The position numbers and the translations under genes were made by a program. From Candidatus Bathyarchaeota archaeon (lineage in GTDB: Archaea > Thermoproteota > Bathyarchaeia > Bathyarchaeales > Bathycorpusculaceae): a stretch of 64,000 bases of DNA. Positions 1 to 64,000 of the stretch are shown here, one piece after another. The notes beneath the pieces were generated by a model. That model did no database searches, was not told the DNA's origin, and saw nothing but the letters and a program-made list of their open reading frames with translations. The DNA lies in the NCBI GenBank assembly GCA_963733095.1, contig CAVTBV010000007.1, positions 1 to 64,000 of the forward strand, read 5' to 3'. Position 1 is the first letter of the stretch, and each line of letters opens with the position of its first letter.

Positions 1-1
1 A

Positions 2-229
2 ATGAGTAGTTTAAGAGAAAAATTAGACAGACTCAAGCGTTTAGAAGCTGAAAAGAAAAAGCTACTTTGTGAGATTAAAGAATGTAAAAAATTGAATAAA
101 GCTAGAGTTGGTTTGTACCAAGATAGTTTTATAGAAAGAACAAAACGAAGAACCCAAATTTTTCTAGAAAAATTTTATAGTGTTCTTCGGTTTTTCTCAT
201 TTTTCATCTTCAACCTGTACTCTATTTAG
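2..229 (+). CDS. Small coiled-coil protein; shares a module with 1394..1876 and 2048..2449, C-terminus possibly degenerate
   Basis: LREKLDRLKRLEAEKKKLLCEIKECKKL aligns with LKNTIEKIRTLEEEKRNLLLEIDELEKM; at window edge. Confidence 0.45.
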   Translation: MSSLREKLDRLKRLEAEKKKLLCEIKECKKLNKARVGLYQDSFIERTKRRTQIFLEKFYSVLRFFSFFIFNLYSI

Positions 230-358
230 GTATTTAATAGTCGTATTTCACTTCAAGGCATATCCCAAGAATCGACACTATCAATGGCTACCTTAGAGGG
301 GTCGCAGACCAAATTTCCTCAATTCGTAATACTATTATCTCAAATTACAAGTATAATA

Positions 359-1120
359 TCACGCGTCTGATAAAATGAAAAAAACAGAATCCAGACTTTT
401 GGGGAACGTAAAAAAAATCCACCCGTTAAATCGTGTCCAACCAAATGTTTGCCATGGACTTATTGCAGTTCCGTGGCATTTATGATGATGCGTTGGAGCT
501 GGTGTCGGGGAAGAGCTTAACGTTGGGGTTGGCGTTGGTTTGGGTGTTGTTGAAGCTGTTGGTGTAGGCGCTGGAGTAGGACTTTTTGTCGGTTCAGGAG
601 TAGAGGAAGGATTAGAAATAGGCGTCGGAGTGGCAGTCGCTGTTGGCGTTGATGTTGGGGTTGGAGTTGCTGTTGGCGTTGATGATGGTGTGGGTGTTGG
701 ATATGGAATTACCGTAAGTGTAGGTGTAGGTGTTGGCGGAGTCGGTGAGGTAGTGACGGTTGGGATAGGTGTTGACGAAGCCGGGGGTGTAGGCACTGGA
801 GTTGGAGTTGTCGTCGTTTCAGGAGTTGAGGAAGGAGTAGGACCAGGAGTTGGAAAAGTTGTAGGCACTTGGGTGGCAGAAGTCGGGGTCGGATTTGGTG
901 TTTGAGTGGGGGTTGGGGTAAAAGTTGGAGCAAGCGTCGGTGTCGGGACCTGACTTTGAGAAGTTGGATTAAGCAAGTAAGGCGAGACCAATAACCCAAT
1001 TACTATGAAAAGGAGGATTAAAAGGGCACTATTTGCTAATCTTTTGTAGATCCTTGGCATATGAAGCCTATTCTCTACCGCATACGTGAAAACCATTCTC
1101 TTGCTTCGTCCTTTCTCCAT
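359..1120 (-). CDS. Membrane-anchored Pro/Thr-rich surface protein
   Basis: One N-terminal hydrophobic helix followed by ~150 aa of TP repeats; true start may be downstream (MPRIYK). Confidence 0.6.
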   Translation of the reverse strand: MEKGRSKRMVFTYAVENRLHMPRIYKRLANSALLILLFIVIGLLVSPYLLNPTSQSQVPTPTLAPTFTPTPTQTPNPTPTSATQVPTTFPTPGPTPSSTPETTTTPTPVPTPPASSTPIPTVTTSPTPPTPTPTLTVIPYPTPTPSSTPTATPTPTSTPTATATPTPISNPSSTPEPTKSPTPAPTPTASTTPKPTPTPTLSSSPTPAPTHHHKCHGTAISPWQTFGWTRFNGWIFFTFPKSLDSVFFILSDA

Positions 1121-1393
1121 TAAAACAGTAGGCAGTGTGTTTATTTATACTATTATTACGTTAGTAACAATATTATGAAAACTACACATTTGTTATTTTA
1201 GCTCCACCAATCGTTAACTCTATTATTTGGATTATTGATCGAACTTTGTCTACTCGATCTATTCAAATGGCCTCGCCTCTTTGAAAGGAGGAAATCTTTG
1301 TAATCAATGGACCAAAGAGTCCTCTCAAACAGTCCAATCTTAATTCCCTGCTTACCCTAAACGCTCTTTAACGCACAATTTAAGACCACTGAA

Positions 1394-1876
1394 TTAAACT
1401 TTGAACGTTTTGTTCTTACATTTTTTGCTCCCAGTCTTCATTTTATTCAGACCTAAGCGTAAGAAATCAGCAATTTTGACTTTGTTCCGCAATGCATTGA
1501 CTTCATTCTCCAAAGCAGTAGCCCTTGCCTCAGACAATTTTTTAAGCTCCTCAATCTCAACTAAAAGACTCCACTTTTCCTCTTCTAGAGTTCTTATTTT
1601 TTCAATCGTATTTTTTAGGCTGGCTATTTCCTGTTTATCAGAATCAGTCAGCACAGCTATATTTTTGTACCTATTTTCAGGCAACCTATAGATAAAAATC
1701 ATTGCAACGATAATTGCAACGGCGACAAGCACAAGCCCCAACGACGGCATACTAATCACCTGTGCAGTAACAGTAGAAGCCTCGCAAATCTCTGTAGCTG
1801 CCCTAACTTCGCCAATATTAAACAAAATAAATACAAGAAAAAAGCAAATTTGACCAACTACTCTCTGATTATTCAT
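1394..1876 (-). CDS. Membrane-anchored coiled-coil protein
   Basis: Signal-like segment, TM helix, then LKNTIEKIRTLEEEK...ALENEVNALR module. Confidence 0.6.
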   Translation of the reverse strand: MNNQRVVGQICFFLVFILFNIGEVRAATEICEASTVTAQVISMPSLGLVLVAVAIIVAMIFIYRLPENRYKNIAVLTDSDKQEIASLKNTIEKIRTLEEEKWSLLVEIEELKKLSEARATALENEVNALRNKVKIADFLRLGLNKMKTGSKKCKNKTFKV

Positions 1877-2047
1877 GTTTCGTTAAGCTCTCTGCTTTTC
1901 TATTGGTTTTCAATTTCTATGCTATTTCTGTTGCTCGGTTGTTTTTGTTTAGGCTTGTTTTTTCTTAGCGTTATTACGGCATAGGGTTGTAGGGCGGAGA
2001 TTGGCAGATGGTATGCTTCAGCAAATGAGCAATTATTTTTGTATTCT

Positions 2048-2449
2048 TTATTTTTTGAATTTCCGATCCGACTTTTGCTCTAATCCAGTAAATAGAATTT
2101 TTAGCGATTTAACTTCGTCCCGCAGTGCGTTTACTTCATTCTCCAAAGCTACAGCCTTTGCTTCAGACATTTTTTCAAGTTCGTCAATTTCAAGTAGAAG
2201 GTTTCGCTTTTCCTCTTCTAGAGTTCTTATTTTTTCAATCGTATTTTTAAGAGTACTCATTTCATGTTCCCCATTAATTTTTAAATTAAAACCTATTCCA
2301 ACATTATCTTCATCTAAATTTGTGGGTGAAATAGACCGATAATTGCTCTTTTCTGCTATTTGCTGTTTTAGGTAAGCCCTGGTTCTTTCCAAGAATTCGG
2401 TTTTTTGAGAATCAGAAAGTGAAAGCAAATCAACAGTTGTTTTTGACAT
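2048..2449 (-). CDS. Soluble coiled-coil protein
   Basis: Same module as 1394..1876, nearly identical at DNA level. Confidence 0.65.
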   Translation of the reverse strand: MSKTTVDLLSLSDSQKTEFLERTRAYLKQQIAEKSNYRSISPTNLDEDNVGIGFNLKINGEHEMSTLKNTIEKIRTLEEEKRNLLLEIDELEKMSEAKAVALENEVNALRDEVKSLKILFTGLEQKSDRKFKK

Positions 2450-2712
2450 TCTATCTTACCTGTGTTCTAAGAAAATGTTTTTTCTTAATAAATGACTTAT
2501 TTCAGCAGGAACCATGTATCTAAATTTGATATGTTCTAATCTTGCATTTTAACTCTTATGTTAATAAAATTTTAATCTAATAATTGGAAGTTTTCTACTA
2601 TAACGTATTTTCTATTCTGCGGATATATTTTTATTTTTTTTATGAATTAACGATTTAACAATATCGATATTAGACTTTTAGCTAAAGAACCTTGACAATC
2701 TTGGATTCATTG

Positions 2713-3279
2713 CTAAGGATTATCCCAGAAACCTTCCAAGACATTTGGGTCCGTTATATCTAGTTGCTGAGTTAACCATTTTTTAAGAATTATGGAGATG
2801 CTTGGAAGAGCGCCTGTATACTTAATCATTTGGTTTCCTTTAACTGCATGAGCCTGTAAAGCAGCCTCATCTTCTTTATAGCTAAAAGACAAGGTTTGCG
2901 CATGCATTGCTAAAGCTGCAAAATCCTCCCATTGTTTACAATTCAACAACAAAGTAAGTCCGCTTTGAAGCACTGGTTTTGAAAAGTCATGTGTTGCCAG
3001 TGTCTGAGGCGCCTGATTCTCTTCCTTAGCTTGTGAAGCCTCTTTGGGTACGTTTGACTGGTCACCAATAATTTGTGTTACTTCATTTTGTATGACACTT
3101 ATTTTTTCTTCTGCATTTTCCACTTTGCCGTATAATGCACTTATAGATTCCAAATGTTCAGTAAGCGTTGCCAACTCTTGAATCGACTTATCTAAAATTT
3201 GTTCATGTTTTTTTAAAATGTTAATAATGAAATCCAAAGCCTCAAAGTATTTATCCTCCGACCCAGAGTTTTTGGCCAT
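2713..3279 (-). CDS. Conserved hypothetical protein, N-terminal coiled coil (EALDFIINILKKHE)
   Basis: 188-aa ORF with heptad pattern and purine-rich upstream RBS region. Confidence 0.7.
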   Translation of the reverse strand: MAKNSGSEDKYFEALDFIINILKKHEQILDKSIQELATLTEHLESISALYGKVENAEEKISVIQNEVTQIIGDQSNVPKEASQAKEENQAPQTLATHDFSKPVLQSGLTLLLNCKQWEDFAALAMHAQTLSFSYKEDEAALQAHAVKGNQMIKYTGALPSISIILKKWLTQQLDITDPNVLEGFWDNP

Positions 3280-3685
3280 ATCTTTCCTTTTCCCATCTAA
3301 AACTTCCTCCTTAACTTCTTAAGTTGTATTTCGATAATTAGAATATTTTATTTCTGAAATAGCGTGGGCATCCGCTAAAGTGCACTATATTTCTAAGGAA
3401 AAATCAAGGTAGTTAATCAAGGCAAGTTTTCTCAACTTGCCAACCAATCGGAGTAAGCAAAAATAGTTCGTCCAGACATGTGTTAATCTCAATCAGCCTT
3501 CTTGCGAGCACATTTCAATGCATCTTCATCAAACGGGGTTGATTGCGAACTGTCTTATTACTTATTGACGTTGGACTTAACCTATGGTGAACTAAAAAAC
3601 AAAACATGAAAAAACTTAAGATAAAATTCAGGAGCAACCGTCTCAAACACGTCTATTTCCTCTTAATTGTCCTTTTGGATTCGTT

Positions 3686-3916
3686 TCAACGACATTTTTT
3701 AGAAACCTCGCAATCTAAATCTAATCTTAAAAACCTGTGTTTACACTTGGTTTCCTTGCAACCGTAAAGCAAGAGGTTGGGGTTGGTATAGTTGGCTGTT
3801 AAGACTTCAGTGGTTGACTTGCAGTTTTCACACCGCTCCGCTCTAACTTGGTTGTTTGATACGTGTCCTTTGATTAATAAGACACTCCAAGACTTTTCTT
3901 TAAATGAATTAAACAC
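3686..3916 (-). CDS. Possible small Zn-ribbon protein
   Basis: CENC...CKETKC motifs in a 76-aa ORF. Confidence 0.3.
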   Translation of the reverse strand: MFNSFKEKSWSVLLIKGHVSNNQVRAERCENCKSTTEVLTANYTNPNLLLYGCKETKCKHRFLRLDLDCEVSKKCR

Positions 3917-4414
3917 CGAAACCTGCCCTTCTAGAAAAAACTAAAATCATATCAGAATTACATTTTCTAAGTTAAAATGGTTAATGTTGTTTAAATTTGT
4001 TTGTGATTGTAGATAAGCAACAACTATTATTGGACTAAAAATCCAACAACAAACCGATTGCTGCATCAAACAATAATTTACACTGAATATTTGAATAAAC
4101 AATAACAAACCTGAAGCAAGCATAAGTTCAACATTAACCAAAGTGACCGCAAGCTATCGTGACACACATAACAATTATTACAAATGAAACCCTCCAGCAC
4201 AATCAGTCACGAATAACTAAAGCAATTCATCATTTACATTAGACGAAGAAAAAAAAATAACGTCTAAAAAGAGCCGGAACTAAACATTCAAAGTCTTGCG
4301 GTGAAGTTGGGTTTTTTCCTATTAATCTTCGATTCATATGTCGCTTTCATAAGTGAGTTATATACCTTCAGCCATCTTGGATTGTCATTGTAATTGGGAG
4401 GATATGTGTGAATT

Positions 4415-4594
4415 ATGAAACAAATTGCGGATAAAGAAAGAAAAGGAATAGAAACCAAGTTAGCGAATGTTTTCGACAAAGAAATCAATTGTTTGTCTAC
4501 CGAATTGCGTGAAATATTGCTAGATGACATGGTGACAGCCTTCGAAAATAGATTAAATGTGTTAAACAATTTGGATAGAAAAACTGCAAATTGA
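4415..4594 (+). CDS. 59-aa hypothetical protein not in the ORF track (MKQIADKERKGIETKLANVFDKEINCLSTELREILLDDMVTAFENRLNVLNNLDRKTAN)
   Basis: Translated by hand; GGGAGG upstream; co-oriented with the following wHTH gene. Confidence 0.6.
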   Translation: MKQIADKERKGIETKLANVFDKEINCLSTELREILLDDMVTAFENRLNVLNNLDRKTAN

Positions 4595-4683
4595 CCCCTC
4601 AAATGGACAAAAACACTGATCACTAATACACAAATGATTTATAACTAAACAGAACATTAAACAAAAAAAGAGGAAGTATACAA

Positions 4684-4977
4684 GTGCGACGATCAAAACT
4701 GGAAATGTATATTGACATCCTTACAGTGCTTGCCCACCGAGGACCACTGAAGCTAACTCACGTCATGTACAAAGCAAATGTTAACTGCAGTGTCCTCAAA
4801 GAGTATTTAGAGTTCTTGATAAAGCAGGGCTTAGTTGAAGAACGCACCGTAGGAAAAGCACGCGTAGTTTTCGCTGTCACGCAACGCGGCATTACGGTTC
4901 TGAAGTACTTCAAGGAACTAAAGCAAGTCTTGCCAATAGTAGAGGAAGCAAGAAGCCAAACCCCAATTCCCTACTAA
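4684..4977 (+). CDS. Archaeal winged-HTH transcriptional regulator (ArnR1/HTH_45-like)
   Basis: RRSKLEMYIDIL...THVMYKANVN...T.RG pattern. Confidence 0.85.
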   Translation: MRRSKLEMYIDILTVLAHRGPLKLTHVMYKANVNCSVLKEYLEFLIKQGLVEERTVGKARVVFAVTQRGITVLKYFKELKQVLPIVEEARSQTPIPY

Positions 4978-5170
4978 ACCCAAAACTTTAGTTTGTTTTA
5001 CCCCTTTTAAATTATTCAACCCAATTTTTGTATTTCTTCAGTTATCTAGATGGCTTTGTCGGTTTTGTTTATTTACTTCAAATAACTACCACAGTGTCGC
5101 AAGACTTAATAAATAGCAAATCCTTAACACTAACAAACTGTACACATGGAAGACAACTCGGGGAAAGCAC

Positions 5171-5566
5171 GTGATAAGAAACGAACTATCAAATAAAAAA
5201 CCGTTAAACATTCTGGAAAAAATAGAAGAAAACCTCGAGAAGCTCAACGATAAAATGGAAATCATGATTGAAATTCAAAAGAATGGCAGCAACAGCGATG
5301 GCAATAGCCAGAGAACATCTCTTGCGTTGCCTGATGCTTCATTGGATGTTATGACTCTACTGTCAATGCCTGATCACCTACGTAAGACAGCTATGACTAT
5401 TTGCAGGAATGGAAGAGCAACAGCTGAAGAAATCTCAGAGCAAACAAAACGTGCCCGAGCAGTGGAAAGCGCTTACCTTAATCAACTGGTCATTATGGGT
5501 TACTTAAAGAAGGAGCGCAAAGGCAGAAAAGCATACTTTTTCATAGATAGGGAAAACCAGAGTTGA
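5171..5566 (+). CDS. Coiled-coil plus winged-HTH DNA-binding protein
   Basis: ATAEEISEQTKRARAVESAYLNQLVIMGYL..ERKGRKAYF; overlaps the start of the next gene. Confidence 0.75.
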   Translation: MIRNELSNKKPLNILEKIEENLEKLNDKMEIMIEIQKNGSNSDGNSQRTSLALPDASLDVMTLLSMPDHLRKTAMTICRNGRATAEEISEQTKRARAVESAYLNQLVIMGYLKKERKGRKAYFFIDRENQS

Positions 5567-6351
5567 AAACTATGAACAAAATAATCGCAGTACACTCATA
5601 CAAAGGCGGAACAGGAAAAACCCTCCTCTCAGTAAACTTAGCCGCAACATTCGCCAAGAACGGAAAGAAAGTCTGCATCTTCGACCTAGATTTTCGGGCC
5701 CCAAGCTTATTTGCCATACTCAAAGCCCCAAACGCAAGTTTCTGGCTCAACGACTACCTAAACAACACCGCCGACATAGAGAAAACCCTCGTAGATTTAA
5801 GCAACCGAATATCTGGAACCGGCAAGTTTTACGCCTGCCTAGCAAACCCCTCGACAGAAGCAATCAGAGACATGTCCTCAAAAGACCGCAAATGGGAAAT
5901 GCGAGCATTAGGCCGACTTCTCTCCCTTCGAGAAACGTTACTCAACAACGGAAAGTTTGATTACTTAATCTTCGACACCAGCCCCGGATTACAGTACTCC
6001 TCTATCAATGCAATTGTAGCAGCGGACTTCGCAGTTGTCACAACAACAGGCGATCGATCAGATGTTGACGGAACAAAACGCATGCTAACTGAACTCTACA
6101 ATTTGTTCGAAAAGAAAACCGGGTTAGTGCTAAACAAAGTGCTCGATACTTCAGTAACCGCTAAGAAAACTGAGATGCAAAACAAAATCAAAGTTGACTA
6201 CCAAGTGCCACTACTTGGAATCTTGCCATGTTTCTGTGAAATATTGCGTGCAGAAGGAAACTTAATTTTTGTGCAAGATAAACAGGATCATCCATTCACG
6301 AAGATACTGGCTGAGATGGCTAAAAAAATCGAGGATGACAAAGTAAACTAA
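5563..6351 (+). CDS. MinD/ParA family ATPase
   Basis: Deviant Walker A KGGTGKT, DLDFRAP, DTSPG. Confidence 0.9.
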   Translation: MKTMNKIIAVHSYKGGTGKTLLSVNLAATFAKNGKKVCIFDLDFRAPSLFAILKAPNASFWLNDYLNNTADIEKTLVDLSNRISGTGKFYACLANPSTEAIRDMSSKDRKWEMRALGRLLSLRETLLNNGKFDYLIFDTSPGLQYSSINAIVAADFAVVTTTGDRSDVDGTKRMLTELYNLFEKKTGLVLNKVLDTSVTAKKTEMQNKIKVDYQVPLLGILPCFCEILRAEGNLIFVQDKQDHPFTKILAEMAKKIEDDKVN

Positions 6352-6424
6352 GCATCACTTTTTCCTTTTACGAAAAAGCTTAAACTTTACGGCACGTGCT
6401 AGAATTTCCAAGTAGGAGTAAGAT

Positions 6425-7084
6425 ATGTTGGATAGGTCAGCAATTATTTTGGCAGGCGGCGCTTCAGATGGATTCAGCGGCGAAAAAGGCGTCTCAGAAT
6501 TAAACGGAAAACCCTTAATCAGCCATGTTGTTGATGCTGTAAAAGGTTTAGTTGACGAAGTTATAGTTGTAACAAACTCTCAAGAACGCGCAGACTTGTA
6601 TGCTAAGGCTTTGTCTTCTGAAGTCAGGTTTGTCGTTAACACATCCGAGGTAGAAGGATTTTTAGTTGAAGCAATAGCAGGCTTTGAAGCAGCTAATGGC
6701 GAGTATTCGGCGCTTCTTCCATTTGACAGCCCATTTGTCTCCCAAGAGGTCTTATCTTTGCTCTTTGACTGCAGCATCGGTAAAGCGGCGGTTATTCCAA
6801 GAACCACGGATATGGAATGCGAGCCCGTACACGCCGTTTACCATACAAAACTAGCCTTAGAAGCTGCTAAAGAAGCGTTAGAGGAAAACGAGTTGGATGT
6901 TCAGGCGATGGTTGAGAAGCTGCGTGGAGTAAGGTATATGTCTATGATGGTTATTGAGCAGTTGGATCCTGATTTGAAGACTTTTTTTAGAGTACATACA
7001 ACTTTTGATCTTAAGAAAGCAGCAGTTATGGGTAAGCCTAGAAAGACATCGAAGACAAAACCAAACAGCGTAAGAAGATGGTAG
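6425..7084 (+). CDS. mobA: Molybdenum cofactor guanylyltransferase-like protein
   Basis: AIILAGG...K...NGKPLI, PFDSPF, EPVHAVY; some motifs divergent. Confidence 0.75.
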   Translation: MLDRSAIILAGGASDGFSGEKGVSELNGKPLISHVVDAVKGLVDEVIVVTNSQERADLYAKALSSEVRFVVNTSEVEGFLVEAIAGFEAANGEYSALLPFDSPFVSQEVLSLLFDCSIGKAAVIPRTTDMECEPVHAVYHTKLALEAAKEALEENELDVQAMVEKLRGVRYMSMMVIEQLDPDLKTFFRVHTTFDLKKAAVMGKPRKTSKTKPNSVRRW

Positions 7085-7533
7085 TTACTAAGAAGATTAA
7101 ATCCTAACAGGTAGCAGCGCATTCTCCTCCATAGTTTCTGCAATGAGTTCCTAATTGGGGTGCAAACAAGTTCGTGGTATACATGAGTTTCTTAAGGTTT
7201 TAACTTCAAATTACATTCAGTTTGTTGTTGCGTTACTACAACCACATTGTTTTTTATTATTCAAGCCATATTACTGGATGTCGAGCGCGAAAGGAAGCAA
7301 TAAAACCCTAAAGCGCCTATCGAAACAACGATTAACTACAAGGCAGAAAACTAAACCCTGTCTCCTAACATGTTAACCGCGATTCAGTAAGAAAAACAAT
7401 GGAGTAATAGCCTATGGAGCTTTGTGAAGAATGACGCTTCGCAGAAAATAACCATAAACTGAGTGAAATTCGAGGAAACTAATTTTTTAAAAAAGGCTAA
7501 AATGGAGAGTGAAAATTGGATAATTACCTATTT

Positions 7534-7944
7534 TTAGATTGCTTTGTCGTTGAAGCAGAAGTGCTCTATAGGCTTCCCGGAAACTAGGCTGTATTCTTTG
7601 TAGACTTGGCATGTGTTGCATATGCAAGCTTTATTGCTATCCAGGTCGGTGCAAGCAGCTTTCCCGATGGAACAGAAGGGTCCAGCCAACTCCTCGGGCT
7701 TGGGCATTTTCATCTCCCCCATCTGATTTGGCATCGCGCTCATCGAACCCGCAGGCATATCTGAGCCTTTCATGCCTATGTTGGATCGCATATCCATCAT
7801 CATCTTAAGCTTAGGCACCGAACAGGTACTCTGAGCCTGCACAGGACACATACCACACATACACTTCATCACAACATCATTGTTTAAGGGAACTTTTTGA
7901 GCTTCGTTTTTTCGTCCAAATAACGGCATTTCTTCACCTCCCAA
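7534..7944 (-). CDS. DUF2769-like Cys-rich protein with Met-rich insert
   Basis: CMCGMCPVQ...C, FCSIGKAAC, CICNTCQVY...FC. Confidence 0.75.
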   Translation of the reverse strand: MGGEEMPLFGRKNEAQKVPLNNDVVMKCMCGMCPVQAQSTCSVPKLKMMMDMRSNIGMKGSDMPAGSMSAMPNQMGEMKMPKPEELAGPFCSIGKAACTDLDSNKACICNTCQVYKEYSLVSGKPIEHFCFNDKAI

Positions 7945-8209
7945 AAAACAGGTTAACCAACAAGAAAAGGGGTGTTATAAAGGGATATAAGACTGTGTTA
8001 CTGCGTGAACACACCAACAACTGCTATTTCTCATCTTATCAGAGAAACTTTATCCGCGGTTAACAGGCTCTTGCAAATTTCAAAAATGTAAATTTAAGGC
8101 ATATTTTTGCGAGTTTTTGGGTCTTCGATTGACCTTTGCCGCTTAAAAAGAAAGCACTTAGCAATTACCGAAGCAGAGGCCATCAACCCCAAAACTTAAG
8201 CCGAGTAGC

Positions 8210-8810
8210 TTAACTCGACCATTCTTGGCAAAAACTCATAGACGCCAACCAATCCGAACCAACCAATCCGAACAACACAAAGATTATTGCGGATAACCAT
8301 TTTAGTTTGTGACGTGGAATCCGTCTGCAGAAGACAACACCGATGACTATTCCTATGCAGTCTGCGACAAGCATTGCCAAAGTTGCACCTAATAGAACGC
8401 TGATTGGACTTTGGTATTGAACAGCTAAACTTAAAGTTGCAAGCTGTATCTTATCGCCTAATTCTGCAACAAAAAAAACTATGCCCACCGTTGCGATTAT
8501 TCCGAAACGTGAAAGCTTAACACTCCGTCTTCGGTCTTTTCTTCTCGTATCGTCCAAACTCCAAACACAATGAAAGCGATTGAGCCGTCAAGGAAATCGC
8601 ATCCAGGGGGACAACCTCTTTTAAGAGCTGACCGATTAGTATAACGATGGCAAGTTGGCAATCGTACCCAAGAAAATTGCGAAGAGTACCTTGTAGGGGG
8701 TTTTACTTTGTGGCGAAGGTCATGGCTACAAACTGAGTTTTGTCACCCATCTCAGCAAGAACAACCAGCAGAAAGGATGCGGAGAAGGCGGCTAAGCTCA
8801 GGTCAATCAA
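8210..8810 (-). pseudogene. TMEM165/GDT1 (UPF0016) Mn/Ca transporter, disrupted
   Basis: Two signature motifs EMGDKTQ and ELGDKIQ; in-frame TAA at 8703-8705 plus frameshifts. Confidence 0.8.
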
Positions 8811-8818
8811 TCTATCCT

Positions 8819-9823
8819 CTACAGGGGAGGTTTGGCGATTTTTTTATTATTCAATGTTTTGGTCCACTGCTTAAATTCAGCGGATATAGTGTGGTCGCGG
8901 TAGAGTTGTTTTCGCTTTGATTCTAAGAAAAGGTTTTCTTTGCCTGCATACTCTGCAGCGGTCAAGATTCTGTGTCCTGATTGGGATGCTTTCTGGAAAA
9001 CCCCATCCATTTTCGATCTCCAAGATTCATCCCTGAGCGCGTGATGCTCCAAAATCACCAATGGCACCGCCTCAACAATTCGCTCTAGATTCCTAAGCCC
9101 CCGTTCCAACTGCGCCAATTCAACACGGAAGCCTCCAAGATAAAGCGGCGGACCGCCCAGCATAATAGCCGAGGGCTTAGCAGCCAGAATTAACTCCAAC
9201 GTATGGGTTGACATGGGTCCTTGAATGTCGGGTGCAAACATGAAACGTTCACTATCGTGTTCAACTATAGTCATTATGACCCAACCCAACATCGAATCCT
9301 CAGAACCATGAACCACAGCCTCAGAAAACCTCAGAATCGTCCTTCCGTAGGTGAATGTTTTGCCGTCGGCTGCTTCCAACGTCTTGGCGTGTTTGCCGCC
9401 TGTTTTTTGGAACATCCAAGCGCGTTGTCGTTGGCTGGCGTTGATGTTTTCTTTGGGGTTTTTGGCGAGGACGGCTTTGTTTTGGTAGATTCGGCGTGCG
9501 GTTTCGCCGTCTTCGGTCCAATTGACTACCCAGTCATCGAACGATGGGGTGTGGTGGTCGAAGTGGTAGTGGCTGATGGTGGTTACTTGTGCTTTGTCAG
9601 CGGCTTCGGCTATCCTTTTGCGGAGACTGGCAATGGTTTGGAATTCGAGAGGATGCGGCGGTAGGTTGAAGCGGTAGGGAGCCAATGAGATTCCGCCATC
9701 CAAAAGCACCGCGACATCAGGAGTTTCAACTAGGGTGCACATTGAGCGGACACCGAAGCTTTCCGCTGCCAAAGGAGAAACCTTGATCGACCTTAAGGGA
9801 TTGTTGGTTTCAATTTTTTCCAT
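8819..9823 (-). CDS. Archaeal metallo-beta-lactamase-fold hydrolase (UPF0282-like)
   Basis: AESFGVRSM, SHYHFDH, EHHALRD motifs. Confidence 0.85.
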   Translation of the reverse strand: MEKIETNNPLRSIKVSPLAAESFGVRSMCTLVETPDVAVLLDGGISLAPYRFNLPPHPLEFQTIASLRKRIAEAADKAQVTTISHYHFDHHTPSFDDWVVNWTEDGETARRIYQNKAVLAKNPKENINASQRQRAWMFQKTGGKHAKTLEAADGKTFTYGRTILRFSEAVVHGSEDSMLGWVIMTIVEHDSERFMFAPDIQGPMSTHTLELILAAKPSAIMLGGPPLYLGGFRVELAQLERGLRNLERIVEAVPLVILEHHALRDESWRSKMDGVFQKASQSGHRILTAAEYAGKENLFLESKRKQLYRDHTISAEFKQWTKTLNNKKIAKPPL

Positions 9824-9979
9824 CTCAAGTCACACGGGAGTTCTTAATAGTTGACTGAGCGCAGAAAGTAAAATGGATTCCGCTGACTTCCTTCAAACTC
9901 CAAAAAATAGTGTTGAGAAATGTTTTGTCAATACCTTTAAATATTTACGTCAACCCACCTTTTTCAGGAGTTATTATTT

Positions 9980-10423
9980 TTGTTAGGTAAATCTGTTTTT
10001 GATTCTTCTAAATGTGATGATAATAAGTCTCGTAAGGATATTGCCGTGGAATTCTTGAATTTGGTAGATTCAGGTAAACCCAAGGATGGACTGGTTTTCT
10101 TTGACCCTGACTGCAAAACCCACAATCCATACACGGGTGGCGGGATTAATGAATTAATCGACTCCATGATTGCGGTGCAAAAGCAGGGATCTGAGGGAAT
10201 AATTAAAGGGTCGAAAGCTGACTTTAAGCTTACAATCAGGGAGGTTCTTGCCGAAGGCGACTTTGTTGCTGTACATACTCAACTCGCAGGATCCAAACCA
10301 AACTATGGAGGCTTGAGGCAAGTGCATCTTTTCCGTTTCAGCGGTGAAAAAATTGTTGAGTACTGGGACATCACCCAATTTGTTCCTGAAAATGCGCCTA
10401 ACGCAGAAGGAGCATTCTCCTAA
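9980..10423 (+). CDS. SnoaL/NTF2-like protein
   Basis: HNP, AEGDFVAVH, FRFSGEKIVEYWD. Confidence 0.8.
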   Translation: MLGKSVFDSSKCDDNKSRKDIAVEFLNLVDSGKPKDGLVFFDPDCKTHNPYTGGGINELIDSMIAVQKQGSEGIIKGSKADFKLTIREVLAEGDFVAVHTQLAGSKPNYGGLRQVHLFRFSGEKIVEYWDITQFVPENAPNAEGAFS

Positions 10424-10512
10424 CCCCCTAATCGTAAGTGACAGTGCGATGACAGTCACAAACAATTAAGTCCTCAAAGCCACCAGCAATAGGATGTACA
10501 AGGTGTTTTTAT

Positions 10513-11079
10513 TTGAGTCAGCAACCCAGCGAAAGCAAAAACTTGGAAGTAGCAACGCTTGCGGGCGGCTGCTTTTGGTGTACTGAAGCGGCGTTCAATA
10601 TCATAAAGGGCGTTGAGCGAATTGAACCGGGCTACACTGGCGGCACAGTGTCTAATCCGTCGTATGAAGAGGTTTCAACTGGGAAAACTGGGCATGCGGA
10701 GGCTGCACAGATATATTTTGACCCCGAAATCATCAGTTACAAAGAGATTTTGGAGATTTTCTTCACCATGCATGATCCCACATCACTCAACCGTCAAGGC
10801 GCAGACGTTGGAACCCAGTACCGCTCAGCCATCTTCTACCATATACCAGAGCAAAAAGAGACTGCAGAGAAACTTATAGACGAACTAAACAAGGAAGGCA
10901 TCTGGAACAAACCCATAGTCACCGAAGTCGTCCCGCTAAAAGTATTCTATACCGCGGAAACCTACCATAAAGACTACTACAAAAAACACCCCAAAGAACC
11001 TTACTGCCAAACCGTCATCGCCCCCAAAATCGCCAAGCTGCAGCATCGGTTTATCGACAAAATCAAGGTGCCTCTATGA
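10513..11079 (+). CDS. msrA: Peptide-methionine (S)-S-oxide reductase
   Basis: GGCFWC, GYTGG, HDPT, QYRSAIF, AETYH. Confidence 0.95.
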   Translation: MSQQPSESKNLEVATLAGGCFWCTEAAFNIIKGVERIEPGYTGGTVSNPSYEEVSTGKTGHAEAAQIYFDPEIISYKEILEIFFTMHDPTSLNRQGADVGTQYRSAIFYHIPEQKETAEKLIDELNKEGIWNKPIVTEVVPLKVFYTAETYHKDYYKKHPKEPYCQTVIAPKIAKLQHRFIDKIKVPL

Positions 11080-11645
11080 GCACTCAAACACCAGTCAGCA
11101 GCGCTGATGAGGTTTTGCGGCTAATCGAGAAGGCATCGGAGAAGAATTTCCTCCCAATCATTGGACCAAATAAAGGTAAGTTTCTAGCTGAGGAAGTTCG
11201 AAAGGCTAAGCCGCGACATGTGTTGGAAGTTGGCACATTGATTGGGTACTCTGCGATTCTGATGGGCAAAGAACTTGACGCCAAAGCCGAGATTGTAACC
11301 ATTGAAATCCACCGCGATGAGGCAGAGTTGGCGGGAAAAAACATAGTCAGAGCAAACATTCCACCAAAGATAAAAATAATCACAGGTGACGCCCTGCAAG
11401 TAATTCCCACTTTGAAGGGCCCATTTGATTTTGCTTTCATAGACGCTGAGAAAAGCGAGTATTTCCAGTACCTCAAACTATCCGAGGATAAGCTAAAAAA
11501 AGGCGCCGTGGTCTTTGCGGATAACGCAGGTGTCTTCGCGGACCAGATGGGCGACTATCTGGATTACGTTCGAAAGTCAGGCAAGTACGAGAGTCGCTAC
11601 ACCCAAGTGGGCGGCGACGGCGTAGAAATAAGCGTGAAGCTTTAA
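11076..11645 (+). CDS. Class I SAM-dependent O-methyltransferase
   Basis: LEVGTLIGYS, FIDAEK, ADN; ATGA overlap with msrA. Confidence 0.9.
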   Translation: MSTQTPVSSADEVLRLIEKASEKNFLPIIGPNKGKFLAEEVRKAKPRHVLEVGTLIGYSAILMGKELDAKAEIVTIEIHRDEAELAGKNIVRANIPPKIKIITGDALQVIPTLKGPFDFAFIDAEKSEYFQYLKLSEDKLKKGAVVFADNAGVFADQMGDYLDYVRKSGKYESRYTQVGGDGVEISVKL

Positions 11646-11683
11646 CCCAAAGTTTTAATCACTGTTGGGCTGTGTCTTGTTCT

Positions 11684-11812
11684 GGGTGGGCGATGACGAC
11701 TCTGGCCCCGAAGACGTAAGGATGATGAGGATCTTGAGTGTGAGACAGTAAAAATGATAACTTTCAAGTATGTACTTGGACTAGTTTGAGTTTACTTGTC
11801 GAAGAGCCCACC
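11684..11812 (+). ncRNA. Candidate box C/D-like small RNA with several C/D-like boxes
   Basis: TTTTAAT ~25 nt upstream; terminal stem GGTGGGC/GCCCACC; ATGACGA, ATGATGA, ATGATAA boxes; T-rich tail. Confidence 0.5.
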
Positions 11813-12117
11813 TATTTTAAAACGCATGAGGATATCTTTGAGTCTCTTTTTCTCGAGTTTATCTAAATGTTCTAGCGAACGGTTGAAGATAACAAATGAC
11901 ATTTAGATTTGTCACATCTATGTTTGAATGTTTTACACCAGCTCCCCGAAATTATGTTTGCAAATACCGCTTAATCGGTTGAAAGAAAGAGTAATAGAAT
12001 CAGGTTTCTTGTCGCGCGGAAAGGATGAAAGAAATCTATGAGAAGGCAAATTTGAGAGTATTAGTTGACTAGTACTTCATAAAATATAATAAAATACACA
12101 GCTACAAATAGCAAATT

Positions 12118-12285
12118 ATGCGCAGGCTACCAAATTCTACAAAAATGAATATTTCAAAGTCGTCAAAATATAGAAAAAAGAAACCTGAGAAAGCTAATTT
12201 AAACAAAGGTACTGTCAATGATGACGAATGGGCTTTTCTTGAATGGACTGGTATCGAAAGCCCAAAAGATTCGATACTGGAATAA
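12118..12285 (+). CDS. Possible 55-aa hypothetical protein
   Basis: Hand-translated ORF ending DDEWAFLEWTGIESPKDSILE; no family recognised. Confidence 0.25.
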   Translation: MRRLPNSTKMNISKSSKYRKKKPEKANLNKGTVNDDEWAFLEWTGIESPKDSILE

Positions 12286-12472
12286 AATTGATATTTTAAG
12301 TGTTTAGGCGCTTAGCTGTTTCTCTCCAATTTGAAAAGCTAATTCTGACTTTTCAGGCGCGGGCTACTAAGAATGATTTCGATTTATTCTATTTATTTTA
12401 ATATGCAGATTCTGGAAATGAAGATTATATTGTGAATTATACTCGTAATATTCCCTAAAGGAAAGAACATAC

Positions 12473-12715
12473 ATGAAGCTGCCAACCATCTATATTTTGG
12501 CTGCGAACCTCGGCTGCCTTTTACCCGTCAACATGATAAACTTTACAATTTTGTTGAATGGCGGGATTTTGCTTGTGGAACCGAATTTGGCAATAATAGC
12601 CGGTGAAACAGTCGGAACCTTATTAATAACAAGCTTGACAGTGGCGTGGTTGCTGCAGAAAATTAGAGCTCACGCTAAACCTCAGCCCGATTCAACAGAT
12701 ATTTCGCATTATTAA
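12473..12715 (+). CDS. Small membrane protein
   Basis: 80-aa hydrophobic ORF. Confidence 0.45.
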   Translation: MKLPTIYILAANLGCLLPVNMINFTILLNGGILLVEPNLAIIAGETVGTLLITSLTVAWLLQKIRAHAKPQPDSTDISHY

Positions 12716-12881
12716 GATCCCTGATTCCTACAACATGCTTGTATTCGCAGGAGTAAACGCGCGCTTTCATAAAATATTTCTATTTTTATTGCTAAAACAT
12801 ACTTGAGTGCGTATCATGCATTTGAGTTCCAGGTGCATGCCTAAGAGCCCACCTAAATGACTATGCCAAAAACAAAAAAAT

Positions 12882-14294
12882 TCAAGCAGAAGGCGCTGAT
12901 TTTCCGGATTTTATCATTTTAACTTCTTGAAGGATTCTTTTCAAAATATCTTCATCACCTAAAACCCCAGACGGCGCCTCCACAGCTTTTTTCAGAGGCA
13001 AAGGCACACGATCCATGCGGTAAGCTGTGCCTTCAGTTTCGATGCCTACAAGCGTTGAAGGAAACACCACGTCAGCTATCAACGATGAAGCGTTCAGGTG
13101 GGGATCAATAACAATAAGCGGAATCTTAGCAAGTTGATGCACCGCGCTCTTTGGAAAACCAGCAGCTGGATCCGACGCAACAGCCAAAAATGCGTCTGCC
13201 TCGCCGCGATTGAGGATATCGACAACGGATGTTTCTCCGGGATTATATCTTGGATAACCCAAAGAAAAATCAACTCCGAAAGGAAAACCAGTCTGCCAGG
13301 TCAACACAATGTTTGCCCCAGCCACGTTAAAGTGACCTCTCATAGGCATCATTGAAAACTTTGTGTGAGCATTAAGATCCCTAACTAGCCCAATGAGGGC
13401 TTCTATGTTTCGTGATTTGCCTGAGCTCTGAGATAATCCCATGCCAAAAAAGATAACGCCAAACGTGCAGTTAACCAAAGAATCTGCAACTTCTCTCAAG
13501 TATTCGATGGGGACACCTGCGACGTTTTCAACGTCGAGTTCTCCATCGTTTATTAATACTCGCAGCGCCTGAATTATTTCAAAGTCCCTATTAGGTTCAA
13601 GCTTAATGAAGAAATCAGCTAAAGCTGCGGTCGAAGTTTCACGGACATCTACAACTATGAGGTTGCGCCCCTTCTTACTAGAAGACCCACCCAATTGTTT
13701 GTCATTGGGGCAGTCTGTTTTTTGGTCAATGGAATCTGGTTGAGTCGCTCTAAGTCGGCTCCTTTCGAACCTTCCTTCGGCAAAACTGGTGTACCTTTGC
13801 ATATGTCTTGGATGGGAGCTTAGCGGGTCACAGCCCCAGTAAATAATTAGGTCAGCTCGGTGGCGGACTTGCCCCAGCGTGCATGAAGGAATACCTTCTT
13901 CCTGCATACCCAAAGTTGACGGTCCGTGGCAGACCGTTGAAGTGTTGTCAAATACACCGCCAACTTCTTCAGCTAATTCCACTCCAATACGTTGAGCTTC
14001 ACAGCTTGTGGAGCTCCACCCATACAAAACAGGATATATTGCCTTAGCTAGAATTTCGGCAGCCCTAAGCACAGCCTCTTCTAAGGGAACTTCCACTAAT
14101 TTGTCGTTCTTCCTCATTAAGGGTTTTAGGAGCCGGTGTTCTTTGTTAAAGTTAAAAAATTTTGCTTGACTTAACGCGCAGCCATTTTTGTTTCTCACTA
14201 TTTTTCCGTCTTCAACGGTTATTTCAATATCATCACATACGCATCCGCAAACGGGGCACACAAAAGAAGTGATAGTTGTCAAGTTATCGACCAC
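12882..14294 (-). CDS. fwdB: Formylmethanofuran dehydrogenase subunit B
   Basis: CPVCGCVCDD [4Fe-4S] motif, STVCHGP Mo/W-ligand Cys, HPRH, MRGHFNVAG, GTAYRMD. Confidence 0.92.
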   Translation of the reverse strand: MVDNLTTITSFVCPVCGCVCDDIEITVEDGKIVRNKNGCALSQAKFFNFNKEHRLLKPLMRKNDKLVEVPLEEAVLRAAEILAKAIYPVLYGWSSTSCEAQRIGVELAEEVGGVFDNTSTVCHGPSTLGMQEEGIPSCTLGQVRHRADLIIYWGCDPLSSHPRHMQRYTSFAEGRFERSRLRATQPDSIDQKTDCPNDKQLGGSSSKKGRNLIVVDVRETSTAALADFFIKLEPNRDFEIIQALRVLINDGELDVENVAGVPIEYLREVADSLVNCTFGVIFFGMGLSQSSGKSRNIEALIGLVRDLNAHTKFSMMPMRGHFNVAGANIVLTWQTGFPFGVDFSLGYPRYNPGETSVVDILNRGEADAFLAVASDPAAGFPKSAVHQLAKIPLIVIDPHLNASSLIADVVFPSTLVGIETEGTAYRMDRVPLPLKKAVEAPSGVLGDEDILKRILQEVKMIKSGKSAPSA

Positions 14295-14622
14295 ACAAAC
14301 TTAGCTGTCATACTCAACTCGACAAGTATTAGATTCATTTATTGAATAAATAACTATTCATTTCTCAATACAAATTGCCACACAAAGCCCAACACGCGGA
14401 TATTTGACTCTAATTCTATTAAAGTCCGGTTGTCCCTGCTAACAAGCTAATCCGATATAAGCGAGATTCCAACTATATCATACTGTATATCAAACTGTTT
14501 AAACAGGATGTCTATAGGGGGAGAGCTAACAAATGAAAAAAGAAGAACAGTGTAGCCGAACAATCGAGATGTTTTAAGCTATATTAGGAAGAAACCGCTA
14601 TTTATTTGGGCAGTGACTTGTT

Positions 14623-14955
14623 TTGGTTTTAGCTAGGATGTCTGTTTGGCACTTTAAAGAGGGCAAAGGCGAAAAAGGGTTCTCAGAGCTTGACATTATC
14701 CTCAACACTTTAGCCCATCAGTTTGAAGGGTACCGAGGAGCAATCTCGCTTGTTGCCGACGATGACCCCAACGCCGTGACGATTCTTACGCTTTGGTTAG
14801 ACCAAGAGGCTCTTGAGAAGTCAGAAAAAGACGTGTTTTCTCAAGCGCTCAAGAGAGTAGAAGATTTAGTTGATCGCGACCCACAAATCAAAAATTACAA
14901 GGTGTTCTCAACGGAGCTCTTTCAACGTTCAAAGTGGCCGTTCCGCTGGGCATAA
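14623..14955 (+). CDS. Antibiotic biosynthesis monooxygenase (dimeric alpha-beta barrel) family protein
   Basis: ARMSVWHFK.G...GYRG...LTLW pattern. Confidence 0.65.
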   Translation: MVLARMSVWHFKEGKGEKGFSELDIILNTLAHQFEGYRGAISLVADDDPNAVTILTLWLDQEALEKSEKDVFSQALKRVEDLVDRDPQIKNYKVFSTELFQRSKWPFRWA

Positions 14956-14978
14956 GCAAAAAGAAGAAAGAGACATTG

Positions 14979-15551
14979 TTATTCTGGAGGTTTCTCCCAT
15001 AACTCTAGCTTTTGTTTCTTGAGTTCGGTGCGTTTCTTCTGCAGGTAACTGTAAACTGTGTGGTGCTGGCAACCTTCAACAATCATTTGCACAGCGTTGC
15101 GTGCCGCATCCGCCTCCTCGAAACTGCCGATAATCCCTACTGTGTGACCGTAAACCACTACGTCGGCTTCGGTGAGTTCTTCGATTAGTTTTCTGGTTTT
15201 GCCTTCAGTACCGATTATTCTGCTTTTTACCCGTTTCATGTCGGATTCGGAGCGCCCAAAAATCAAGCGTAAATCCACTATGTCAAAGATGTCGTCTTCA
15301 TTGCGTATTAGGCGGAACGCTGTTTCTGGCTTAAAGCCTCTGCCGATGGCTGTAACTATGTCTTTGGCTCTTAGGAATACTGAGGGGTCAGGTATGTTTT
15401 CTGGAAGCGTTATGGTTACGCTACCTTCTTTATCAACTTCCAGTGTGACGTTTAGTTTTGTTTCTATTTCCTTTTTTACTTTGCCTTCGGGACCAATCAG
15501 TATACCGACGCGTTCTTTAGGTATCTTTACAAATGTATCTGAACCAGGCAT
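14979..15551 (-). CDS. KH-domain rRNA processing protein (Dim2/Pno1/Krr1-like)
   Basis: IGPEGK and RIIGTEGK GxxG motifs, AIGRGF; conserved synteny with rio1 and aIF-1A. Confidence 0.92.
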   Translation of the reverse strand: MPGSDTFVKIPKERVGILIGPEGKVKKEIETKLNVTLEVDKEGSVTITLPENIPDPSVFLRAKDIVTAIGRGFKPETAFRLIRNEDDIFDIVDLRLIFGRSESDMKRVKSRIIGTEGKTRKLIEELTEADVVVYGHTVGIIGSFEEADAARNAVQMIVEGCQHHTVYSYLQKKRTELKKQKLELWEKPPE

Positions 15552-16336
15552 TATTTACCAACAACCATCTTGTATAATTCTTCAACTGGATAAACATCTA
15601 CGTCTAACCGCTTAAAGAACCTATTCACGTTCTCCAAATCGCGGCGCAGCATAAAATCCGCTAGGGGATGCTGAATGGAAACAGATTGAGAAACGTCGAA
15701 AACGACGGGTTTGCCCTTCCACATCATGATGTTGTATTCGCTTAGGTCGCCATGGACGATTTTGGCCTTCTTGTAGAGCCTCTTGATGTAGGTCACTATT
15801 ATTTTGTAGACTTTTTCCGGGTTTTCTGGCGGCTGCTCCTTAAGAGAAGGGGCACTAACACCTTTCTCCCCGATAAACTCCATGACTACAACGTTACTTT
15901 TGACCGCGATAGGTTTTGGAACCCGCACCTTTGCGGCGATAGCTTCCCCTAAATTGCGAAACTCTTTCTGAGCCCAAACAGCCATCAGTGATCGAGTGTC
16001 ATGTTTGACATCTTTGAATCGGGGGTCACCTTCGATGTATTTGTGCATGCCCTTCTTGAACTCCGCGGAGGAAGTTAAGTAAATCTTTACGGCTAAGTCG
16101 GTGCCTTCTTTGGTTGTGCCCCAGTAAACTTTGGCTTCCTTGCCTGAACTCACCGCACCGTTGAGTTCGTAGAGAACTCCACTGTTTAGTAAATCGAAGA
16201 CAACCATACGGGTGGTCTGGTCGAAAACTTCTTCGACGGTAGCGCGTTCGCTGGATTTATCGTGGTTTAGCATTTTATCTCGACGTTCGATTCTTCTTTC
16301 AGTATGGGCAATGCGTTCTTGGGCTTTACGTGACAT
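15551..16336 (-). CDS. rio1: RIO1 serine kinase
   Basis: SSGKEAKVY, VKIY, VHGDLSEYNI, FDVSQSV. Confidence 0.95.
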   Translation of the reverse strand: MSRKAQERIAHTERRIERRDKMLNHDKSSERATVEEVFDQTTRMVVFDLLNSGVLYELNGAVSSGKEAKVYWGTTKEGTDLAVKIYLTSSAEFKKGMHKYIEGDPRFKDVKHDTRSLMAVWAQKEFRNLGEAIAAKVRVPKPIAVKSNVVVMEFIGEKGVSAPSLKEQPPENPEKVYKIIVTYIKRLYKKAKIVHGDLSEYNIMMWKGKPVVFDVSQSVSIQHPLADFMLRRDLENVNRFFKRLDVDVYPVEELYKMVVGK

Positions 16337-16498
16337 AATATCAAGCATGCAATAGGCTTTTGGGTATTAAAACCAGTCTAGTAGAAACGCCATTTGGAAT
16401 GTTGAGTGCTAAAATTCTTAAGAATGTGTAGGTTGTATAGCTGTTTTCCAAGCCGTTAGCAGGTTCAAATAAATGGAAATAATAAATAAAATTTTAAA

Positions 16499-16804
16499 TT
16501 AAAGGGTTAAAATTCCTTTGCGTCTAAGTGTATCTGCCTGCGAATGAGTGTAACGCCATACCACGTCGCCGCGTGTGTCGGTTTGGAAATCCCAGGGTGA
16601 AACGATGACTATGTCGCCTTCTCTTATCCAAACGCGTCGCTTCATTTTACCGCGGATTCGGCACAAACGTTCGGCGCCATCCTGACACTTTACCAATATA
16701 CGGTCGAACCCCAGCAGTTTTATGACTACGCCCAAGACTTCGCCTTGTCCAGGATAGACTAATTCGCCGATTGCGCCTTCACTTAAGACTTTCTTCTTTC
16801 CCAA
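16499..16804 (-). CDS. eif1a: Translation initiation factor aIF-1A
   Basis: CRIRGKMKRRVWIREGD.V.VSPWDFQ. Confidence 0.97.
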   Translation of the reverse strand: MGKKKVLSEGAIGELVYPGQGEVLGVVIKLLGFDRILVKCQDGAERLCRIRGKMKRRVWIREGDIVIVSPWDFQTDTRGDVVWRYTHSQADTLRRKGILTL

Positions 16805-16956
16805 ACAGTAAACCTCGTCTGATTTGAAAAAAGTATGTGTAGCTTGCTTAAAAGCCTAATCATCCTGTAAATAAGCTTCAACAAGTCAAGAAACAGTTTT
16901 TCTACGTAATTGAGCCAAGAGCGTTAGCAGACGGTCCGCGTTTAATGTAAGTTTAA

Positions 16957-17808
16957 ATGTTCTCTTTAAATAATATTGAATATTGGAGCATCAAGCAAGT
17001 GTCCTATGTCTTCAACATACCCTACCGAAACAACCCGAAGCTTAAGGTAGTCATGGAGAAAGTGAAAGATGACAAAAAACTCAAAACGTACTGGCGATGC
17101 GCCAACGTTATGGCTATCGAACGTATGGGCTACACTGACCATGGACCCACCCACGTTAAAATCGTAGCCAACCTAGCCCTTAAGCTCCTGAGGATTATGA
17201 TTGAGAAAAAACTCGTCACCCCCAGCATCGTGGAAAGCTACCAGATGACAAACGACGACGCCGAAGTTGTGGTGGTTTTAGGCTCGATATTCCATGATCT
17301 GGGAATGATTGTGCAACGCAACAACCATGAAAGATACAGCGCTTTTTTAGCCCTTGAGTTCTTCGACAAATTCTTAACCCCAACCTACAGCGAAGAAGAA
17401 AAAGCAATAATCACCTCTGAAGTCCTCCACGCCATCGTAACCCACGAAGAACACCGCAGGAATGAACCTACCAACAGGATTTTAACCAAGGAAGCTGGCA
17501 TCGTCGGAATCGCTGACGCCTTAGACATGGAATCTGGACGAGCACGCATTCCCTTCCAATCGGGCAAAGTAGATATCCACGCAGTCTCAGCCTTATCCAT
17601 AGAAAAAGTAGACATAGAATTGGCAGAAAACGGTGCTGCAAAACCCATCAACATAAAAATCAAAATGTCCAATTCTGCAGGCGTCTTCCAAATCGACGAG
17701 CTCCTTAAACCAAGAATCGTCAACTCTGGGCTCGAACAGTTCTTTCATGTTATTGCGGAAATTACAGGTGAAAAAGAAGCAAAAATAATAGAGAAATTCG
17801 AAATCTAA
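16957..17808 (+). CDS. HD-domain metal-dependent phosphohydrolase
   Basis: DHGPTH, FHDLG, ADALDM..GRAR; start may be GTG at 16999. Confidence 0.85.
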   Translation: MFSLNNIEYWSIKQVSYVFNIPYRNNPKLKVVMEKVKDDKKLKTYWRCANVMAIERMGYTDHGPTHVKIVANLALKLLRIMIEKKLVTPSIVESYQMTNDDAEVVVVLGSIFHDLGMIVQRNNHERYSAFLALEFFDKFLTPTYSEEEKAIITSEVLHAIVTHEEHRRNEPTNRILTKEAGIVGIADALDMESGRARIPFQSGKVDIHAVSALSIEKVDIELAENGAAKPINIKIKMSNSAGVFQIDELLKPRIVNSGLEQFFHVIAEITGEKEAKIIEKFEI

Positions 17809-17823
17809 CTTTGGAGGCAAATC

Positions 17824-19548
17824 ATGATTCATGAATACGACGTTGTGGTTATCGGAGGCGGAATCGCAGGGTTATATACGGCGTTGACGGCTTCAGAAAA
17901 CGCAAAGGTAGCTGTCGTCAGCAAGGTGCATGTTACACGTTCGCATTCGGTTGCTGCGCAGGGCGGTATCGCGGCAAGTCTGGGAAACGAGGAAGAGGAT
18001 CATTGGGAATGGCATATGTACGACACTGTGAAGGGCAGCGACTACCTCGCCGATCAAGAAGCAGCAGAAATCTTAGCCAAGGAAGCCCCAAACGCAATCT
18101 ACACCCTCGAGTATATGGGTGTCCCATTTAGCCGAAACGTTCAAGGCAAAATTGAGCAGCGCCGATTCGGAGGACACACCAAAAACTTCGGCGAAGCCCC
18201 AGTCAGACGGGCCTGTTACGTCTCAGACCACACAGGACGAGCAATCATGGATACACTCTATGATCGATGCTTCCAGAAAGGCGTAACATTTCACAACGAA
18301 GTATTCATCCAGCACTTGCTTTTTGCTTTAAACGATTGTTGCGGCGCTGCGGGATACGACTTAGCTACGGGAACCCCGCAGGTTTTCCATGCGAAAGCAG
18401 TCGTTTTAGCAACAGGTGGATGTGGCAAAATCTTCAAAACCACCAGCAACGGCTTCGCCTCAACAGGAGACGGATTCGAATTAGCCCTCGACTCACTCTT
18501 GCCTTTGGAGGATATGGAGTTTATTCAGTTCCACCCCACAGGTATCTATGGGTTTGGGATTCTCTTGAGTGAAGCTGCTAGAGCTGAAGGCGGCGTTTTG
18601 CGGAATGGTTTGGGCGAGCGCTTCATGGAGCGGTATGCGCCAACTTTGAAGGATTTGGCGCCCAGAGATATTGTTTCGCGAGCGATTCTCAAAGAAATTA
18701 GTGAGGGCAGAGGGGTGAATGGCAAGGATTTTGTTTACTTGGATTTACGGGAGATTGGCGAGAAACGCCTAAACCAGAAACTTCCTGAAATCACCTCGTT
18801 TGTCAAGACTTATTTGGGAATTGACCCCGCCGAAGTTCCGGTGCCTGTTGCGCCAACATGCCATTACATGATGGGCGGTATACCAACCGACGTTAATGGA
18901 CACGTTTTAGCGGATAAGGTTGGCACTATTGTGCCTGGGTTGTATGCTGCTGGAGAATGTACATGTGTGAGTGTGCATGGCGCAAACCGTTTAGGTTGCA
19001 ATTCACTGATTGACCTCATTGTTTTTGGGCGCAGAGCTGGCTTGAGTATTCTCAGGGAGATTAAATCGAGGATTTGTCAGCCTCTTCCTGTGCAGGCTGA
19101 AAGTATTGTTGTGGATAGAATCAACGGCTTACTTGATTCCAAAGGCACTGAACACGTTGCGGGTCTGCGGGAAACGTTGCAGTGTTTGATGACTGAGCAA
19201 TGTAGCGTCTTCAGGAACGGTCCGACCCTCGAACAAGCCTTAGCCCAGATTCGCCACTTAAAGTGGCGCTACACAAACATTAGCTTAACCGACAAATCCA
19301 AGGTTTTCAACTATGAGTTGCAGGAAGCCTTAGAGTTAAACAACATGCTCAGGGTCACAGAGGTCATGGTTTACTCCGCGCTTAATCGCACAGAGAGCCG
19401 TGGAGCCCACTTCCGCAGCGATTATCCAGAGAGAAACGACGAAGAATGGTTAAAGCACACTTTAGTAAACGAAACACCTACAGGCTTAAAAGATAACTAC
19501 AAGCCGCTTGCAATGGGCAGGTTTAAACCCGAAAAACGGAGATATTAA
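17824..19548 (+). CDS. sdhA: Succinate dehydrogenase/fumarate reductase flavoprotein
   Basis: GGGIAG, RSHSVAAQGG (covalent FAD His), QFHPTG, HYMMGG, HGANRLG, ESRGAH. Confidence 0.96.
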   Translation: MIHEYDVVVIGGGIAGLYTALTASENAKVAVVSKVHVTRSHSVAAQGGIAASLGNEEEDHWEWHMYDTVKGSDYLADQEAAEILAKEAPNAIYTLEYMGVPFSRNVQGKIEQRRFGGHTKNFGEAPVRRACYVSDHTGRAIMDTLYDRCFQKGVTFHNEVFIQHLLFALNDCCGAAGYDLATGTPQVFHAKAVVLATGGCGKIFKTTSNGFASTGDGFELALDSLLPLEDMEFIQFHPTGIYGFGILLSEAARAEGGVLRNGLGERFMERYAPTLKDLAPRDIVSRAILKEISEGRGVNGKDFVYLDLREIGEKRLNQKLPEITSFVKTYLGIDPAEVPVPVAPTCHYMMGGIPTDVNGHVLADKVGTIVPGLYAAGECTCVSVHGANRLGCNSLIDLIVFGRRAGLSILREIKSRICQPLPVQAESIVVDRINGLLDSKGTEHVAGLRETLQCLMTEQCSVFRNGPTLEQALAQIRHLKWRYTNISLTDKSKVFNYELQEALELNNMLRVTEVMVYSALNRTESRGAHFRSDYPERNDEEWLKHTLVNETPTGLKDNYKPLAMGRFKPEKRRY

Positions 19549-19549
19549 C

Positions 19550-20272
19550 ATGAAGGTCACCCTGAAGGTTTATCGTTTTAACCCTGAAACCAACAAAGAA
19601 CCACACTATGACACGTTCACGGTAGAAGCAGAGCCTAACGAGCGAATACTCGACTGCCTAAACAAGATTCGTTGGCAACATGACAGCACCCTCGCCTTCC
19701 GCATGTCTTGCGCCCATGGAATCTGCGGTTCCGATGGCTTAACCATCAACAGCCAATCCGCCTTAGCATGCCAAAAACTCGTCAAAGACTACGATTACAC
19801 CAAGGAAATCCTGATTGAGCCGCTTAGGTATTTTGTTGTTGTTAAAGATTTGATTGTTGATTTGAAACCGTTTTTTGAGAGAATCAAATCGATTAGCCCA
19901 CAAACGCCGCAATCCATCGAGAATGTTGTTTTGGAGAAGGAAAGAATTCAAAGCCCCGAAGAACGCCGTCGATTCGATGATGCCTTAAAATGCATTCTGT
20001 GCGGTTGCTGCTATGGCGCTTGCCCAGTTATGACGGAACAGGATCAGGAATTCGTCGGGCCAGCCGCAATCCTAAGAGCGCAACGATACATCTTCGATTC
20101 CAGAAACGCAGATGCAGCTGAGCGCATGCATGTTTTAAAGAAGCCTCACGGTGTTTGGGGCTGCAAAAGCTACTACATGTGTACTGTGGTTTGTCCAAAG
20201 AAGATTAAAGTGACTGAGGCAATCTTAAAAACTAAAAAGAAGATTATTGAGCAGCAACCCAGAAAGGAATAG
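19550..20272 (+). CDS. sdhB: Succinate dehydrogenase/fumarate reductase Fe-S subunit
   Basis: SCAHGICGSD...C, CILCGCCYGACP, CKSYYMCTVVCP. Confidence 0.95.
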   Translation: MKVTLKVYRFNPETNKEPHYDTFTVEAEPNERILDCLNKIRWQHDSTLAFRMSCAHGICGSDGLTINSQSALACQKLVKDYDYTKEILIEPLRYFVVVKDLIVDLKPFFERIKSISPQTPQSIENVVLEKERIQSPEERRRFDDALKCILCGCCYGACPVMTEQDQEFVGPAAILRAQRYIFDSRNADAAERMHVLKKPHGVWGCKSYYMCTVVCPKKIKVTEAILKTKKKIIEQQPRKE

Positions 20273-20285
20273 GTTTGAAAAGACT

Positions 20286-21671
20286 ATGGAAACCCGAAGA
20301 GAAATAGACCCTTTAGGCGAGCGCGAAATCCCAAAAAACGCTTACTTTGGAATTCAAACGTTGAGGGCAACCGAGAATTTCCCCGTCAGCGGAATCAAAG
20401 CGCCCTTGCCCTTTATCAGGGCTTACGTTCTAATTAAGAAAGCCGCAGCCATCGCCAACAATCAGGTTGGATGGCTTGACGAAAAGAAGGCTAAAGCGAT
20501 AATTGCGGCATGCGATGAGGTTCTCTCTGGTAAACTACTTGACCAATTCGTTGTGGATGTTTTCCAAGCGGGTGCGGGCACCTCATTTAACATGAACGTC
20601 AACGAGGTGTTGACGAACAGGGCACTGGAAATCTTGGGCAAACAGAAAGGCGACTATAAAAGCCTCGGACCCAACGATCACGTTAACATGGCTCAATCCA
20701 CCAACGATACATACCCAACGGCGTTGCATGTTTCGGTTTTGATGGCTTTGCGGCCTTTGCTTTTGGTGCTCGATGAGTTGGCAGCGGCTTTTGAAGAGTT
20801 AGGTAAGAAGAATGCTCATGTTTTGAAGTCGGGTAGGACGCATTTGCAGGATGCGGTGCCGGTTACGGTTGGTCAGGAATTTAGTGCTTATGGTTCGGCC
20901 ATTGCTAATGCGGCTGGTGAGCTGCGAAGGAGACAGGAGAACCTCTATACGGTGGCGTTAGGAGGCACAGCCACAGGCACAGGAGCTAATACACACCGCG
21001 ATTACAAACAGAAATCCGTCGCTGAGTTGGCAAAACTGACAGGTTTTCCGCTTTACCCAGCTAAGAACAATTTTGAAGCCTTGCAAAGCCACAGAGCCGC
21101 GCAGTCGGTTTCGAGTGGACTCAAAGAATTGGCCTTAGAGCTTATCCGCATCGCCAACGACCTGCGGTTGCTGGCCTCGGGTCCAACGACAGGGCTCAAC
21201 GAGATTACTTTGCCGCCTGTGCAGCCTGGCTCATCAATTATGCCTGGAAAAGTGAATCCAGTTATGGCTGAATGCCTTGACATGGTCGCCTTCCAGGTGG
21301 TCGGCAACGATTTGGCAGCATCCATGGCGGTGCAGGCTGGGCAACTGGAACTCAACGTCATGACACCCGTAATAGCCTACAACATGCTCTTTTCAATTCA
21401 AATCCTCGCCAATTACATCCCAACATTCACAAAGAAATGCATTCAGGGTATGAGCGTTGACGAGAAACGATGCGAACAATATCTTGAGAAAAATCCTTCT
21501 TTGGCTACGTTGTTAGCGCCCAAAATCGGCTATTTGGAAGCCGCCAAAATCGCCAAACAAGCCCAAGCAGAAAACCGAACAGTAAAAGAAGTCGCATTAG
21601 AAAAAGGATTGCTCAAAGCTGAGGAACTGGACAAGATTTTTAGCCGCAAGAACTTGCTTAATGAAAAGTAA
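20286..21671 (+). CDS. aspA: Aspartate ammonia-lyase (class II fumarase superfamily)
   Basis: GSSIMPGKVNP signature; QSTND favours aspartase over FumC (QSSND). Confidence 0.8.
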   Translation: METRREIDPLGEREIPKNAYFGIQTLRATENFPVSGIKAPLPFIRAYVLIKKAAAIANNQVGWLDEKKAKAIIAACDEVLSGKLLDQFVVDVFQAGAGTSFNMNVNEVLTNRALEILGKQKGDYKSLGPNDHVNMAQSTNDTYPTALHVSVLMALRPLLLVLDELAAAFEELGKKNAHVLKSGRTHLQDAVPVTVGQEFSAYGSAIANAAGELRRRQENLYTVALGGTATGTGANTHRDYKQKSVAELAKLTGFPLYPAKNNFEALQSHRAAQSVSSGLKELALELIRIANDLRLLASGPTTGLNEITLPPVQPGSSIMPGKVNPVMAECLDMVAFQVVGNDLAASMAVQAGQLELNVMTPVIAYNMLFSIQILANYIPTFTKKCIQGMSVDEKRCEQYLEKNPSLATLLAPKIGYLEAAKIAKQAQAENRTVKEVALEKGLLKAEELDKIFSRKNLLNEK

Positions 21672-23063
21672 TTATCCTACGGTGCCGTAGCCGCTCACTG
21701 TCACGACGACGTCTGTGGTAGCTGAGCTTGTTTTTGCATCAACCAGAATAGTCCAAACTATATCCTGGGATGGAAATAGCTGCATCATGTCGTCATCCGA
21801 CAACCAAACTGAGCTGCTGTTGGTGAAGGTTCGAATGACTGGGTCGGAGATAACGTTGTCGATGAATTCTATGCGTACTCTGACAGTTACGGTTTCGCCG
21901 TTGGTGAAGCTGCCGTCGACTGCAATCTTTGGTTTGAAGGAGGAAATTGTGAGGGGACGAGTCTGAATGCTCTGGTTTGCGCCATATTGGTTGTTGGTGC
22001 CGACGGGAACGTTGATGTTCTCGCGTTTGAAGAGTGTATTTCCGCCGGATAGCCATATGCCTTGGGAATCGTGGATTTTAGCTGTCCAGTTGCCCAAGAA
22101 GCTGACGCCACTGTCGAGGGTGGGTGCTGGGTTGCAGTTATCGCCGATGTCAATGCCAAACAAGTAGACTGGGTCAGAAGTAAACGACTCAAACACCACC
22201 CCAAACAACAACGTTTGATACATGGAGCCGTCAACTAAAAGCCCTGTTTGGTTGGCTCGTCCGTTTTCGCCAATCCAGAACCTCACATCCTGAATTTGGC
22301 TGTCCGATAACTCGGCTAATTTTTCAACTTTGATGCCTACTGAGAAGTCAATGAGGTTAAAGGAGCAGCGTTCGATTATTGAGCTGGCATATGAGCCTGT
22401 GGCGTTGATTTGGGGAGTTGACGGTGGGCTTTCTGCGTAATTGAAGACGGGGGTTCGGAACGCTATGCCTTCTGTAGCGTTTATGAATTGGCAATCGTCG
22501 ACTTTGTTGTATTCGCTCCATGTGTTGGTGTTGGCAAACTCGATGCCTGTGGAGGTGTTTTCAAACTTGATGCTTTGGATGGTTGTTCCAAAAGAGTTCT
22601 CGACTCTGATGGTGGCGTTGATTAAGGTTAAGCCCGAAATGACTGTATCTTGTGATGTCGTGTAGTTGTCGCCGTATACAATTATTTTGTGGCCGTTGCC
22701 CATTATGGTTGCGCCGTTGTCGCCGACTATTTTGGCATTCATCTTATTCGAAATGACGACATCGTCGGTTAAAATGTAGGTTCCTGAGTTGAGGTAAACA
22801 GATTTGCCCGAATTTAACGCTGAATTCAACATAGACGAGGCGCTCTTTGCCTGCTCAACAACATAGCCTGTTAGCATGTTCTTTAGTTTGTAGTTGTTGC
22901 CTTCTTGTGAGAGCACGTAGTCGTAGTTAACTGCGTTGGTGCTCATGGATGATTTTGTTCCTTCAAAAATTAGGTAAGTATTAAATGCCGACAAAGCAAG
23001 CAACGCTACAAGGATAATAACTATAACGCGTTTAGAAGCGATTTTTTTTAGGGCTTCTTTCAT
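21672..23063 (-). CDS. Secreted/anchored protein with probable parallel beta-helix (pectin-lyase-like) domain
   Basis: N-terminal TM; VYLNSGTYIL motif; repeated FENTSTGI/FINATEGI rungs. Confidence 0.6.
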   Translation of the reverse strand: MKEALKKIASKRVIVIILVALLALSAFNTYLIFEGTKSSMSTNAVNYDYVLSQEGNNYKLKNMLTGYVVEQAKSASSMLNSALNSGKSVYLNSGTYILTDDVVISNKMNAKIVGDNGATIMGNGHKIIVYGDNYTTSQDTVISGLTLINATIRVENSFGTTIQSIKFENTSTGIEFANTNTWSEYNKVDDCQFINATEGIAFRTPVFNYAESPPSTPQINATGSYASSIIERCSFNLIDFSVGIKVEKLAELSDSQIQDVRFWIGENGRANQTGLLVDGSMYQTLLFGVVFESFTSDPVYLFGIDIGDNCNPAPTLDSGVSFLGNWTAKIHDSQGIWLSGGNTLFKRENINVPVGTNNQYGANQSIQTRPLTISSFKPKIAVDGSFTNGETVTVRVRIEFIDNVISDPVIRTFTNSSSVWLSDDDMMQLFPSQDIVWTILVDAKTSSATTDVVVTVSGYGTVG

Positions 23064-23211
23064 GTTGAAGGCTCAGCGGTTTTGAATTACCATGTAAGAG
23101 CTATCGTTAATTAAATTTATTGTTAAAGGCTACAAGAACACTGCAAAGTTGCCGAGAGCGAAAACAAGAAGGTACTGCAAATTGCCCTTTACAAAGTCTG
23201 TTTTTGGCAGT

Positions 23212-23523
23212 TTAGAGTTTCATTATTTGAGCGTGAGGCACGCCTTCTATTTTTATCACGGCTTCAGGATGAACATATCCCTGTGCTATCGCGGATTCAA
23301 CGCAGTTCTTTCCAACAAGGTTCACAATCGTTGAATTGCTAATCAATCCAACAGCCTCATCAACGGTGGCTTTTCGTCCATTGTAGAATTCGTCTTTTAT
23401 TTTAAAGACAATTTTGCCTTCCCGAAGAGTTTTTCCAAGCAGATTGCAGTCGCAAATTGCTAAGAGCACGTTTTGCCCCACCTTTTTGATGTTGAGGTAA
23501 ACTTCCAAGTTCAGCGCACTCAT
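23212..23523 (-). CDS. DUF424 family protein
   Basis: AICD..LLGK...FY.G...NLVG...G.PHAQ. Confidence 0.9.
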   Translation of the reverse strand: MSALNLEVYLNIKKVGQNVLLAICDCNLLGKTLREGKIVFKIKDEFYNGRKATVDEAVGLISNSTIVNLVGKNCVESAIAQGYVHPEAVIKIEGVPHAQIMKL

Positions 23524-23930
23524 AACTGTTTAATCGATGATTTTGCGCCGCAAGCGTTACAAACCAGAAAAGACAGGCGCTTTTCCTTTACTATTCTGGT
23601 ATCGGGGCGTTTACAAACTGGACAAATAACATAACCCTCAAGGTACCTGGTTAGCAACCTCTCGAAGCTGTCACGTTGGAATTTACCTTGGAAGATGGCA
23701 CGGTTATCAGCGAATGTTGCTGCTGTCGCCATTTCTCGGGTTAGGAACTTTAGGATGTGTTGTGGGTCGCGGTCTAAGGCGTCAGCCACTTCTTTAAAGT
23801 TTGAAATTATGGTGCGCATACCAACTGTGTTGATGTACAGTCGGGGAAGCTCTAAGCGTTCGCGTTTTTCGGAGACTTGGGGCATTTGAGCGCAAGCTCG
23901 CTTTAGCAGATCATCGTAGTTGAAGGTCAT
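23520..23930 (-). CDS. eif2b: Translation initiation factor aIF-2 beta
   Basis: TIISNF, YVICPVCKRPDT, CNACGA. Confidence 0.96.
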   Translation of the reverse strand: MTFNYDDLLKRACAQMPQVSEKRERLELPRLYINTVGMRTIISNFKEVADALDRDPQHILKFLTREMATAATFADNRAIFQGKFQRDSFERLLTRYLEGYVICPVCKRPDTRIVKEKRLSFLVCNACGAKSSIKQL

Positions 23931-24086
23931 GTTTCCATCTCAACCAATCATGGTGCCAGCACATATTTAAAATTATAACGTGTGAAAACACGAAAGCAAT
24001 GGTTTTGATGTGTGTTTAAAACTAAATCAATATAAATTCCGATAACAAAGCTTAGGTATCAACTTTCAACATTCAGAGGCTCATGT

Positions 24087-25034
24087 GTGACCGAACAAAA
24101 AACAGGCTCAGAAGGAAACATCAACCTTCAAATAGACAAACTAAAAAAACAAATTGGCGAAGCAAACAATCAGATCAAAAAGTACGTTGAGAAACGGAAC
24201 CAATTACATGAGCAAGTTCGCAAGTCCCGTGAGGAAATCAATCAGATAAAGACGGAAAGGGACACCTTAAACCAGAAAGTAAAGTTGCTCAAAGAACAAA
24301 GAGACCTCATAAGAGCCCAAGCAACCCCAATTATTGAAGAGATAAATGCGATAGATGAAAAAATCGCTGAACTCAAAAAGAACGTGCCGCGCGTAAGCCA
24401 ACGTGATCTACAGGAAGAACTCGATGCGATTGAATGGAAAATTTCTACGACGTCGCTTGACTTGCCTGAGGAGAAAAGGCTTGTTGGTGAAGTGAAAGAA
24501 CTCGAAATTCAACTTAAGAGTTACAAAAAGATCGATAAAAGGCATGAAAAAATTAAAGAGTTAATTGCCAAATGCAAGGTAATTGATGCGCAAGCAGACG
24601 TTTTCCACAAGGAATTAACGGAATTAGCAAAGAAAAGCCAAGAACTTCATGCCACAATGATAGAAAAAGTGGAAGCGGTGAAGAAGGATCGTGCTGAAGC
24701 CGATAGTCTGCATCAAGCGTTTGTGAATGCCAAGGAACAGAATAATCTGTGGTATGCACAGATCAGTGAGTTGATTGGTCAATCAACTAGCCTTAGAGCT
24801 AACTATAGGGAGCAGTCGCAGGCCAGAAGAGCTGAGGAAGAGGCTAAACGAAGCGTGGAGCAGGCGAAGCGGAAAGAGGAGCAAGCGCAACGAGCAGTTA
24901 AGGAAAAAGAGATTAAAGAGAAGATTGGATCGGAAGCAAGGGTTAAGTTGCAGCGTGGCGAAAAGGTCAACTGGGAAGAGTTTCAATTTATGCTTGGCGA
25001 CGATGAAGAAGATGATTCAAATACGCAAGTTTAA
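24087..25034 (+). CDS. Archaeal long coiled-coil protein (COG1340-like)
   Basis: Continuous heptads, IEWKISTTSL..EE, C-terminal GEKVNWEEF; typical neighbour of DUF373/uppS. Confidence 0.75.
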   Translation: MTEQKTGSEGNINLQIDKLKKQIGEANNQIKKYVEKRNQLHEQVRKSREEINQIKTERDTLNQKVKLLKEQRDLIRAQATPIIEEINAIDEKIAELKKNVPRVSQRDLQEELDAIEWKISTTSLDLPEEKRLVGEVKELEIQLKSYKKIDKRHEKIKELIAKCKVIDAQADVFHKELTELAKKSQELHATMIEKVEAVKKDRAEADSLHQAFVNAKEQNNLWYAQISELIGQSTSLRANYREQSQARRAEEEAKRSVEQAKRKEEQAQRAVKEKEIKEKIGSEARVKLQRGEKVNWEEFQFMLGDDEEDDSNTQV

Positions 25035-25070
25035 AGTTAAGTGTCAATATTAACAAGATAGAGATTTGCG

Positions 25071-26297
25071 ATGGCGAAAAAGGAAACTCAACCCCAGATG
25101 CAAAAGCGCATCCTAATTTTATGTGTGGACAGGGATGGCGATATAGAAGCTAAAGCAGGCATAAAGACGCCGCTTCTGGGAAGAACCGCTAACCTCGATG
25201 GGGCAGTTGCCTTAGCCCTCAAGGATCCTGAAGAACCAGACGCCAATGCCATGTTTGAGGCAGTTAGGCTCTACGACAGGCTACGAGATGAGAAGCAGCC
25301 TGAAGAGATCTTTGAAGTCGCAACTATCTCCGGCAACGAGTTGGGCAGCGTGGGTGCAGACAGAAAACTGGTTGCCGAATTGAACAGCTTACAAGATTCC
25401 TTTAATGCCAACGAAGTTATCTTGGTCACAGACGGCTATTCTGACGAAGCAGTCTTGCCACTGGTGGAGTCAAGAGTGCCCGTTTCCTCCGTGCGCCGAA
25501 TAGTGATTAAGCACAGTGAATCGATCGAAGAAACCGCGGCGGTCTTTACAAAATACGTCCGATTACTGGTGGATAACCCTCGTTATGCGCGTATGGCGCT
25601 GGGGTTGCCTGGAATTTTGGTTTTTATCTTCGGCATCCTTTGGGGAATCAACCTGTTCTATCCAGGCACAATCTACTACTACGGTATAGCAATTGTCATA
25701 GTCGTGGGCGGTTTCTTGCTGCTTAAAGGCTTTGGCGTTGACAAAGCAACCAAAGACTTCTACAAGTGGGCACGAGACTATTCGCCGCCCTCACTTCCTG
25801 TACAAATTTCAAACTACACCATCATAGCTGGAATATTGTGCATCGCCGTAAGCGTTTACCTTGGCGTAGCAAACGTAAACATCAACGTGGCACCTGCCGC
25901 TAACTTAGCTGGTTGGCTCAGCATAGCTCCGAGAGTTGCATACTACTTCATCACTGGAATCGTCGATCTGTTAGTGGCAGGTACAATCATTATTCTGCTA
26001 GGAAGAAGTGTAAGATTGTATGTTGAGAGGGATTCAAAGTTACTGCGAAACGTTGCGTTGATTGTTTCAGTTGCTTGGACACGGTTTGTTTTGATTGGAA
26101 CAGCAAACGTTATTCTTCATTATTACACGGATAAATTAGCTGTGGTTGGGTTAAGCGACGACATTTTCTCAAGTTTTCTATTCACAATAATAGTGGGTAT
26201 TCTAATAGGTGTTGCCTCGGTTCTTCTAATATACATCGTTAACCGCCAAGCAAGAAATTTCTTCAAGAGAAGAACTGAAAAACCTGAAGAACTATAA
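25071..26297 (+). CDS. DUF373 family membrane protein
   Basis: LCVDRDGD, DPEEPDANA, TDGYSDE. Confidence 0.9.
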   Translation: MAKKETQPQMQKRILILCVDRDGDIEAKAGIKTPLLGRTANLDGAVALALKDPEEPDANAMFEAVRLYDRLRDEKQPEEIFEVATISGNELGSVGADRKLVAELNSLQDSFNANEVILVTDGYSDEAVLPLVESRVPVSSVRRIVIKHSESIEETAAVFTKYVRLLVDNPRYARMALGLPGILVFIFGILWGINLFYPGTIYYYGIAIVIVVGGFLLLKGFGVDKATKDFYKWARDYSPPSLPVQISNYTIIAGILCIAVSVYLGVANVNINVAPAANLAGWLSIAPRVAYYFITGIVDLLVAGTIIILLGRSVRLYVERDSKLLRNVALIVSVAWTRFVLIGTANVILHYYTDKLAVVGLSDDIFSSFLFTIIVGILIGVASVLLIYIVNRQARNFFKRRTEKPEEL

Positions 26298-26421
26298 GTT
26301 TTCTGCAAGTTTTTTTTCTCTTCAATTAGAGTAAGCTTTAATTGAACCTATCATGGCTTTAGCTATAGTACATGGTAGAAAACGCCTGTGCAAAATCCTT
26401 CAGACATGAGAGGTTCATTTA

Positions 26422-27219
26422 GTGCTTAAGAGGTTTCTATCTGTCATCGGAGCCTACAAGGCTTATGAGAAATGGCTGTGGCAACAAGTTAAAAATGGCA
26501 CTAAACCTGAGCACATAGCTATAATTCTTGACGGAAATAGGCGCTGGGCAAGTGAGAATGAAACTCATCCCTTGCTGACAAGGGACAGATGGGGACATGG
26601 AGGGGGCGCCGATACTGTTGAGCAACTTTTAGATTGGTGCCACATGATAGGCGTAAAATATGTTACTCTGTACACCTTCTCCACCGAGAACTTTGGTAGG
26701 CACACAGATGAAGTTGAACAGATTATGCAGATTGCGGAAGAGCGTTTCCGTAAGCTCTTAAAGGATGAACGTCTCCACCGAGACAAGATACACGTAAAAG
26801 TAATCGGCAGAACAAACATGCTGCCTGAAAGCTTACAGAAAATCATCGCAGAACTTGAAAAAGCCACCGAGACTTATGATTGCTTCTTTTGGAACTTTGC
26901 ATTCGCCTACGGCGGCAGAGCAGAAATCGTAGATGCTGCCAAAACCATCGCAAAGAAAGTGAAGGACGACGAGATGAAAATCGACGACATCACCGAGGAA
27001 ACGTTTGAAAAATACCTCTACACATCCCACATGACTAAACAAGACCCCGACATGATTATTCGCACATCTGGTGAAGAACGGTTAAGTGGGTTTTTGCTTT
27101 GGCAAGCTGCCTACAGCGAGCTTCTTTTCTTGGATGTGTACTGGCCTGACTTTCGCTTCATCGACCTGTTGAGGGCGATTAGGGTGTTTCAGCACCGCAA
27201 ACGCCGTTTCGGATCATAA
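26422..27219 (+). CDS. uppS: cis-prenyltransferase (polyprenyl diphosphate synthase)
   Basis: ILDGNRRW, FSTENF, YGGRAEI, RTSGEERLSGFLLWQ. Confidence 0.96.
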   Translation: MLKRFLSVIGAYKAYEKWLWQQVKNGTKPEHIAIILDGNRRWASENETHPLLTRDRWGHGGGADTVEQLLDWCHMIGVKYVTLYTFSTENFGRHTDEVEQIMQIAEERFRKLLKDERLHRDKIHVKVIGRTNMLPESLQKIIAELEKATETYDCFFWNFAFAYGGRAEIVDAAKTIAKKVKDDEMKIDDITEETFEKYLYTSHMTKQDPDMIIRTSGEERLSGFLLWQAAYSELLFLDVYWPDFRFIDLLRAIRVFQHRKRRFGS

Positions 27220-27227
27220 GAAGTGTG

Positions 27228-28451
27228 TTAGGCGCGTTTTTTGGCGCTCACTATGGAGATGACGTCGCGGTCTTTTAGGATGGCATCTTCGCCGATTCGT
27301 CTTTTGTCTCGGGCGTCGATGGCGTAGAGGAAGCTTTCGCCGAGTTCACTGTGGATTAAGTAGGCGAATAGGTGGGCTGTTGTGCCTTTGGGTACGAGGT
27401 ATGTGTCTGGTAGGACGCGTCCGTTGTGGTCGGATAGGTGTTCGAGGTCTTCGACTGGGTAGACGGTTATCATGTCAAGGAGTTTGAAGTAGGCTGTGTT
27501 TATGGCTTCCTGCACTCCCGTGGAGCCGTTGGGTTTGAGGATTTTTTCTTTTACCTGTTCTAGCGCCTTAATTTGACCAGCCGACAGCTTTATAGGCTGA
27601 GTTATCTTGAAGTCCGGGTCGCCGGGCTTGTAATCGATGAGTTGCTTCTCTGCGGCGCGCCTAAGCACCAGCTCCGCTTCAGCTGAGCAAGGGATAACGA
27701 TGTAATCGAGTTTTTTCATACGCTCAACGTTCGCTTTTGCTGTTGGTAAATCAATCTTGTTGGCAACAATCAAAAGCGGTTTAGATATGCGGCGCAGATT
27801 GTCCACGAAACGGTAAAAGTCCTCATCCGTCCAAGAGACTGGTTTGTCAAGGTTCAAATTTGACCGCCTAACAGCCTCCCCTATACAATTGCGTTTAATG
27901 CTCAAGCCCGTTAAGCGGTCTTCAAGATGGTGAGCTATACCCTTCTTGTCGGCTTCTGCGGTGCGGGAGATTTTGGACCAGTCTTTCTTGAGGATGGTTA
28001 CCATCCACATGGTGATTTCGCGTTCCAAAAACTGCACGTCTTCGAGGGGGTCATGTTCGCCTGGCTTGCAGGTTTTGCCTTCGCAGTCGGTGCCGCCTGA
28101 AGCGTCGACCACGTGGATGAGGGCGTCTGCGCGCCGGATTTCATCGAGGAACTGGTTGCCTAAACCGCGTCCTTCCCAGGCTCCTGGCACGATGCCTGCG
28201 ATGTCGATTAATTCAACTGGGACAAGTCTGGTGCCGCCTAGGCATAGCGAGTTTTTGGGGTTGTCTTGGACGTTGAATTCAGGGTGGACACAGGGAGTTC
28301 GAACGTAGCCGACGCCTCGATTTGGCTTGATTGTGGTGAAGGGGTAATTGGCTATTTCCGCCGCAACCAATGTCGCAGCGCTAAAAAATGTTGATTTTCC
28401 AGTGTTTGGCTTCCCAATAACACCGAGAACACGCGAGTAAGACCTTTGCAT
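27228..28451 (-). CDS. ychF: YchF/Obg family redox-regulated ATPase
   Basis: GKPNTGKST, YPFTTI, DIAG, NKID, C-terminal TGS domain. Confidence 0.93.
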   Translation of the reverse strand: MQRSYSRVLGVIGKPNTGKSTFFSAATLVAAEIANYPFTTIKPNRGVGYVRTPCVHPEFNVQDNPKNSLCLGGTRLVPVELIDIAGIVPGAWEGRGLGNQFLDEIRRADALIHVVDASGGTDCEGKTCKPGEHDPLEDVQFLEREITMWMVTILKKDWSKISRTAEADKKGIAHHLEDRLTGLSIKRNCIGEAVRRSNLNLDKPVSWTDEDFYRFVDNLRRISKPLLIVANKIDLPTAKANVERMKKLDYIVIPCSAEAELVLRRAAEKQLIDYKPGDPDFKITQPIKLSAGQIKALEQVKEKILKPNGSTGVQEAINTAYFKLLDMITVYPVEDLEHLSDHNGRVLPDTYLVPKGTTAHLFAYLIHSELGESFLYAIDARDKRRIGEDAILKDRDVISIVSAKKRA

Positions 28452-28704
28452 CAGTATCACTGCAGTACTGTGCAATGCATAGTGCTATATTATTTGCGCT
28501 TGCAACAAATAAAAACATCGGCATTTGAACCAGATTTCAACATGTTAATGTGTATGTTTTCAGCCAATGCGCCCTATACCTCTTAGGGCTTTTTGACTTC
28601 CTCTACCGTTTAGCTATATCACCATAGGATCCAAATAGGTTCGTGCGGGATTAATTTGGAGAAAATGGTTTAAAGGGGCTTTTACTTCTATGATTTAGTG
28701 GCGT

Positions 28705-31092
28705 TTGCTTGTGAATGTTTCTTTTTGGCTTCTAGACATTAACCCCAAAATCGATAATGACAAGGGAACAATTGAGTTGTGGCTGTGGGGAATCGATGCA
28801 GTTGGAAATCGAGTGCTGGTTGTTGACCGCAATTTTGTTGCTTACTTCTATGCTGTGGTGGCTGAGGGGTTTGATGCGTCGAAGGTTGCAATGGCAATCA
28901 TGGCGGGTTTTGGTCCATCAATTGTGAAGGTGGAAGTTGTTTCTCGCCGCTTCTTTGGTGCGCCTGTGCAAGCAATAAAGGTCTGTTGCATGGTGGCAAC
29001 TAAAACTGGGAAGCTTGCAAAGCAACTTCGAAGCGTCGAAGGCGTAAAAGATTGCCTCGAAGACGACATTCGCGCTTCCATGCGGTACCTAATCGACAAC
29101 GATTTGGAGCCCTGCGGATGGCATGAGGTAGAAGCCGACGAAGAAGAGAACCCGGAGAGCGTCAGGGTCTCCAAGGTTTATGCGGCAAAAGCGCCGCCAA
29201 CGCAGATGGATAAAGTGTCTGTGCCAGCCCTGAGGGTGCTTGGTTTCTCGATGATTTGTTACAGCCGCGAAGGCTCACCAAAACCCGACCGCAACCCCGT
29301 CCTGATGATTTCAACCGCCGCCAGCAACGGCGAAACCAAACAGTTCATCGCAGGCGACGACAAAAACGACAAACCCGTCATCGAATCATTCATCTCTTAC
29401 ATCTGCAAGTATGACCCTGACATCATCGCTAGCTACGGCGCCAACACCGTCGACTGGACCTACCTAAAGGGCAGAAGCCATAAACTGAAAATGAAGCTGA
29501 ACTTTGATCGAGCCAAACAGGAACCGCACACCAGCGTTTACGGGCACGTTTCAACCACAGGTGTCGTGAATGTTGATTTGGCTGATTTTATGGATGTGTT
29601 TCCTGAGGTTAAGGTGAAAACACTGTGGAATTTTGCTGCCCATTTAGGCGTCATGAAGGAGCGGCGGAGTGTGGTTGAGGATGTGGAGTTTGCGGATTTT
29701 TGGGATGACAAGCAGAAACGTGAGGAACTAATGTGCTTTGGGTTGGATAGCGCCCGAAAGGTTGATGGTACGGCGGGGTTACTTTTGGATTTTGCGATGC
29801 AGCTCACCAGTCTAACCAGCCTGCCTCTTGATCATGTGATGACGGCGGCGGTTGGTTTTCGTGTGGAATGGTTCCTGATTAAACGGGCACAGAAAATCGG
29901 TGAGCTTATCCCTAAACGCGTTGAGCAGCCCTACCGAACTTATGCAGGGGGGCTTGTGCTGTCGCCCAAACCCGGCTTGCATGAGAACATCGCCGTTTTG
30001 GACTTTAAATCAATGTACCCAAACATCATGATAGCCTACAACCTCTCACCCGACACCTACATCGCACCCGAACAACCCCTGCCACCAGGCGGCGTCTACA
30101 CCGCGCCCGAATTGGGGCACAGATTCCGCAAATCACCCCCAGGATTCTACAAAGAAGCCCTAACATACCTAATCAACGTCCGAGGCGCAATCCGCCAAAG
30201 AATGAAAAACCTCAACCCCAAAACCGTCGAATACTGCGTTCTCGATGCCCGACAAAAAGCTGTTAAAATCATAACCAACGCCGCCTACGGCTACGCTGGG
30301 TGGGTAGGCGCAAAATGGTACATTAAACCCGTCGCCGAAGCCGCTTCAGCTTGGGGCAGACACATCATCTTGACAGCGTCCCAGATGGCGGAGAAAGCTG
30401 AAATCGAAGTCATATATGGAGACACAGACAGCCTATTCCTAAAATACAATAAAGCTAAAGTGGCGAAGTTGGAGGACGAAATCAAGAGTGAACTAAAACT
30501 TGACGTGGAAGTTGGGGAAGTTTACAGGCGCGTATTCTTCACCGAGGCAAAGAAACGTTATGCAGGCCTACGGCAGGATGGCAGTTTGGATATAGTGGGT
30601 TTGGAGGTTATTCGTGGTGACTGGGCCGAGGTGGCTAAGAAAGTGCAGGAGCATGTTCTGGAAATAATCCTCAACGAACCCTCGCCCAAGAACGCAACCG
30701 ACTATGTACGTTTAGTGATTGCGGACCTGAAACATCGAAGAGTTCCCTTGCATGACCTTATCATTTGGAAAACCCTTACCAAGCCGCCTGAAGACTACGC
30801 CATTAAGGCTCCGCATGTGGAAGCAGCAAAGATGCTGCGGGAAAAGGGTTGGCGCCTTACGGGCGGCGACAAGGTGGGCTACGTTATATTGGAGGGAAAA
30901 GGGCGCCTCTACAATCGAGTGAAACCCTACGTCTTTGCCAACATCGATGAAGTGGATGTGGATTACTACATAACTAATCAGGTGTTGCCTGCGGCAGCGA
31001 GAATATTGTCTTTCTTTGAGGTAACAGAGGAAGACCTACTGAAAGAATCTAAAGAAACAGAAGAAATTAGGAGCCTAATGGATTATGTTTAG
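28705..31092 (+). CDS. polB: Family B DNA polymerase (PolB3-like) with degenerate 3'-5' exonuclease motifs
   Basis: DFKSMYP, KIITNAAYGY, YGDTDS and KKRY intact; Exo I reads GFSMI. Confidence 0.93.
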   Translation: MLVNVSFWLLDINPKIDNDKGTIELWLWGIDAVGNRVLVVDRNFVAYFYAVVAEGFDASKVAMAIMAGFGPSIVKVEVVSRRFFGAPVQAIKVCCMVATKTGKLAKQLRSVEGVKDCLEDDIRASMRYLIDNDLEPCGWHEVEADEEENPESVRVSKVYAAKAPPTQMDKVSVPALRVLGFSMICYSREGSPKPDRNPVLMISTAASNGETKQFIAGDDKNDKPVIESFISYICKYDPDIIASYGANTVDWTYLKGRSHKLKMKLNFDRAKQEPHTSVYGHVSTTGVVNVDLADFMDVFPEVKVKTLWNFAAHLGVMKERRSVVEDVEFADFWDDKQKREELMCFGLDSARKVDGTAGLLLDFAMQLTSLTSLPLDHVMTAAVGFRVEWFLIKRAQKIGELIPKRVEQPYRTYAGGLVLSPKPGLHENIAVLDFKSMYPNIMIAYNLSPDTYIAPEQPLPPGGVYTAPELGHRFRKSPPGFYKEALTYLINVRGAIRQRMKNLNPKTVEYCVLDARQKAVKIITNAAYGYAGWVGAKWYIKPVAEAASAWGRHIILTASQMAEKAEIEVIYGDTDSLFLKYNKAKVAKLEDEIKSELKLDVEVGEVYRRVFFTEAKKRYAGLRQDGSLDIVGLEVIRGDWAEVAKKVQEHVLEIILNEPSPKNATDYVRLVIADLKHRRVPLHDLIIWKTLTKPPEDYAIKAPHVEAAKMLREKGWRLTGGDKVGYVILEGKGRLYNRVKPYVFANIDEVDVDYYITNQVLPAAARILSFFEVTEEDLLKESKETEEIRSLMDYV

Positions 31093-32279
31093 GCTGGAGG
31101 GATAATGCTTTGGAACGTTATCAAATCAACGTTCAAGGCTGGTTTGACTGCTTCGGATACGCGTGATGCAACGACGCGTTTGATGCTCTTGTCGGCTGCG
31201 ATGTCAACGATTCTCTGTGTGATGATTCCGTCGAAAACCAATGTGTTCACGCCTGTTGTTTGTGAGAGTTTCTCTGCTAGCTGGCTTACGGGTAGGCGTT
31301 CGATTAATTCGAGTTTTTCGCTTAATAGGACTGCTTCAAGTGTGCCGACTAAGGCTTTTGCTGCTTGAACGATTGTGTCTGGAACGTCGATTTTGATGCG
31401 TTCGGGCACGACTATCTTCTTTGGAGCGGGTGCCGCTGCGGGTTTGGGAACGACTGCTGCTGCCGCCTCTGCGATTGGCAACTTGTTGTCGAGGGCTTCT
31501 GCAATTTCTTTACAGTTGCATTCTTCGATTTCTTTGCCTCTTGGAGCGCGACCGACAAACTTTACGCTTGTTACTTGCATGAGCTCTTTTAAGATTAGGT
31601 CTCCTCCGCGGTCGCCGTCGAGCAACGCTGTTGCGGGTCTTTCTTTTGTAATCTTTTTGATTGAGTCTGGGACTTTTGCGCCTTCGAGTGCAACGGTGTT
31701 AAAGATTCCGCACCTCATTAGGTTGATAACGTCTGCGCGTCCTTCAACGACGATTATTTCTTTTGCGCCGTCTAGTCCTGGTCCAGCGGGCAGGTCTTCT
31801 GGTCCATACTTTTCGACTTTGCCTACTTTCATGGTGTCGCTGATTTCTTTGTAGACTTCGTCGACGCTTGGCATGGATTCGATGTTCCATCGGTGGAGGA
31901 TTTCTTTGGCGCGGTCGATGATTATTTTTCGGCGTGCTTCGCGGATGTCTTCGATTTTGTCAAGGGTTACTTTGGCTGAGCAGGGTCCGACGCGGTTTAT
32001 GCTTTCAACGCTTGCTGCGATGAGGGCTGTGGAGACGCGATCGAGGCTTGTTGGTATGGTTATGGATCCGTTGGTTCGGTCGTTCTTAGAATGGAGGTCG
32101 ATTTCGATTCTGCCGATGCGCCCGGTTTTTTGGAGTTCTCTTAGGTCGAGTTCGGGACCGAAAAGTCCTTCTGTTTGCCCGAAAACTGCTCCAATAACGT
32201 CGGGTTTTTCAACTACACCTTCAATTTCAAATCTAGCATGTACAACGTACTTTATCGTAAATGTTTGGGATGTTCCCGT
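31089..32279 (-). CDS. dnaG: Archaeal DnaG (primase-like, exosome-associated), about 396 aa, non-canonical start
   Basis: Frame is open 135 codons upstream of the tracked ATG and encodes KY...EIEGVVEKPDVIGAVFGQTEGL and LQKTGRIGRI; TOPRIM VEGRADV, DGDRGG. Confidence 0.92.
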   Translation of the reverse strand, partial: TGTSQTFTIKYVVHARFEIEGVVEKPDVIGAVFGQTEGLFGPELDLRELQKTGRIGRIEIDLHSKNDRTNGSITIPTSLDRVSTALIAASVESINRVGPCSAKVTLDKIEDIREARRKIIIDRAKEILHRWNIESMPSVDEVYKEISDTMKVGKVEKYGPEDLPAGPGLDGAKEIIVVEGRADVINLMRCGIFNTVALEGAKVPDSIKKITKERPATALLDGDRGGDLILKELMQVTSVKFVGRAPRGKEIEECNCKEIAEALDNKLPIAEAAAAVVPKPAAAPAPKKIVVPERIKIDVPDTIVQAAKALVGTLEAVLLSEKLELIERLPVSQLAEKLSQTTGVNTLVFDGIITQRIVDIAADKSIKRVVASRVSEAVKPALNVDLITFQSIIPPA

Positions 32280-32634
32280 AAGTGTGCAACTCCTATGTAA
32301 ATTATACTTATTTGATTATGTTAATCGCATTATGCGAGTATTTCTCGCAATGATGAGATTTTAATTTGTTACTAATTTAGAATTTAGGTGCATGCCGTCT
32401 AATAACCCTTGTGGGTATGCGCCCATAGATTTTTTTGTACAACATTACAGCAATCAGTAAGTTATGGATCTTAAAACAACTTATGCGAAAAATGAAACAT
32501 TATTTTAAAGAGATTATTTTGGATTCAGCAATGTGAGCGTTATTTGTGCAATCAAGCTTTTTTTGCTCGATGGATTGATGTGCAAATCGCAAAACTATTA
32601 TAGTTCGTAACCGCTAAAATGTATGAGAACGTAC

Positions 32635-32850
32635 GTGAAAAGAGAAGAAGCGGTGTCTCTTCTATAAGAGTTAAATTCTAAAATGCTAGTCCAAGCTCTA
32701 TCATTTCAGATTGAGCAGAGAAAACCCGATAAATACCAAATAAGAATTAAGGGTTCCTATGACCTTGAGTTAATTCAAGCATATGCAAATTTTAAAAATT
32801 TAGTAGCAGAAGAAAACGAAAAAAGACAACTAATTATTTTTAAGCCGTAA
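32635..32850 (+). pseudogene. Paralog of the 33257..33475 small protein with an in-frame TAA
   Basis: VKREEAVSLL*ELNSK...YQIRIKGSYD...LIIFKP; TAA at 32665-32667 where the paralog has K. Confidence 0.7.
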
Positions 32851-32890
32851 TGTTTCTTCTATAGTTACCGCAAGTAGATGTAAAAGTAGG

Positions 32891-32991
32891 TTTGACGGAG
32901 CAACGTTGTTAACTTGATGCGGTACTAAAATTTTTCTGGGAGGGGCAAGGAGAGAGATCAGCCGCATCTTGTTAACTTTTGCTCCGTCAAA
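32891..32991. repeat. Long imperfect inverted repeat / hairpin (about 30-bp arms, 39-nt loop)
   Basis: TTTGACGGAGCAA..GTTAAC..GATGCGG pairs with CCGCATC..GTTAAC..TTGCTCCGTCAAA. Confidence 0.85.
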
Positions 32992-33256
32992 CTTTCTTTG
33001 GGCGGTTTCATACGCATATGTTACTTATCTCAAGTAAAAATAAAAGAGTATGTTGTAGGCATGAGCCACGTATTGTTTTAGTGTTAAACTTGAAGAATCA
33101 TTTAACCTTTAAGGGTGTCTTTGTTGAGCGCGTTGAAAGACGCAAACACAGAATAGATATGGTAGCAGACTTCTCTTTTTTTTTGCTACCTATTTTGGCT
33201 CTACAGAAAAAAAATTATATAGAGGATATCGATAATAGAATATGGGGAACGTACAC

Positions 33257-33475
33257 TTGAATCGGCTAGAAGCCATGGCATTGTTGAAGGAATTGGTTGC
33301 TAGCGAATTAGTTAACCCTGATTATTTGTCGATTCATAAAGAGAAGTCGGGCAATTGCCAGATACAGATTAAATGTGATTATAACAAGGCACACCTTGAA
33401 GAGTACGCAAAAAAGAACGGTTTAACCATGACAGAGGATAAGGAAAGAGAATACTTTGTTATCGCTAAACCCTAA
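33257..33475 (+). CDS. Small hypothetical protein (MNRLEAMALLKEL family)
   Basis: Intact ORF with two paralogs in the window; alternative ATG at 33242. Confidence 0.7.
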   Translation: MNRLEAMALLKELVASELVNPDYLSIHKEKSGNCQIQIKCDYNKAHLEEYAKKNGLTMTEDKEREYFVIAKP

Positions 33476-33864
33476 ATGTACCTAGTGATAATCTGTGAAG
33501 GATGCATCACAGTTTTCACATTTATAATATGCCAAAGTAAAAGCATGGTTTTCTAATTTTTTCTTTGGAATTGGAACTTCTTCTCCGCAATTAGGACATT
33601 TAGCCAAACAAGCCCCTGCCCAAAGTTTATAGCTCAAACCAGAGCAATAAAAAATATAAAGATATGTTGGAACAGAACGCTACAACAAGCAATATCTAAG
33701 CCGAATTTAGCCAAAATTTAGTTCAAAATCTATATGCGCCTCATATGTGCAATTGAAGAATATTTGGCTACACACTGAAGACTACATCAAAGCAAGGGCT
33801 GAATAAATGGACTTAGAACCTGTCAACTTATATAATAAATCAAACAAAGAAGAGGTCGATACCC

Positions 33865-34680
33865 ATGAGCCTGCACCTGAACCCAGAATACGACAAACTC
33901 CTGCCAAAGATGTCAGAAGAAGAATTCGCTGAGCTTAAAACCTCCATCCAAACCGAAGGACAACACTACCCCATAATCGTCAACGAAGACCTCGTTGTCT
34001 TGGATGGGCACCACCGTTTTCGAGCCTGCATCGAACTTGGGCTTGAACCTGATTTTGAAGTACGCAAATTCGACGATAAACTCTTAGAGAAGAAATTTGT
34101 CATCGAAACGAACCTAAGACGCCGCCACCTAAACAACTTCCAGCTTGTAGAGTTAGCTGTTCCGTTGCTTGAAATCGAGAAAGCCCTTGCCAAGAAAAGA
34201 CAATCCCAAGGCGGCAAGAATGGCCGTGACACGCAGTTGGGGTTAGCGTCAGACGACGCAGAGCCTGACCTTGTGCCTAAGGCAAAAGCGACTGAGGCGG
34301 TTGCTAAGAAGGTGGGGGTTTCTGCGCGAACTTTGGAGCGGGGCAAAAAAATCATTGAAAAAGCAACCGAGGACGATAAGCAGAAACTGCGTGATGGAAA
34401 AACAAGCATATCCAAAGTGTACCAGGAAATTGTCTCCAGCGAAAACCCTCATCAGCAGGATGAGGAGGCCTTTGAGGCGTTTGCGCATCAGGATTCTGCA
34501 CATGAGGTTCAGAATAAGGCTGAATTACTCGAACTTTTGGATCGGATGGTTAAGCAGGAGTTGTTCTGTCCATCCTGTGGCACGTCGATGTTCGAATGCA
34601 GCAAATGCCACACGACCCTAAAGGAAATGGTGCATGAGAAGAAGGCAGGGAAGGCTGATGACCAAGAAAGAGAGTTTTAG
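33865..34680 (+). CDS. ParB/Srx N-terminal domain protein with HTH and C-terminal Zn ribbon
   Basis: GQHYPIIV...LDGHHRFRAC, ETNLRRRHL, AKKVGVSARTLER, CPSC/CSKC. Confidence 0.85.
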   Translation: MSLHLNPEYDKLLPKMSEEEFAELKTSIQTEGQHYPIIVNEDLVVLDGHHRFRACIELGLEPDFEVRKFDDKLLEKKFVIETNLRRRHLNNFQLVELAVPLLEIEKALAKKRQSQGGKNGRDTQLGLASDDAEPDLVPKAKATEAVAKKVGVSARTLERGKKIIEKATEDDKQKLRDGKTSISKVYQEIVSSENPHQQDEEAFEAFAHQDSAHEVQNKAELLELLDRMVKQELFCPSCGTSMFECSKCHTTLKEMVHEKKAGKADDQEREF

Positions 34681-34985
34681 CTTTTAGGTGGTTTTGTTTT
34701 TTTTTGGGATGTGGCTTTGGATGTTGGTGTCGCGGTTGTCTATTGGGGCTTTGAGGTTGTGGGTGATTTCATCTAGTCTTTGTTTTGCGTATTGTTTGAT
34801 TTTTGTGGGTTCAGCTGCTGCGTAGATGTGGTAGTAGCGCCGCCTTTTAGTTTTCTGGAACCTGTCTAATGGTTGTTGTATGTGGTTCGCCCAGATACAT
34901 GTATTGTTTGGTATTGACAATACCGCAACATATTTATAATTTCTCAGCCACATCAACTCATACAAATACAACAAAGGTAAAAATT

Positions 34986-35099
34986 ATGGAATTAAAATTA
35001 AATTGCCCCCACGGAATTCCCGAAGAAGAATGCTGCGGCAACCCAACCTGCAGAGCCCGAATAGTATGGTTGAACGCCAAAAAAGAGGCAAAACTATGA
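34986..35099 (+). CDS. 37-aa Cys-rich microprotein (MELKLNCPHGIPEEECCGNPTCRARIVWLNAKKEAKL)
   Basis: AAGGT upstream; stop overlaps the trxA start (ATGA). Confidence 0.5.
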   Translation: MELKLNCPHGIPEEECCGNPTCRARIVWLNAKKEAKL

Positions 35100-35521
35100 T
35101 CGACCCAGAAATAGAAAGAATCCAGAGAAAAAAGATAGCTGAAATGCTGGAGCGAGCTACAACGCAAGCTAAACCAACCGAACTATCGGCGGGTAAACCC
35201 ATACCTTTGACCGACAGCAATTTCGCGTCTGAGATCGCAAAACATAGCTTGATGCTGGTTGATTTTTGGGCGCCTTGGTGTGGTCCTTGCCGAATGGTGG
35301 GTCCACTAATTGAGCAGCTTGCAGCCGAGTACGCCGGGAAAGTCGCGTTTGGGAAGATGAACGTTGATGAGAACATGTCGGTTCCAAGCAGTTTTGGAGT
35401 CATGAGCATTCCAACAATGATTGTTTTCAAGAACGGCAAACCAGTCGAAACCCTCATCGGCGCGTGCCCCAAATCGCAGATTGAATCCAAGTTTAAACCC
35501 TTCATGGACAAAACCCAGTAA
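35096..35521 (+). CDS. trxA: Thioredoxin with N-terminal extension
   Basis: DFWAPWCGPC, MSIPTM. Confidence 0.95.
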   Translation: MIDPEIERIQRKKIAEMLERATTQAKPTELSAGKPIPLTDSNFASEIAKHSLMLVDFWAPWCGPCRMVGPLIEQLAAEYAGKVAFGKMNVDENMSVPSSFGVMSIPTMIVFKNGKPVETLIGACPKSQIESKFKPFMDKTQ

Positions 35522-35532
35522 CAGGTGACTGA

Positions 35533-35982
35533 GTGAGCGTCGCTGATAGTGAGAAAATCGTTGCCACCAAATCCCTCCTCTTATCGGGCACATCGCTTCT
35601 TTCGATCTGGGTGGTCTTAGGCACCCTCTCAATCTACCTAATCAACCCGCTCTTCGGCTGGCTCTTTTTGGGCTTCTCCGCCTTCGCAGTTTTGATTATA
35701 ATTCGGCGTTTGCTGTGCAATTCGTGCTATTACTGTAAATCCTGCACCAAAGGATTCGCCAAACTGTCCAAACTAACTCTGGGAAGCAAGCACATACCAG
35801 GAATAAGCAAAGGCTCAACAATCGGCATGGCCACCACAATGTACGCCATACTCACAGTCATCCCCAGCGCGGTACTCATAAATTCGATGCTTAGCGCCTA
35901 CAATCCGGTAAGTATCCTGTTGTTGGCGGCGATTCTTCTGGTCACGGTCTACACGTTGGTGGTTAGGGCAAAAGGCAAATAA
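35533..35982 (+). CDS. 4-TM membrane protein with CxxCxxCxxC motif
   Basis: CNSCYYCKSC between hydrophobic helices. Confidence 0.7.
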   Translation: MSVADSEKIVATKSLLLSGTSLLSIWVVLGTLSIYLINPLFGWLFLGFSAFAVLIIIRRLLCNSCYYCKSCTKGFAKLSKLTLGSKHIPGISKGSTIGMATTMYAILTVIPSAVLINSMLSAYNPVSILLLAAILLVTVYTLVVRAKGK

Positions 35983-36012
35983 AATTCAACCCGAAAACAG
36001 TGCTGAGCGACC

Positions 36013-36207
36013 ATGACTAAAGCCTACATCGACCCCCAAAAGTGCATTCGATGCGACAAATGCAATGCTGCCAAAGCTTGTGCCATAAAAGCTATTTTCC
36101 GCATCAGCCCAGAAGACCCAAACGTTGTGGAGTCACGTCTTTGCCGTGGATGCGGAGACTGCGTAGCAGCCTGTGCAGCTAATGCGGTTGTTTTAAAAGA
36201 GGGCTAA
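36013..36207 (+). CDS. 2x[4Fe-4S] ferredoxin
   Basis: CIRCDKCNAAKAC and CRGCGDCVAAC. Confidence 0.9.
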   Translation: MTKAYIDPQKCIRCDKCNAAKACAIKAIFRISPEDPNVVESRLCRGCGDCVAACAANAVVLKEG

Positions 36208-36347
36208 GCCACACTTTTTTTTTAAAAAACCCTTTTTAGGGTAGTAGTTGAAAGCCAGCTTTTCTGAAATGGCTGTCAAATGTAAACGCTGATAGCACTC
36301 TAATCTCTCGCATTTACACAAGATAACCTCATGACAATTTCAAATTT

Positions 36348-36392
36348 AAATGGGCCGGGAGGGGGATCATAGCCCCAATTTACCAGTTAAAA
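36348..36392 (+). repeat. Direct repeat, copy 1 (pairs with 51118..51162)
   Basis: 39/45 identity with a 26-bp exact core GGGGATCATAGCCCCAATTTACCAGT. Confidence 0.85.
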
Positions 36393-36559
36393 GCTATCAA
36401 GGCTGAGTCGGAGCGGGCTTACCCCTGAAGCGGTCTGAGATCTCCCGTATATTCCATTTTTTTCAATTTTCCTTTTCTATTTTTTGTCGGCTATTTTCCG
36501 TTGGGCTTTTTCAAATGGTTTTTATGTGAGACTATCCTAGTTACGAGTGGTGTTTTTGA

Positions 36560-36841
36560 ATGGTTGAAGATTTTGAACAAGACGATTTCGACATGATTGA
36601 CCCCACAACCAAAAAAGTTCTTGTAACCCTTTCCCAATTTGAGAAAGGTCTCTTGGTGACGGTAGACCTCTTACACAGAAAAACAGGTTTGATGCCTGAA
36701 GCCCTAAACGACGCAGCGCGGCACCTGTTAAAATCCAAGCTCATCGACATACCTGACCCGACAAAACGACATGGTCCCTACGATTTCGAAACCATCGAAA
36801 TAACCGACTTCGGAAGGCAAGTGCTCACAAAATTCGGGTAA
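36560..36841 (+). CDS. Small winged-helix-like protein
   Basis: LHRKTGL...LLKSKLI...EITDFGRQVL pattern. Confidence 0.55.
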   Translation: MVEDFEQDDFDMIDPTTKKVLVTLSQFEKGLLVTVDLLHRKTGLMPEALNDAARHLLKSKLIDIPDPTKRHGPYDFETIEITDFGRQVLTKFG

Positions 36842-36951
36842 AATGCCACAACTAAGCCCTCATCTTAAATAGCAACGATACTTTTTTCACTGATTCTCTC
36901 TTTTAATTTAACGAATATTTAGAGTTTTCAGAAAGTAAATTACTGTGACTT

Positions 36952-37075
36952 TTAGAGAAGTTTTGAAAAGTCATCGTATACTTTTTTCTCGTCACCGACG
37001 AAAAACACCATTACTGTATTTTGGTCCAAGTCTATTTCATAGAGCGCTCGGTAGTCACCTGATCCTGACTCTTTA
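36952..37075 (-). pseudogene. RelE/ParE toxin C-terminal remnant
   Basis: RVRI/GDYRALYEIDLDQNTVMVFFVGDEKKVY with a 1-nt shift; N-terminus missing. Confidence 0.6.
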
Positions 37076-37131
37076 ATTTGGACGGTTAAAAGCCTTAAGA
37101 TTATACTCTTACTCTAAGGTGGAGCATTAGA

Positions 37132-37587
37132 TTATTTAAGATAGTTATCAAGATTTGTTTCTCCTACTGTAAGCTCAGGAAATGTCGCGATCAGCTGTTT
37201 TGCTAATTCAACTATTATCATTTTAACTCCCTCTGTTTTCTCAACATTAATCTTTGGATAAAGCCTAACGACAACTCCATCGTTTCTTCCAGATATCATC
37301 GTAAGAAAAGAGGCCTTCTTGTCAGAATCAATCTCTAACGAATAGAAAAGTATCGCATTTTTTTCGCGCTCAAGATAAACATCCATGGTTTTTAGAATAC
37401 TGTTTTTGTTTCTTATCATCAACGGTTTTAATTCTTTGAAAATGTTCTCGATTGCAGCTTTACCATTTAGAACAACATGAGGCAAAACAACTCCTCCCTT
37501 ATTCAAGTGATTAGGGGAAGCAAATATTAGATTTTCCAATCTTAAAAGCAAATGACCAAACAAACAACACAAAACGTAGCTGTTCAT
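37132..37587 (-). CDS. Hypothetical protein (true start probably near LPHVVLNGK)
   Basis: Globular-looking ORF; GGGAGG precedes the internal start region. Confidence 0.6.
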   Translation of the reverse strand: MNSYVLCCLFGHLLLRLENLIFASPNHLNKGGVVLPHVVLNGKAAIENIFKELKPLMIRNKNSILKTMDVYLEREKNAILFYSLEIDSDKKASFLTMISGRNDGVVVRLYPKINVEKTEGVKMIIVELAKQLIATFPELTVGETNLDNYLK

Positions 37588-37759
37588 GTACTCAAAGTTG
37601 CCGTCTATTGCAATAGCAAAACTTTTTTCGCCCGAATTAGCTACTTTGAAATCTGGACTGAAGAATACTAAGCCCGCAATGCCAGAGATAAGAAGGCTTA
37701 AGAAACAGGCACACCTCTCCTTTTTTAATCATCCACTTAGAGTATATCGAGGGCGTTAG

Positions 37760-38753
37760 ATGAGGGAATTCGCGAAACCTGTTGTAGTAGTCTCAAAATG
37801 TATTACTTTCGAACCTGTTAGATGGAATGGCCAAATAATAGCAAGCGAATTCGTGGAAAAACTTAAGCCCTACGTAAATTTTATCCCTGTTTGTCCAGAA
37901 ATTGAAATAGGACTAGGCGTGCCCCGCGACCCTGTCAGAATAGTATTAGTAAACGGAGAAAAAAAACTCCTGCAACCAGCGACGGGTTTCGACTTCACAG
38001 ACGAAATGACAAAGTTCTCAGAGTTTTTCTTGGATTCTTTGGATGCAGTTGACGGTTTCATACTCAAGAGTGCCTCTCCGAGTAGTGGTTTTAAAAATGT
38101 AAAAGTCTATCCAAGCATTGAGAGAGTCTCGTCAATAGAGAAAGCTCCTGGCTTCTTTGGAGGAGCAGTTCTTCAGAAATTTCCAAATTTGGCAATTGAA
38201 GACGAGCGCCGCCTGCTTAATCCAAGGATAAGAGAACATTTTCTTACGAAACTTTTCACTTTCAGCTAGTTTTAGAGAAGTAAAAAAATCTGGGAAAATC
38301 AGAGATCTGGTCAAATTTCAATCAGATAACAAATATTTGTTCACGGCGTACAATCAAACAGAGCTAAGAATCTTGGGAAAGTTGGTGGCAAACCAAGAAC
38401 ACAAACCTTTTGATGAAACAATGATGAGTTATGAGACCCACTTGTATTCTGCTTTGGCGCGTACTCCCAGTGCTGGTGCGAACATAAATGTCATGTTAAA
38501 GATTATGGGGTATTTCTCGCATCAGCTTTCCAAGGAAGAGAAATCCTTTTTCCTTAATTCTGTCGATAATTACAGAGCAGGAAGGCTGCCGTTGAGTGCA
38601 TGCTTGAACGTTTTGAAGGCTTGGATTGTTAGGTTCAAACAAGAATACTTATCGAGTCAGACTGTGCTTGAACCGTATCCTGAACAGCTTGCAGAACTGG
38701 AAACTGTTTTCTCAGAGGTTGATGGAAAGAACTACTGGAAATTGAAAAAATGA
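37760..38753 (+). pseudogene. DUF523 (TudS)-DUF1722 (YbgA) fusion, RudS-like, frameshifted
   Basis: SKC..VRWNG, VCPEIEIGLGVPR, SPSSG, EDERRL; 1-nt insertion near 38263 splits it from the DUF1722 half (GYFS...YL..Q..L.PYP). Confidence 0.85.
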
Positions 38754-38766
38754 ATAACTAGGCAAC

Positions 38767-39687
38767 TTAATCAAATTTGTTTTTCAAAAAATTGTTCACT
38801 CGCCAGTCTTTTATTGCCAAGGTAATTGCTTTGATGGCGCTTTTTTCTTTATCTTTGATCTCCAACATTACATCGAAATCGAATTGTTTGGTCTGTTTCA
38901 AAAATAGGTCAAAGTCTTCTATGTTAATTGTTTCGGTGTGTTGCCTTGGCGATCCATTTGGTTCTTGAGAGCTATAGTCAACCATTGGAATCCCATCTGT
39001 TTTTTCATGCCATGTCTTTGTAGTAAGTTTGAAAGATTCTTCAGTTGCTAAATTCCCTGAATTGTTGAGTTTGTCATGAAAGACATCAAAAAGAATTGGA
39101 AGTTGAGTTTGAGCATTTATTTTTAGGCAGTCGTTCAAATCGTAAAGTTTATCATCGTTCTCGATTACTAAACGGCGAATTATTGAATCATCAAGTTTAC
39201 TGAATCGTGTAATAAATCTTTCAGTGCTTTTCTCTTTGTCTCCGTAAGCTCCACCGACATGGATTTGGATCTTTGCCGATGAATCTAGTTTCATCAAATC
39301 AAGTATTTCAGCGTGATATTTGAGTTCATTTTTGCTTCTTTCGAAAATATCCTCTTTAATTGAGTTAATTAGGGTAAACTGGTCTGGATGCATTGAAAGT
39401 CGCATTCTATTTTTTTTAATGAACTGGCCGATTTCTTCAAAATCTTCTTGAAAATACTCTTGCCAGTTGAACTTATTTATCGGATGAGACGCAAAAGGGA
39501 CCAAGTCTGAGGAAATTCTAAAAAAGAATAGCATATGCTCAAGATTGAACTGCAAGATTCTTGTCAAGCAGTCTAGATTATTTTTCATTGTCTGCTTAAG
39601 TCGGGTTTCAGAGTAAGATTTTAGACGAAAAGTGCTGTTTGCGGTGCAGTCAATCGTTCTATTGATACAAGGATAACCTATTCTCAT
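38767..39687 (-). CDS. uvsE: UV damage endonuclease
   Basis: MRIGYPC, FRISS, SMHPDQF, IHVGG, IENDD, MLEIKDKE. Confidence 0.95.
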   Translation of the reverse strand: MRIGYPCINRTIDCTANSTFRLKSYSETRLKQTMKNNLDCLTRILQFNLEHMLFFFRISSDLVPFASHPINKFNWQEYFQEDFEEIGQFIKKNRMRLSMHPDQFTLINSIKEDIFERSKNELKYHAEILDLMKLDSSAKIQIHVGGAYGDKEKSTERFITRFSKLDDSIIRRLVIENDDKLYDLNDCLKINAQTQLPILFDVFHDKLNNSGNLATEESFKLTTKTWHEKTDGIPMVDYSSQEPNGSPRQHTETINIEDFDLFLKQTKQFDFDVMLEIKDKEKSAIKAITLAIKDWRVNNFLKNKFD

Positions 39688-39813
39688 TACTCATCCTTCT
39701 TCCTTAAACTTAATTGATCATCTATCTTAAAGCTCTCCATTTTCGTAGTCACAGCAGAATAGTCTTGCTTGAATGATGAGTACTCTAAAAAAGGAAAAGG
39801 GATAATTTAGTAA

Positions 39814-40326
39814 TTGCTGGTGTTAGAAATGACGAAGGTAAAGATGCCAAAAATGAAAGAAAAGGAGGTCGAACAGTTAATTAGAGAACAATTCCTTTGT
39901 CGAATAGCTTTCAAAGGTGACTTGCAACCTTACATCGCTCCTTTTCAGTACGCTTATGTTAATGGTATTCTTTACTTTCATTTCACAGATTACGGTAAGA
40001 AGATGAGTTTTTTCAAGCAAGAAACTCCAGTTTGCGTAGAGATAGAACGATATACGCCAAATCTTAGCGAATATAGTTTTGTAGTGCTTACTGGAAAACT
40101 AAGATTAGTTGAGGATCAAGAAGAAAGAAAAAAGGCTATAGAAAAGATGGCTGAAATAGGCAAACAGAAAATTTCAGCAAACTTTCTGATAGCTCATGGC
40201 TTTTCACAGGGCTCCGATTGGACCGATTTTACTGCAGACAAACCGATTCTAATCATAAAGCTTGATGAAGTTACTGAAAAGATAGGGCTTAAGTCACCTT
40301 CTTACCACAAAAACTATTGCTCGTAG
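39814..40326 (+). CDS. Pyridoxamine 5'-phosphate oxidase-like (NimA-type) flavoprotein
   Basis: CRIAF...PYIAP...LYFH...GKK...VCVEI. Confidence 0.85.
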   Translation: MLVLEMTKVKMPKMKEKEVEQLIREQFLCRIAFKGDLQPYIAPFQYAYVNGILYFHFTDYGKKMSFFKQETPVCVEIERYTPNLSEYSFVVLTGKLRLVEDQEERKKAIEKMAEIGKQKISANFLIAHGFSQGSDWTDFTADKPILIIKLDEVTEKIGLKSPSYHKNYCS

Positions 40327-40441
40327 AGGAAGCGGGGAGATGTGAAAAGTGCATTTGACGATTTCTCCGCGAAACGCGCTGGATAAGCATAAGAAATATT
40401 AATTGAGAATCTGGAAAGCACTAGATAAGGAGAAAACAAAA

Positions 40442-40693
40442 ATGGCCAAAGGAAAATTAGAGAAAACAATTGTCGATCCCTATTTACCCAGCAAGATTGT
40501 TCCTCCTGAGTATATTCGGGACGTTTTGCACGAAGCAAATAACGATTTTCCAGCAATTGAGTTTGAATATGAACTACCTCACAAATGGCTAGACGAAGAA
40601 TACAAGAGTCGATACGAGGAATTGGAACGCCAAATGATGGAAGTTCTAAACTGGCGATCTCGCTGGTTCGGAAAGCTGGATGCAAACAAATAA
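40442..40693 (+). CDS. Small hypothetical protein
   Basis: AAGGAG upstream of MAKGKLE. Confidence 0.55.
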   Translation: MAKGKLEKTIVDPYLPSKIVPPEYIRDVLHEANNDFPAIEFEYELPHKWLDEEYKSRYEELERQMMEVLNWRSRWFGKLDANK

Positions 40694-40739
40694 GTCACAC
40701 ACAACTTTATTTAAACTCCGACTAATATGCTTAAAGAAA

Positions 40740-41243
40740 TCAGTTCACGTTGAGTGTTTGCCGTGGGCTGAAGCCTATTTTTTTCAAAGACATATCGATG
40801 AATTCGATCTTCTCAGGCTCTACTTTAACTAACTCTATCCCGGTCTCGGGGAATGTCTTAAGGCCAAGTTCCTTAGCAGCTTTTTCCCATTGATACGCTG
40901 CCAATCCTTCTTTAAATTCTGTTGAGTTCTCTCTGGAAATTATCTTTGCTTTTCCGGTGATTTGTACTCCTTTGGCGCTGTCCCAACCTGTGTATGGGAG
41001 GAAAATGCCGATGCTGACGTTGGGATTCTTCTTCATGTTTTCCAGTTTTGTGCCTGGTTCACCCACGAAGTAAATAGTGATTCCTTTGGAGTGATACTCA
41101 ATCGGAGTAGCCCTAGGAAGCCCATCGCCACATGTCGCAAGCACACACATATTCTGTTCCTTAAGAAACCCAACAATGCGCTCCTCCAAAACTTCGGTTG
41201 GCATGTTCTTAACAAATGTTTGATCTCTTGATTCAGAACTCAT
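40740..41243 (-). CDS. Pyridoxamine 5'-phosphate oxidase-like flavoprotein
   Basis: CVLATC...PRATP...TKLEN..KNPNVS...GVQITGKA. Confidence 0.85.
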   Translation of the reverse strand: MSSESRDQTFVKNMPTEVLEERIVGFLKEQNMCVLATCGDGLPRATPIEYHSKGITIYFVGEPGTKLENMKKNPNVSIGIFLPYTGWDSAKGVQITGKAKIISRENSTEFKEGLAAYQWEKAAKELGLKTFPETGIELVKVEPEKIEFIDMSLKKIGFSPRQTLNVN

Positions 41244-41460
41244 AACACTGCACCTTATGTTTTCCTATTTAGCAATTTTTTCTATTTAGGCATAGCGTTT
41301 CCGATCAGACTAACACGATTTGCTGATTCATAATCCTCCATACAAAAACTGGTTCAAGCGATAAAACAAAAGCTGATCGGGTAATAAAGGTCCACGATAT
41401 TTCGTAAAAGTAAGCATTAAGTACCTAAATAATACAGTAGATAAAGAGGAGAGAAGCTTT

Positions 41461-42492
41461 TTGAAACATAATTCATCGATATGTTTTGCAATAGTTGCTT
41501 TAATATTTGCTTCTATTTTGTTGCCCCTGGTCGCGGCTCATGCACCCTTGGGAACAGGTGATAACGAATCAATAGATAAGGCCGCTGTCATTCCAGACCC
41601 TACCAAGTCATGGGCTCTCTATTCCGTGTTAAACAAAGACGGTGATCCTCAATACTACACCTTTACGATCATTGCGGGCCAAACAATCCATGTAACCACG
41701 TATAAGTCCATGAGAGATAAAGACGTAACCTTTACCCCCAGACTGGTCATTATTGGACCAAACGTTACAACACAAGGGAATATCCCTTCAAAAATAACTG
41801 TGCCAACAGGCTTTAACGCTCAATTGATAAACCAGATCGCTCCCACGCCAACTTTTGAACCTTTCTCACCAGGCACATTTACAGGTTTAGCAGACACCAC
41901 CCTTGAGAACCCAACTCCAGGCAAATACTACCTTGTGGTCTTTGAGCAATCCGATACTCCAAAAGGCGGAAATTACGGTTTAGCCATCGGTGACCGAGAG
42001 ACATACACCATTGACGAATGGGTACTAATCCCCTTCAACCTCATGAACATCTACCAATGGGAAGGACAAAACCTCGCACTAATTCTAACACCCATGATCA
42101 CTTCAATAGTCGTTGGAATCATTCTTGTGGCTTGGCAACTAAGAAGACAATGCAACCTTGCAAACCCAATGGCTTGGCTAGGTGCTATAGCTGGTCTAAC
42201 ATTCATAGGCACTGCTTCCACAACGCTAAGCGAGCTAATTTCTTGTGCAACAAAAGTATCGGTTGGAGTAGAAGCTGTGATTACTCTCATCTTTGCACTC
42301 GTTCCCTTAGCCTTGGGGTTCGTTGCGCTTCGGCTGTCAATTAAGAACAGCCAAAAAGCAACCCTTCGAAAACGCATATACTTCTTAATCTTAGGTGTTG
42401 CAGCACTGTTCATTTGGGCTGGACTCATTGTGGGGCCAATACTTGCGATCATAACATCCGTAATGCCAACTATTCTGAGAAAGAAAAAATAA
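41461..42492 (+). CDS. Membrane protein with signal peptide, extracellular domain and 4-5 C-terminal TMs
   Basis: Hydrophobicity pattern; AHAP after the predicted cleavage site. Confidence 0.7.
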   Translation: MKHNSSICFAIVALIFASILLPLVAAHAPLGTGDNESIDKAAVIPDPTKSWALYSVLNKDGDPQYYTFTIIAGQTIHVTTYKSMRDKDVTFTPRLVIIGPNVTTQGNIPSKITVPTGFNAQLINQIAPTPTFEPFSPGTFTGLADTTLENPTPGKYYLVVFEQSDTPKGGNYGLAIGDRETYTIDEWVLIPFNLMNIYQWEGQNLALILTPMITSIVVGIILVAWQLRRQCNLANPMAWLGAIAGLTFIGTASTTLSELISCATKVSVGVEAVITLIFALVPLALGFVALRLSIKNSQKATLRKRIYFLILGVAALFIWAGLIVGPILAIITSVMPTILRKKK

Positions 42493-42626
42493 TCAGGATT
42501 ATTGCACTGCTAACATATCTGAAAATAAAAAAGTAAATAGACACTGAATCATTGTATTGAAAGAGCTGCTATTAAAAGCGGCCTTATGACTTTACTGGAG
42601 AGTTAATGCTTTAGGAGAATATGTAG

Positions 42627-43364
42627 TTGCGTAGACGTTACAAAATATTGATAATTGTTCTGCTTGTTGCCTTAGTGATTTTCACAGGGTTTATTGTTTG
42701 GGCTGAAACCCCTCAATCGCCTATGAAGCAAGCCATCGACGCCTTAAAATCCGATTCAAACGTCACAGTGATAAACGGTCAATGGTTGACTTTTAAACCC
42801 ACAAATGCCAATTACACCACCGGCTTGATTATTTATCCTGGTGGAAGGGTAGATTACCGCTCATATGCACCGCTTGCTCATGCAATAGCTAATGAAGGAT
42901 ACTTAACAGTTATCGTGCCTATGCCTCTTAATTTAGCGGTCTTTGGAGCTAACGCAGCAAACGATGTAATCGCCTCTCACCCAGAGATTACCTCTTGGGC
43001 CATTGGAGGGCACTCTCTGGGAGGAACCATGGCTGCACAGTATACCTATCAGAACCCATCGAAAGTACAAGGGCTTGTACTCTGGGCGGCATATCCTGCA
43101 TCGGGAAATAACCTGTCAAAATACGATCTGTTAGTAACTACTGTCCACGGAAGTAACGATGGGTTGGTAAGTACTTCCCAAATACAGAATTCTCTGGAGA
43201 TGCTTCCCCCAACAACAGTTTATGTTGAAATAGCAGGAGGAAACCATGCGCAATTCGGATATTACGGCGATCAATCAGGAGACAATCCGGCGACAATAAC
43301 AAGAGAAGCCCAACAAAGCCAAACGTTAAACGCTACAGTAGAATTATTGCAGAAACTGAAGTAG
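42627..43364 (+). CDS. Membrane-anchored alpha/beta hydrolase
   Basis: YPGG, GHSLGG nucleophile elbow, GSNDG, GGNHAQFG. Confidence 0.92.
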   Translation: MRRRYKILIIVLLVALVIFTGFIVWAETPQSPMKQAIDALKSDSNVTVINGQWLTFKPTNANYTTGLIIYPGGRVDYRSYAPLAHAIANEGYLTVIVPMPLNLAVFGANAANDVIASHPEITSWAIGGHSLGGTMAAQYTYQNPSKVQGLVLWAAYPASGNNLSKYDLLVTTVHGSNDGLVSTSQIQNSLEMLPPTTVYVEIAGGNHAQFGYYGDQSGDNPATITREAQQSQTLNATVELLQKLK

Positions 43365-43384
43365 CTTCAAGGGCAGGAATTCAT

Positions 43385-43934
43385 CTAAACATGCTTTGTT
43401 GACACGCTTGATTTTGAAGGCGAGAGTTCTACTTCTACGGCTACTTCGTTTCTGCGCATAAACCAAGGGGTAAAAGGTCCGTTATATCGCATTGTAAACA
43501 CTTGACCAACAGTTTCAATTTCTGCTTTAGTGAGCTCTTCCAGCATTTCTTTAGATTTCTTTTTGAATATTGAATTTGACCAACGACCTGAAAAACGCAG
43601 GGCATCAACAATTCTTTCAGGTATTTCAACGATTTTAACGCGTTCATCAAGTGGCTCAGGCGTGGTTTCAAGCGTTAACCCTTCAGGCATCACAAAAGCC
43701 AATGACTCAGATTCTGATAAGACAGGTGCAGTCATGGCTATTTGCTCCGAAACAACAGGAGCTGTCATCGCGATTTTTTGACTTTTGCCTATTATTACCT
43801 GTGATGAAACTAAAGAGAATATTGAAGCCGCCATCGCTATAACCATCAACCCTGGCGATCACCAAACTTGGGTAACGTCTAATCTCAACTTTGTTGATTT
43901 CTCTTAGAACTTCATATTTTGCCTGCTCGACCAT
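43385..43934 (-). pseudogene. SOUL heme-binding protein, frameshifted
   Basis: EIRRYP, FITGNN, IAMTAPV x2, FVMP, YNGPFTPWFMRRNEV; extra A in an A6 run near 43775. Confidence 0.85.
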
Positions 43935-44306
43935 AACCCTATACTATAAGCCCTCTGGATATATTGATTTTCTTGAGCGCATTAGTGTGGTTTCTCCATT
44001 TATTTTATGAATGGATTCTTCATCATTGCCGTTATTGATCTAATTTCAAGTCTTTTTCTGTAAGTGCTTAGGTTTCTAAGATTCTTCTTTTGTTATTTAT
44101 CTGATCGTTTACCTTTCAAAATCTAATCTGACATTGTTCGCTTTTAAGGAAGACAGGAGAACGCGGAAGTTTTTAATCTCGTACCTTCCTAATGATGAAA
44201 CAGTTCAATAACTCAAAAAAGACGCAAAAAAGTGTTAGTGTAAATCCGCAAATTAACAAATCCTTAACTATTGGTATAGTCTATATATAGTAAGAGATGA
44301 ATTTTT

Positions 44307-44723
44307 ATGGCAGATATAGTTGATACCGCAGTAGCGGCAGGTACATTCAAAACTCTTGTAGCGGCTGTAACAGCAGCAAATTTAGTTGACACATTAAAAG
44401 GCAAAGGTCCATTTACGGTTTTTGCACCAACTGATGATGCATTCGCAAAATTACCTAAAGGCACAGTTGATGGTCTATTGAAAGACATTCCAAAGTTGAC
44501 GGCTGTTCTAACATACCATGTCGTCGCTGGAAACGTTCCGGCAAGCGATGTAGTACAACATCCAAAACTAACAACGCTACAAGGTCAAGATCTAAAAGTC
44601 GACACTTCAAAATGGCATATGCACAAGAACGTGAAGATAAACGACGCCCAAATAGTTAAAGCAGACATTGCTGCAGACAACGGCGTTATCCATGTGATCG
44701 ACAAAGTTCTATTGCCAAAGTAG
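44307..44723 (+). CDS. Fasciclin (FAS1) domain protein without signal peptide
   Basis: [26 protein letters not shown]. Confidence 0.95.
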
Positions 44724-44762
44724 AGTAAGGTAGAAATACCTTTTTTTTAATTATTTAGTCTA

Positions 44763-45769
44763 ATGGTGGCTTTTAGCTTGGAAGATATAGTAATAGACGA
44801 TAACCTGCATAAAACTTACGGAAAAAACGTAATTGCTGTAGACACATTTCATTTACGGTTAAGAAAGGAGAGATTTTCGGTTTCTTGGGCCCAAATGGGG
44901 CTGGCAAAAGCACAACCATTAAAATTCTCACAACATTGCTGGAAAAAACCTCTGGAAAAGCCACAATCGACGGACTAGACGTTGATGCTGATCAGGTAAA
45001 AGTTACCTGAATAATCGGTTACTCCTCACAGGAAGTAGGCGTAGATGACGATCTTACAGCACGAGAGAATCTTTTACTCCAATGCAGCTTTCACCACATC
45101 CCAAAAGAAAAAGCAAAAACAAAGGTAAACGAACTCCTGCAAACTATCCGTCTTGCTGAGGCTGCAGATCGACGATTGAAAACATTTTCTGGCGGAATGC
45201 GAAAACGTCTAGATTTAGCCTCATCCTTGGTCTCAGATCCAAAAATTCTGTTCTTGGATGAACCAACAACTGGATTAGTTCCTCAGAGTAGACAAGACAT
45301 CTGGGAGTACATAGTAAAACTGAATCGTGAAGGTATGACAATTTTTCTAACAACACAATACATGGAAGAGGCAGATCGGTTAGCTAGCCGATTATGCATA
45401 GTGGATCAAGGCAAGATCGTAGCCGAAGGAACACCCGCCGAACTCAAAGCACAAGTGGGAGAAGACAAGATCACACTACGCTTTAAAGCAGATGCTCTTG
45501 AAGGCTGCCAAAAAGCCAAGGAGTTGATGGCAAAATTGCAAGGAATCGAAGCAGTGGGTAAATGTGGAGACGGGTTAGCTGCTGAAAACGGCTTAACAAT
45601 AATGACCAAAAACGGCACCGCTTTAGTCACACAGGTAGTAAGAGCTTTAGATGGAGCCGGAATCAACGTGGAACAACTCAACCTTTCAGCTCCAACTCTT
45701 GACGAAGTCTTCCTAAAGCTCACAGGAAAAACCTTGAATGTGGTGGAACGCAAGCAAACAACAGGTTGA
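44763..45769 (+). pseudogene. ABC transporter ATP-binding protein (DrrA-like), disrupted
   Basis: GPNGAGKST reached only after a frameshift near 44858; in-frame TGA near 45008; FSGGM, LDEPT. Confidence 0.85.
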
Positions 45770-46570
45770 TGGGGAAGAAGGAGAAGATAAAAATGATAGA
45801 AATGCTATCCGAAATCGCAGCGATTTTCTCTCGTTGGAACAAGAAATTACTTCGCCAACCTATCTTGATCTTCTTTAACCTTATTCAACCGTTAGTATTG
45901 TTCTTGCTTTTTACACAAGCCTTCTCGGCGATCGGAAACATTCCTTAAGTTGCTTACAGGCTCTAGCAGTTATATTACTTTCTTCACTGCAGCAGTTATA
46001 ATACAAACAATAGCTTCTTCGGCACTTAACACCGGTCTTGGTTTGGTTAATGATTTTGATAGCGGTTTTATGGATAAAATGAGAGTAGCACCTATTAACA
46101 AATCCTCGATCTTGTTCGGCAGACTCTTCAGCAGCGCACTTACCGCAGTCATCCAAGTAGTCATAATATTAGGTATCGGTTTAGCCTTGGGAGTAAACAT
46201 GGCTTCGGGTATCGTAGGCGCGATAGTAATTTTCATTTTAGATGCCCTGTTTGGAATTGCCTGGTCGGGCGTATCCTTGTTTGTCGCTCTAAACACAAAG
46301 AACGCAGAAACCACACTATCAGTGGGTCTGTTGACCACCTTTCCATTGCTATTCTTGTCTGCATGAGTAATGCCAATCGCTCTACTTCCAAGTTGGGTAC
46401 AGCAAGTCGCAAACGTTAACCCCTTCATTTACATAGCTGAGGCGTTTCAATCACTCATCATAAATGGCTTAGTCTGGCAAAAAATAGAATACGCCCTAAT
46501 CGCAATATTCATCGTTGGTGTGCTAAGCTTAGGCGCCAGCATCTTATTGTTCAGACGAAAAGTATCATAG
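45766..46570 (+). pseudogene. ABC-2 type permease, disrupted
   Basis: Three consecutive fragments; frameshift near 45946, in-frame TGA at 46364-46366; LPSW..V..VNP motif. Confidence 0.85.
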
Positions 46571-46633
46571 CTAAAACAAAAAGCCTACAAATTTCACTAA
46601 GCGTCTCAATTGACACAAAAAAAGAAAAGATGT

Positions 46634-46816
46634 TTAGAGTTTTTCAGGGGCGCATAGGTTTTCTGCTTTGGCGGCTGTTCGCATGCAGCCTTTGCAAATG
46701 TATTTTGCATCTTTCACAAGGGGCTTTATCTTCTCTCTTGTTACTTTGTCCTCTACCATTTTGCGGAGGTGTTTTTCATGACCTGGATGAGGTTGAGCTT
46801 TCGACAAATATAACAC
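46634..46816 (-). CDS. Small metal-binding protein
   Basis: HPGHEKHL...YICKGCMRTA...NLCAP; start codon uncertain. Confidence 0.6.
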   Translation of the reverse strand: MLYLSKAQPHPGHEKHLRKMVEDKVTREKIKPLVKDAKYICKGCMRTAAKAENLCAPEKL

Positions 46817-46942
46817 CTAAATTATAAGAAAAGACTGTTGAATACAAATTTTCCACCTAAACCTTCCTCAGGTTCAGAGGCGACCGTTAGTCTAATTAAT
46901 GTAAAATACTAAAATAGAACAAGGAGAAAAGGAGGAATAACA

Positions 46943-47773
46943 ATAAATTACAAAGAAAGACAGGAAATAATTGCTAAATCCCCCATATCTCTTGGATACC
47001 TGAAAAAGTTCAACATAGGCGCAGGGACACTTCAGCTGATTAATGGCATTGTAATTCTAGCGTTGACTTTTCTTTTAACTTGGCCTAAAGGAACTGACAT
47101 CTACACCTTCTACCTAACATTCGCCCATGTTAGTCCAACAAACCCTGCAATTTTCGCAGCGCCAAACCCCCAAGTACTCTTCACTGTAACTCATCTGGGG
47201 CTGCTACTTGCTGCTTTCCCGCTGATCTCAGCACTCGCACATTTCACTATCGCTTTTCCAAAAAACAAAGCATATAACGAAAACCTCAAAAAAGGAATGA
47301 ACCCCTACCGATGGTACGAATACGCTTTTTCAAGTTCGATAATGATCTGGATAATAGCTACTTTTGTTGGAATCTGGGACTTCTGGTCGCTTGCAATGAT
47401 ATTTGTTTTGAACGCTATGATGATAATGTTTGGGTATCTTATGGAGTTGGTCAATCAGAAAACGGAGAAAACAAACTGGTCATCGTTTATTTTAGGATGC
47501 ATATCTGGCGGTTTTCCTTGGGTTGTCCTGTTTGCTTACTTCGGTGGCGCTGTAGCCTCAAGTGAGGGCAGTGTTCCAAACTTCGTTTATGTGATATTCG
47601 TTGTATATCTGGCGCTGTTCATGAGTTTCGCGGTCAACCAGGTTCTGCAGTACAAGGCTGTTGGGCGATGGAGAGATTATCTTTATGGCGAAAGAACCTA
47701 CATTGTTCTTAGTTTTGTAGCGAAAACTCTTCTGGTTTGGTTAGTGTTTATAGGGCTATTCAAACCCTTCTAA
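46943..47773 (+). CDS. heR: Heliorhodopsin, about 276 aa, apparent ATA start
   Basis: NPYRWYEYAFSSS, ALAHF, GERTYIVLSFVAK (retinal Lys codon 47723-47725); frame open 40 codons upstream of the tracked TTG to an ATA 7 nt after GGAGG. Confidence 0.9.
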   Translation: MNYKERQEIIAKSPISLGYLKKFNIGAGTLQLINGIVILALTFLLTWPKGTDIYTFYLTFAHVSPTNPAIFAAPNPQVLFTVTHLGLLLAAFPLISALAHFTIAFPKNKAYNENLKKGMNPYRWYEYAFSSSIMIWIIATFVGIWDFWSLAMIFVLNAMMIMFGYLMELVNQKTEKTNWSSFILGCISGGFPWVVLFAYFGGAVASSEGSVPNFVYVIFVVYLALFMSFAVNQVLQYKAVGRWRDYLYGERTYIVLSFVAKTLLVWLVFIGLFKPF

Positions 47774-47845
47774 CCCCCATTTTCTTTTTCATACTAAAAT
47801 CATTATTCAATTGACCTTTAACAAACGTTCTTTACACCAAGTATT

Positions 47846-47891
47846 GAGCGTTATCCTCATTTGCCGTTTGTTTGTTTAAACTGCATCTGAA
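47846..47891 (-). repeat. Dispersed copy of the 3' end of the 49214..49393 Zn-ribbon gene
   Basis: CATTTGCCGTTTGTTTGTTTAAACTGCATCTGAA nearly identical to 49221-49254. Confidence 0.8.
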
Positions 47892-48050
47892 TGGTTGTAC
47901 CAGTTGTACTCAGTTAAGGAACACACTTACCGATTACAATATGGATCGTTCAATGTAAGCGCGATTACATGGGAGGAGTTAAAAAAAAAATATACGTTCA
48001 AGTGATTTTATGAGCGCAGCACGCTAATCTTGATTTCTTAAGGATGAAAA

Positions 48051-48502
48051 CTAAGTTAAGCCTTCAAGCGACTTCTTTACCAGCTGCTTGACGATTGTTT
48101 TGCTTATGACATCCTTCGCTACAGAACTAGAAAAGTCTAACCTGTCAAAATAAATTCTCAAACTCTTTATCTTTAAGTTTTCAAACACTAAAACCTCAGC
48201 CTGCTTCGAACAAGCTTTTTCCCCATCCATGAAACACTGCGTCTACAACAAATTCTTCAAAGAATGTATTGTCCTCAACCATTATCGTAACTGGCAGCCA
48301 ACTTAATCTCGGCAACATGCTTGAATAACCAATTGAACCATTTCTTCACGCCTTCTTTCCCAAATAGTTTTACGCTGAGAAGTTCAATTTCACAATCATC
48401 AGCAAACCTTTCAACAATCGTGGGCAGATCTTTGCTTTCCAAAGCTTTGTCAAGAACCATAGCTGCCTTACGTATCTCTTCAGATAAATCAACACTGTTC
48501 AA
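48051..48502 (-). pseudogene. NTF2/SnoaL-like protein, frameshifted
   Basis: FADDCEI...GKEGVKKW continues after shifts into FFEEFVV...KIKSLRIYFDRLD. Confidence 0.75.
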
Positions 48503-48584
48503 AATTAATCACCCTTCTTTCAGTAAAGAAGTTAGCGTACTCTGGTAAATGGGTTTTTGGGTTTAGAGCACGCAACATAATGGA

Positions 48585-49118
48585 TCAAGAACTTAAAGTC
48601 TCGATTAATTTCCTATACCGTTTGTTAGTGAAATTCCGATCGAATTCTATAAAATCGTCAAGCATTTTCTCCTGCTCTTTGGTAGAGAAATATTTCATAG
48701 AAGGATAAAAGAACAACTCATCTTCTTTCCGAATGTGTTTTGGATAGAGATCAATCAACGTTTTCAACAGGCTGATGATGCCACCAAGTGTCTCCGTTTT
48801 TCCTGCAACATAGTCTTCCTTTAGACTATCTAGGCTTTTCACCGTTTTTCTTGCTAAAGCATGCTCCATTACTAATTCAAGCATAATCTTTTGATCAATA
48901 TCTGATAGTTTCTTGCTTGAGAGCCCCTTAAAGAGGATGCCCTCTTCTTTACCATGATGATATCTATCTGCATAAGTTCTAAAAAAATCAACTGCAACAA
49001 CAATAAAGTTCGAGTCAATTTTTTCACTGACAACTATTCTTTTCATTTCTTTTTCTAAAAGTTTAACCATCTGCTCAATCAAACGATGCTCACTAATTAG
49101 AATCTCTACAGCCAACAT
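48585..49118 (-). CDS. Hemerythrin (HHE) domain protein
   Basis: EHRLI, HHGKEEGILF, EHALAR, HIRKEDELF. Confidence 0.9.
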   Translation of the reverse strand: MLAVEILISEHRLIEQMVKLLEKEMKRIVVSEKIDSNFIVVAVDFFRTYADRYHHGKEEGILFKGLSSKKLSDIDQKIMLELVMEHALARKTVKSLDSLKEDYVAGKTETLGGIISLLKTLIDLYPKHIRKEDELFFYPSMKYFSTKEQEKMLDDFIEFDRNFTNKRYRKLIETLSS

Positions 49119-49213
49119 GACAAGAACACTCTTGTTAAGATAAGCACGTCGTAATGTTTTAAGGTTTTACAGCCCTGTTTGTCGGCTGGCCTCGAGACTA
49201 ACTATTACGGACA

Positions 49214-49393
49214 CTACTCCCATTTGCCGTTTGTTTGCTTAAACTGCATGTGAACCACACGGCAATCTTCACACCAAATCCTGTTCATCTTCGAAACCGG
49301 ACTTTCATGGGTGTCTTTGGTGTAGTGGCGGGTTTCTTTCTTGCAGACAGGACTCATTAGCCATCCTGCAAAGTGCGCGTCAGCTTGTGTCAA
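49214..49393 (-). CDS. 59-aa Zn-ribbon-like microprotein not in the ORF track, possibly degenerate
   Basis: MTQADAHFAGWLMSPVCKKETRHYTKDTHESPVSKMNRIWCEDCRVVHMQFKQTNGKWE; SPVC...CEDC. Confidence 0.5.
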   Translation of the reverse strand: MTQADAHFAGWLMSPVCKKETRHYTKDTHESPVSKMNRIWCEDCRVVHMQFKQTNGKWE

Positions 49394-49840
49394 TAAAATG
49401 CACGCTATGTCTTAATCAGTACGTGGGTTCAAATCAGTCCACTGCCTAATTGCCAGAATAACACAGGCTAAAACCTCAATCAAGAAGTTGTTTTGGTTCT
49501 CACCAAAATTAATTGGATTCGAACTAAAAATGGTTCAGGTCTCTACCGGACTTACCTTCAAACGTGTAGGAGCCAAGCCTTTGGGAGCCAATTTTATTTG
49601 TAATATTCAGCCTAATTTATCAACTCTCGGAACCCACGCGAAGATTTCTCAATTCTTAACCACTTTCAGCTTTTTGTTGAAAACAGTTTTTCCTGTTACT
49701 GCGTGTGTATTTTACCTCTTACAAATCATTTGGAAAAAGTCAAGTTTCTTCCACTGGTGACATCCAGCTTTCAAATCAGCCGTCCAATTTATATGCCTCA
49801 AGCCTAAAACAAAGCCAGTCATTCGAGGAGTAATTGATAG

Positions 49841-50622
49841 ATGAAGATTTTAATATGTGGCAAAGGCGGCAGCGGAAAAAGCACCGTTGCTTCTCTGTTA
49901 GCCAAGAACCTGCAAGTCGAAGGTTACCGCGTCTTAGTTGTTGATGCTGACGAATCAAACTATGGCCTCAGTGCTCAACTGGGTCTGGAAGCCCCCAAAG
50001 AGATCATGGAGCAACTTGGCGGTAAGAAGGCGGTGCAGGGCAAAATGGGTAGAGTTCTCGGTGATGGCCACAAAGCGCCGGTATTCACTGAGTTATGGCG
50101 CATAGAAGATATACCTTCTGAAAGCCTTGCAAGAAAAGACAGCCTGTATTTGGTGCAGATTGGAAAAGTCAAGCATTACGGGGAGGGATGTGCCTGTCCC
50201 ATGGGTGTGCTTTCCAAAGATTTTCTCAACCACCTAACCCTGGGGGCAAAGGATGTTGCTATCATTGACACTGAAGCAGGATAGAACATTTAGGCCGAGG
50301 CATAGCCGGCAGCGTAGACCTTATTCTCTGCGTTATTGATCCCTCTTATGAGTCGATTAGGCTGTCAGAAAAAATATCTGCCATGGCAAAAGAAAGCAAA
50401 AAACCCATACACTTCATAATCAACAAAGCAGAGGGAACCCTTGCAGAGAAAATGACTGTTAAAGTTGGCAAAGAAAAGGTTATCGGCATCGTAGCTTTCA
50501 GCCCATCCGTACAGGAAAAGGGACTACTCGGCCAAGCACTTGATGCCACCTCACTCAATATCGCAGCCGTCACTAGCTTTGTCCTCCACACTTTAAACGA
50601 AAAACAAACTCCTACTTCTTGA
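49841..50622 (+). pseudogene. cooC: CooC/AcsF-like Ni-insertion ATPase, frameshifted
   Basis: GKGGSGKST, DADES, GCACP, DTEAG/IEHLGRG split by a 1-nt deletion near 50280. Confidence 0.85.
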
Positions 50623-51117
50623 GGCTGAATTGATGAAAAGCCGCGAAGACCTTGCCGAGCCCTGTACTTGTTAATATTGTTAGGTAACTTCAGATTTTGT
50701 TTTTACAGTTCACTAAACTATTTCTTGCTAAAAGCAACCATTTTAGGGGTCTTTGGAGTGAAATAGGGCAAATTTTGGGCTTAATCTTGAAATATATCTT
50801 AATATCTAATTCAAATAATAGAATAATTGAGGCTGCAAAAGGCTCTGTCAACCAGCAAAATAAGGGTTTAGCATTTTTTCCTCTTCTCCTTCAAGTAGTT
50901 AAGAGCCTAAGCAACCCCCTTCTCAAATAAACCTTTAACACTCATAACGTGGGCTGGTCATTCTCTGTTTCATTCATAAAATTGTTTTAATTAGAAATAC
51001 CCAAACAATAGGGTAAAACATAAATTAGTGAGACGACAACTTCCCAAAAAGCCCATAAGAATCCCCATTTCAACTATGTAGACTTTACACAAAATAAAGC
51101 AAAACAATGATTTGGTA

Positions 51118-51162
51118 AAATGGTATTGGAAGGGGATCATAGCCCCAATTTACCAGTAAAAA
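51118..51162 (+). repeat. Direct repeat, copy 2 (pairs with 36348..36392)
   Basis: 39/45 identity, offset 14770 bp. Confidence 0.85.
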
Positions 51163-51262
51163 TGGGTGACGGGCTGCATTTTCCACGAGGTAAAGCTCTC
51201 TTGGCATTATTGGGTCCATTTTCAAAACTCTTAAGTCTGCGTAGCGTAGAAATAGGTTTAGT

Positions 51263-51829
51263 ATGACAAAGAGATCTGTAGCCTCCATTGTCATTGCCAA
51301 TTTCGTAATGGGTTTGTTTCTTTATCTTGCCAGCCAAGCAATACTCCTTCACCTTGCTTCAACTCAGCCCCATCTAACAATTACAGGAGTGAACATCGAC
51401 AAAATCGACATAGGCGCTGTAGCTTCTTCATCGCCTACGCCACTTATCATTACGCCATATCCTAATTTTCCATTCTACGTCCTGTGCCTTCCTCTGATAG
51501 CAAATGCCTATTTCATCATAAAAGTCCGCAGAAGCTCAACTATGGCAAAAAGATTCCCTGTTTTCATTAGCGCTGCAAATATCCTGATGAGTTTGTTTAT
51601 GTTTCTCTCCAGTCAAAGGGTTCTTCTGTCCCTTGTTGCTGTTCAGCAAAGTTACCAAGGAGTATTTGGAGTTAGTTTTTGGTCATTTTCTACAGCGGCT
51701 GTTTCCGTTGGCGGTTCACCTGTCCCACTGGTCGTTATTGTAAGACCAAACTTACCATCTTACGCCTTTCTACTTTTATTGATAGTAAATGCCTATTTCA
51801 TAATAAGACTTCAAAGAGCAAAAGATTAG
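51263..51829 (+). CDS. Membrane protein made of two tandem homologous halves
   Basis: MTKR..AN..M.LF...SQ...PN.P.Y......NAYFII occurs twice. Confidence 0.7.
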   Translation: MTKRSVASIVIANFVMGLFLYLASQAILLHLASTQPHLTITGVNIDKIDIGAVASSSPTPLIITPYPNFPFYVLCLPLIANAYFIIKVRRSSTMAKRFPVFISAANILMSLFMFLSSQRVLLSLVAVQQSYQGVFGVSFWSFSTAAVSVGGSPVPLVVIVRPNLPSYAFLLLLIVNAYFIIRLQRAKD

Positions 51830-52036
51830 AAACTAAACGATTATGTTTGTCTTCTTCTATTCTGTTAGTGAGCGCTTAAACGTATGATTAGTAAGCTGAG
51901 AATTTCTTGAACTGATTTTCAAAAAAAGTTTGGGGATTTGCAATACTGTTTAAGATTTTCGTAATTGTGGTGCAATTGTGGAGAAGCTTTAAATCGAAGC
52001 TTTTTAGAGAATAAACTGTCTTCGAAGGTGAAAAAC

Positions 52037-52309
52037 TTGAGGAGGAATGATGCAATTTTACTCTTAGCAAGAATCCTTAATTCTTGTAGACCAACTGATG
52101 TGACTTTTATTTCTTTGAAAAAGTCAAATCCAAAAACGGATTATGCGTCAGAAGGCTATGAACTGCATTTTAAATGCGCTATAGATAACAATGCATTCGA
52201 GATCATGAATGGTATTATTGAATCAAATGATTTTGTTTTTAAGGATTATGATGGTCTTTTTATTATCTATACGCCCAAAAGAAGCGTGGATAACATTATA
52301 ATTGCTTAG
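52037..52309 (+). CDS. Small hypothetical protein, distant paralog of 33257..33475
   Basis: AGGTGA RBS then TTG; RNDAILLL...YELHFKC...IIYTP. Confidence 0.6.
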   Translation: MRRNDAILLLARILNSCRPTDVTFISLKKSNPKTDYASEGYELHFKCAIDNNAFEIMNGIIESNDFVFKDYDGLFIIYTPKRSVDNIIIA

Positions 52310-52505
52310 AGTATCTTTCAGGAGTTGTCTGAGATTATGTACTTAAGGTCTGAACATGTAGAATTAGATATCAACCTCTGTGAACCAGTGGTTTTAGTTA
52401 ATGTGAAAAACAAAATAGATAGTTTTCTAGAAATTTCTGTTTGTGTTAATAATTTTAGGCGAGATTGCAATATTAATTTGATTTTGAGGAAGGAGGACAT
52501 GATAT

Positions 52506-54368
52506 ATGGATGTACCTGAACAAGCTGTACTTGGCAACAATAGAATGCTAGCTACAATTGGAAAGCATGGTGAGCTTCGATGTTTGTTCTGGCCCACTAT
52601 AGATTACCCTCAGCATGTTCGAGGCTCTTTGCCCGGAATATTCTACTCATTCAAAGGAGAATATCATTTTGATTGGCTCACTGATCCAGCATGGATGAAA
52701 AAACAAGAATACTTGCCCGATACAAATATTGTTCACACCTTTTTCAAGCACCAAAATCCAGACTTGAACATAACACTAACAGATGCGGTCTTGCCGGATT
52801 CTGACACGCTGATAAGACAATTTGTATTTCAGAACCTCAGCGATGAAGAAGGTTTTCTTAGATTATTCTACTATAATGATTTAGCAATATCGGAATCGCC
52901 AATTGACGATGCCGCCACCTACTTAAAAGACAACGATGCCATCCTTCACTACAAACGCGATTTACACTTTGCATACACGGGAACATTGCCTTCCTCGGGT
53001 CACCAATGCGGGGTGCATAGCGAAGACTCAGATTCGTTTAGAGATGTTTATGACTATAAACTGTCAGGGGGCTCTCTTACATTGTACAGTGGCTTAAGAG
53101 ACGTTAACTCGTGCTTAAGCTGGGATATCCCCAATTTGCGTGTCAATGAATTAAAAAAGTTGGCAATCATAATCGCTATGGCCGCAACGGAGAAAGAAGC
53201 GCTGGAAACCCTTGGAAAATACAAAAACGAATCACCAGAAAAACAAATCAGTGGAACAGAGGAATTTTGGAAAAAATGGATTACTAATTTTAAAATTGAT
53301 AATTTAGATGCACAATTAGCGAGAATGACAAGACGGTCTTTGCTAACACTTAAACTATTAACGTCTGAAAGTCACGGCGGCATAATCGCCGCACCATGCA
53401 TGGATCCCGAGTACCGTTTCTGTTGGCCCAGAGACGCCACCTACGTCGCCTATACCTTTGATAGATGCGGCTATCATGAAGAGGCAAAAAGTTTCTATCG
53501 ATGGTGCACAAAAGCTCAAGAACCCGAAGGTGGACTATACCAACGCTATTACATAGGGGACCGCCTAAAGGGTCCTTGTTGGAGCTCTCAGACAGATGAA
53601 ATCGCAACTGTCATATGGGGCATGGGAAAACACTTTGAACTGACCAGTGACCGTCGGTTTGTTCGCTCAGTGTGGAACAGTGTAAGTAAAGGTGCAGACT
53701 TCTTGGCGACGCAGGTTTCTCAAGCTGATGGTCTGGTTGAAACGGTTGGTCTTTGGGAAGAGCAGTTCGGTAATCACACATACTCTAACGCAGCAGTTTA
53801 TGCAGGGCTGAAATCAGCCGCCACTCTTGCCAAAGTAATAGGAAAAGACGATTTAGGCAGTAAATGGGATCAAAACGCAATTAAACTCAGGGGATCCCTG
53901 CTCAACTTGTCGTGGGATGCACACTTAAATCGATTCATCAAAACAGCTAGCCCAAGAAACGAAAACCTTGACGCCAGCCTGTTAAGTTTATCCTACCCGT
54001 TTGATGTTTTGCCTGCAAATGACGAGAGAATGAAAAAGACTGCCTTAGCAATAGAGTCTGCTTTCACGTTTAAGTCCGGTGGCGTGGGCAGGTACCCCTT
54101 TGATCAGTATTACGGTGGCAACCCATGGATTCTAACAACACTATGGTTAGCATTATATTACGAAAAAGCAGGTGAATTGGGCAAAGCAGAGCCGCTTATT
54201 CGCTGGGCATTTGACCACTCCACCGAATTGGGATTACTCTCGGAGCAAGTTGACAAAGTAAGCGGAGCGCCTGTTTCTGCAATACCATTAGCATGGTCCC
54301 ACGCTTTCTTCATCCTATCCATTCTTGACCTAGAAAAAGCAAAAAACAATTTCAAGCAAAAGAAATGA
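52506..54368 (+). CDS. Glycoside hydrolase family 15 (glucoamylase/trehalase-like)
   Basis: YRFCWPRDA, GLWEE, LDASLL, LLSEQV, PLAWSHA. Confidence 0.93.
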   Translation: MDVPEQAVLGNNRMLATIGKHGELRCLFWPTIDYPQHVRGSLPGIFYSFKGEYHFDWLTDPAWMKKQEYLPDTNIVHTFFKHQNPDLNITLTDAVLPDSDTLIRQFVFQNLSDEEGFLRLFYYNDLAISESPIDDAATYLKDNDAILHYKRDLHFAYTGTLPSSGHQCGVHSEDSDSFRDVYDYKLSGGSLTLYSGLRDVNSCLSWDIPNLRVNELKKLAIIIAMAATEKEALETLGKYKNESPEKQISGTEEFWKKWITNFKIDNLDAQLARMTRRSLLTLKLLTSESHGGIIAAPCMDPEYRFCWPRDATYVAYTFDRCGYHEEAKSFYRWCTKAQEPEGGLYQRYYIGDRLKGPCWSSQTDEIATVIWGMGKHFELTSDRRFVRSVWNSVSKGADFLATQVSQADGLVETVGLWEEQFGNHTYSNAAVYAGLKSAATLAKVIGKDDLGSKWDQNAIKLRGSLLNLSWDAHLNRFIKTASPRNENLDASLLSLSYPFDVLPANDERMKKTALAIESAFTFKSGGVGRYPFDQYYGGNPWILTTLWLALYYEKAGELGKAEPLIRWAFDHSTELGLLSEQVDKVSGAPVSAIPLAWSHAFFILSILDLEKAKNNFKQKK

Positions 54369-55765
54369 TGGAGCACACGCAGATGAAGAACAAGGCTAGA
54401 GCCGATGGACAACGTTTTATTTACATCGCTGTAGCAGTCGCGGCTCTCGGTGGTCTGCTCTTCGGCTTTGATACAGGCGTTATCTCTGGAGCTATACTAT
54501 TCATTAAACAGCAATTTTCTCTCTCGACCACGATGGAGGAAATCGTTGTCAGCTCCGTTTTAATTGGCGCCGTTATTGGCGCGGCTATTGGAGGTGCTCT
54601 GACTGGCCGCTTCGGACGTCGCAGACTGATAATACTGGCGGGAATTATCTTTACTGTCAGCGCCGCTTCTACGGCTCTGGCACAAACGGTTACCGTTTTG
54701 ATTGCCGGTAGGATAGTTGTCGGAATCGCTATCGGTATTGCTTCGTTTATCTCTCCGCTGTACATTGCCGAAATAGTACCAGCAAAAGTCCGAGGTTCAC
54801 TGGTGGCAGTCAACATGCTTGCTATTACCACAGGCATCGTAGTTGCTTACGGTGTGGACTATGCATTGTCAGGCATCCAGGGATGGCGAATTATGTTTGG
54901 AGTAGCTATAATACCATCAATCATCTTGGCCTTTGCAATGTGGCGCCTACCCGATAGCCCCCGATGGTTAATCAGCAGGTCAAAGGTGGAACAGGCAAAG
55001 CAGGTTTTACAGCGCGTCCGTACTGAATCAGACGTAAATCCAGAGATCCAAGACATCCAGCAAAGCCTGGCAAAGCAGAAAGGCAGTGGAGTGATTGAGC
55101 TATTCAAACCTTCTCTCAGGATGCCTTTGATTGTCGGCGTTGGGCTGGCCATATTTCAGCAGATAACGGGCATTAACACGGTTATCTATTATGCTCCGAC
55201 TATTTTCGGGTTTGCAGGTTTTGAGACCGCGGGGTCTGCTATACTGGCTGGAGCGGGTTTGGGGCTATTGATGTTGTGTATGCACGTTCTGGCTATCTAT
55301 TTGATGGACCGTGTTGGACGGAGGCCTTTGTTATTAATCGGTGTTGCCGGTCAGATTATTGGCATGGCGATTTTAGGTGCTGCTTTCCAGTTCCAGCAGT
55401 TGTCGGGTTTTATCGGTTATATTGCCATTGGCGGCCTGGCGATATATGTTGCTTGTTTCGCTTTTGGACTTGGGCCGGTCTTTTGGCTTATGATTTCGGA
55501 GATTTATCCCTTAAAGGTCCGCGGTGCTGCCATGAGTGTGGCGACAGTTGCCAACTGGGGGTTTAACTTGGTTGTGGCCGTGACTTTCCTGACCCTGATA
55601 GGGGTTCTGGGGCACTCTGTGACTTTCTGGTTATACGGCGCAATAGCTACGGCCGCATGGATCTTTTTCTATCGGTTGGTACCGGAGACCAAAGGGAAAA
55701 GTCTTGAACAGATTGAAGAGCACTGGCGAGCAGGCAAGCATCCACGTGAAATGGGGAAAAAATGA
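54365..55765 (+). CDS. Sugar porter family MFS transporter
   Basis: GFDTGVISGA, RFGRR, PDSPRWL, QQITGIN, PETKG. Confidence 0.96.
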   Translation: MMEHTQMKNKARADGQRFIYIAVAVAALGGLLFGFDTGVISGAILFIKQQFSLSTTMEEIVVSSVLIGAVIGAAIGGALTGRFGRRRLIILAGIIFTVSAASTALAQTVTVLIAGRIVVGIAIGIASFISPLYIAEIVPAKVRGSLVAVNMLAITTGIVVAYGVDYALSGIQGWRIMFGVAIIPSIILAFAMWRLPDSPRWLISRSKVEQAKQVLQRVRTESDVNPEIQDIQQSLAKQKGSGVIELFKPSLRMPLIVGVGLAIFQQITGINTVIYYAPTIFGFAGFETAGSAILAGAGLGLLMLCMHVLAIYLMDRVGRRPLLLIGVAGQIIGMAILGAAFQFQQLSGFIGYIAIGGLAIYVACFAFGLGPVFWLMISEIYPLKVRGAAMSVATVANWGFNLVVAVTFLTLIGVLGHSVTFWLYGAIATAAWIFFYRLVPETKGKSLEQIEEHWRAGKHPREMGKK

Positions 55766-55849
55766 TGCGCCCACTCGCAGTATAGGCGAAGATGTAGCGC
55801 CCGATGAAAATGCATAAATTCCTATTCTCATTTGATATTTTAGGAGTGG

Positions 55850-56251
55850 TTGTTTTTGAAGAAAATTGGAGAATTAGTTCAAGAAGCCGATTGGAAGATG
55901 GAGAAGCATGTGCCTGTTATTGAGTGCGCGGACTCGGTGAAGGCTGATGAGCTTTTTGAGGTAAAGGTTACAGTTGGTAGAGAGGTTGCTCATCCGAACA
56001 CGACTGAGCATCATATAAGTTGGATAACGCTGTTTTTCCTTCCTGAGGGTGAAAAGTTCCCCTATCAAGTTGCACGCTATGAGTTCGGAGCGCATGGCGC
56101 ATCGGTTCAGGGTCCAAACACGAGTACGGTCTATACACATCATGCGGCGACTGGTTGGGTGAAGACGGGTAAAGCGGGAACTTTCATTGCGGTTTCGATG
56201 TGCAACATCCACGGGCTATGGCAGTCTTCTAAAGAAGTTAAGTTCGAATAG
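55850..56251 (+). CDS. Class II superoxide reductase-like (neelaredoxin/SORL) protein
   Basis: EKHVP, HPNTTEHHI, CNIHG. Confidence 0.9.
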   Translation: MFLKKIGELVQEADWKMEKHVPVIECADSVKADELFEVKVTVGREVAHPNTTEHHISWITLFFLPEGEKFPYQVARYEFGAHGASVQGPNTSTVYTHHAATGWVKTGKAGTFIAVSMCNIHGLWQSSKEVKFE

Positions 56252-56437
56252 ACTCGGTCTTGACGAAGTATTTAATCTACTTTCTTTTTTTGTTTGATTA
56301 GGTTAAGATATACTTGGCTATCTGGCTTAAGCTCTTAAATATTACAAAATGTTTTCTACAATTCTTTTCTACACTCTATTAATGTTGTCTTCTTAAGAAC
56401 CGATAGTGTGGAGAGTTTTTTGGTTTCGGGAAAAAGA

Positions 56438-56529
56438 GGGATAATAGAAAATGCCTCAGGCCAATTTACTGGGAAAAGTAGGTCTTCAAAATCGTTTCGG
56501 AATCTTGCGAAGGTGTCATCAAACGCTTG
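56438..56529 (-). pseudogene. Short gene remnant resembling an Hsp20 N-terminal region
   Basis: QAFDDTFARFRNDFEDLLFPVNWPEAFSII; recognition from memory only. Confidence 0.3.
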
Positions 56530-56823
56530 CTATTCATCCAATGCTGAAACATCTTTCAATGCTATTACTTCAACGACGTTGATATCAACATTGTACACTT
56601 GAATCTTAACAGCAATTCTAAAAGATTGTTCTTAAAATTTACCCTGAGAGATTGATCAGTCTTTCCCATAACAGCTAAATCTCCAAACAATCTGAAACCC
56701 TAGATATTATTTTTATTCTCGGCAAAAGCATCAGCAAAAACAGCACATAAATTGTGTATAGCTTAAACAAAAACAAATAGCGTGCTAAAAAATAGATTAG
56801 GTGGACACTTGCTTCGAGAGTAA

Positions 56824-57828
56824 TTAACAATATGTTGAATAATCAAGTTCTTCTTCACTGTTTTCTTTCCTTTTTTTTAAAAGAACTAACGCTGCAATAG
56901 AAAAAAAGAAAATAAAGATGACCACTGTGGCGAGGATTGCTAACTGGAATTCAGCTGGTGAAGCGGTTGTTGCAAAAACGATCGATAATTCATAGTTAAT
57001 GAAAATTGTTTTGTACCACACGTAATAGTTGTTAGCATCTTGCGAAAAACCCTGATCCGAAGCGGCCTGCGAGTTAACATAAATTTTCGGCGTTACCCCA
57101 AAAGTAACGGCTGCTTTAGGAACCGCAATAGCGTTAACATTGCCGGTTGAGTTTTGCCCAATGATATTCAACGATAAAGTCGTTTGTGCAGCGACTTGAT
57201 CTGTTTTGATGACGGCGTTCGTTACTGTTAAAGCTGTTATTCCATTGACTCCAAGATAGACGATTGTACCATTGCTGAGGGTCGCTTGTAGGGTTTTTGA
57301 GTTGAAGATTGGGTTGGGTGCAGGTGTTGGGCTTGGCGTTGGTGAGGGTGTTGAAGTTGGCTTTGGGGTGTTGATTTGTGTTGGGGTTGGGGTCTCGCTA
57401 GGAGTTGGCGTAGGAGAGTCTGTTGGTGTTGGAGAGGGGGTAGGACTTGGAGTAGGATTTGGCGTTTGAGTTGGCGTTGGGGTAGGAGCAGGAGTTGAAG
57501 TTGGCGTTAAGGTAGGAGTTGGAGTAGAAATTGGTGAAGGAGACGGTTTTAGGGTCGGCGTTGAAGTGGGATTAGGCGTCGGGGGAGAAGTTGCAGTGGG
57601 CGATGGAGTATGAGTTGGCGTTGGCCTTGGAGTTGGCGTGGGAGTTCGTGTTGGAGTATGCGTTGGGGAAGGTGAAGGAGTCGATTTTTTTGCTAGTGGT
57701 TCAATGTCAGAAGCTGAGACTTTCGTTGGCTGGATTAAATTTGAAGAGATCAACAACAGTGAAATCACTGCAAATACCGCTGCGCTTAAGAAAGTTTTTT
57801 TAAATTTACCTATTTGTGATCCCTTCAT
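56824..57828 (-). CDS. Surface protein with Pro/Thr-rich linker and C-terminal TM anchor
   Basis: Signal peptide, TP repeats, beta-rich domain ([10 protein letters not shown]), TM followed by KKRK. Confidence 0.8.
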
Positions 57829-58059
57829 CTGCTTTTAATGGAAAATAATCGTCTAAGCGCTGACTACTAATTATTTCGACATCTGCTTTTTTTATTTTTA
57901 TCTTTAGTTGCCAATATATACCGTATACCGAGATTTTAGTGATTGAAATTTCTAAAATGATCAAATAAAAGAAGAAGAACAAAGACTCATTTTTTTACTA
58001 TTGTTCGATGGGTCTTATCGAAACAGGGTGTTTGTTCACACCAAGTGCGTTAAGCCGCA

Positions 58060-58257
58060 CTACTTCTTTTGTCTTACAGCGACCTTAGCTTTCATTTCAA
58101 AGATAGTGTCTTCGCCGGTTTTTCCAACACCAAAATTCCATTCTAACACATCAACTTCCATATCTTTGAAGTGAGAAACCCAAGTCTCCTGGAATTCACT
58201 CCATTTCGCACCCATCTTCTGTATCTGTTCTTTGACATCTATTTTTTGCTCTGACAT
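58060..58257 (-). CDS. Small hypothetical protein
   Basis: GGAGGTG RBS upstream; 65 aa. Confidence 0.65.
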   Translation of the reverse strand: MSEQKIDVKEQIQKMGAKWSEFQETWVSHFKDMEVDVLEWNFGVGKTGEDTIFEMKAKVAVRQKK

Positions 58258-58548
58258 AATTTGTTACACCTCCCAAAATACACTAAAATTTTGCAGATCT
58301 AAGCTATTGTTACTGGTTTTAGGTACATGTGCAGGTTGTCTTGTGCAACTATTAATACAATCTATTGTCCATCCACATGTCTGTTCCTTTCTTATAGCTA
58401 GTCCTTGGTTGGTTTAAGTGTATGTGACTGTGAGGCTGTGGCTACAAATGGATAGTTGAAGTAAAAAGTTAGGCAACTGTTACCGTTTATTGACAGTCAC
58501 ACATCTTAAAATAGACTGGCGAGTTAAGGGTAAGTGAAGTTTTTGAAA

Positions 58549-58707
58549 ATGGGAGCACTTGATTTTCTTTTTGTTGTTGCTGTGATATTTATTATCCTAT
58601 GGCTTCTGGGTTTTGTTTTCTTCAACCTTGGCACCATAACATGGGTCCTGCTCGTCATCGCTGTCATCATAATACTTTTCCGACTACTTTCAGGACGCAG
58701 AGTATAA
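58549..58707 (+). CDS. 52-aa two-TM protein (lmo0937/DUF5670-like), not in the ORF track
   Basis: MGALDFLFVVAVIFIILWLLGFVFFNLGTITWVLLVIAVIIILFRLLSGRRV. Confidence 0.75.
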   Translation: MGALDFLFVVAVIFIILWLLGFVFFNLGTITWVLLVIAVIIILFRLLSGRRV

Positions 58708-58969
58708 CATCAACCAAAAACGTATATGCAGCGCCAGACGCTGCTTCCCAACTTTTTTGTAAACAAAGAATCGCGTTTGTTTTTGGTAGGTAAGGTCATT
58801 CATTACGTTTGATAATTATCTATCAGTGCGCGTGCTCTCTCGGAAAAGCAGAAAAAGCGCAGAGGTTCTTTAGGGGATAATAATCGCAGAGAAGACGGAA
58901 GAACCGTGAAGGCCACATGCATAAAACAGAAATATTTCCAGCACCATATTATTGGGTGAGGCTGTTAGG

Positions 58970-59140
58970 ATGAGCCAATACGTTAAGGGAGCTGAACCTG
59001 ACAGGTGGCATTGGATTAAAGATTGCAAGATGTATCCTCGCGTAGTCATCCAGAAAAGAGGCATCAGACCAACTCGTGACCTCTGCGACGAATGCCAGGA
59101 ACTAGAGAAAAAGATACTTCTCAAAACAGCAGCAACATAA
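58970..59140 (+). CDS. Small putative Zn-binding protein
   Basis: WHW..DC...LCDEC; GGTGAGG RBS. Confidence 0.55.
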   Translation: MSQYVKGAEPDRWHWIKDCKMYPRVVIQKRGIRPTRDLCDECQELEKKILLKTAAT

Positions 59141-59373
59141 ACAAAACTTTCTCCCTAAACAAAGAATTGCGATATCAAGGTAGCTTGCGCTCTAAACTTG
59201 AATGGTGGTTTGAGCGGCAGGCAGAGAAGGATTTGAACCCGTCTGAAGTAGAGATGCCACCCGCAAACCTCCTTTTTTGTTCCAGCTGACTTACTATTTT
59301 GTTTTTGTGAACGCAAGTTTCAATGATAGATCTTTTTGAAAGTGGTCTAATGGAGAACCCAAGATGACCTCGT

Positions 59374-59715
59374 TCATTGGAAAATTGTAACCGACTGCTT
59401 TGGCAAGATATCCAAGCTTTCTGTTGCTCGGTAGCCTGCTTTGATCATTTCTTCGATGATTGTTTCTCCAGTAACTCGGTGCTCAAAGAGTCTGTGAATG
59501 CCTCCGCCGCCCTTGTGCTCAACTATGGCTTTCTGTCCCTCTGGTTTTAATGATTCTTTCAATTTTGTAAAGTACTCCACTCTGTTTGGAATTTGATTGT
59601 AGACGTTTCGCAGAAAAATCAGGTCAAGTTTCTCGGGCACAGAGAGTCCTTCTTTTCTGACGAGAACTACTTCGATGTTACCTACACCTTTTTCTGCAAC
59701 AGACTTTGATGAAAT
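59374..59715 (-). pseudogene. C-terminal remnant of a class I SAM methyltransferase
   Basis: DLIFLRNVY...LKPEG..AIVE; the SAM-binding N-terminus is absent. Confidence 0.6.
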
Positions 59716-59779
59716 CGACTTTTTCAGCAAAACAAAAATAGTCGCATACACGGAATCAGTGTATCTTGTGATTTCAAGA

Positions 59780-60916
59780 ATGCCGGCAGATACGTCTCCT
59801 ACGATAAGCCACTCCTATAAGAAGTGGATAGTAGGTGCAGTATTTTTTGGCTACATAGCACTTGCGCTATATATTTTCTATATCGTCGGCATAACCAAGT
59901 TGTTCTCAGTTTTGGAATCCGTAAACTTGGGCATATACTCAATAGCTCTTGCATTTGTCGTAATAGCCCTAACTTTCCATGCTCTAGTTTGGTTCCAGCT
60001 CCTTAAGTCTCTATCAATCAGGGCTACCTTCCGCCGAATCTTCGTTTTAAACTGGGTTGGAGTATTCGTTGACAACATTATTCCAGGTGGCTGGTCAGGA
60101 GACCTGTTTAAGGCTTATTTGTTAAACAGAGACCCGACTGTAGAAAGCGGAAAGGCAGTTGCGTCGGTTGTCGCCAAAAATATGTACGAAGCCATATTCG
60201 CGTTAGCTACCATGATTTTCGGTGTAACTTTACTCGTGTTTAACTACCGTTTTGAAGGCTCCATTCTGTTGACGCTTGGAGTTATAATGCTTCTTTTAAT
60301 TCTGCCTCTAATTGCGCTTCTTTGGGCAAGTTTCAATCTAAAAGGCGCACAGAAAATAGTTGCTGCTGTATTCCGTTTTCTTTCTCGTATAGGCAGAAAC
60401 AGCTGGCACCTTGACGTTCTTCAAGCTAAAGTGAACAAGGCCTTGGGAGATTACCATGACGGAATGAGGATTTTACTTGGAAACCCGCGGATGTTTCTCA
60501 AACCCATGTTGCTCTCTTTTTTTGCATGGGCCTTTGAAGTTCTAACGTTTTTTTTCGTTTTCGCATCGTTGGGGCAATTTATTCCAATCGACAAAGTCAT
60601 AATTGTTAACACCATCGCAAGCAACGTTGAAGGAGCCACGTTAGCTGGTCCGTTCCAGATCATCACAACCGAACTCTACAGGGCACTTGGTGTACCATTT
60701 GCATTAGGCGCCTCCGCGGCTCTGTTGGGCGGTGTTGTAGTTTTCTGGTTAAAAACGGGAATTTCCTACACTGCGTTTCATTACACAATTTTCTCTTCAT
60801 ACACCAATTCTATTTACAAAAGGTTTGGAGACAAAGTAATGAACAAAACTCGCAAAGCTAACAAACAAAACGGCGCTCAGGAAAAAGCTGACAAAGCCGA
60901 GTCCTTTGCCAGTTAA
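59780..60916 (+). CDS. Flippase-like (lysylphosphatidylglycerol synthase TM / UPF0104) protein
   Basis: FVDNIIPGGWSGDLFKAYLL and multiple TMs. Confidence 0.85.
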   Translation: MPADTSPTISHSYKKWIVGAVFFGYIALALYIFYIVGITKLFSVLESVNLGIYSIALAFVVIALTFHALVWFQLLKSLSIRATFRRIFVLNWVGVFVDNIIPGGWSGDLFKAYLLNRDPTVESGKAVASVVAKNMYEAIFALATMIFGVTLLVFNYRFEGSILLTLGVIMLLLILPLIALLWASFNLKGAQKIVAAVFRFLSRIGRNSWHLDVLQAKVNKALGDYHDGMRILLGNPRMFLKPMLLSFFAWAFEVLTFFFVFASLGQFIPIDKVIIVNTIASNVEGATLAGPFQIITTELYRALGVPFALGASAALLGGVVVFWLKTGISYTAFHYTIFSSYTNSIYKRFGDKVMNKTRKANKQNGAQEKADKAESFAS

Positions 60917-61122
60917 TGCTTCCGTTGGTGATCGAATCGATTTTCAGGTACAGGCAATAACAGGGAATGATCTGAAATGTATGTTCGTTACCTCTCTATT
61001 CCTTAAGTACCGCCAAGTCAAGAAACTTTGCAAAGCGCGTTGACTTGTCCCTAAATTGAAAAGCTTATATGAACGCCATTGGCAGACATGAAAAAGCAGT
61101 ATCACCAAACTTTATTCAACAC

Positions 61123-61794
61123 CTAATTTAGATGGATGGTGGGGATAACTGCGATTATGCCGTTTATGATAAATTGTATCGCAATTGCAAGTACTATGAT
61201 CGCCATTAGTGCACTTGCCACGTGTAATCCATCGTGACCTAAAATCCTAAAGAGCCGTGGAGCGTAAATCATGCCGAAATAGGATAATACAATTCCAACA
61301 GCTATTGCCAAGAAAACAATGCCTGCTTCAATAACATTATTCGCTTCTGAAAATAACAATATGACAGTTGTTATAGTGCCTACGCCTGCAGTGAGAGGAA
61401 AAGCAAGTGGAATAATTGAAATATCTTGTCGATCGGAAGTGTAGACTTTCTTTTCTGAAAGCATTCTTAATGCAAACACCACTAAGAGGATACCGCCTGC
61501 TATTTGGAAGGCGTATACTTGGAGATTGAATACTTGAAAAATGAGTTGTCCCGTTATTGCAAAGAAAAACAGAACGATGATAGATATTTTCATAGCCTTC
61601 ACGGCGACTTTTCGTTGTTTTTCAGGGTTAAGATCTTCTGTTAGACTTGAAAAAACTGCTACAGTGCTGATTGGATTCATTACAGCCACGATAGAAGAAG
61701 TGGCTACCAATACGAATTCAAGGGGTTCCAATATTTTTGCCTTAACTGAATTAAGGCATTTTTGTAATATAAGCATTAACAAACAAGTCAGCAA
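61123..61794 (-). CDS. MarC family membrane protein (start probably near LEPLEF)
   Basis: VMNPIS, FQIAGGILL, IPLAFPLTAG. Confidence 0.9.
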   Translation of the reverse strand: MLTCLLMLILQKCLNSVKAKILEPLEFVLVATSSIVAVMNPISTVAVFSSLTEDLNPEKQRKVAVKAMKISIIVLFFFAITGQLIFQVFNLQVYAFQIAGGILLVVFALRMLSEKKVYTSDRQDISIIPLAFPLTAGVGTITTVILLFSEANNVIEAGIVFLAIAVGIVLSYFGMIYAPRLFRILGHDGLHVASALMAIIVLAIAIQFIINGIIAVIPTIHLN

Positions 61795-61871
61795 GGCTAA
61801 ACTGAAGGGTATTCTTAAAAAGGTTATAAAAATGCATAATTATAGCCAATATTGTTAGTAAAATATCGGGC

Positions 61872-61937
61872 TTGGTGTGAGGACTGCCGTGTGGTTCAGA
61901 TGCAGTTTAAACAAACTGGTAAATGGGGATAAAGCTC
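61872..61937 (+). repeat. Inverted dispersed copy of the 3' half of the 49214..49393 gene
   Basis: TTGGTGTGAGGACTGCCGTGTGGTTCAGATGCAGTTTAAACAAAC encodes WCEDCRVVQMQFKQT. Confidence 0.85.
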
Positions 61938-62211
61938 GCTTGATTCTGAAATATTATTGAACTGAGAGCAAAAAATATGAATCATTTGCATTGAAGGCGT
62001 TAAGACAATAGCGAGCGTATATTTCTTTGGTCAGTGGGTGACACAAGCATTTCTAACTATTTTCATACTCTTTACTGCCTATTCATTACCGCAGCCTTGA
62101 TTGAATGAATTTATAGGCAGCCAAAAACACTTAACCATATTGTCCAGAAGATAGCTACAATCGCCTCAAAAAGTTCTTATTCTTCGCAGAACTAGAAGAA
62201 TACGATATTTT

Positions 62212-63213
62212 TTGAAGAGAATAAATGTCACAATAACTTCAGAACAGTCTGAAAAAACTCAAAAAATCTTTGAAAAACTCAAACTTCCGGTTATTGTCTC
62301 AACAGGAACCCAAGATGACAAGGCTGTAAGCAATTTTTCAGCGCTATTACCTGATGAGCTCGTAGACAATGCTATCGAAGAATTAACAAAAAACATAGAT
62401 CTGCGTATAAAAGAAAATGTAATCAGCATCTACGACGTAGAAGCCTTTGTCTCAACTGCTCTTGACAAACTCAAAGAGAAAGCCATAAAAGAGAAACCTA
62501 AAGAGAACCCGTTGGAAAGACTGATTAACCAAACAGACAAACACGTAGTGCTAAATAAAGACACGTTAGTCATGGCATTGTTTGCGACCCTTGTAGCTTT
62601 CGCCGGACTTCTCTTAGACAACGTTGCTATCGTAATAGGCGCAATGCTTCTCTCTCCCCTTCTAGGTCCCTTAAACGCATTTGCTGTCAACACGAACCTG
62701 GGGAGACTACGAAAGGTCGCAATCAGCCAATTGTCGATTCTGGGTCTTCTAGGCGCTATAATCACTTTGTCTGCAGTCGCGACGTTTCTTGTTTCACAAT
62801 TTGTTAGTGTACCTTTAAATTCCGGTCAAATCGTTTTGCGAATGCATGCTTCTCTTTCAGACATTGGAATAGCATTAATAATCGGGCTCGCTGGTGGATT
62901 GGCTTTGTTTGTTGCTCTTCCTGAATTGCTTGTTGGAGTAGCAATCGCCGTTGCCATCGTTCCTCCTGCCACCGTTGCTGGCATAGGTTTGGCTTTGGAA
63001 AATGGGGGGCTTTTCGCCGGAGCTTTGACTCTCACGTTTGTGTATTTAATTGGACTGGAGTTGGGTTCTAGCGTTATGCTTAGAATTAGAGGGGTATCGC
63101 CCAGACATTACTATCAGAAAGGGGAAACCAGAATAAAATTCGCTTACTCTATAGCAATCCTAGCTGTACTCTTTGCTATTTTGAGTGCTATAGTTTTTTT
63201 CCTAAATCTCTAA
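62212..63213 (+). CDS. TIGR00341/DUF389 family membrane protein
   Basis: IGAMLLSPLLGP, GVAIAVAIVPP. Confidence 0.9.
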   Translation: MKRINVTITSEQSEKTQKIFEKLKLPVIVSTGTQDDKAVSNFSALLPDELVDNAIEELTKNIDLRIKENVISIYDVEAFVSTALDKLKEKAIKEKPKENPLERLINQTDKHVVLNKDTLVMALFATLVAFAGLLLDNVAIVIGAMLLSPLLGPLNAFAVNTNLGRLRKVAISQLSILGLLGAIITLSAVATFLVSQFVSVPLNSGQIVLRMHASLSDIGIALIIGLAGGLALFVALPELLVGVAIAVAIVPPATVAGIGLALENGGLFAGALTLTFVYLIGLELGSSVMLRIRGVSPRHYYQKGETRIKFAYSIAILAVLFAILSAIVFFLNL

Positions 63214-63455
63214 TTGAAACACTTAATAGAAGTCTGAAAAATTGGAGCTGCGATCTACTCAAGGATTTGTGCATTTACTATTTCAATCTTTTTCCAAAAT
63301 AATATCTTGCTTAATTATTAATTATAATTCGTTCAATTTTATTTTTCTTAGTTAAACTATCTTTTGCAACGTTCATGCATTATTGTTCGGTTTCGAAAGC
63401 TAAAAATCTTGGGTTACATCTCAATTCAGGACAAGCAGAAAGAGTAATAGTTGTG

Positions 63456-63647
63456 GTGAAGGAAAAGTTGTTTGAGGGCAAAACCATTTTTGTTTGCGAA
63501 ATTTGTGGTCTTGGCTATTTAGAGAGGGATGATGCCCAGAAATGTGAGGATTGGTGTGGAAAGAACCCTGGAACCTGCAATTTTCAAGTATCACAAAAGG
63601 CAGTCTACCCTACTGGCACGCCATCTTATGCAACAGAGCAAAAATAA
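63456..63647 (+). CDS. Small Zn-binding protein
   Basis: FVCEICGLGY...A.KCE.WC...C; GTG start inferred. Confidence 0.6.
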   Translation: MKEKLFEGKTIFVCEICGLGYLERDDAQKCEDWCGKNPGTCNFQVSQKAVYPTGTPSYATEQK

Positions 63648-63689
63648 TCAGTACGCTTTCAAGGGTCGATACAGTATAGCGCTTCTTAT

Positions 63690-63950
63690 TTTTTGCCGGA
63701 TTTTCTTTGGTTCTTTACCGCTTTAATTTCTAGGGCTTTATCGATCATCTCGTTGAATGCAGGGTGGCAGCAATGTCCAGTTGGGTTGTTAATCTTGCAG
63801 TTGCTCTTAACGTTTCCACGGAGACTAATCATGATAGGTCCAGCCTGTGTCAGTCCTTTTTCTATGACTGCTTTTGTGACCTCTTCCTGGGTTATCTTTC
63901 TGCAGTAGCACGCGTATTTGGGGTTTGCGTCTTTCTTGTACCAAAGAGGC
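63690..63950 (+). pseudogene. Degraded C-terminal fragment of a sugar-porter MFS gene
   Basis: AAMSSWVVNLAVA and FLVPK echo GAAMSVATVANWGFNLVVA and LVPET of the intact porter. Confidence 0.5.
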
Positions 63951-64000
63951 TTCTTGAGAGCAGATTTATCAAAAACTTTTTCGGAATTGTAGTATGAGAC

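Follow-up and report, generated by a model that had tools for sequence, protein, structure and literature searches.

Several surveys have described the genes that accompany heliorhodopsins (HeRs). HeR lies beside genes for SOUL proteins, PNPOx proteins, ABC/MFS transporters and tRNA-modifying enzymes (Chazan et al. 2021/2022, bioRxiv 10.1101/2021.02.16.431466), beside UvdE and photolyase (Bulzu et al. 2021, PMC8612252), and beside ABC, SDR and alpha/beta hydrolase genes (Cho et al. 2024, PMC11109279). The surveys interpret this context as protecting monoderm cells from oxidative stress caused by light. Their focus is on Actinobacteria, Chloroflexi, Firmicutes and Thermoplasmata, and the portions at hand name no Bathyarchaeia neighbourhood. 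OcHeR binds and up-regulates (light-activates) the ABC multidrug exporter of its own operon, OmrDE (PMC11109279). A study of RudS shows that three Fe-S cysteines are required, and links UvdE and the DUF1722 family to UV/near-UV (PMC11417400).

In the lineage studied here, Bathy-6/-8 HeR genes were reported to be transcribed in genomes without a complete retinal pathway, and a micro-oxic, possibly light-exposed niche was inferred (Pan et al. 2020, PMC7110647). The portions of that paper at hand contain no neighbourhood analysis, start-codon peculiarity or gene decay. Our literature search found no paper joining heliorhodopsin with fasciclin or DUF1722, which survey supplements may list.

Gene content of the island

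We analysed a stretch of 64,000 nucleotides (the window) from a Bathyarchaeia metagenome-assembled genome, approximately 95% complete, which carries an HeR island at 37760–49118 (Table 1). Gene identities are Pfam matches, some of them also tested against equivalog-model cut-offs (e.g. TIGR00629). All the genes that a sequence-only reading had named in the island were found by Pfam; the one it called NTF2-like is present, but its family call is weak. The same reading presumed a sediment archaeon. Database records and sequencing-run labels place the relatives in soil, peat and wetland instead of deep sediment.

Table 1. Features of the heliorhodopsin island (window coordinates).
Feature	Position	Strand	Evidence and state
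TudS (2-thiouracil desulfurase) half of RudS-like fusion	37760-38269	+	Pfam E 2e-33; 169-aa ORF
DUF1722 half of RudS-like fusion	38337-38753	+	Pfam E 6e-37; 138-aa ORF
UvdE/UvsE UV-damage endonuclease	38767-39687	-	Pfam E 6e-62; intact, 306 aa
PNPOx-like flavoprotein A (PNPOx_A; Pyridox_ox_2, Nim-like)	39814-40326	+	Pfam; intact, single copy
PNPOx-like flavoprotein B (PNPOx_N)	40740-41243	-	Pfam; intact
343-aa membrane protein	41461-42492	+	no Pfam match
alpha/beta hydrolase (Abhydrolase_5), membrane-anchored	42627-43364	+	Pfam; intact, single copy
SOUL haem-binding-family gene	43385-43934	-	Pfam; frameshifted
Fasciclin (FAS1), single-domain	44307-44723	+	Pfam; intact
DrrA-like ABC ATPase (ABC_tran/DrrA C-terminal domain)	44763-45769	+	Pfam; broken
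ABC-2 (DrrB-like) permease	45766-46570	+	Pfam; broken
Small Cys-bearing ORF, 57-60 aa, divergent from HeR	46634-46816	-	no Pfam match
Heliorhodopsin (HeR)	46943-47773	+	Pfam 271 bits; frame open from ATA codon
Inserted cassette between 34-nt direct repeats	47858-49254		repeat comparison
SnoaL/NTF2-like gene, broken	48051-48502	-	SnoaL_2 E 0.003, below gathering score
Hemerythrin	48585-49118	-	Pfam

The heliorhodopsin and the adjoining exporter genes

The ATA codon that opens the HeR frame lies 7 nt downstream of GGAGG, and the AUA start is conserved. The Schiff-base lysine (SFVAK) and the counter-ion glutamate (RWYEY) are both present and invariant across 63 sequences. HeR is under purifying selection, with dN/dS of 0.03–0.06 against six relatives, and by these features it looks functional. 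The small Cys-bearing ORF upstream occupies the same position in 13 other loci.

In three other loci (L025, L027 and L040), FAS1, ABC ATPase, permease, SOUL and HeR follow each other in this order, entirely co-directional. Intact orthologues of the ATPase (341 aa, above the DrrA model cut-off) and of the permease (268 aa) exist. The FAS1 domain begins at residue 13 of the protein, leaving no space for a signal peptide; among solved single-domain structures, it is closest to bacterial FAS1 proteins and to CupS of cyanobacteria. SOUL and HeR occur together in 17 of the 81 genomes of the genus sampled for phyletic patterns (SOUL only, 4; HeR only, 6; neither, 54), and SOUL lies less than 4 kb from HeR in 16 of these 17.

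OcHeR shares an operon with its exporter, and the HeR here directly follows exporter genes and runs in the same direction. OmrDE is built of heterodimeric half-transporters, whereas the DrrAB-like ABC-2 unit has a separate ATPase and permease, accompanied by FAS1 and SOUL. Unlike in the OcHeR system, both exporter genes are broken in the window, and their products are putative partners of HeR.

The PNPOx–UvdE–RudS-like trio

PNPOx_A, UvdE and the RudS-like gene form a recurrent trio, which is also found without HeR. UvdE, single copy in the genome, scores 190 bits against a TIGR00629 equivalog cut-off of 124. Among the 11 genus genomes with both UvdE and HeR, the two lie less than 10 kb apart in 5 and are unlinked in 6; their distance reaches 1.4 Mb in one closed genome. 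DUF1722 occurs in 12 genus genomes, 8 of which also have HeR. The other flavoprotein of the window, PNPOx-like protein B, weakly resembles the F420-dependent Rv1155 class.

The RudS-like gene has the domain order TudS–DUF1722 of RudS (PMC11417400) and retains the CPE glutamate, the SPS serines and the R-x-N motif. It differs in being split in the window and in having serine (SPSS) for the third Fe-S cysteine (Cys114 of RudS_KT), a replacement found in 9/9 locus homologues and 118/120 database homologues. Intact relatives have 327–330 aa, and intact fusions occur in L020, L023 and L034. Because one of the three necessary cysteines is missing, the tRNA de-thiolation proposed from the window alone is not established for this protein. 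The genome also encodes a ThiI-like protein. In the light-responsive bacterial operons with RudS, a UV repair gene is likewise a neighbour, but it is photolyase, together with LitR; here UvdE takes this place, and no LitR/MerR regulator was detected among the ORFs scanned.

Recurrence around heliorhodopsins

We compared neighbours within 6 kb of HeR at 81 Bathyarchaeia HeR loci, which form 47 clusters at 90% HeR identity. SOUL was present at 32 loci (13 clusters), FAS1 at 22 (10), PNPOx_A at 17 (12), ABC-2 permease at 14 (6), the RudS-like gene and UvdE at 11 each (7 clusters each) and the hydrolase at 8 (3), counts that overstate the support since related genomes are not independent. All seven families are absent from 33 of the loci. 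A random point would have a given family within 6 kb with a chance of 0.5–1.8%, from the copy numbers in this genome, G000 (one each for UvdE, RudS-like, PNPOx_A and hydrolase, two places for SOUL and four for FAS1). Linkage to HeR exceeds chance for all seven families, and unbiased ORF clustering left the top families unchanged. The possibility that the genes are unlinked in other genomes is thus not borne out.

Neighbour order and orientation vary widely among the loci, so this is not a single inherited arrangement. The same families recur, newly arranged, beside HeRs merely 63–70% identical to that of the window. Instead of sharing an operon with HeR, most neighbours are oriented away from it or towards it. 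Relatives also carry AhpC, nitroreductase, SDR, DUF6512 and a 263-aa membrane protein near HeR; a retinol dehydrogenase (RDH)-like SDR adjoins it in 7/81 loci. The island is a composite of three parts, namely the trio, the FAS1–ABC–permease(–SOUL) unit and redox genes, each of which also occurs without HeR (G061, G092, G045). To call the island HeR-centred is too strong, as the trio and the SOUL/redox sets exist without HeR and UvdE is often distant from it.

The linkage is real, non-random and close to the neighbourhoods known from other microbes. Common to both are SOUL (which the surveys also report from a fosmid of archaeal Thermoplasmata), PNPOx, AhpC, ABC/MFS, UvdE, SDR and hydrolase. 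As these neighbours had been published for HeRs of other taxa, the claim of an undescribed system is overstated. DegV and DUF2177, the most HeR-specific neighbours in the surveys, are not among the recurrent Bathyarchaeia families.

Gene decay and insertion

Five island genes, about one third, are disrupted. The TudS–DUF1722 fusion is split by one surplus base near 38263, which related contigs lack, and the SOUL gene is frameshifted by one surplus T inside a T-run near 43774. The ATPase gene has lost 1 nt near 44843 and is also interrupted by an in-frame TGA at 45008–45010 (CGG in G012, the closest relative). In the permease gene 5 nt are deleted after 45946, and a further in-frame TGA stands at 46364–46366 (TCA in G012). 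The SnoaL-like gene is spread over three frames. Mean ORF length in the 12-kb segment from 42001 is the fourth lowest of 889 such segments.

The X1 contigs cover two of the indels, with 38263 and 43774 uncovered. They read the same as the window at 44843, and the X1 contig over 45829–46855, which includes the permease deletion site, shows 0 gaps and 1 differing letter. The broken genes have dN/dS of 0.05–0.12, with no relaxed selection visible; the lesions are therefore very recent or, at 38263 and 43774, possibly assembly errors. The island in this genome is recently and partly decayed, and the breaks are local, a picture that the X1 contigs corroborate in part. HeR, UvdE, both PNPOx genes, the hydrolase and FAS1 are intact. 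Of the five broken genes, SOUL, ATPase and permease have a back-up in the form of an intact ABC–permease–SOUL operon on contig C9. In G083, a remnant of HeR (aa 1–114) adjoins broken FAS1, ABC and permease genes; SOUL, PNPOx_A, UvdE and the RudS-like gene are still intact there.

Downstream of HeR, direct repeats at 47858–47891 and 49221–49254, 94% alike, enclose the SnoaL-like and hemerythrin genes. This cassette is missing from G012, and related X3 metagenome contigs skip it. The other 80 HeR loci have neither gene; G022 does encode an intact SnoaL-like orthologue, at another place in its genome. The two genes are a lineage-specific insertion, not members of the module as first supposed. The segment with the 343-aa membrane protein and the hydrolase is likewise absent from G012, and a related contig joins 41074 directly to 43426. 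The membrane protein, near HeR in 3/81 loci, is probably outside the module. Of the coherent photoprotection module that the sequence-only reading proposed, the recurrence of seven families stands, but five genes are broken here and the cassette genes do not belong.

Competing explanations

The island block is 90% identical to G012, compared with 78–80% for flanking core genes, and dS forms a mosaic along it, even between the halves of one gene (against L020, TudS 1.25 but DUF1722 0.39). Identity and mosaic together point to exchange between lineages. Such exchange would suffice if the island were a flexible set of niche genes transferred together without common function, with HeR a passenger unlinked to them physically or in regulation. 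The repeat-flanked cassette, the segment missing from relatives, the HeR-free sub-modules and an integrase-like gene near the C9 set agree with this. A search upstream of the module genes for a common palindromic operator likewise gave none; the patterns enriched there were part of the HeR coding sequence or an AT-rich, promoter-like box. Against it stand the near restriction of SOUL to HeR genomes and its adjacency to HeR, the rearranged families beside distant HeRs, and the joint decay of HeR and co-directional exporter genes in G083. We consider co-transfer without co-function unlikely.

Defence against oxygen and ROS in a micro-oxic organism, concerned with peroxide, redox-active small molecules and the handling of haem, would leave HeR and UvdE incidental and is a distinctly poorer prospect. 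AhpC, nitroreductase, SDR and PNPOx-like genes do recur near HeR, a thioredoxin gene lies at 35003–35521, hemerythrin is in the window, and the Bathy-6 niche of Pan et al. would fit. Chazan et al. also report such oxidative-stress families beside proton-pumping rhodopsins, so they are not HeR-specific. On the other side, the gene most closely linked with the redox genes encodes a photoreceptor, UvdE and DUF1722 are tied to UV/near-UV, and hemerythrin is not conserved (1/81 loci).

A genome-wide search for retinal genes, proposed in the sequence-only reading, did not find RPE65 or phytoene synthase, nor photolyase, in this genome at its estimated completeness, with control genomes positive for each. 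That FAS1, SOUL, SDR, hydrolase and ABC-2 import, bind and process retinoids or carotenoids, giving HeR its retinal in an organism unable to synthesise it, is nevertheless very improbable: SOUL follows HeR in distribution, an RDH-like SDR can adjoin HeR, the FAS1 domain of AstaP can bind carotenoids (PMC10147662; PDB 8c18 matches the window FAS1 at E 6e-15) and HeR carriers obtain their retinal by an unknown route according to Chazan et al., but DrrAB/ABC-2 systems are exporters, the window FAS1 is nearer CupS and bacterial FAS1 than AstaP, and the Blh search control itself gave no match.

A proposed light-responsive accessory island

We favour, with a probability of about 0.6, a recombination-shaped accessory island, characteristic of Bathyarchaeia from soil, peat and wetland, in which HeR would act as a light-dependent regulator, not a pump, amid three recurrent stress sub-modules. 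PNPOx-like protein, UvdE and RudS-like protein would counter UV/near-UV damage to DNA and probably RNA. FAS1, the DrrA-like ATPase and the ABC-2 permease, with SOUL next in some genomes, form a second sub-module directly upstream of and co-directional with HeR. The third comprises loosely attached redox and small-molecule genes, here the second PNPOx and the hydrolase, in relatives the families listed above. From one RNA library we recovered only a few short contigs, 92–99% alike, and transcription is not demonstrated thereby. By analogy with the published HeR–ABC exporter pair, the likeliest direct target of HeR would be the DrrAB-like exporter encoded in the same direction, together with the soluble FAS1 and SOUL proteins that accompany it. 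The island genes would be clustered because they serve a common condition, that of near-surface light, UV and oxygen.

Gene content and setting of the island

ORF listing and Pfam/NCBIfam scans confirmed every gene that the sequence-only reading had named at 37760–49118, the NTF2-like gene among them as a weak match to SnoaL_2. The order is TudS, DUF1722, UvdE, two PNPOx-like flavoproteins (PNPOx_A and PNPOx_B), a 343-aa membrane protein with no family match in the scans, Abhydrolase_5, the haem-binding SOUL protein, a single-domain fasciclin (FAS1), a DrrA-like ATPase, an ABC-2 permease, heliorhodopsin (HeR), SnoaL_2 and hemerythrin. The genome of the window (G000) comprises 2.84 Mb in 16 contigs and is 95% complete. 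By record title, the closest HeR loci come from Candidatus Bathyarchaeota/Bathyarchaeia MAGs of soil, palsa, peat and wetland projects, and ‘Bathy6’ appears in two of these titles. As further habitat evidence we used three DNA sequencing runs and left aside other runs with small word shares. No tRNA was found in the window, and no Rfam family reached its gathering score in 33000–53000.

Short or unassignable ORFs also occur in the island flanks: one matches ParB_N weakly, another encodes a thioredoxin that is extended at its N terminus, and a 147-aa piece of a P-loop ATPase precedes a 79-aa ORF. Further gene fragments may lie there. The ORF orf151 is in two pieces in the related HeR locus L023.

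Coordinates of features in the window and at related loci (L, fetched loci; C, contigs; P, database homologues)
Feature	Position	Also at
Left flank	33865–37587	
Thioredoxin with N-terminal extension	35003–35521	
orf151	37132–37587	L023
RudS-like protein reading SPSS	37760–38269	L020, L023, L034, L039, L058, L066, L070, L073, L082, L087; P0001–P0120
Extra base, TudS-DUF1722	near 38263	
SOUL-to-HeR block	43426–47891	
Extra T, SOUL	near 43774	
1-nt deletion, ATPase	near 44843	
CGG-to-TGA, ATPase	45008–45010	
5-nt deletion, permease	after 45946	
TCA-to-TGA, permease	46364–46366	
ABC, permease and HeR on one strand		L020, L023, L025, L027, L031, L034, L040, L044, L050, L067
Small ORF upstream of HeR	46634–46816 (−)	
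Near-cognate codon at the HeR start position	46931–46945	L019–L023, L026, L027, L031–L033, L041, L045, L050
34-nt repeat, left	47858–47891	
34-nt repeat, right	49221–49254	
59-aa Cys-rich ORF	49214–49393 (−)	
Right flank	49841–52309	
P-loop ATPase piece	49841–50284	
Second ABC-permease-SOUL operon (G000)		C9:218000–236000 (L106)
ThiI-family match (G000)		C14:70512
Nitroreductase-SDR-PNPOx_B piece (G000)		C12:105058–106930
HeR remnant (G083)		C18:4700–11800 (L099)
DUF6512 and 263-aa families, example loci		L068:733–1524, L082:7344–7874 and relatives

Broken genes in the island

Comparison with a 90%-identical block of the closest relative (G012) and with other relatives revealed that five island genes are broken. 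The TudS-DUF1722 fusion, intact at 327–330 aa in relatives, is split by one extra base into two ORFs in different frames; related contigs of the sequencing run X3 lack this base. SOUL is disrupted by a single extra T. The ATPase and the permease each carry a deletion and a codon change to TGA, and at least two indels break the frame of the SnoaL-like gene, whose orthologue in the relative G022 keeps an intact frame of about 150 aa.

An alternative genetic code or read-through at the exporter TGA codons is rejected: because relatives have CGG and TCA at these sites, the codons are nonsense changes. Genome-wide assembly error as the sole cause of the breaks is also rejected, given the long unbroken ORFs in the neighboring 12.9–32.4 kb. 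The 5-nt deletion and the substitution-type TGA codons are unlike homopolymer slips, which points in the same direction. Contigs of the run X1, identical to the window, cover position 44843 without an extra base and span 45829–46855 without a gap, so that the lesions at 44843 and 45946 exist in reads (X1 may be the source sample); the lesions near 38263 and 43774 lie outside these contigs and may be assembly errors. A 12-kb segment at 42001 ranks fourth lowest of 889 for mean ORF length, to which the naturally small genes of the island contribute.

Relaxed selection was not seen in the broken genes. Their dN/dS of 0.05–0.12 is as low as in intact relatives, and we therefore regard the lesions as recent. 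The island is partly decayed in G000. Contig C9 of the same genome carries a second, intact ABC ATPase-permease-SOUL operon, which backs up three of the broken genes. This operon is accompanied by a PEMT/ICMT/DUF1295-like membrane protein and another PNPOx gene, with an archaeal integrase-like gene approximately 7 kb away. DUF1295 is among the HeR-associated families described by Chazan et al. (bioRxiv 10.1101/2021.02.16.431466).

Families recurring around heliorhodopsin

The comparison set comprised 81 HeR loci, namely the window and 80 fetched loci with flanks of up to 10 kb. ORFs within 6 kb of HeR were first clustered without bias; a count by cluster then used intact reference proteins as queries, with dereplication at 90% HeR identity yielding 47 clusters.

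Families near HeR by unbiased ORF clustering (81 loci) and by dereplicated cluster (47)
Family	Loci	Clusters
SOUL	29	13
ABC ATPase	20	13
FAS1	18	10
PNPOx_A	16	12
ABC-2 permease	13	6
TudS-DUF1722 (RudS-like)	11	7
DUF6512	10	7
UvdE	8	7
SDR	7	5
Hydrolase	7	3
P-type ATPase	7	
AhpC	6	6

In G000, UvdE, the RudS-like protein, PNPOx_A and the hydrolase are single-copy, SOUL occurs in two places and FAS1 in four. These low copy numbers put chance proximity at 0.5–1.8% per family, and at about 13% for generic ABC ATPases. Seven families are non-randomly linked to HeR, and none of the seven lies near HeR in 33 of the 81 loci. The proposed neighborhood linkage thus holds for these families and fails for three genes, the SnoaL-like gene, hemerythrin and the 343-aa membrane protein; the first two accompany HeR only in the window among the 81 loci.

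Order and orientation of the HeR neighbors vary highly between loci, and several arrangements could be distinguished. SOUL and HeR are divergent with gaps of 100–200 nt. HeR and the RudS-like gene are convergent at six loci, with gaps of 44–132 nt. FAS1, ABC ATPase, permease and HeR run co-directionally, with SOUL inserted before HeR in L025, L027 and L040. Two membrane protein families that recur near HeR elsewhere are absent from the window: DUF6512 (10 of 81 loci), with no copy in G000, and a 263-aa protein without Pfam match (5 of 81).

The heliorhodopsin gene

The HeR of the window matches PF18761 with 271.4 bits against a cut-off of 26.7 bits (286.8 bits in the genome search). It has both the lysine of SFVAK and the glutamate of RWYEY, invariant across 63 aligned sequences, which we take to be the retinal Schiff-base lysine in helix 7 and the counter-ion in helix 3.

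The reading frame is open from an ATA at 46943, 7 nt downstream of GGAGG, with no ATG, GTG or TTG at the homologous start. A near-cognate codon occupies this position in 14 of the 81 loci (ATA in 11, ATT, ATC and TTA in one each), all within the clade closest to the window and all keeping GGAGG; other relatives start with ATG, TTG or GTG. Against six relatives, dN/dS is 0.03–0.06 at dS 0.43–0.60, which argues that the gene is expressed. Loss of the start codon as a mark of decay is rejected, since the near-cognate codon is common to these 14 loci and purifying selection is strong. Judged from these alignments, HeR in the window is not decayed; the AUA is probably a conserved non-AUG start, with probably low expression as its effect.

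A small ORF of 57–60 aa with a C...CxxC...C pattern and no Pfam match is kept in 13 other loci, 166–336 nt upstream of HeR in divergent orientation. Its first cysteine is an arginine in the window, and its DNA has matches at several places in related genomes.

The RudS-like protein and UvdE

In RudS_KT, Cys17, Cys49 and Cys114 hold a [4Fe-4S] cluster and are needed with one exception, a Cys-to-Ala variant that kept activity (PMC11417400). The window protein has only two conserved cysteines, and its TudS and DUF1722 parts are not in one chain. Where bacterial RudS/TudS read SPSC, SPSS stands in the window, in all nine locus homologues and in 118 of 120 database homologues, such that serine replaces the third Fe-S cysteine throughout the Bathyarchaeia clade. 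The catalytic glutamate of CPE and the SPS serines are kept in the window and in the Bathyarchaeia proteins, and G000 has a ThiI-family match as candidate s4U synthase (38.9 bits against a cut-off of 20.5). Given the active Cys-to-Ala variant of RudS, the protein here may still have RudS-like activity, and purifying selection on the Bathyarchaeia proteins indicates that they have a function. We treat the suggested removal of s4U as putative.

UvdE matches TIGR00629 with 190.3 bits (cut-off 124.45) and covers Pfam positions 15–272 of 275. Its ORF is intact at 306 aa, compared with 300–310 aa in relatives. Since a photolyase was not found, UvdE is the only dedicated photoproduct enzyme found in G000. 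RudS genes of bacteria occur in light-responsive operons with photolyase and LitR (PMC11417400); here UvdE takes the place of the photolyase.

Sub-modules with and without heliorhodopsin

HeR scored above cut-off in 23 of the 81 genomes that were sampled from the genus, and in 2 of 16 sampled from other families of the order. Among the genus genomes, whose kinship makes them non-independent, 17 have SOUL and HeR, 4 SOUL only, 6 HeR only and 54 neither; in 16 of these 17, the two genes are no more than 4 kb apart. True UvdE, defined by an E of at most 1e-19, occurs in 19 of these related genomes, 11 of them with HeR, and sits within 10 kb of HeR in five and elsewhere in six, once 1.4 Mb off in a closed genome. 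DUF1722 occurs in 12 of the same non-independent set, eight with HeR, and adjoins UvdE in 8 of 10 genomes with both.

Several sets exist apart from HeR. A PNPOx_A-UvdE-RudS-like trio is found without HeR in two genomes (G061, G092), and a PNPOx_B-SOUL-SDR-AhpC set in a third (G045). In G083, scored as HeR-negative in the Pfam genome search, FAS1, ABC and permease are in fragments next to a HeR remnant (aa 1–68 and 73–114), and SOUL, PNPOx_A, UvdE and the RudS-like gene are intact. The sub-modules without HeR and this selective decay indicate that the island is a composite of separable sub-modules, of which the co-directional exporter unit is the one decaying together with HeR.

A locus on contig C12 of G000 holds a nitroreductase, an SDR 94% identical to the HeR-side SDR of L020, and a PNPOx_B-like fragment (aa 93–166 only). 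It looks like a scattered piece of the island gene set.

The exporter unit

Neither exporter gene of the window is intact, each having one indel and one TGA. The intact ATPase orthologue passes the DrrA model (344.9 against 312.45 bits), and the permease of the intact orthologous locus matches DrrB below cut-off. The co-directional arrangement of HeR and exporter, shared by the window and ten fetched loci, resembles the OcHeR-OmrDE type. Complex prediction for the HeR of L024 (63-row alignment) with its adjacent SOUL (27 rows) gave a score of 0.00, which is no verdict either way.

Probable exchange between species and an inserted cassette

Over 4.5 kb, the block from SOUL to HeR shares 90.4% identity with G012, compared with 78–80% for core genes at 16900–30000 of the window. 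Moreover, dS to a given relative jumps from gene to gene, and does so even within the RudS-like gene, whose two halves differ. These divergence patterns suggest recombination and recent exchange of the HeR block between species. Two 34-nt direct repeats, 94% alike, enclose a 1.36-kb cassette that holds the SnoaL-like gene and hemerythrin. The cassette is absent from G012 and skipped by related X3 contigs, and relatives have a single repeat copy. The right-hand repeat overlaps the 3' end of a 59-aa Cys-rich ORF.

Chromophore, regulation and expression

The G000 genome search gave no match to RPE65, phytoene synthase or photolyase, control genomes being positive for each; the search with the Blh profile (PF15461), which matched no control genome, is uninformative. 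It is very unlikely, in our judgment, that retinoids or carotenoids are salvaged and delivered to HeR by a route made up of FAS1, SOUL, an RDH-like SDR, the alpha/beta hydrolase and the ABC-2 transporter, so as to load HeR in archaea lacking carotenoid and retinal biosynthesis. If true, this route would explain the near-confinement of SOUL to HeR-bearing genomes and its almost constant position beside HeR, and would answer the chromophore source of HeR carriers without blh.

No LitR/CarH-type B12-binding MerR domain was present among the window ORFs scanned. Gapped palindromes were sought in 195 dereplicated upstream regions, with 1285 regions as background. This search revealed no enriched palindrome upstream of module genes as a shared operator; it returned nothing but HeR coding sequence and, in the spacer between HeR and SOUL, a single AT-rich box. 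In the RNA run X24, a few short contigs are 92–99% alike to the HeR, TudS and PNPOx_B genes, which is not proof of transcription.

Discussion

On the basis of these comparisons, we favor, at roughly 60%, an accessory island in which HeR lies amid several recurrent sub-modules serving light, UV and oxygen exposure. The photoprotection module first proposed is plausible. Seven of its families are linked to HeR, three of its genes are not, and the island is partly decayed in G000. The further claim of an undescribed system gives way to a lineage-specific variant, because the photoprotection reading matches published ideas. To our knowledge, experiments have established no more than three partner proteins of HeR.

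The neighbors named by Chazan et al. include SOUL (by archaeal HeR), AhpC, photolyase, PNPOx, ABC/MFS transporters and tRNA-modifying enzymes, and the same families flank proton pumps (bioRxiv 10.1101/2021.02.16.431466). Beside Znf-HeRs of Thermoplasmatales, Bulzu et al. describe genes for UvdE, photolyase and carotenoids, and they suggest that HeR works as a light switch in the defence against oxidative stress (PMC8612252). Cho et al. list ten HeR neighbor groups, ABC transporter, SDR and alpha/beta hydrolase among them, and report one HeR that binds and light-activates an ABC exporter (PMC11109279). Transcribed HeRs in Bathy-6/-8 are reported by Pan et al. (PMC7110647). Our literature search found no paper combining ‘heliorhodopsin’ with ‘fasciclin’ or ‘DUF1722’; supplementary neighbor tables of the HeR surveys and of the RudS paper may list these families or Bathyarchaeia.

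Two observations could stand alone: a HeR clade with a probable non-AUG (AUA/AUU/AUC) start under strong purifying selection, and a conserved RudS-like clade in which serine replaces the third Fe-S cysteine. In this lineage of uncultivated archaea, the candidate HeR partners form a set that is compact, recurrent and testable. One part of it is a DrrAB-like exporter, encoded co-directionally with HeR together with the small soluble proteins FAS1 and SOUL; the other is the pair of UvdE and RudS-like protein, which in a photolyase-less genome replaces the pairing of photolyase and RudS known from bacteria. Between closely related Bathyarchaeia of soil and wetland, island genes have been gained, reshuffled and lost, in keeping with life at the margin of the lit zone.
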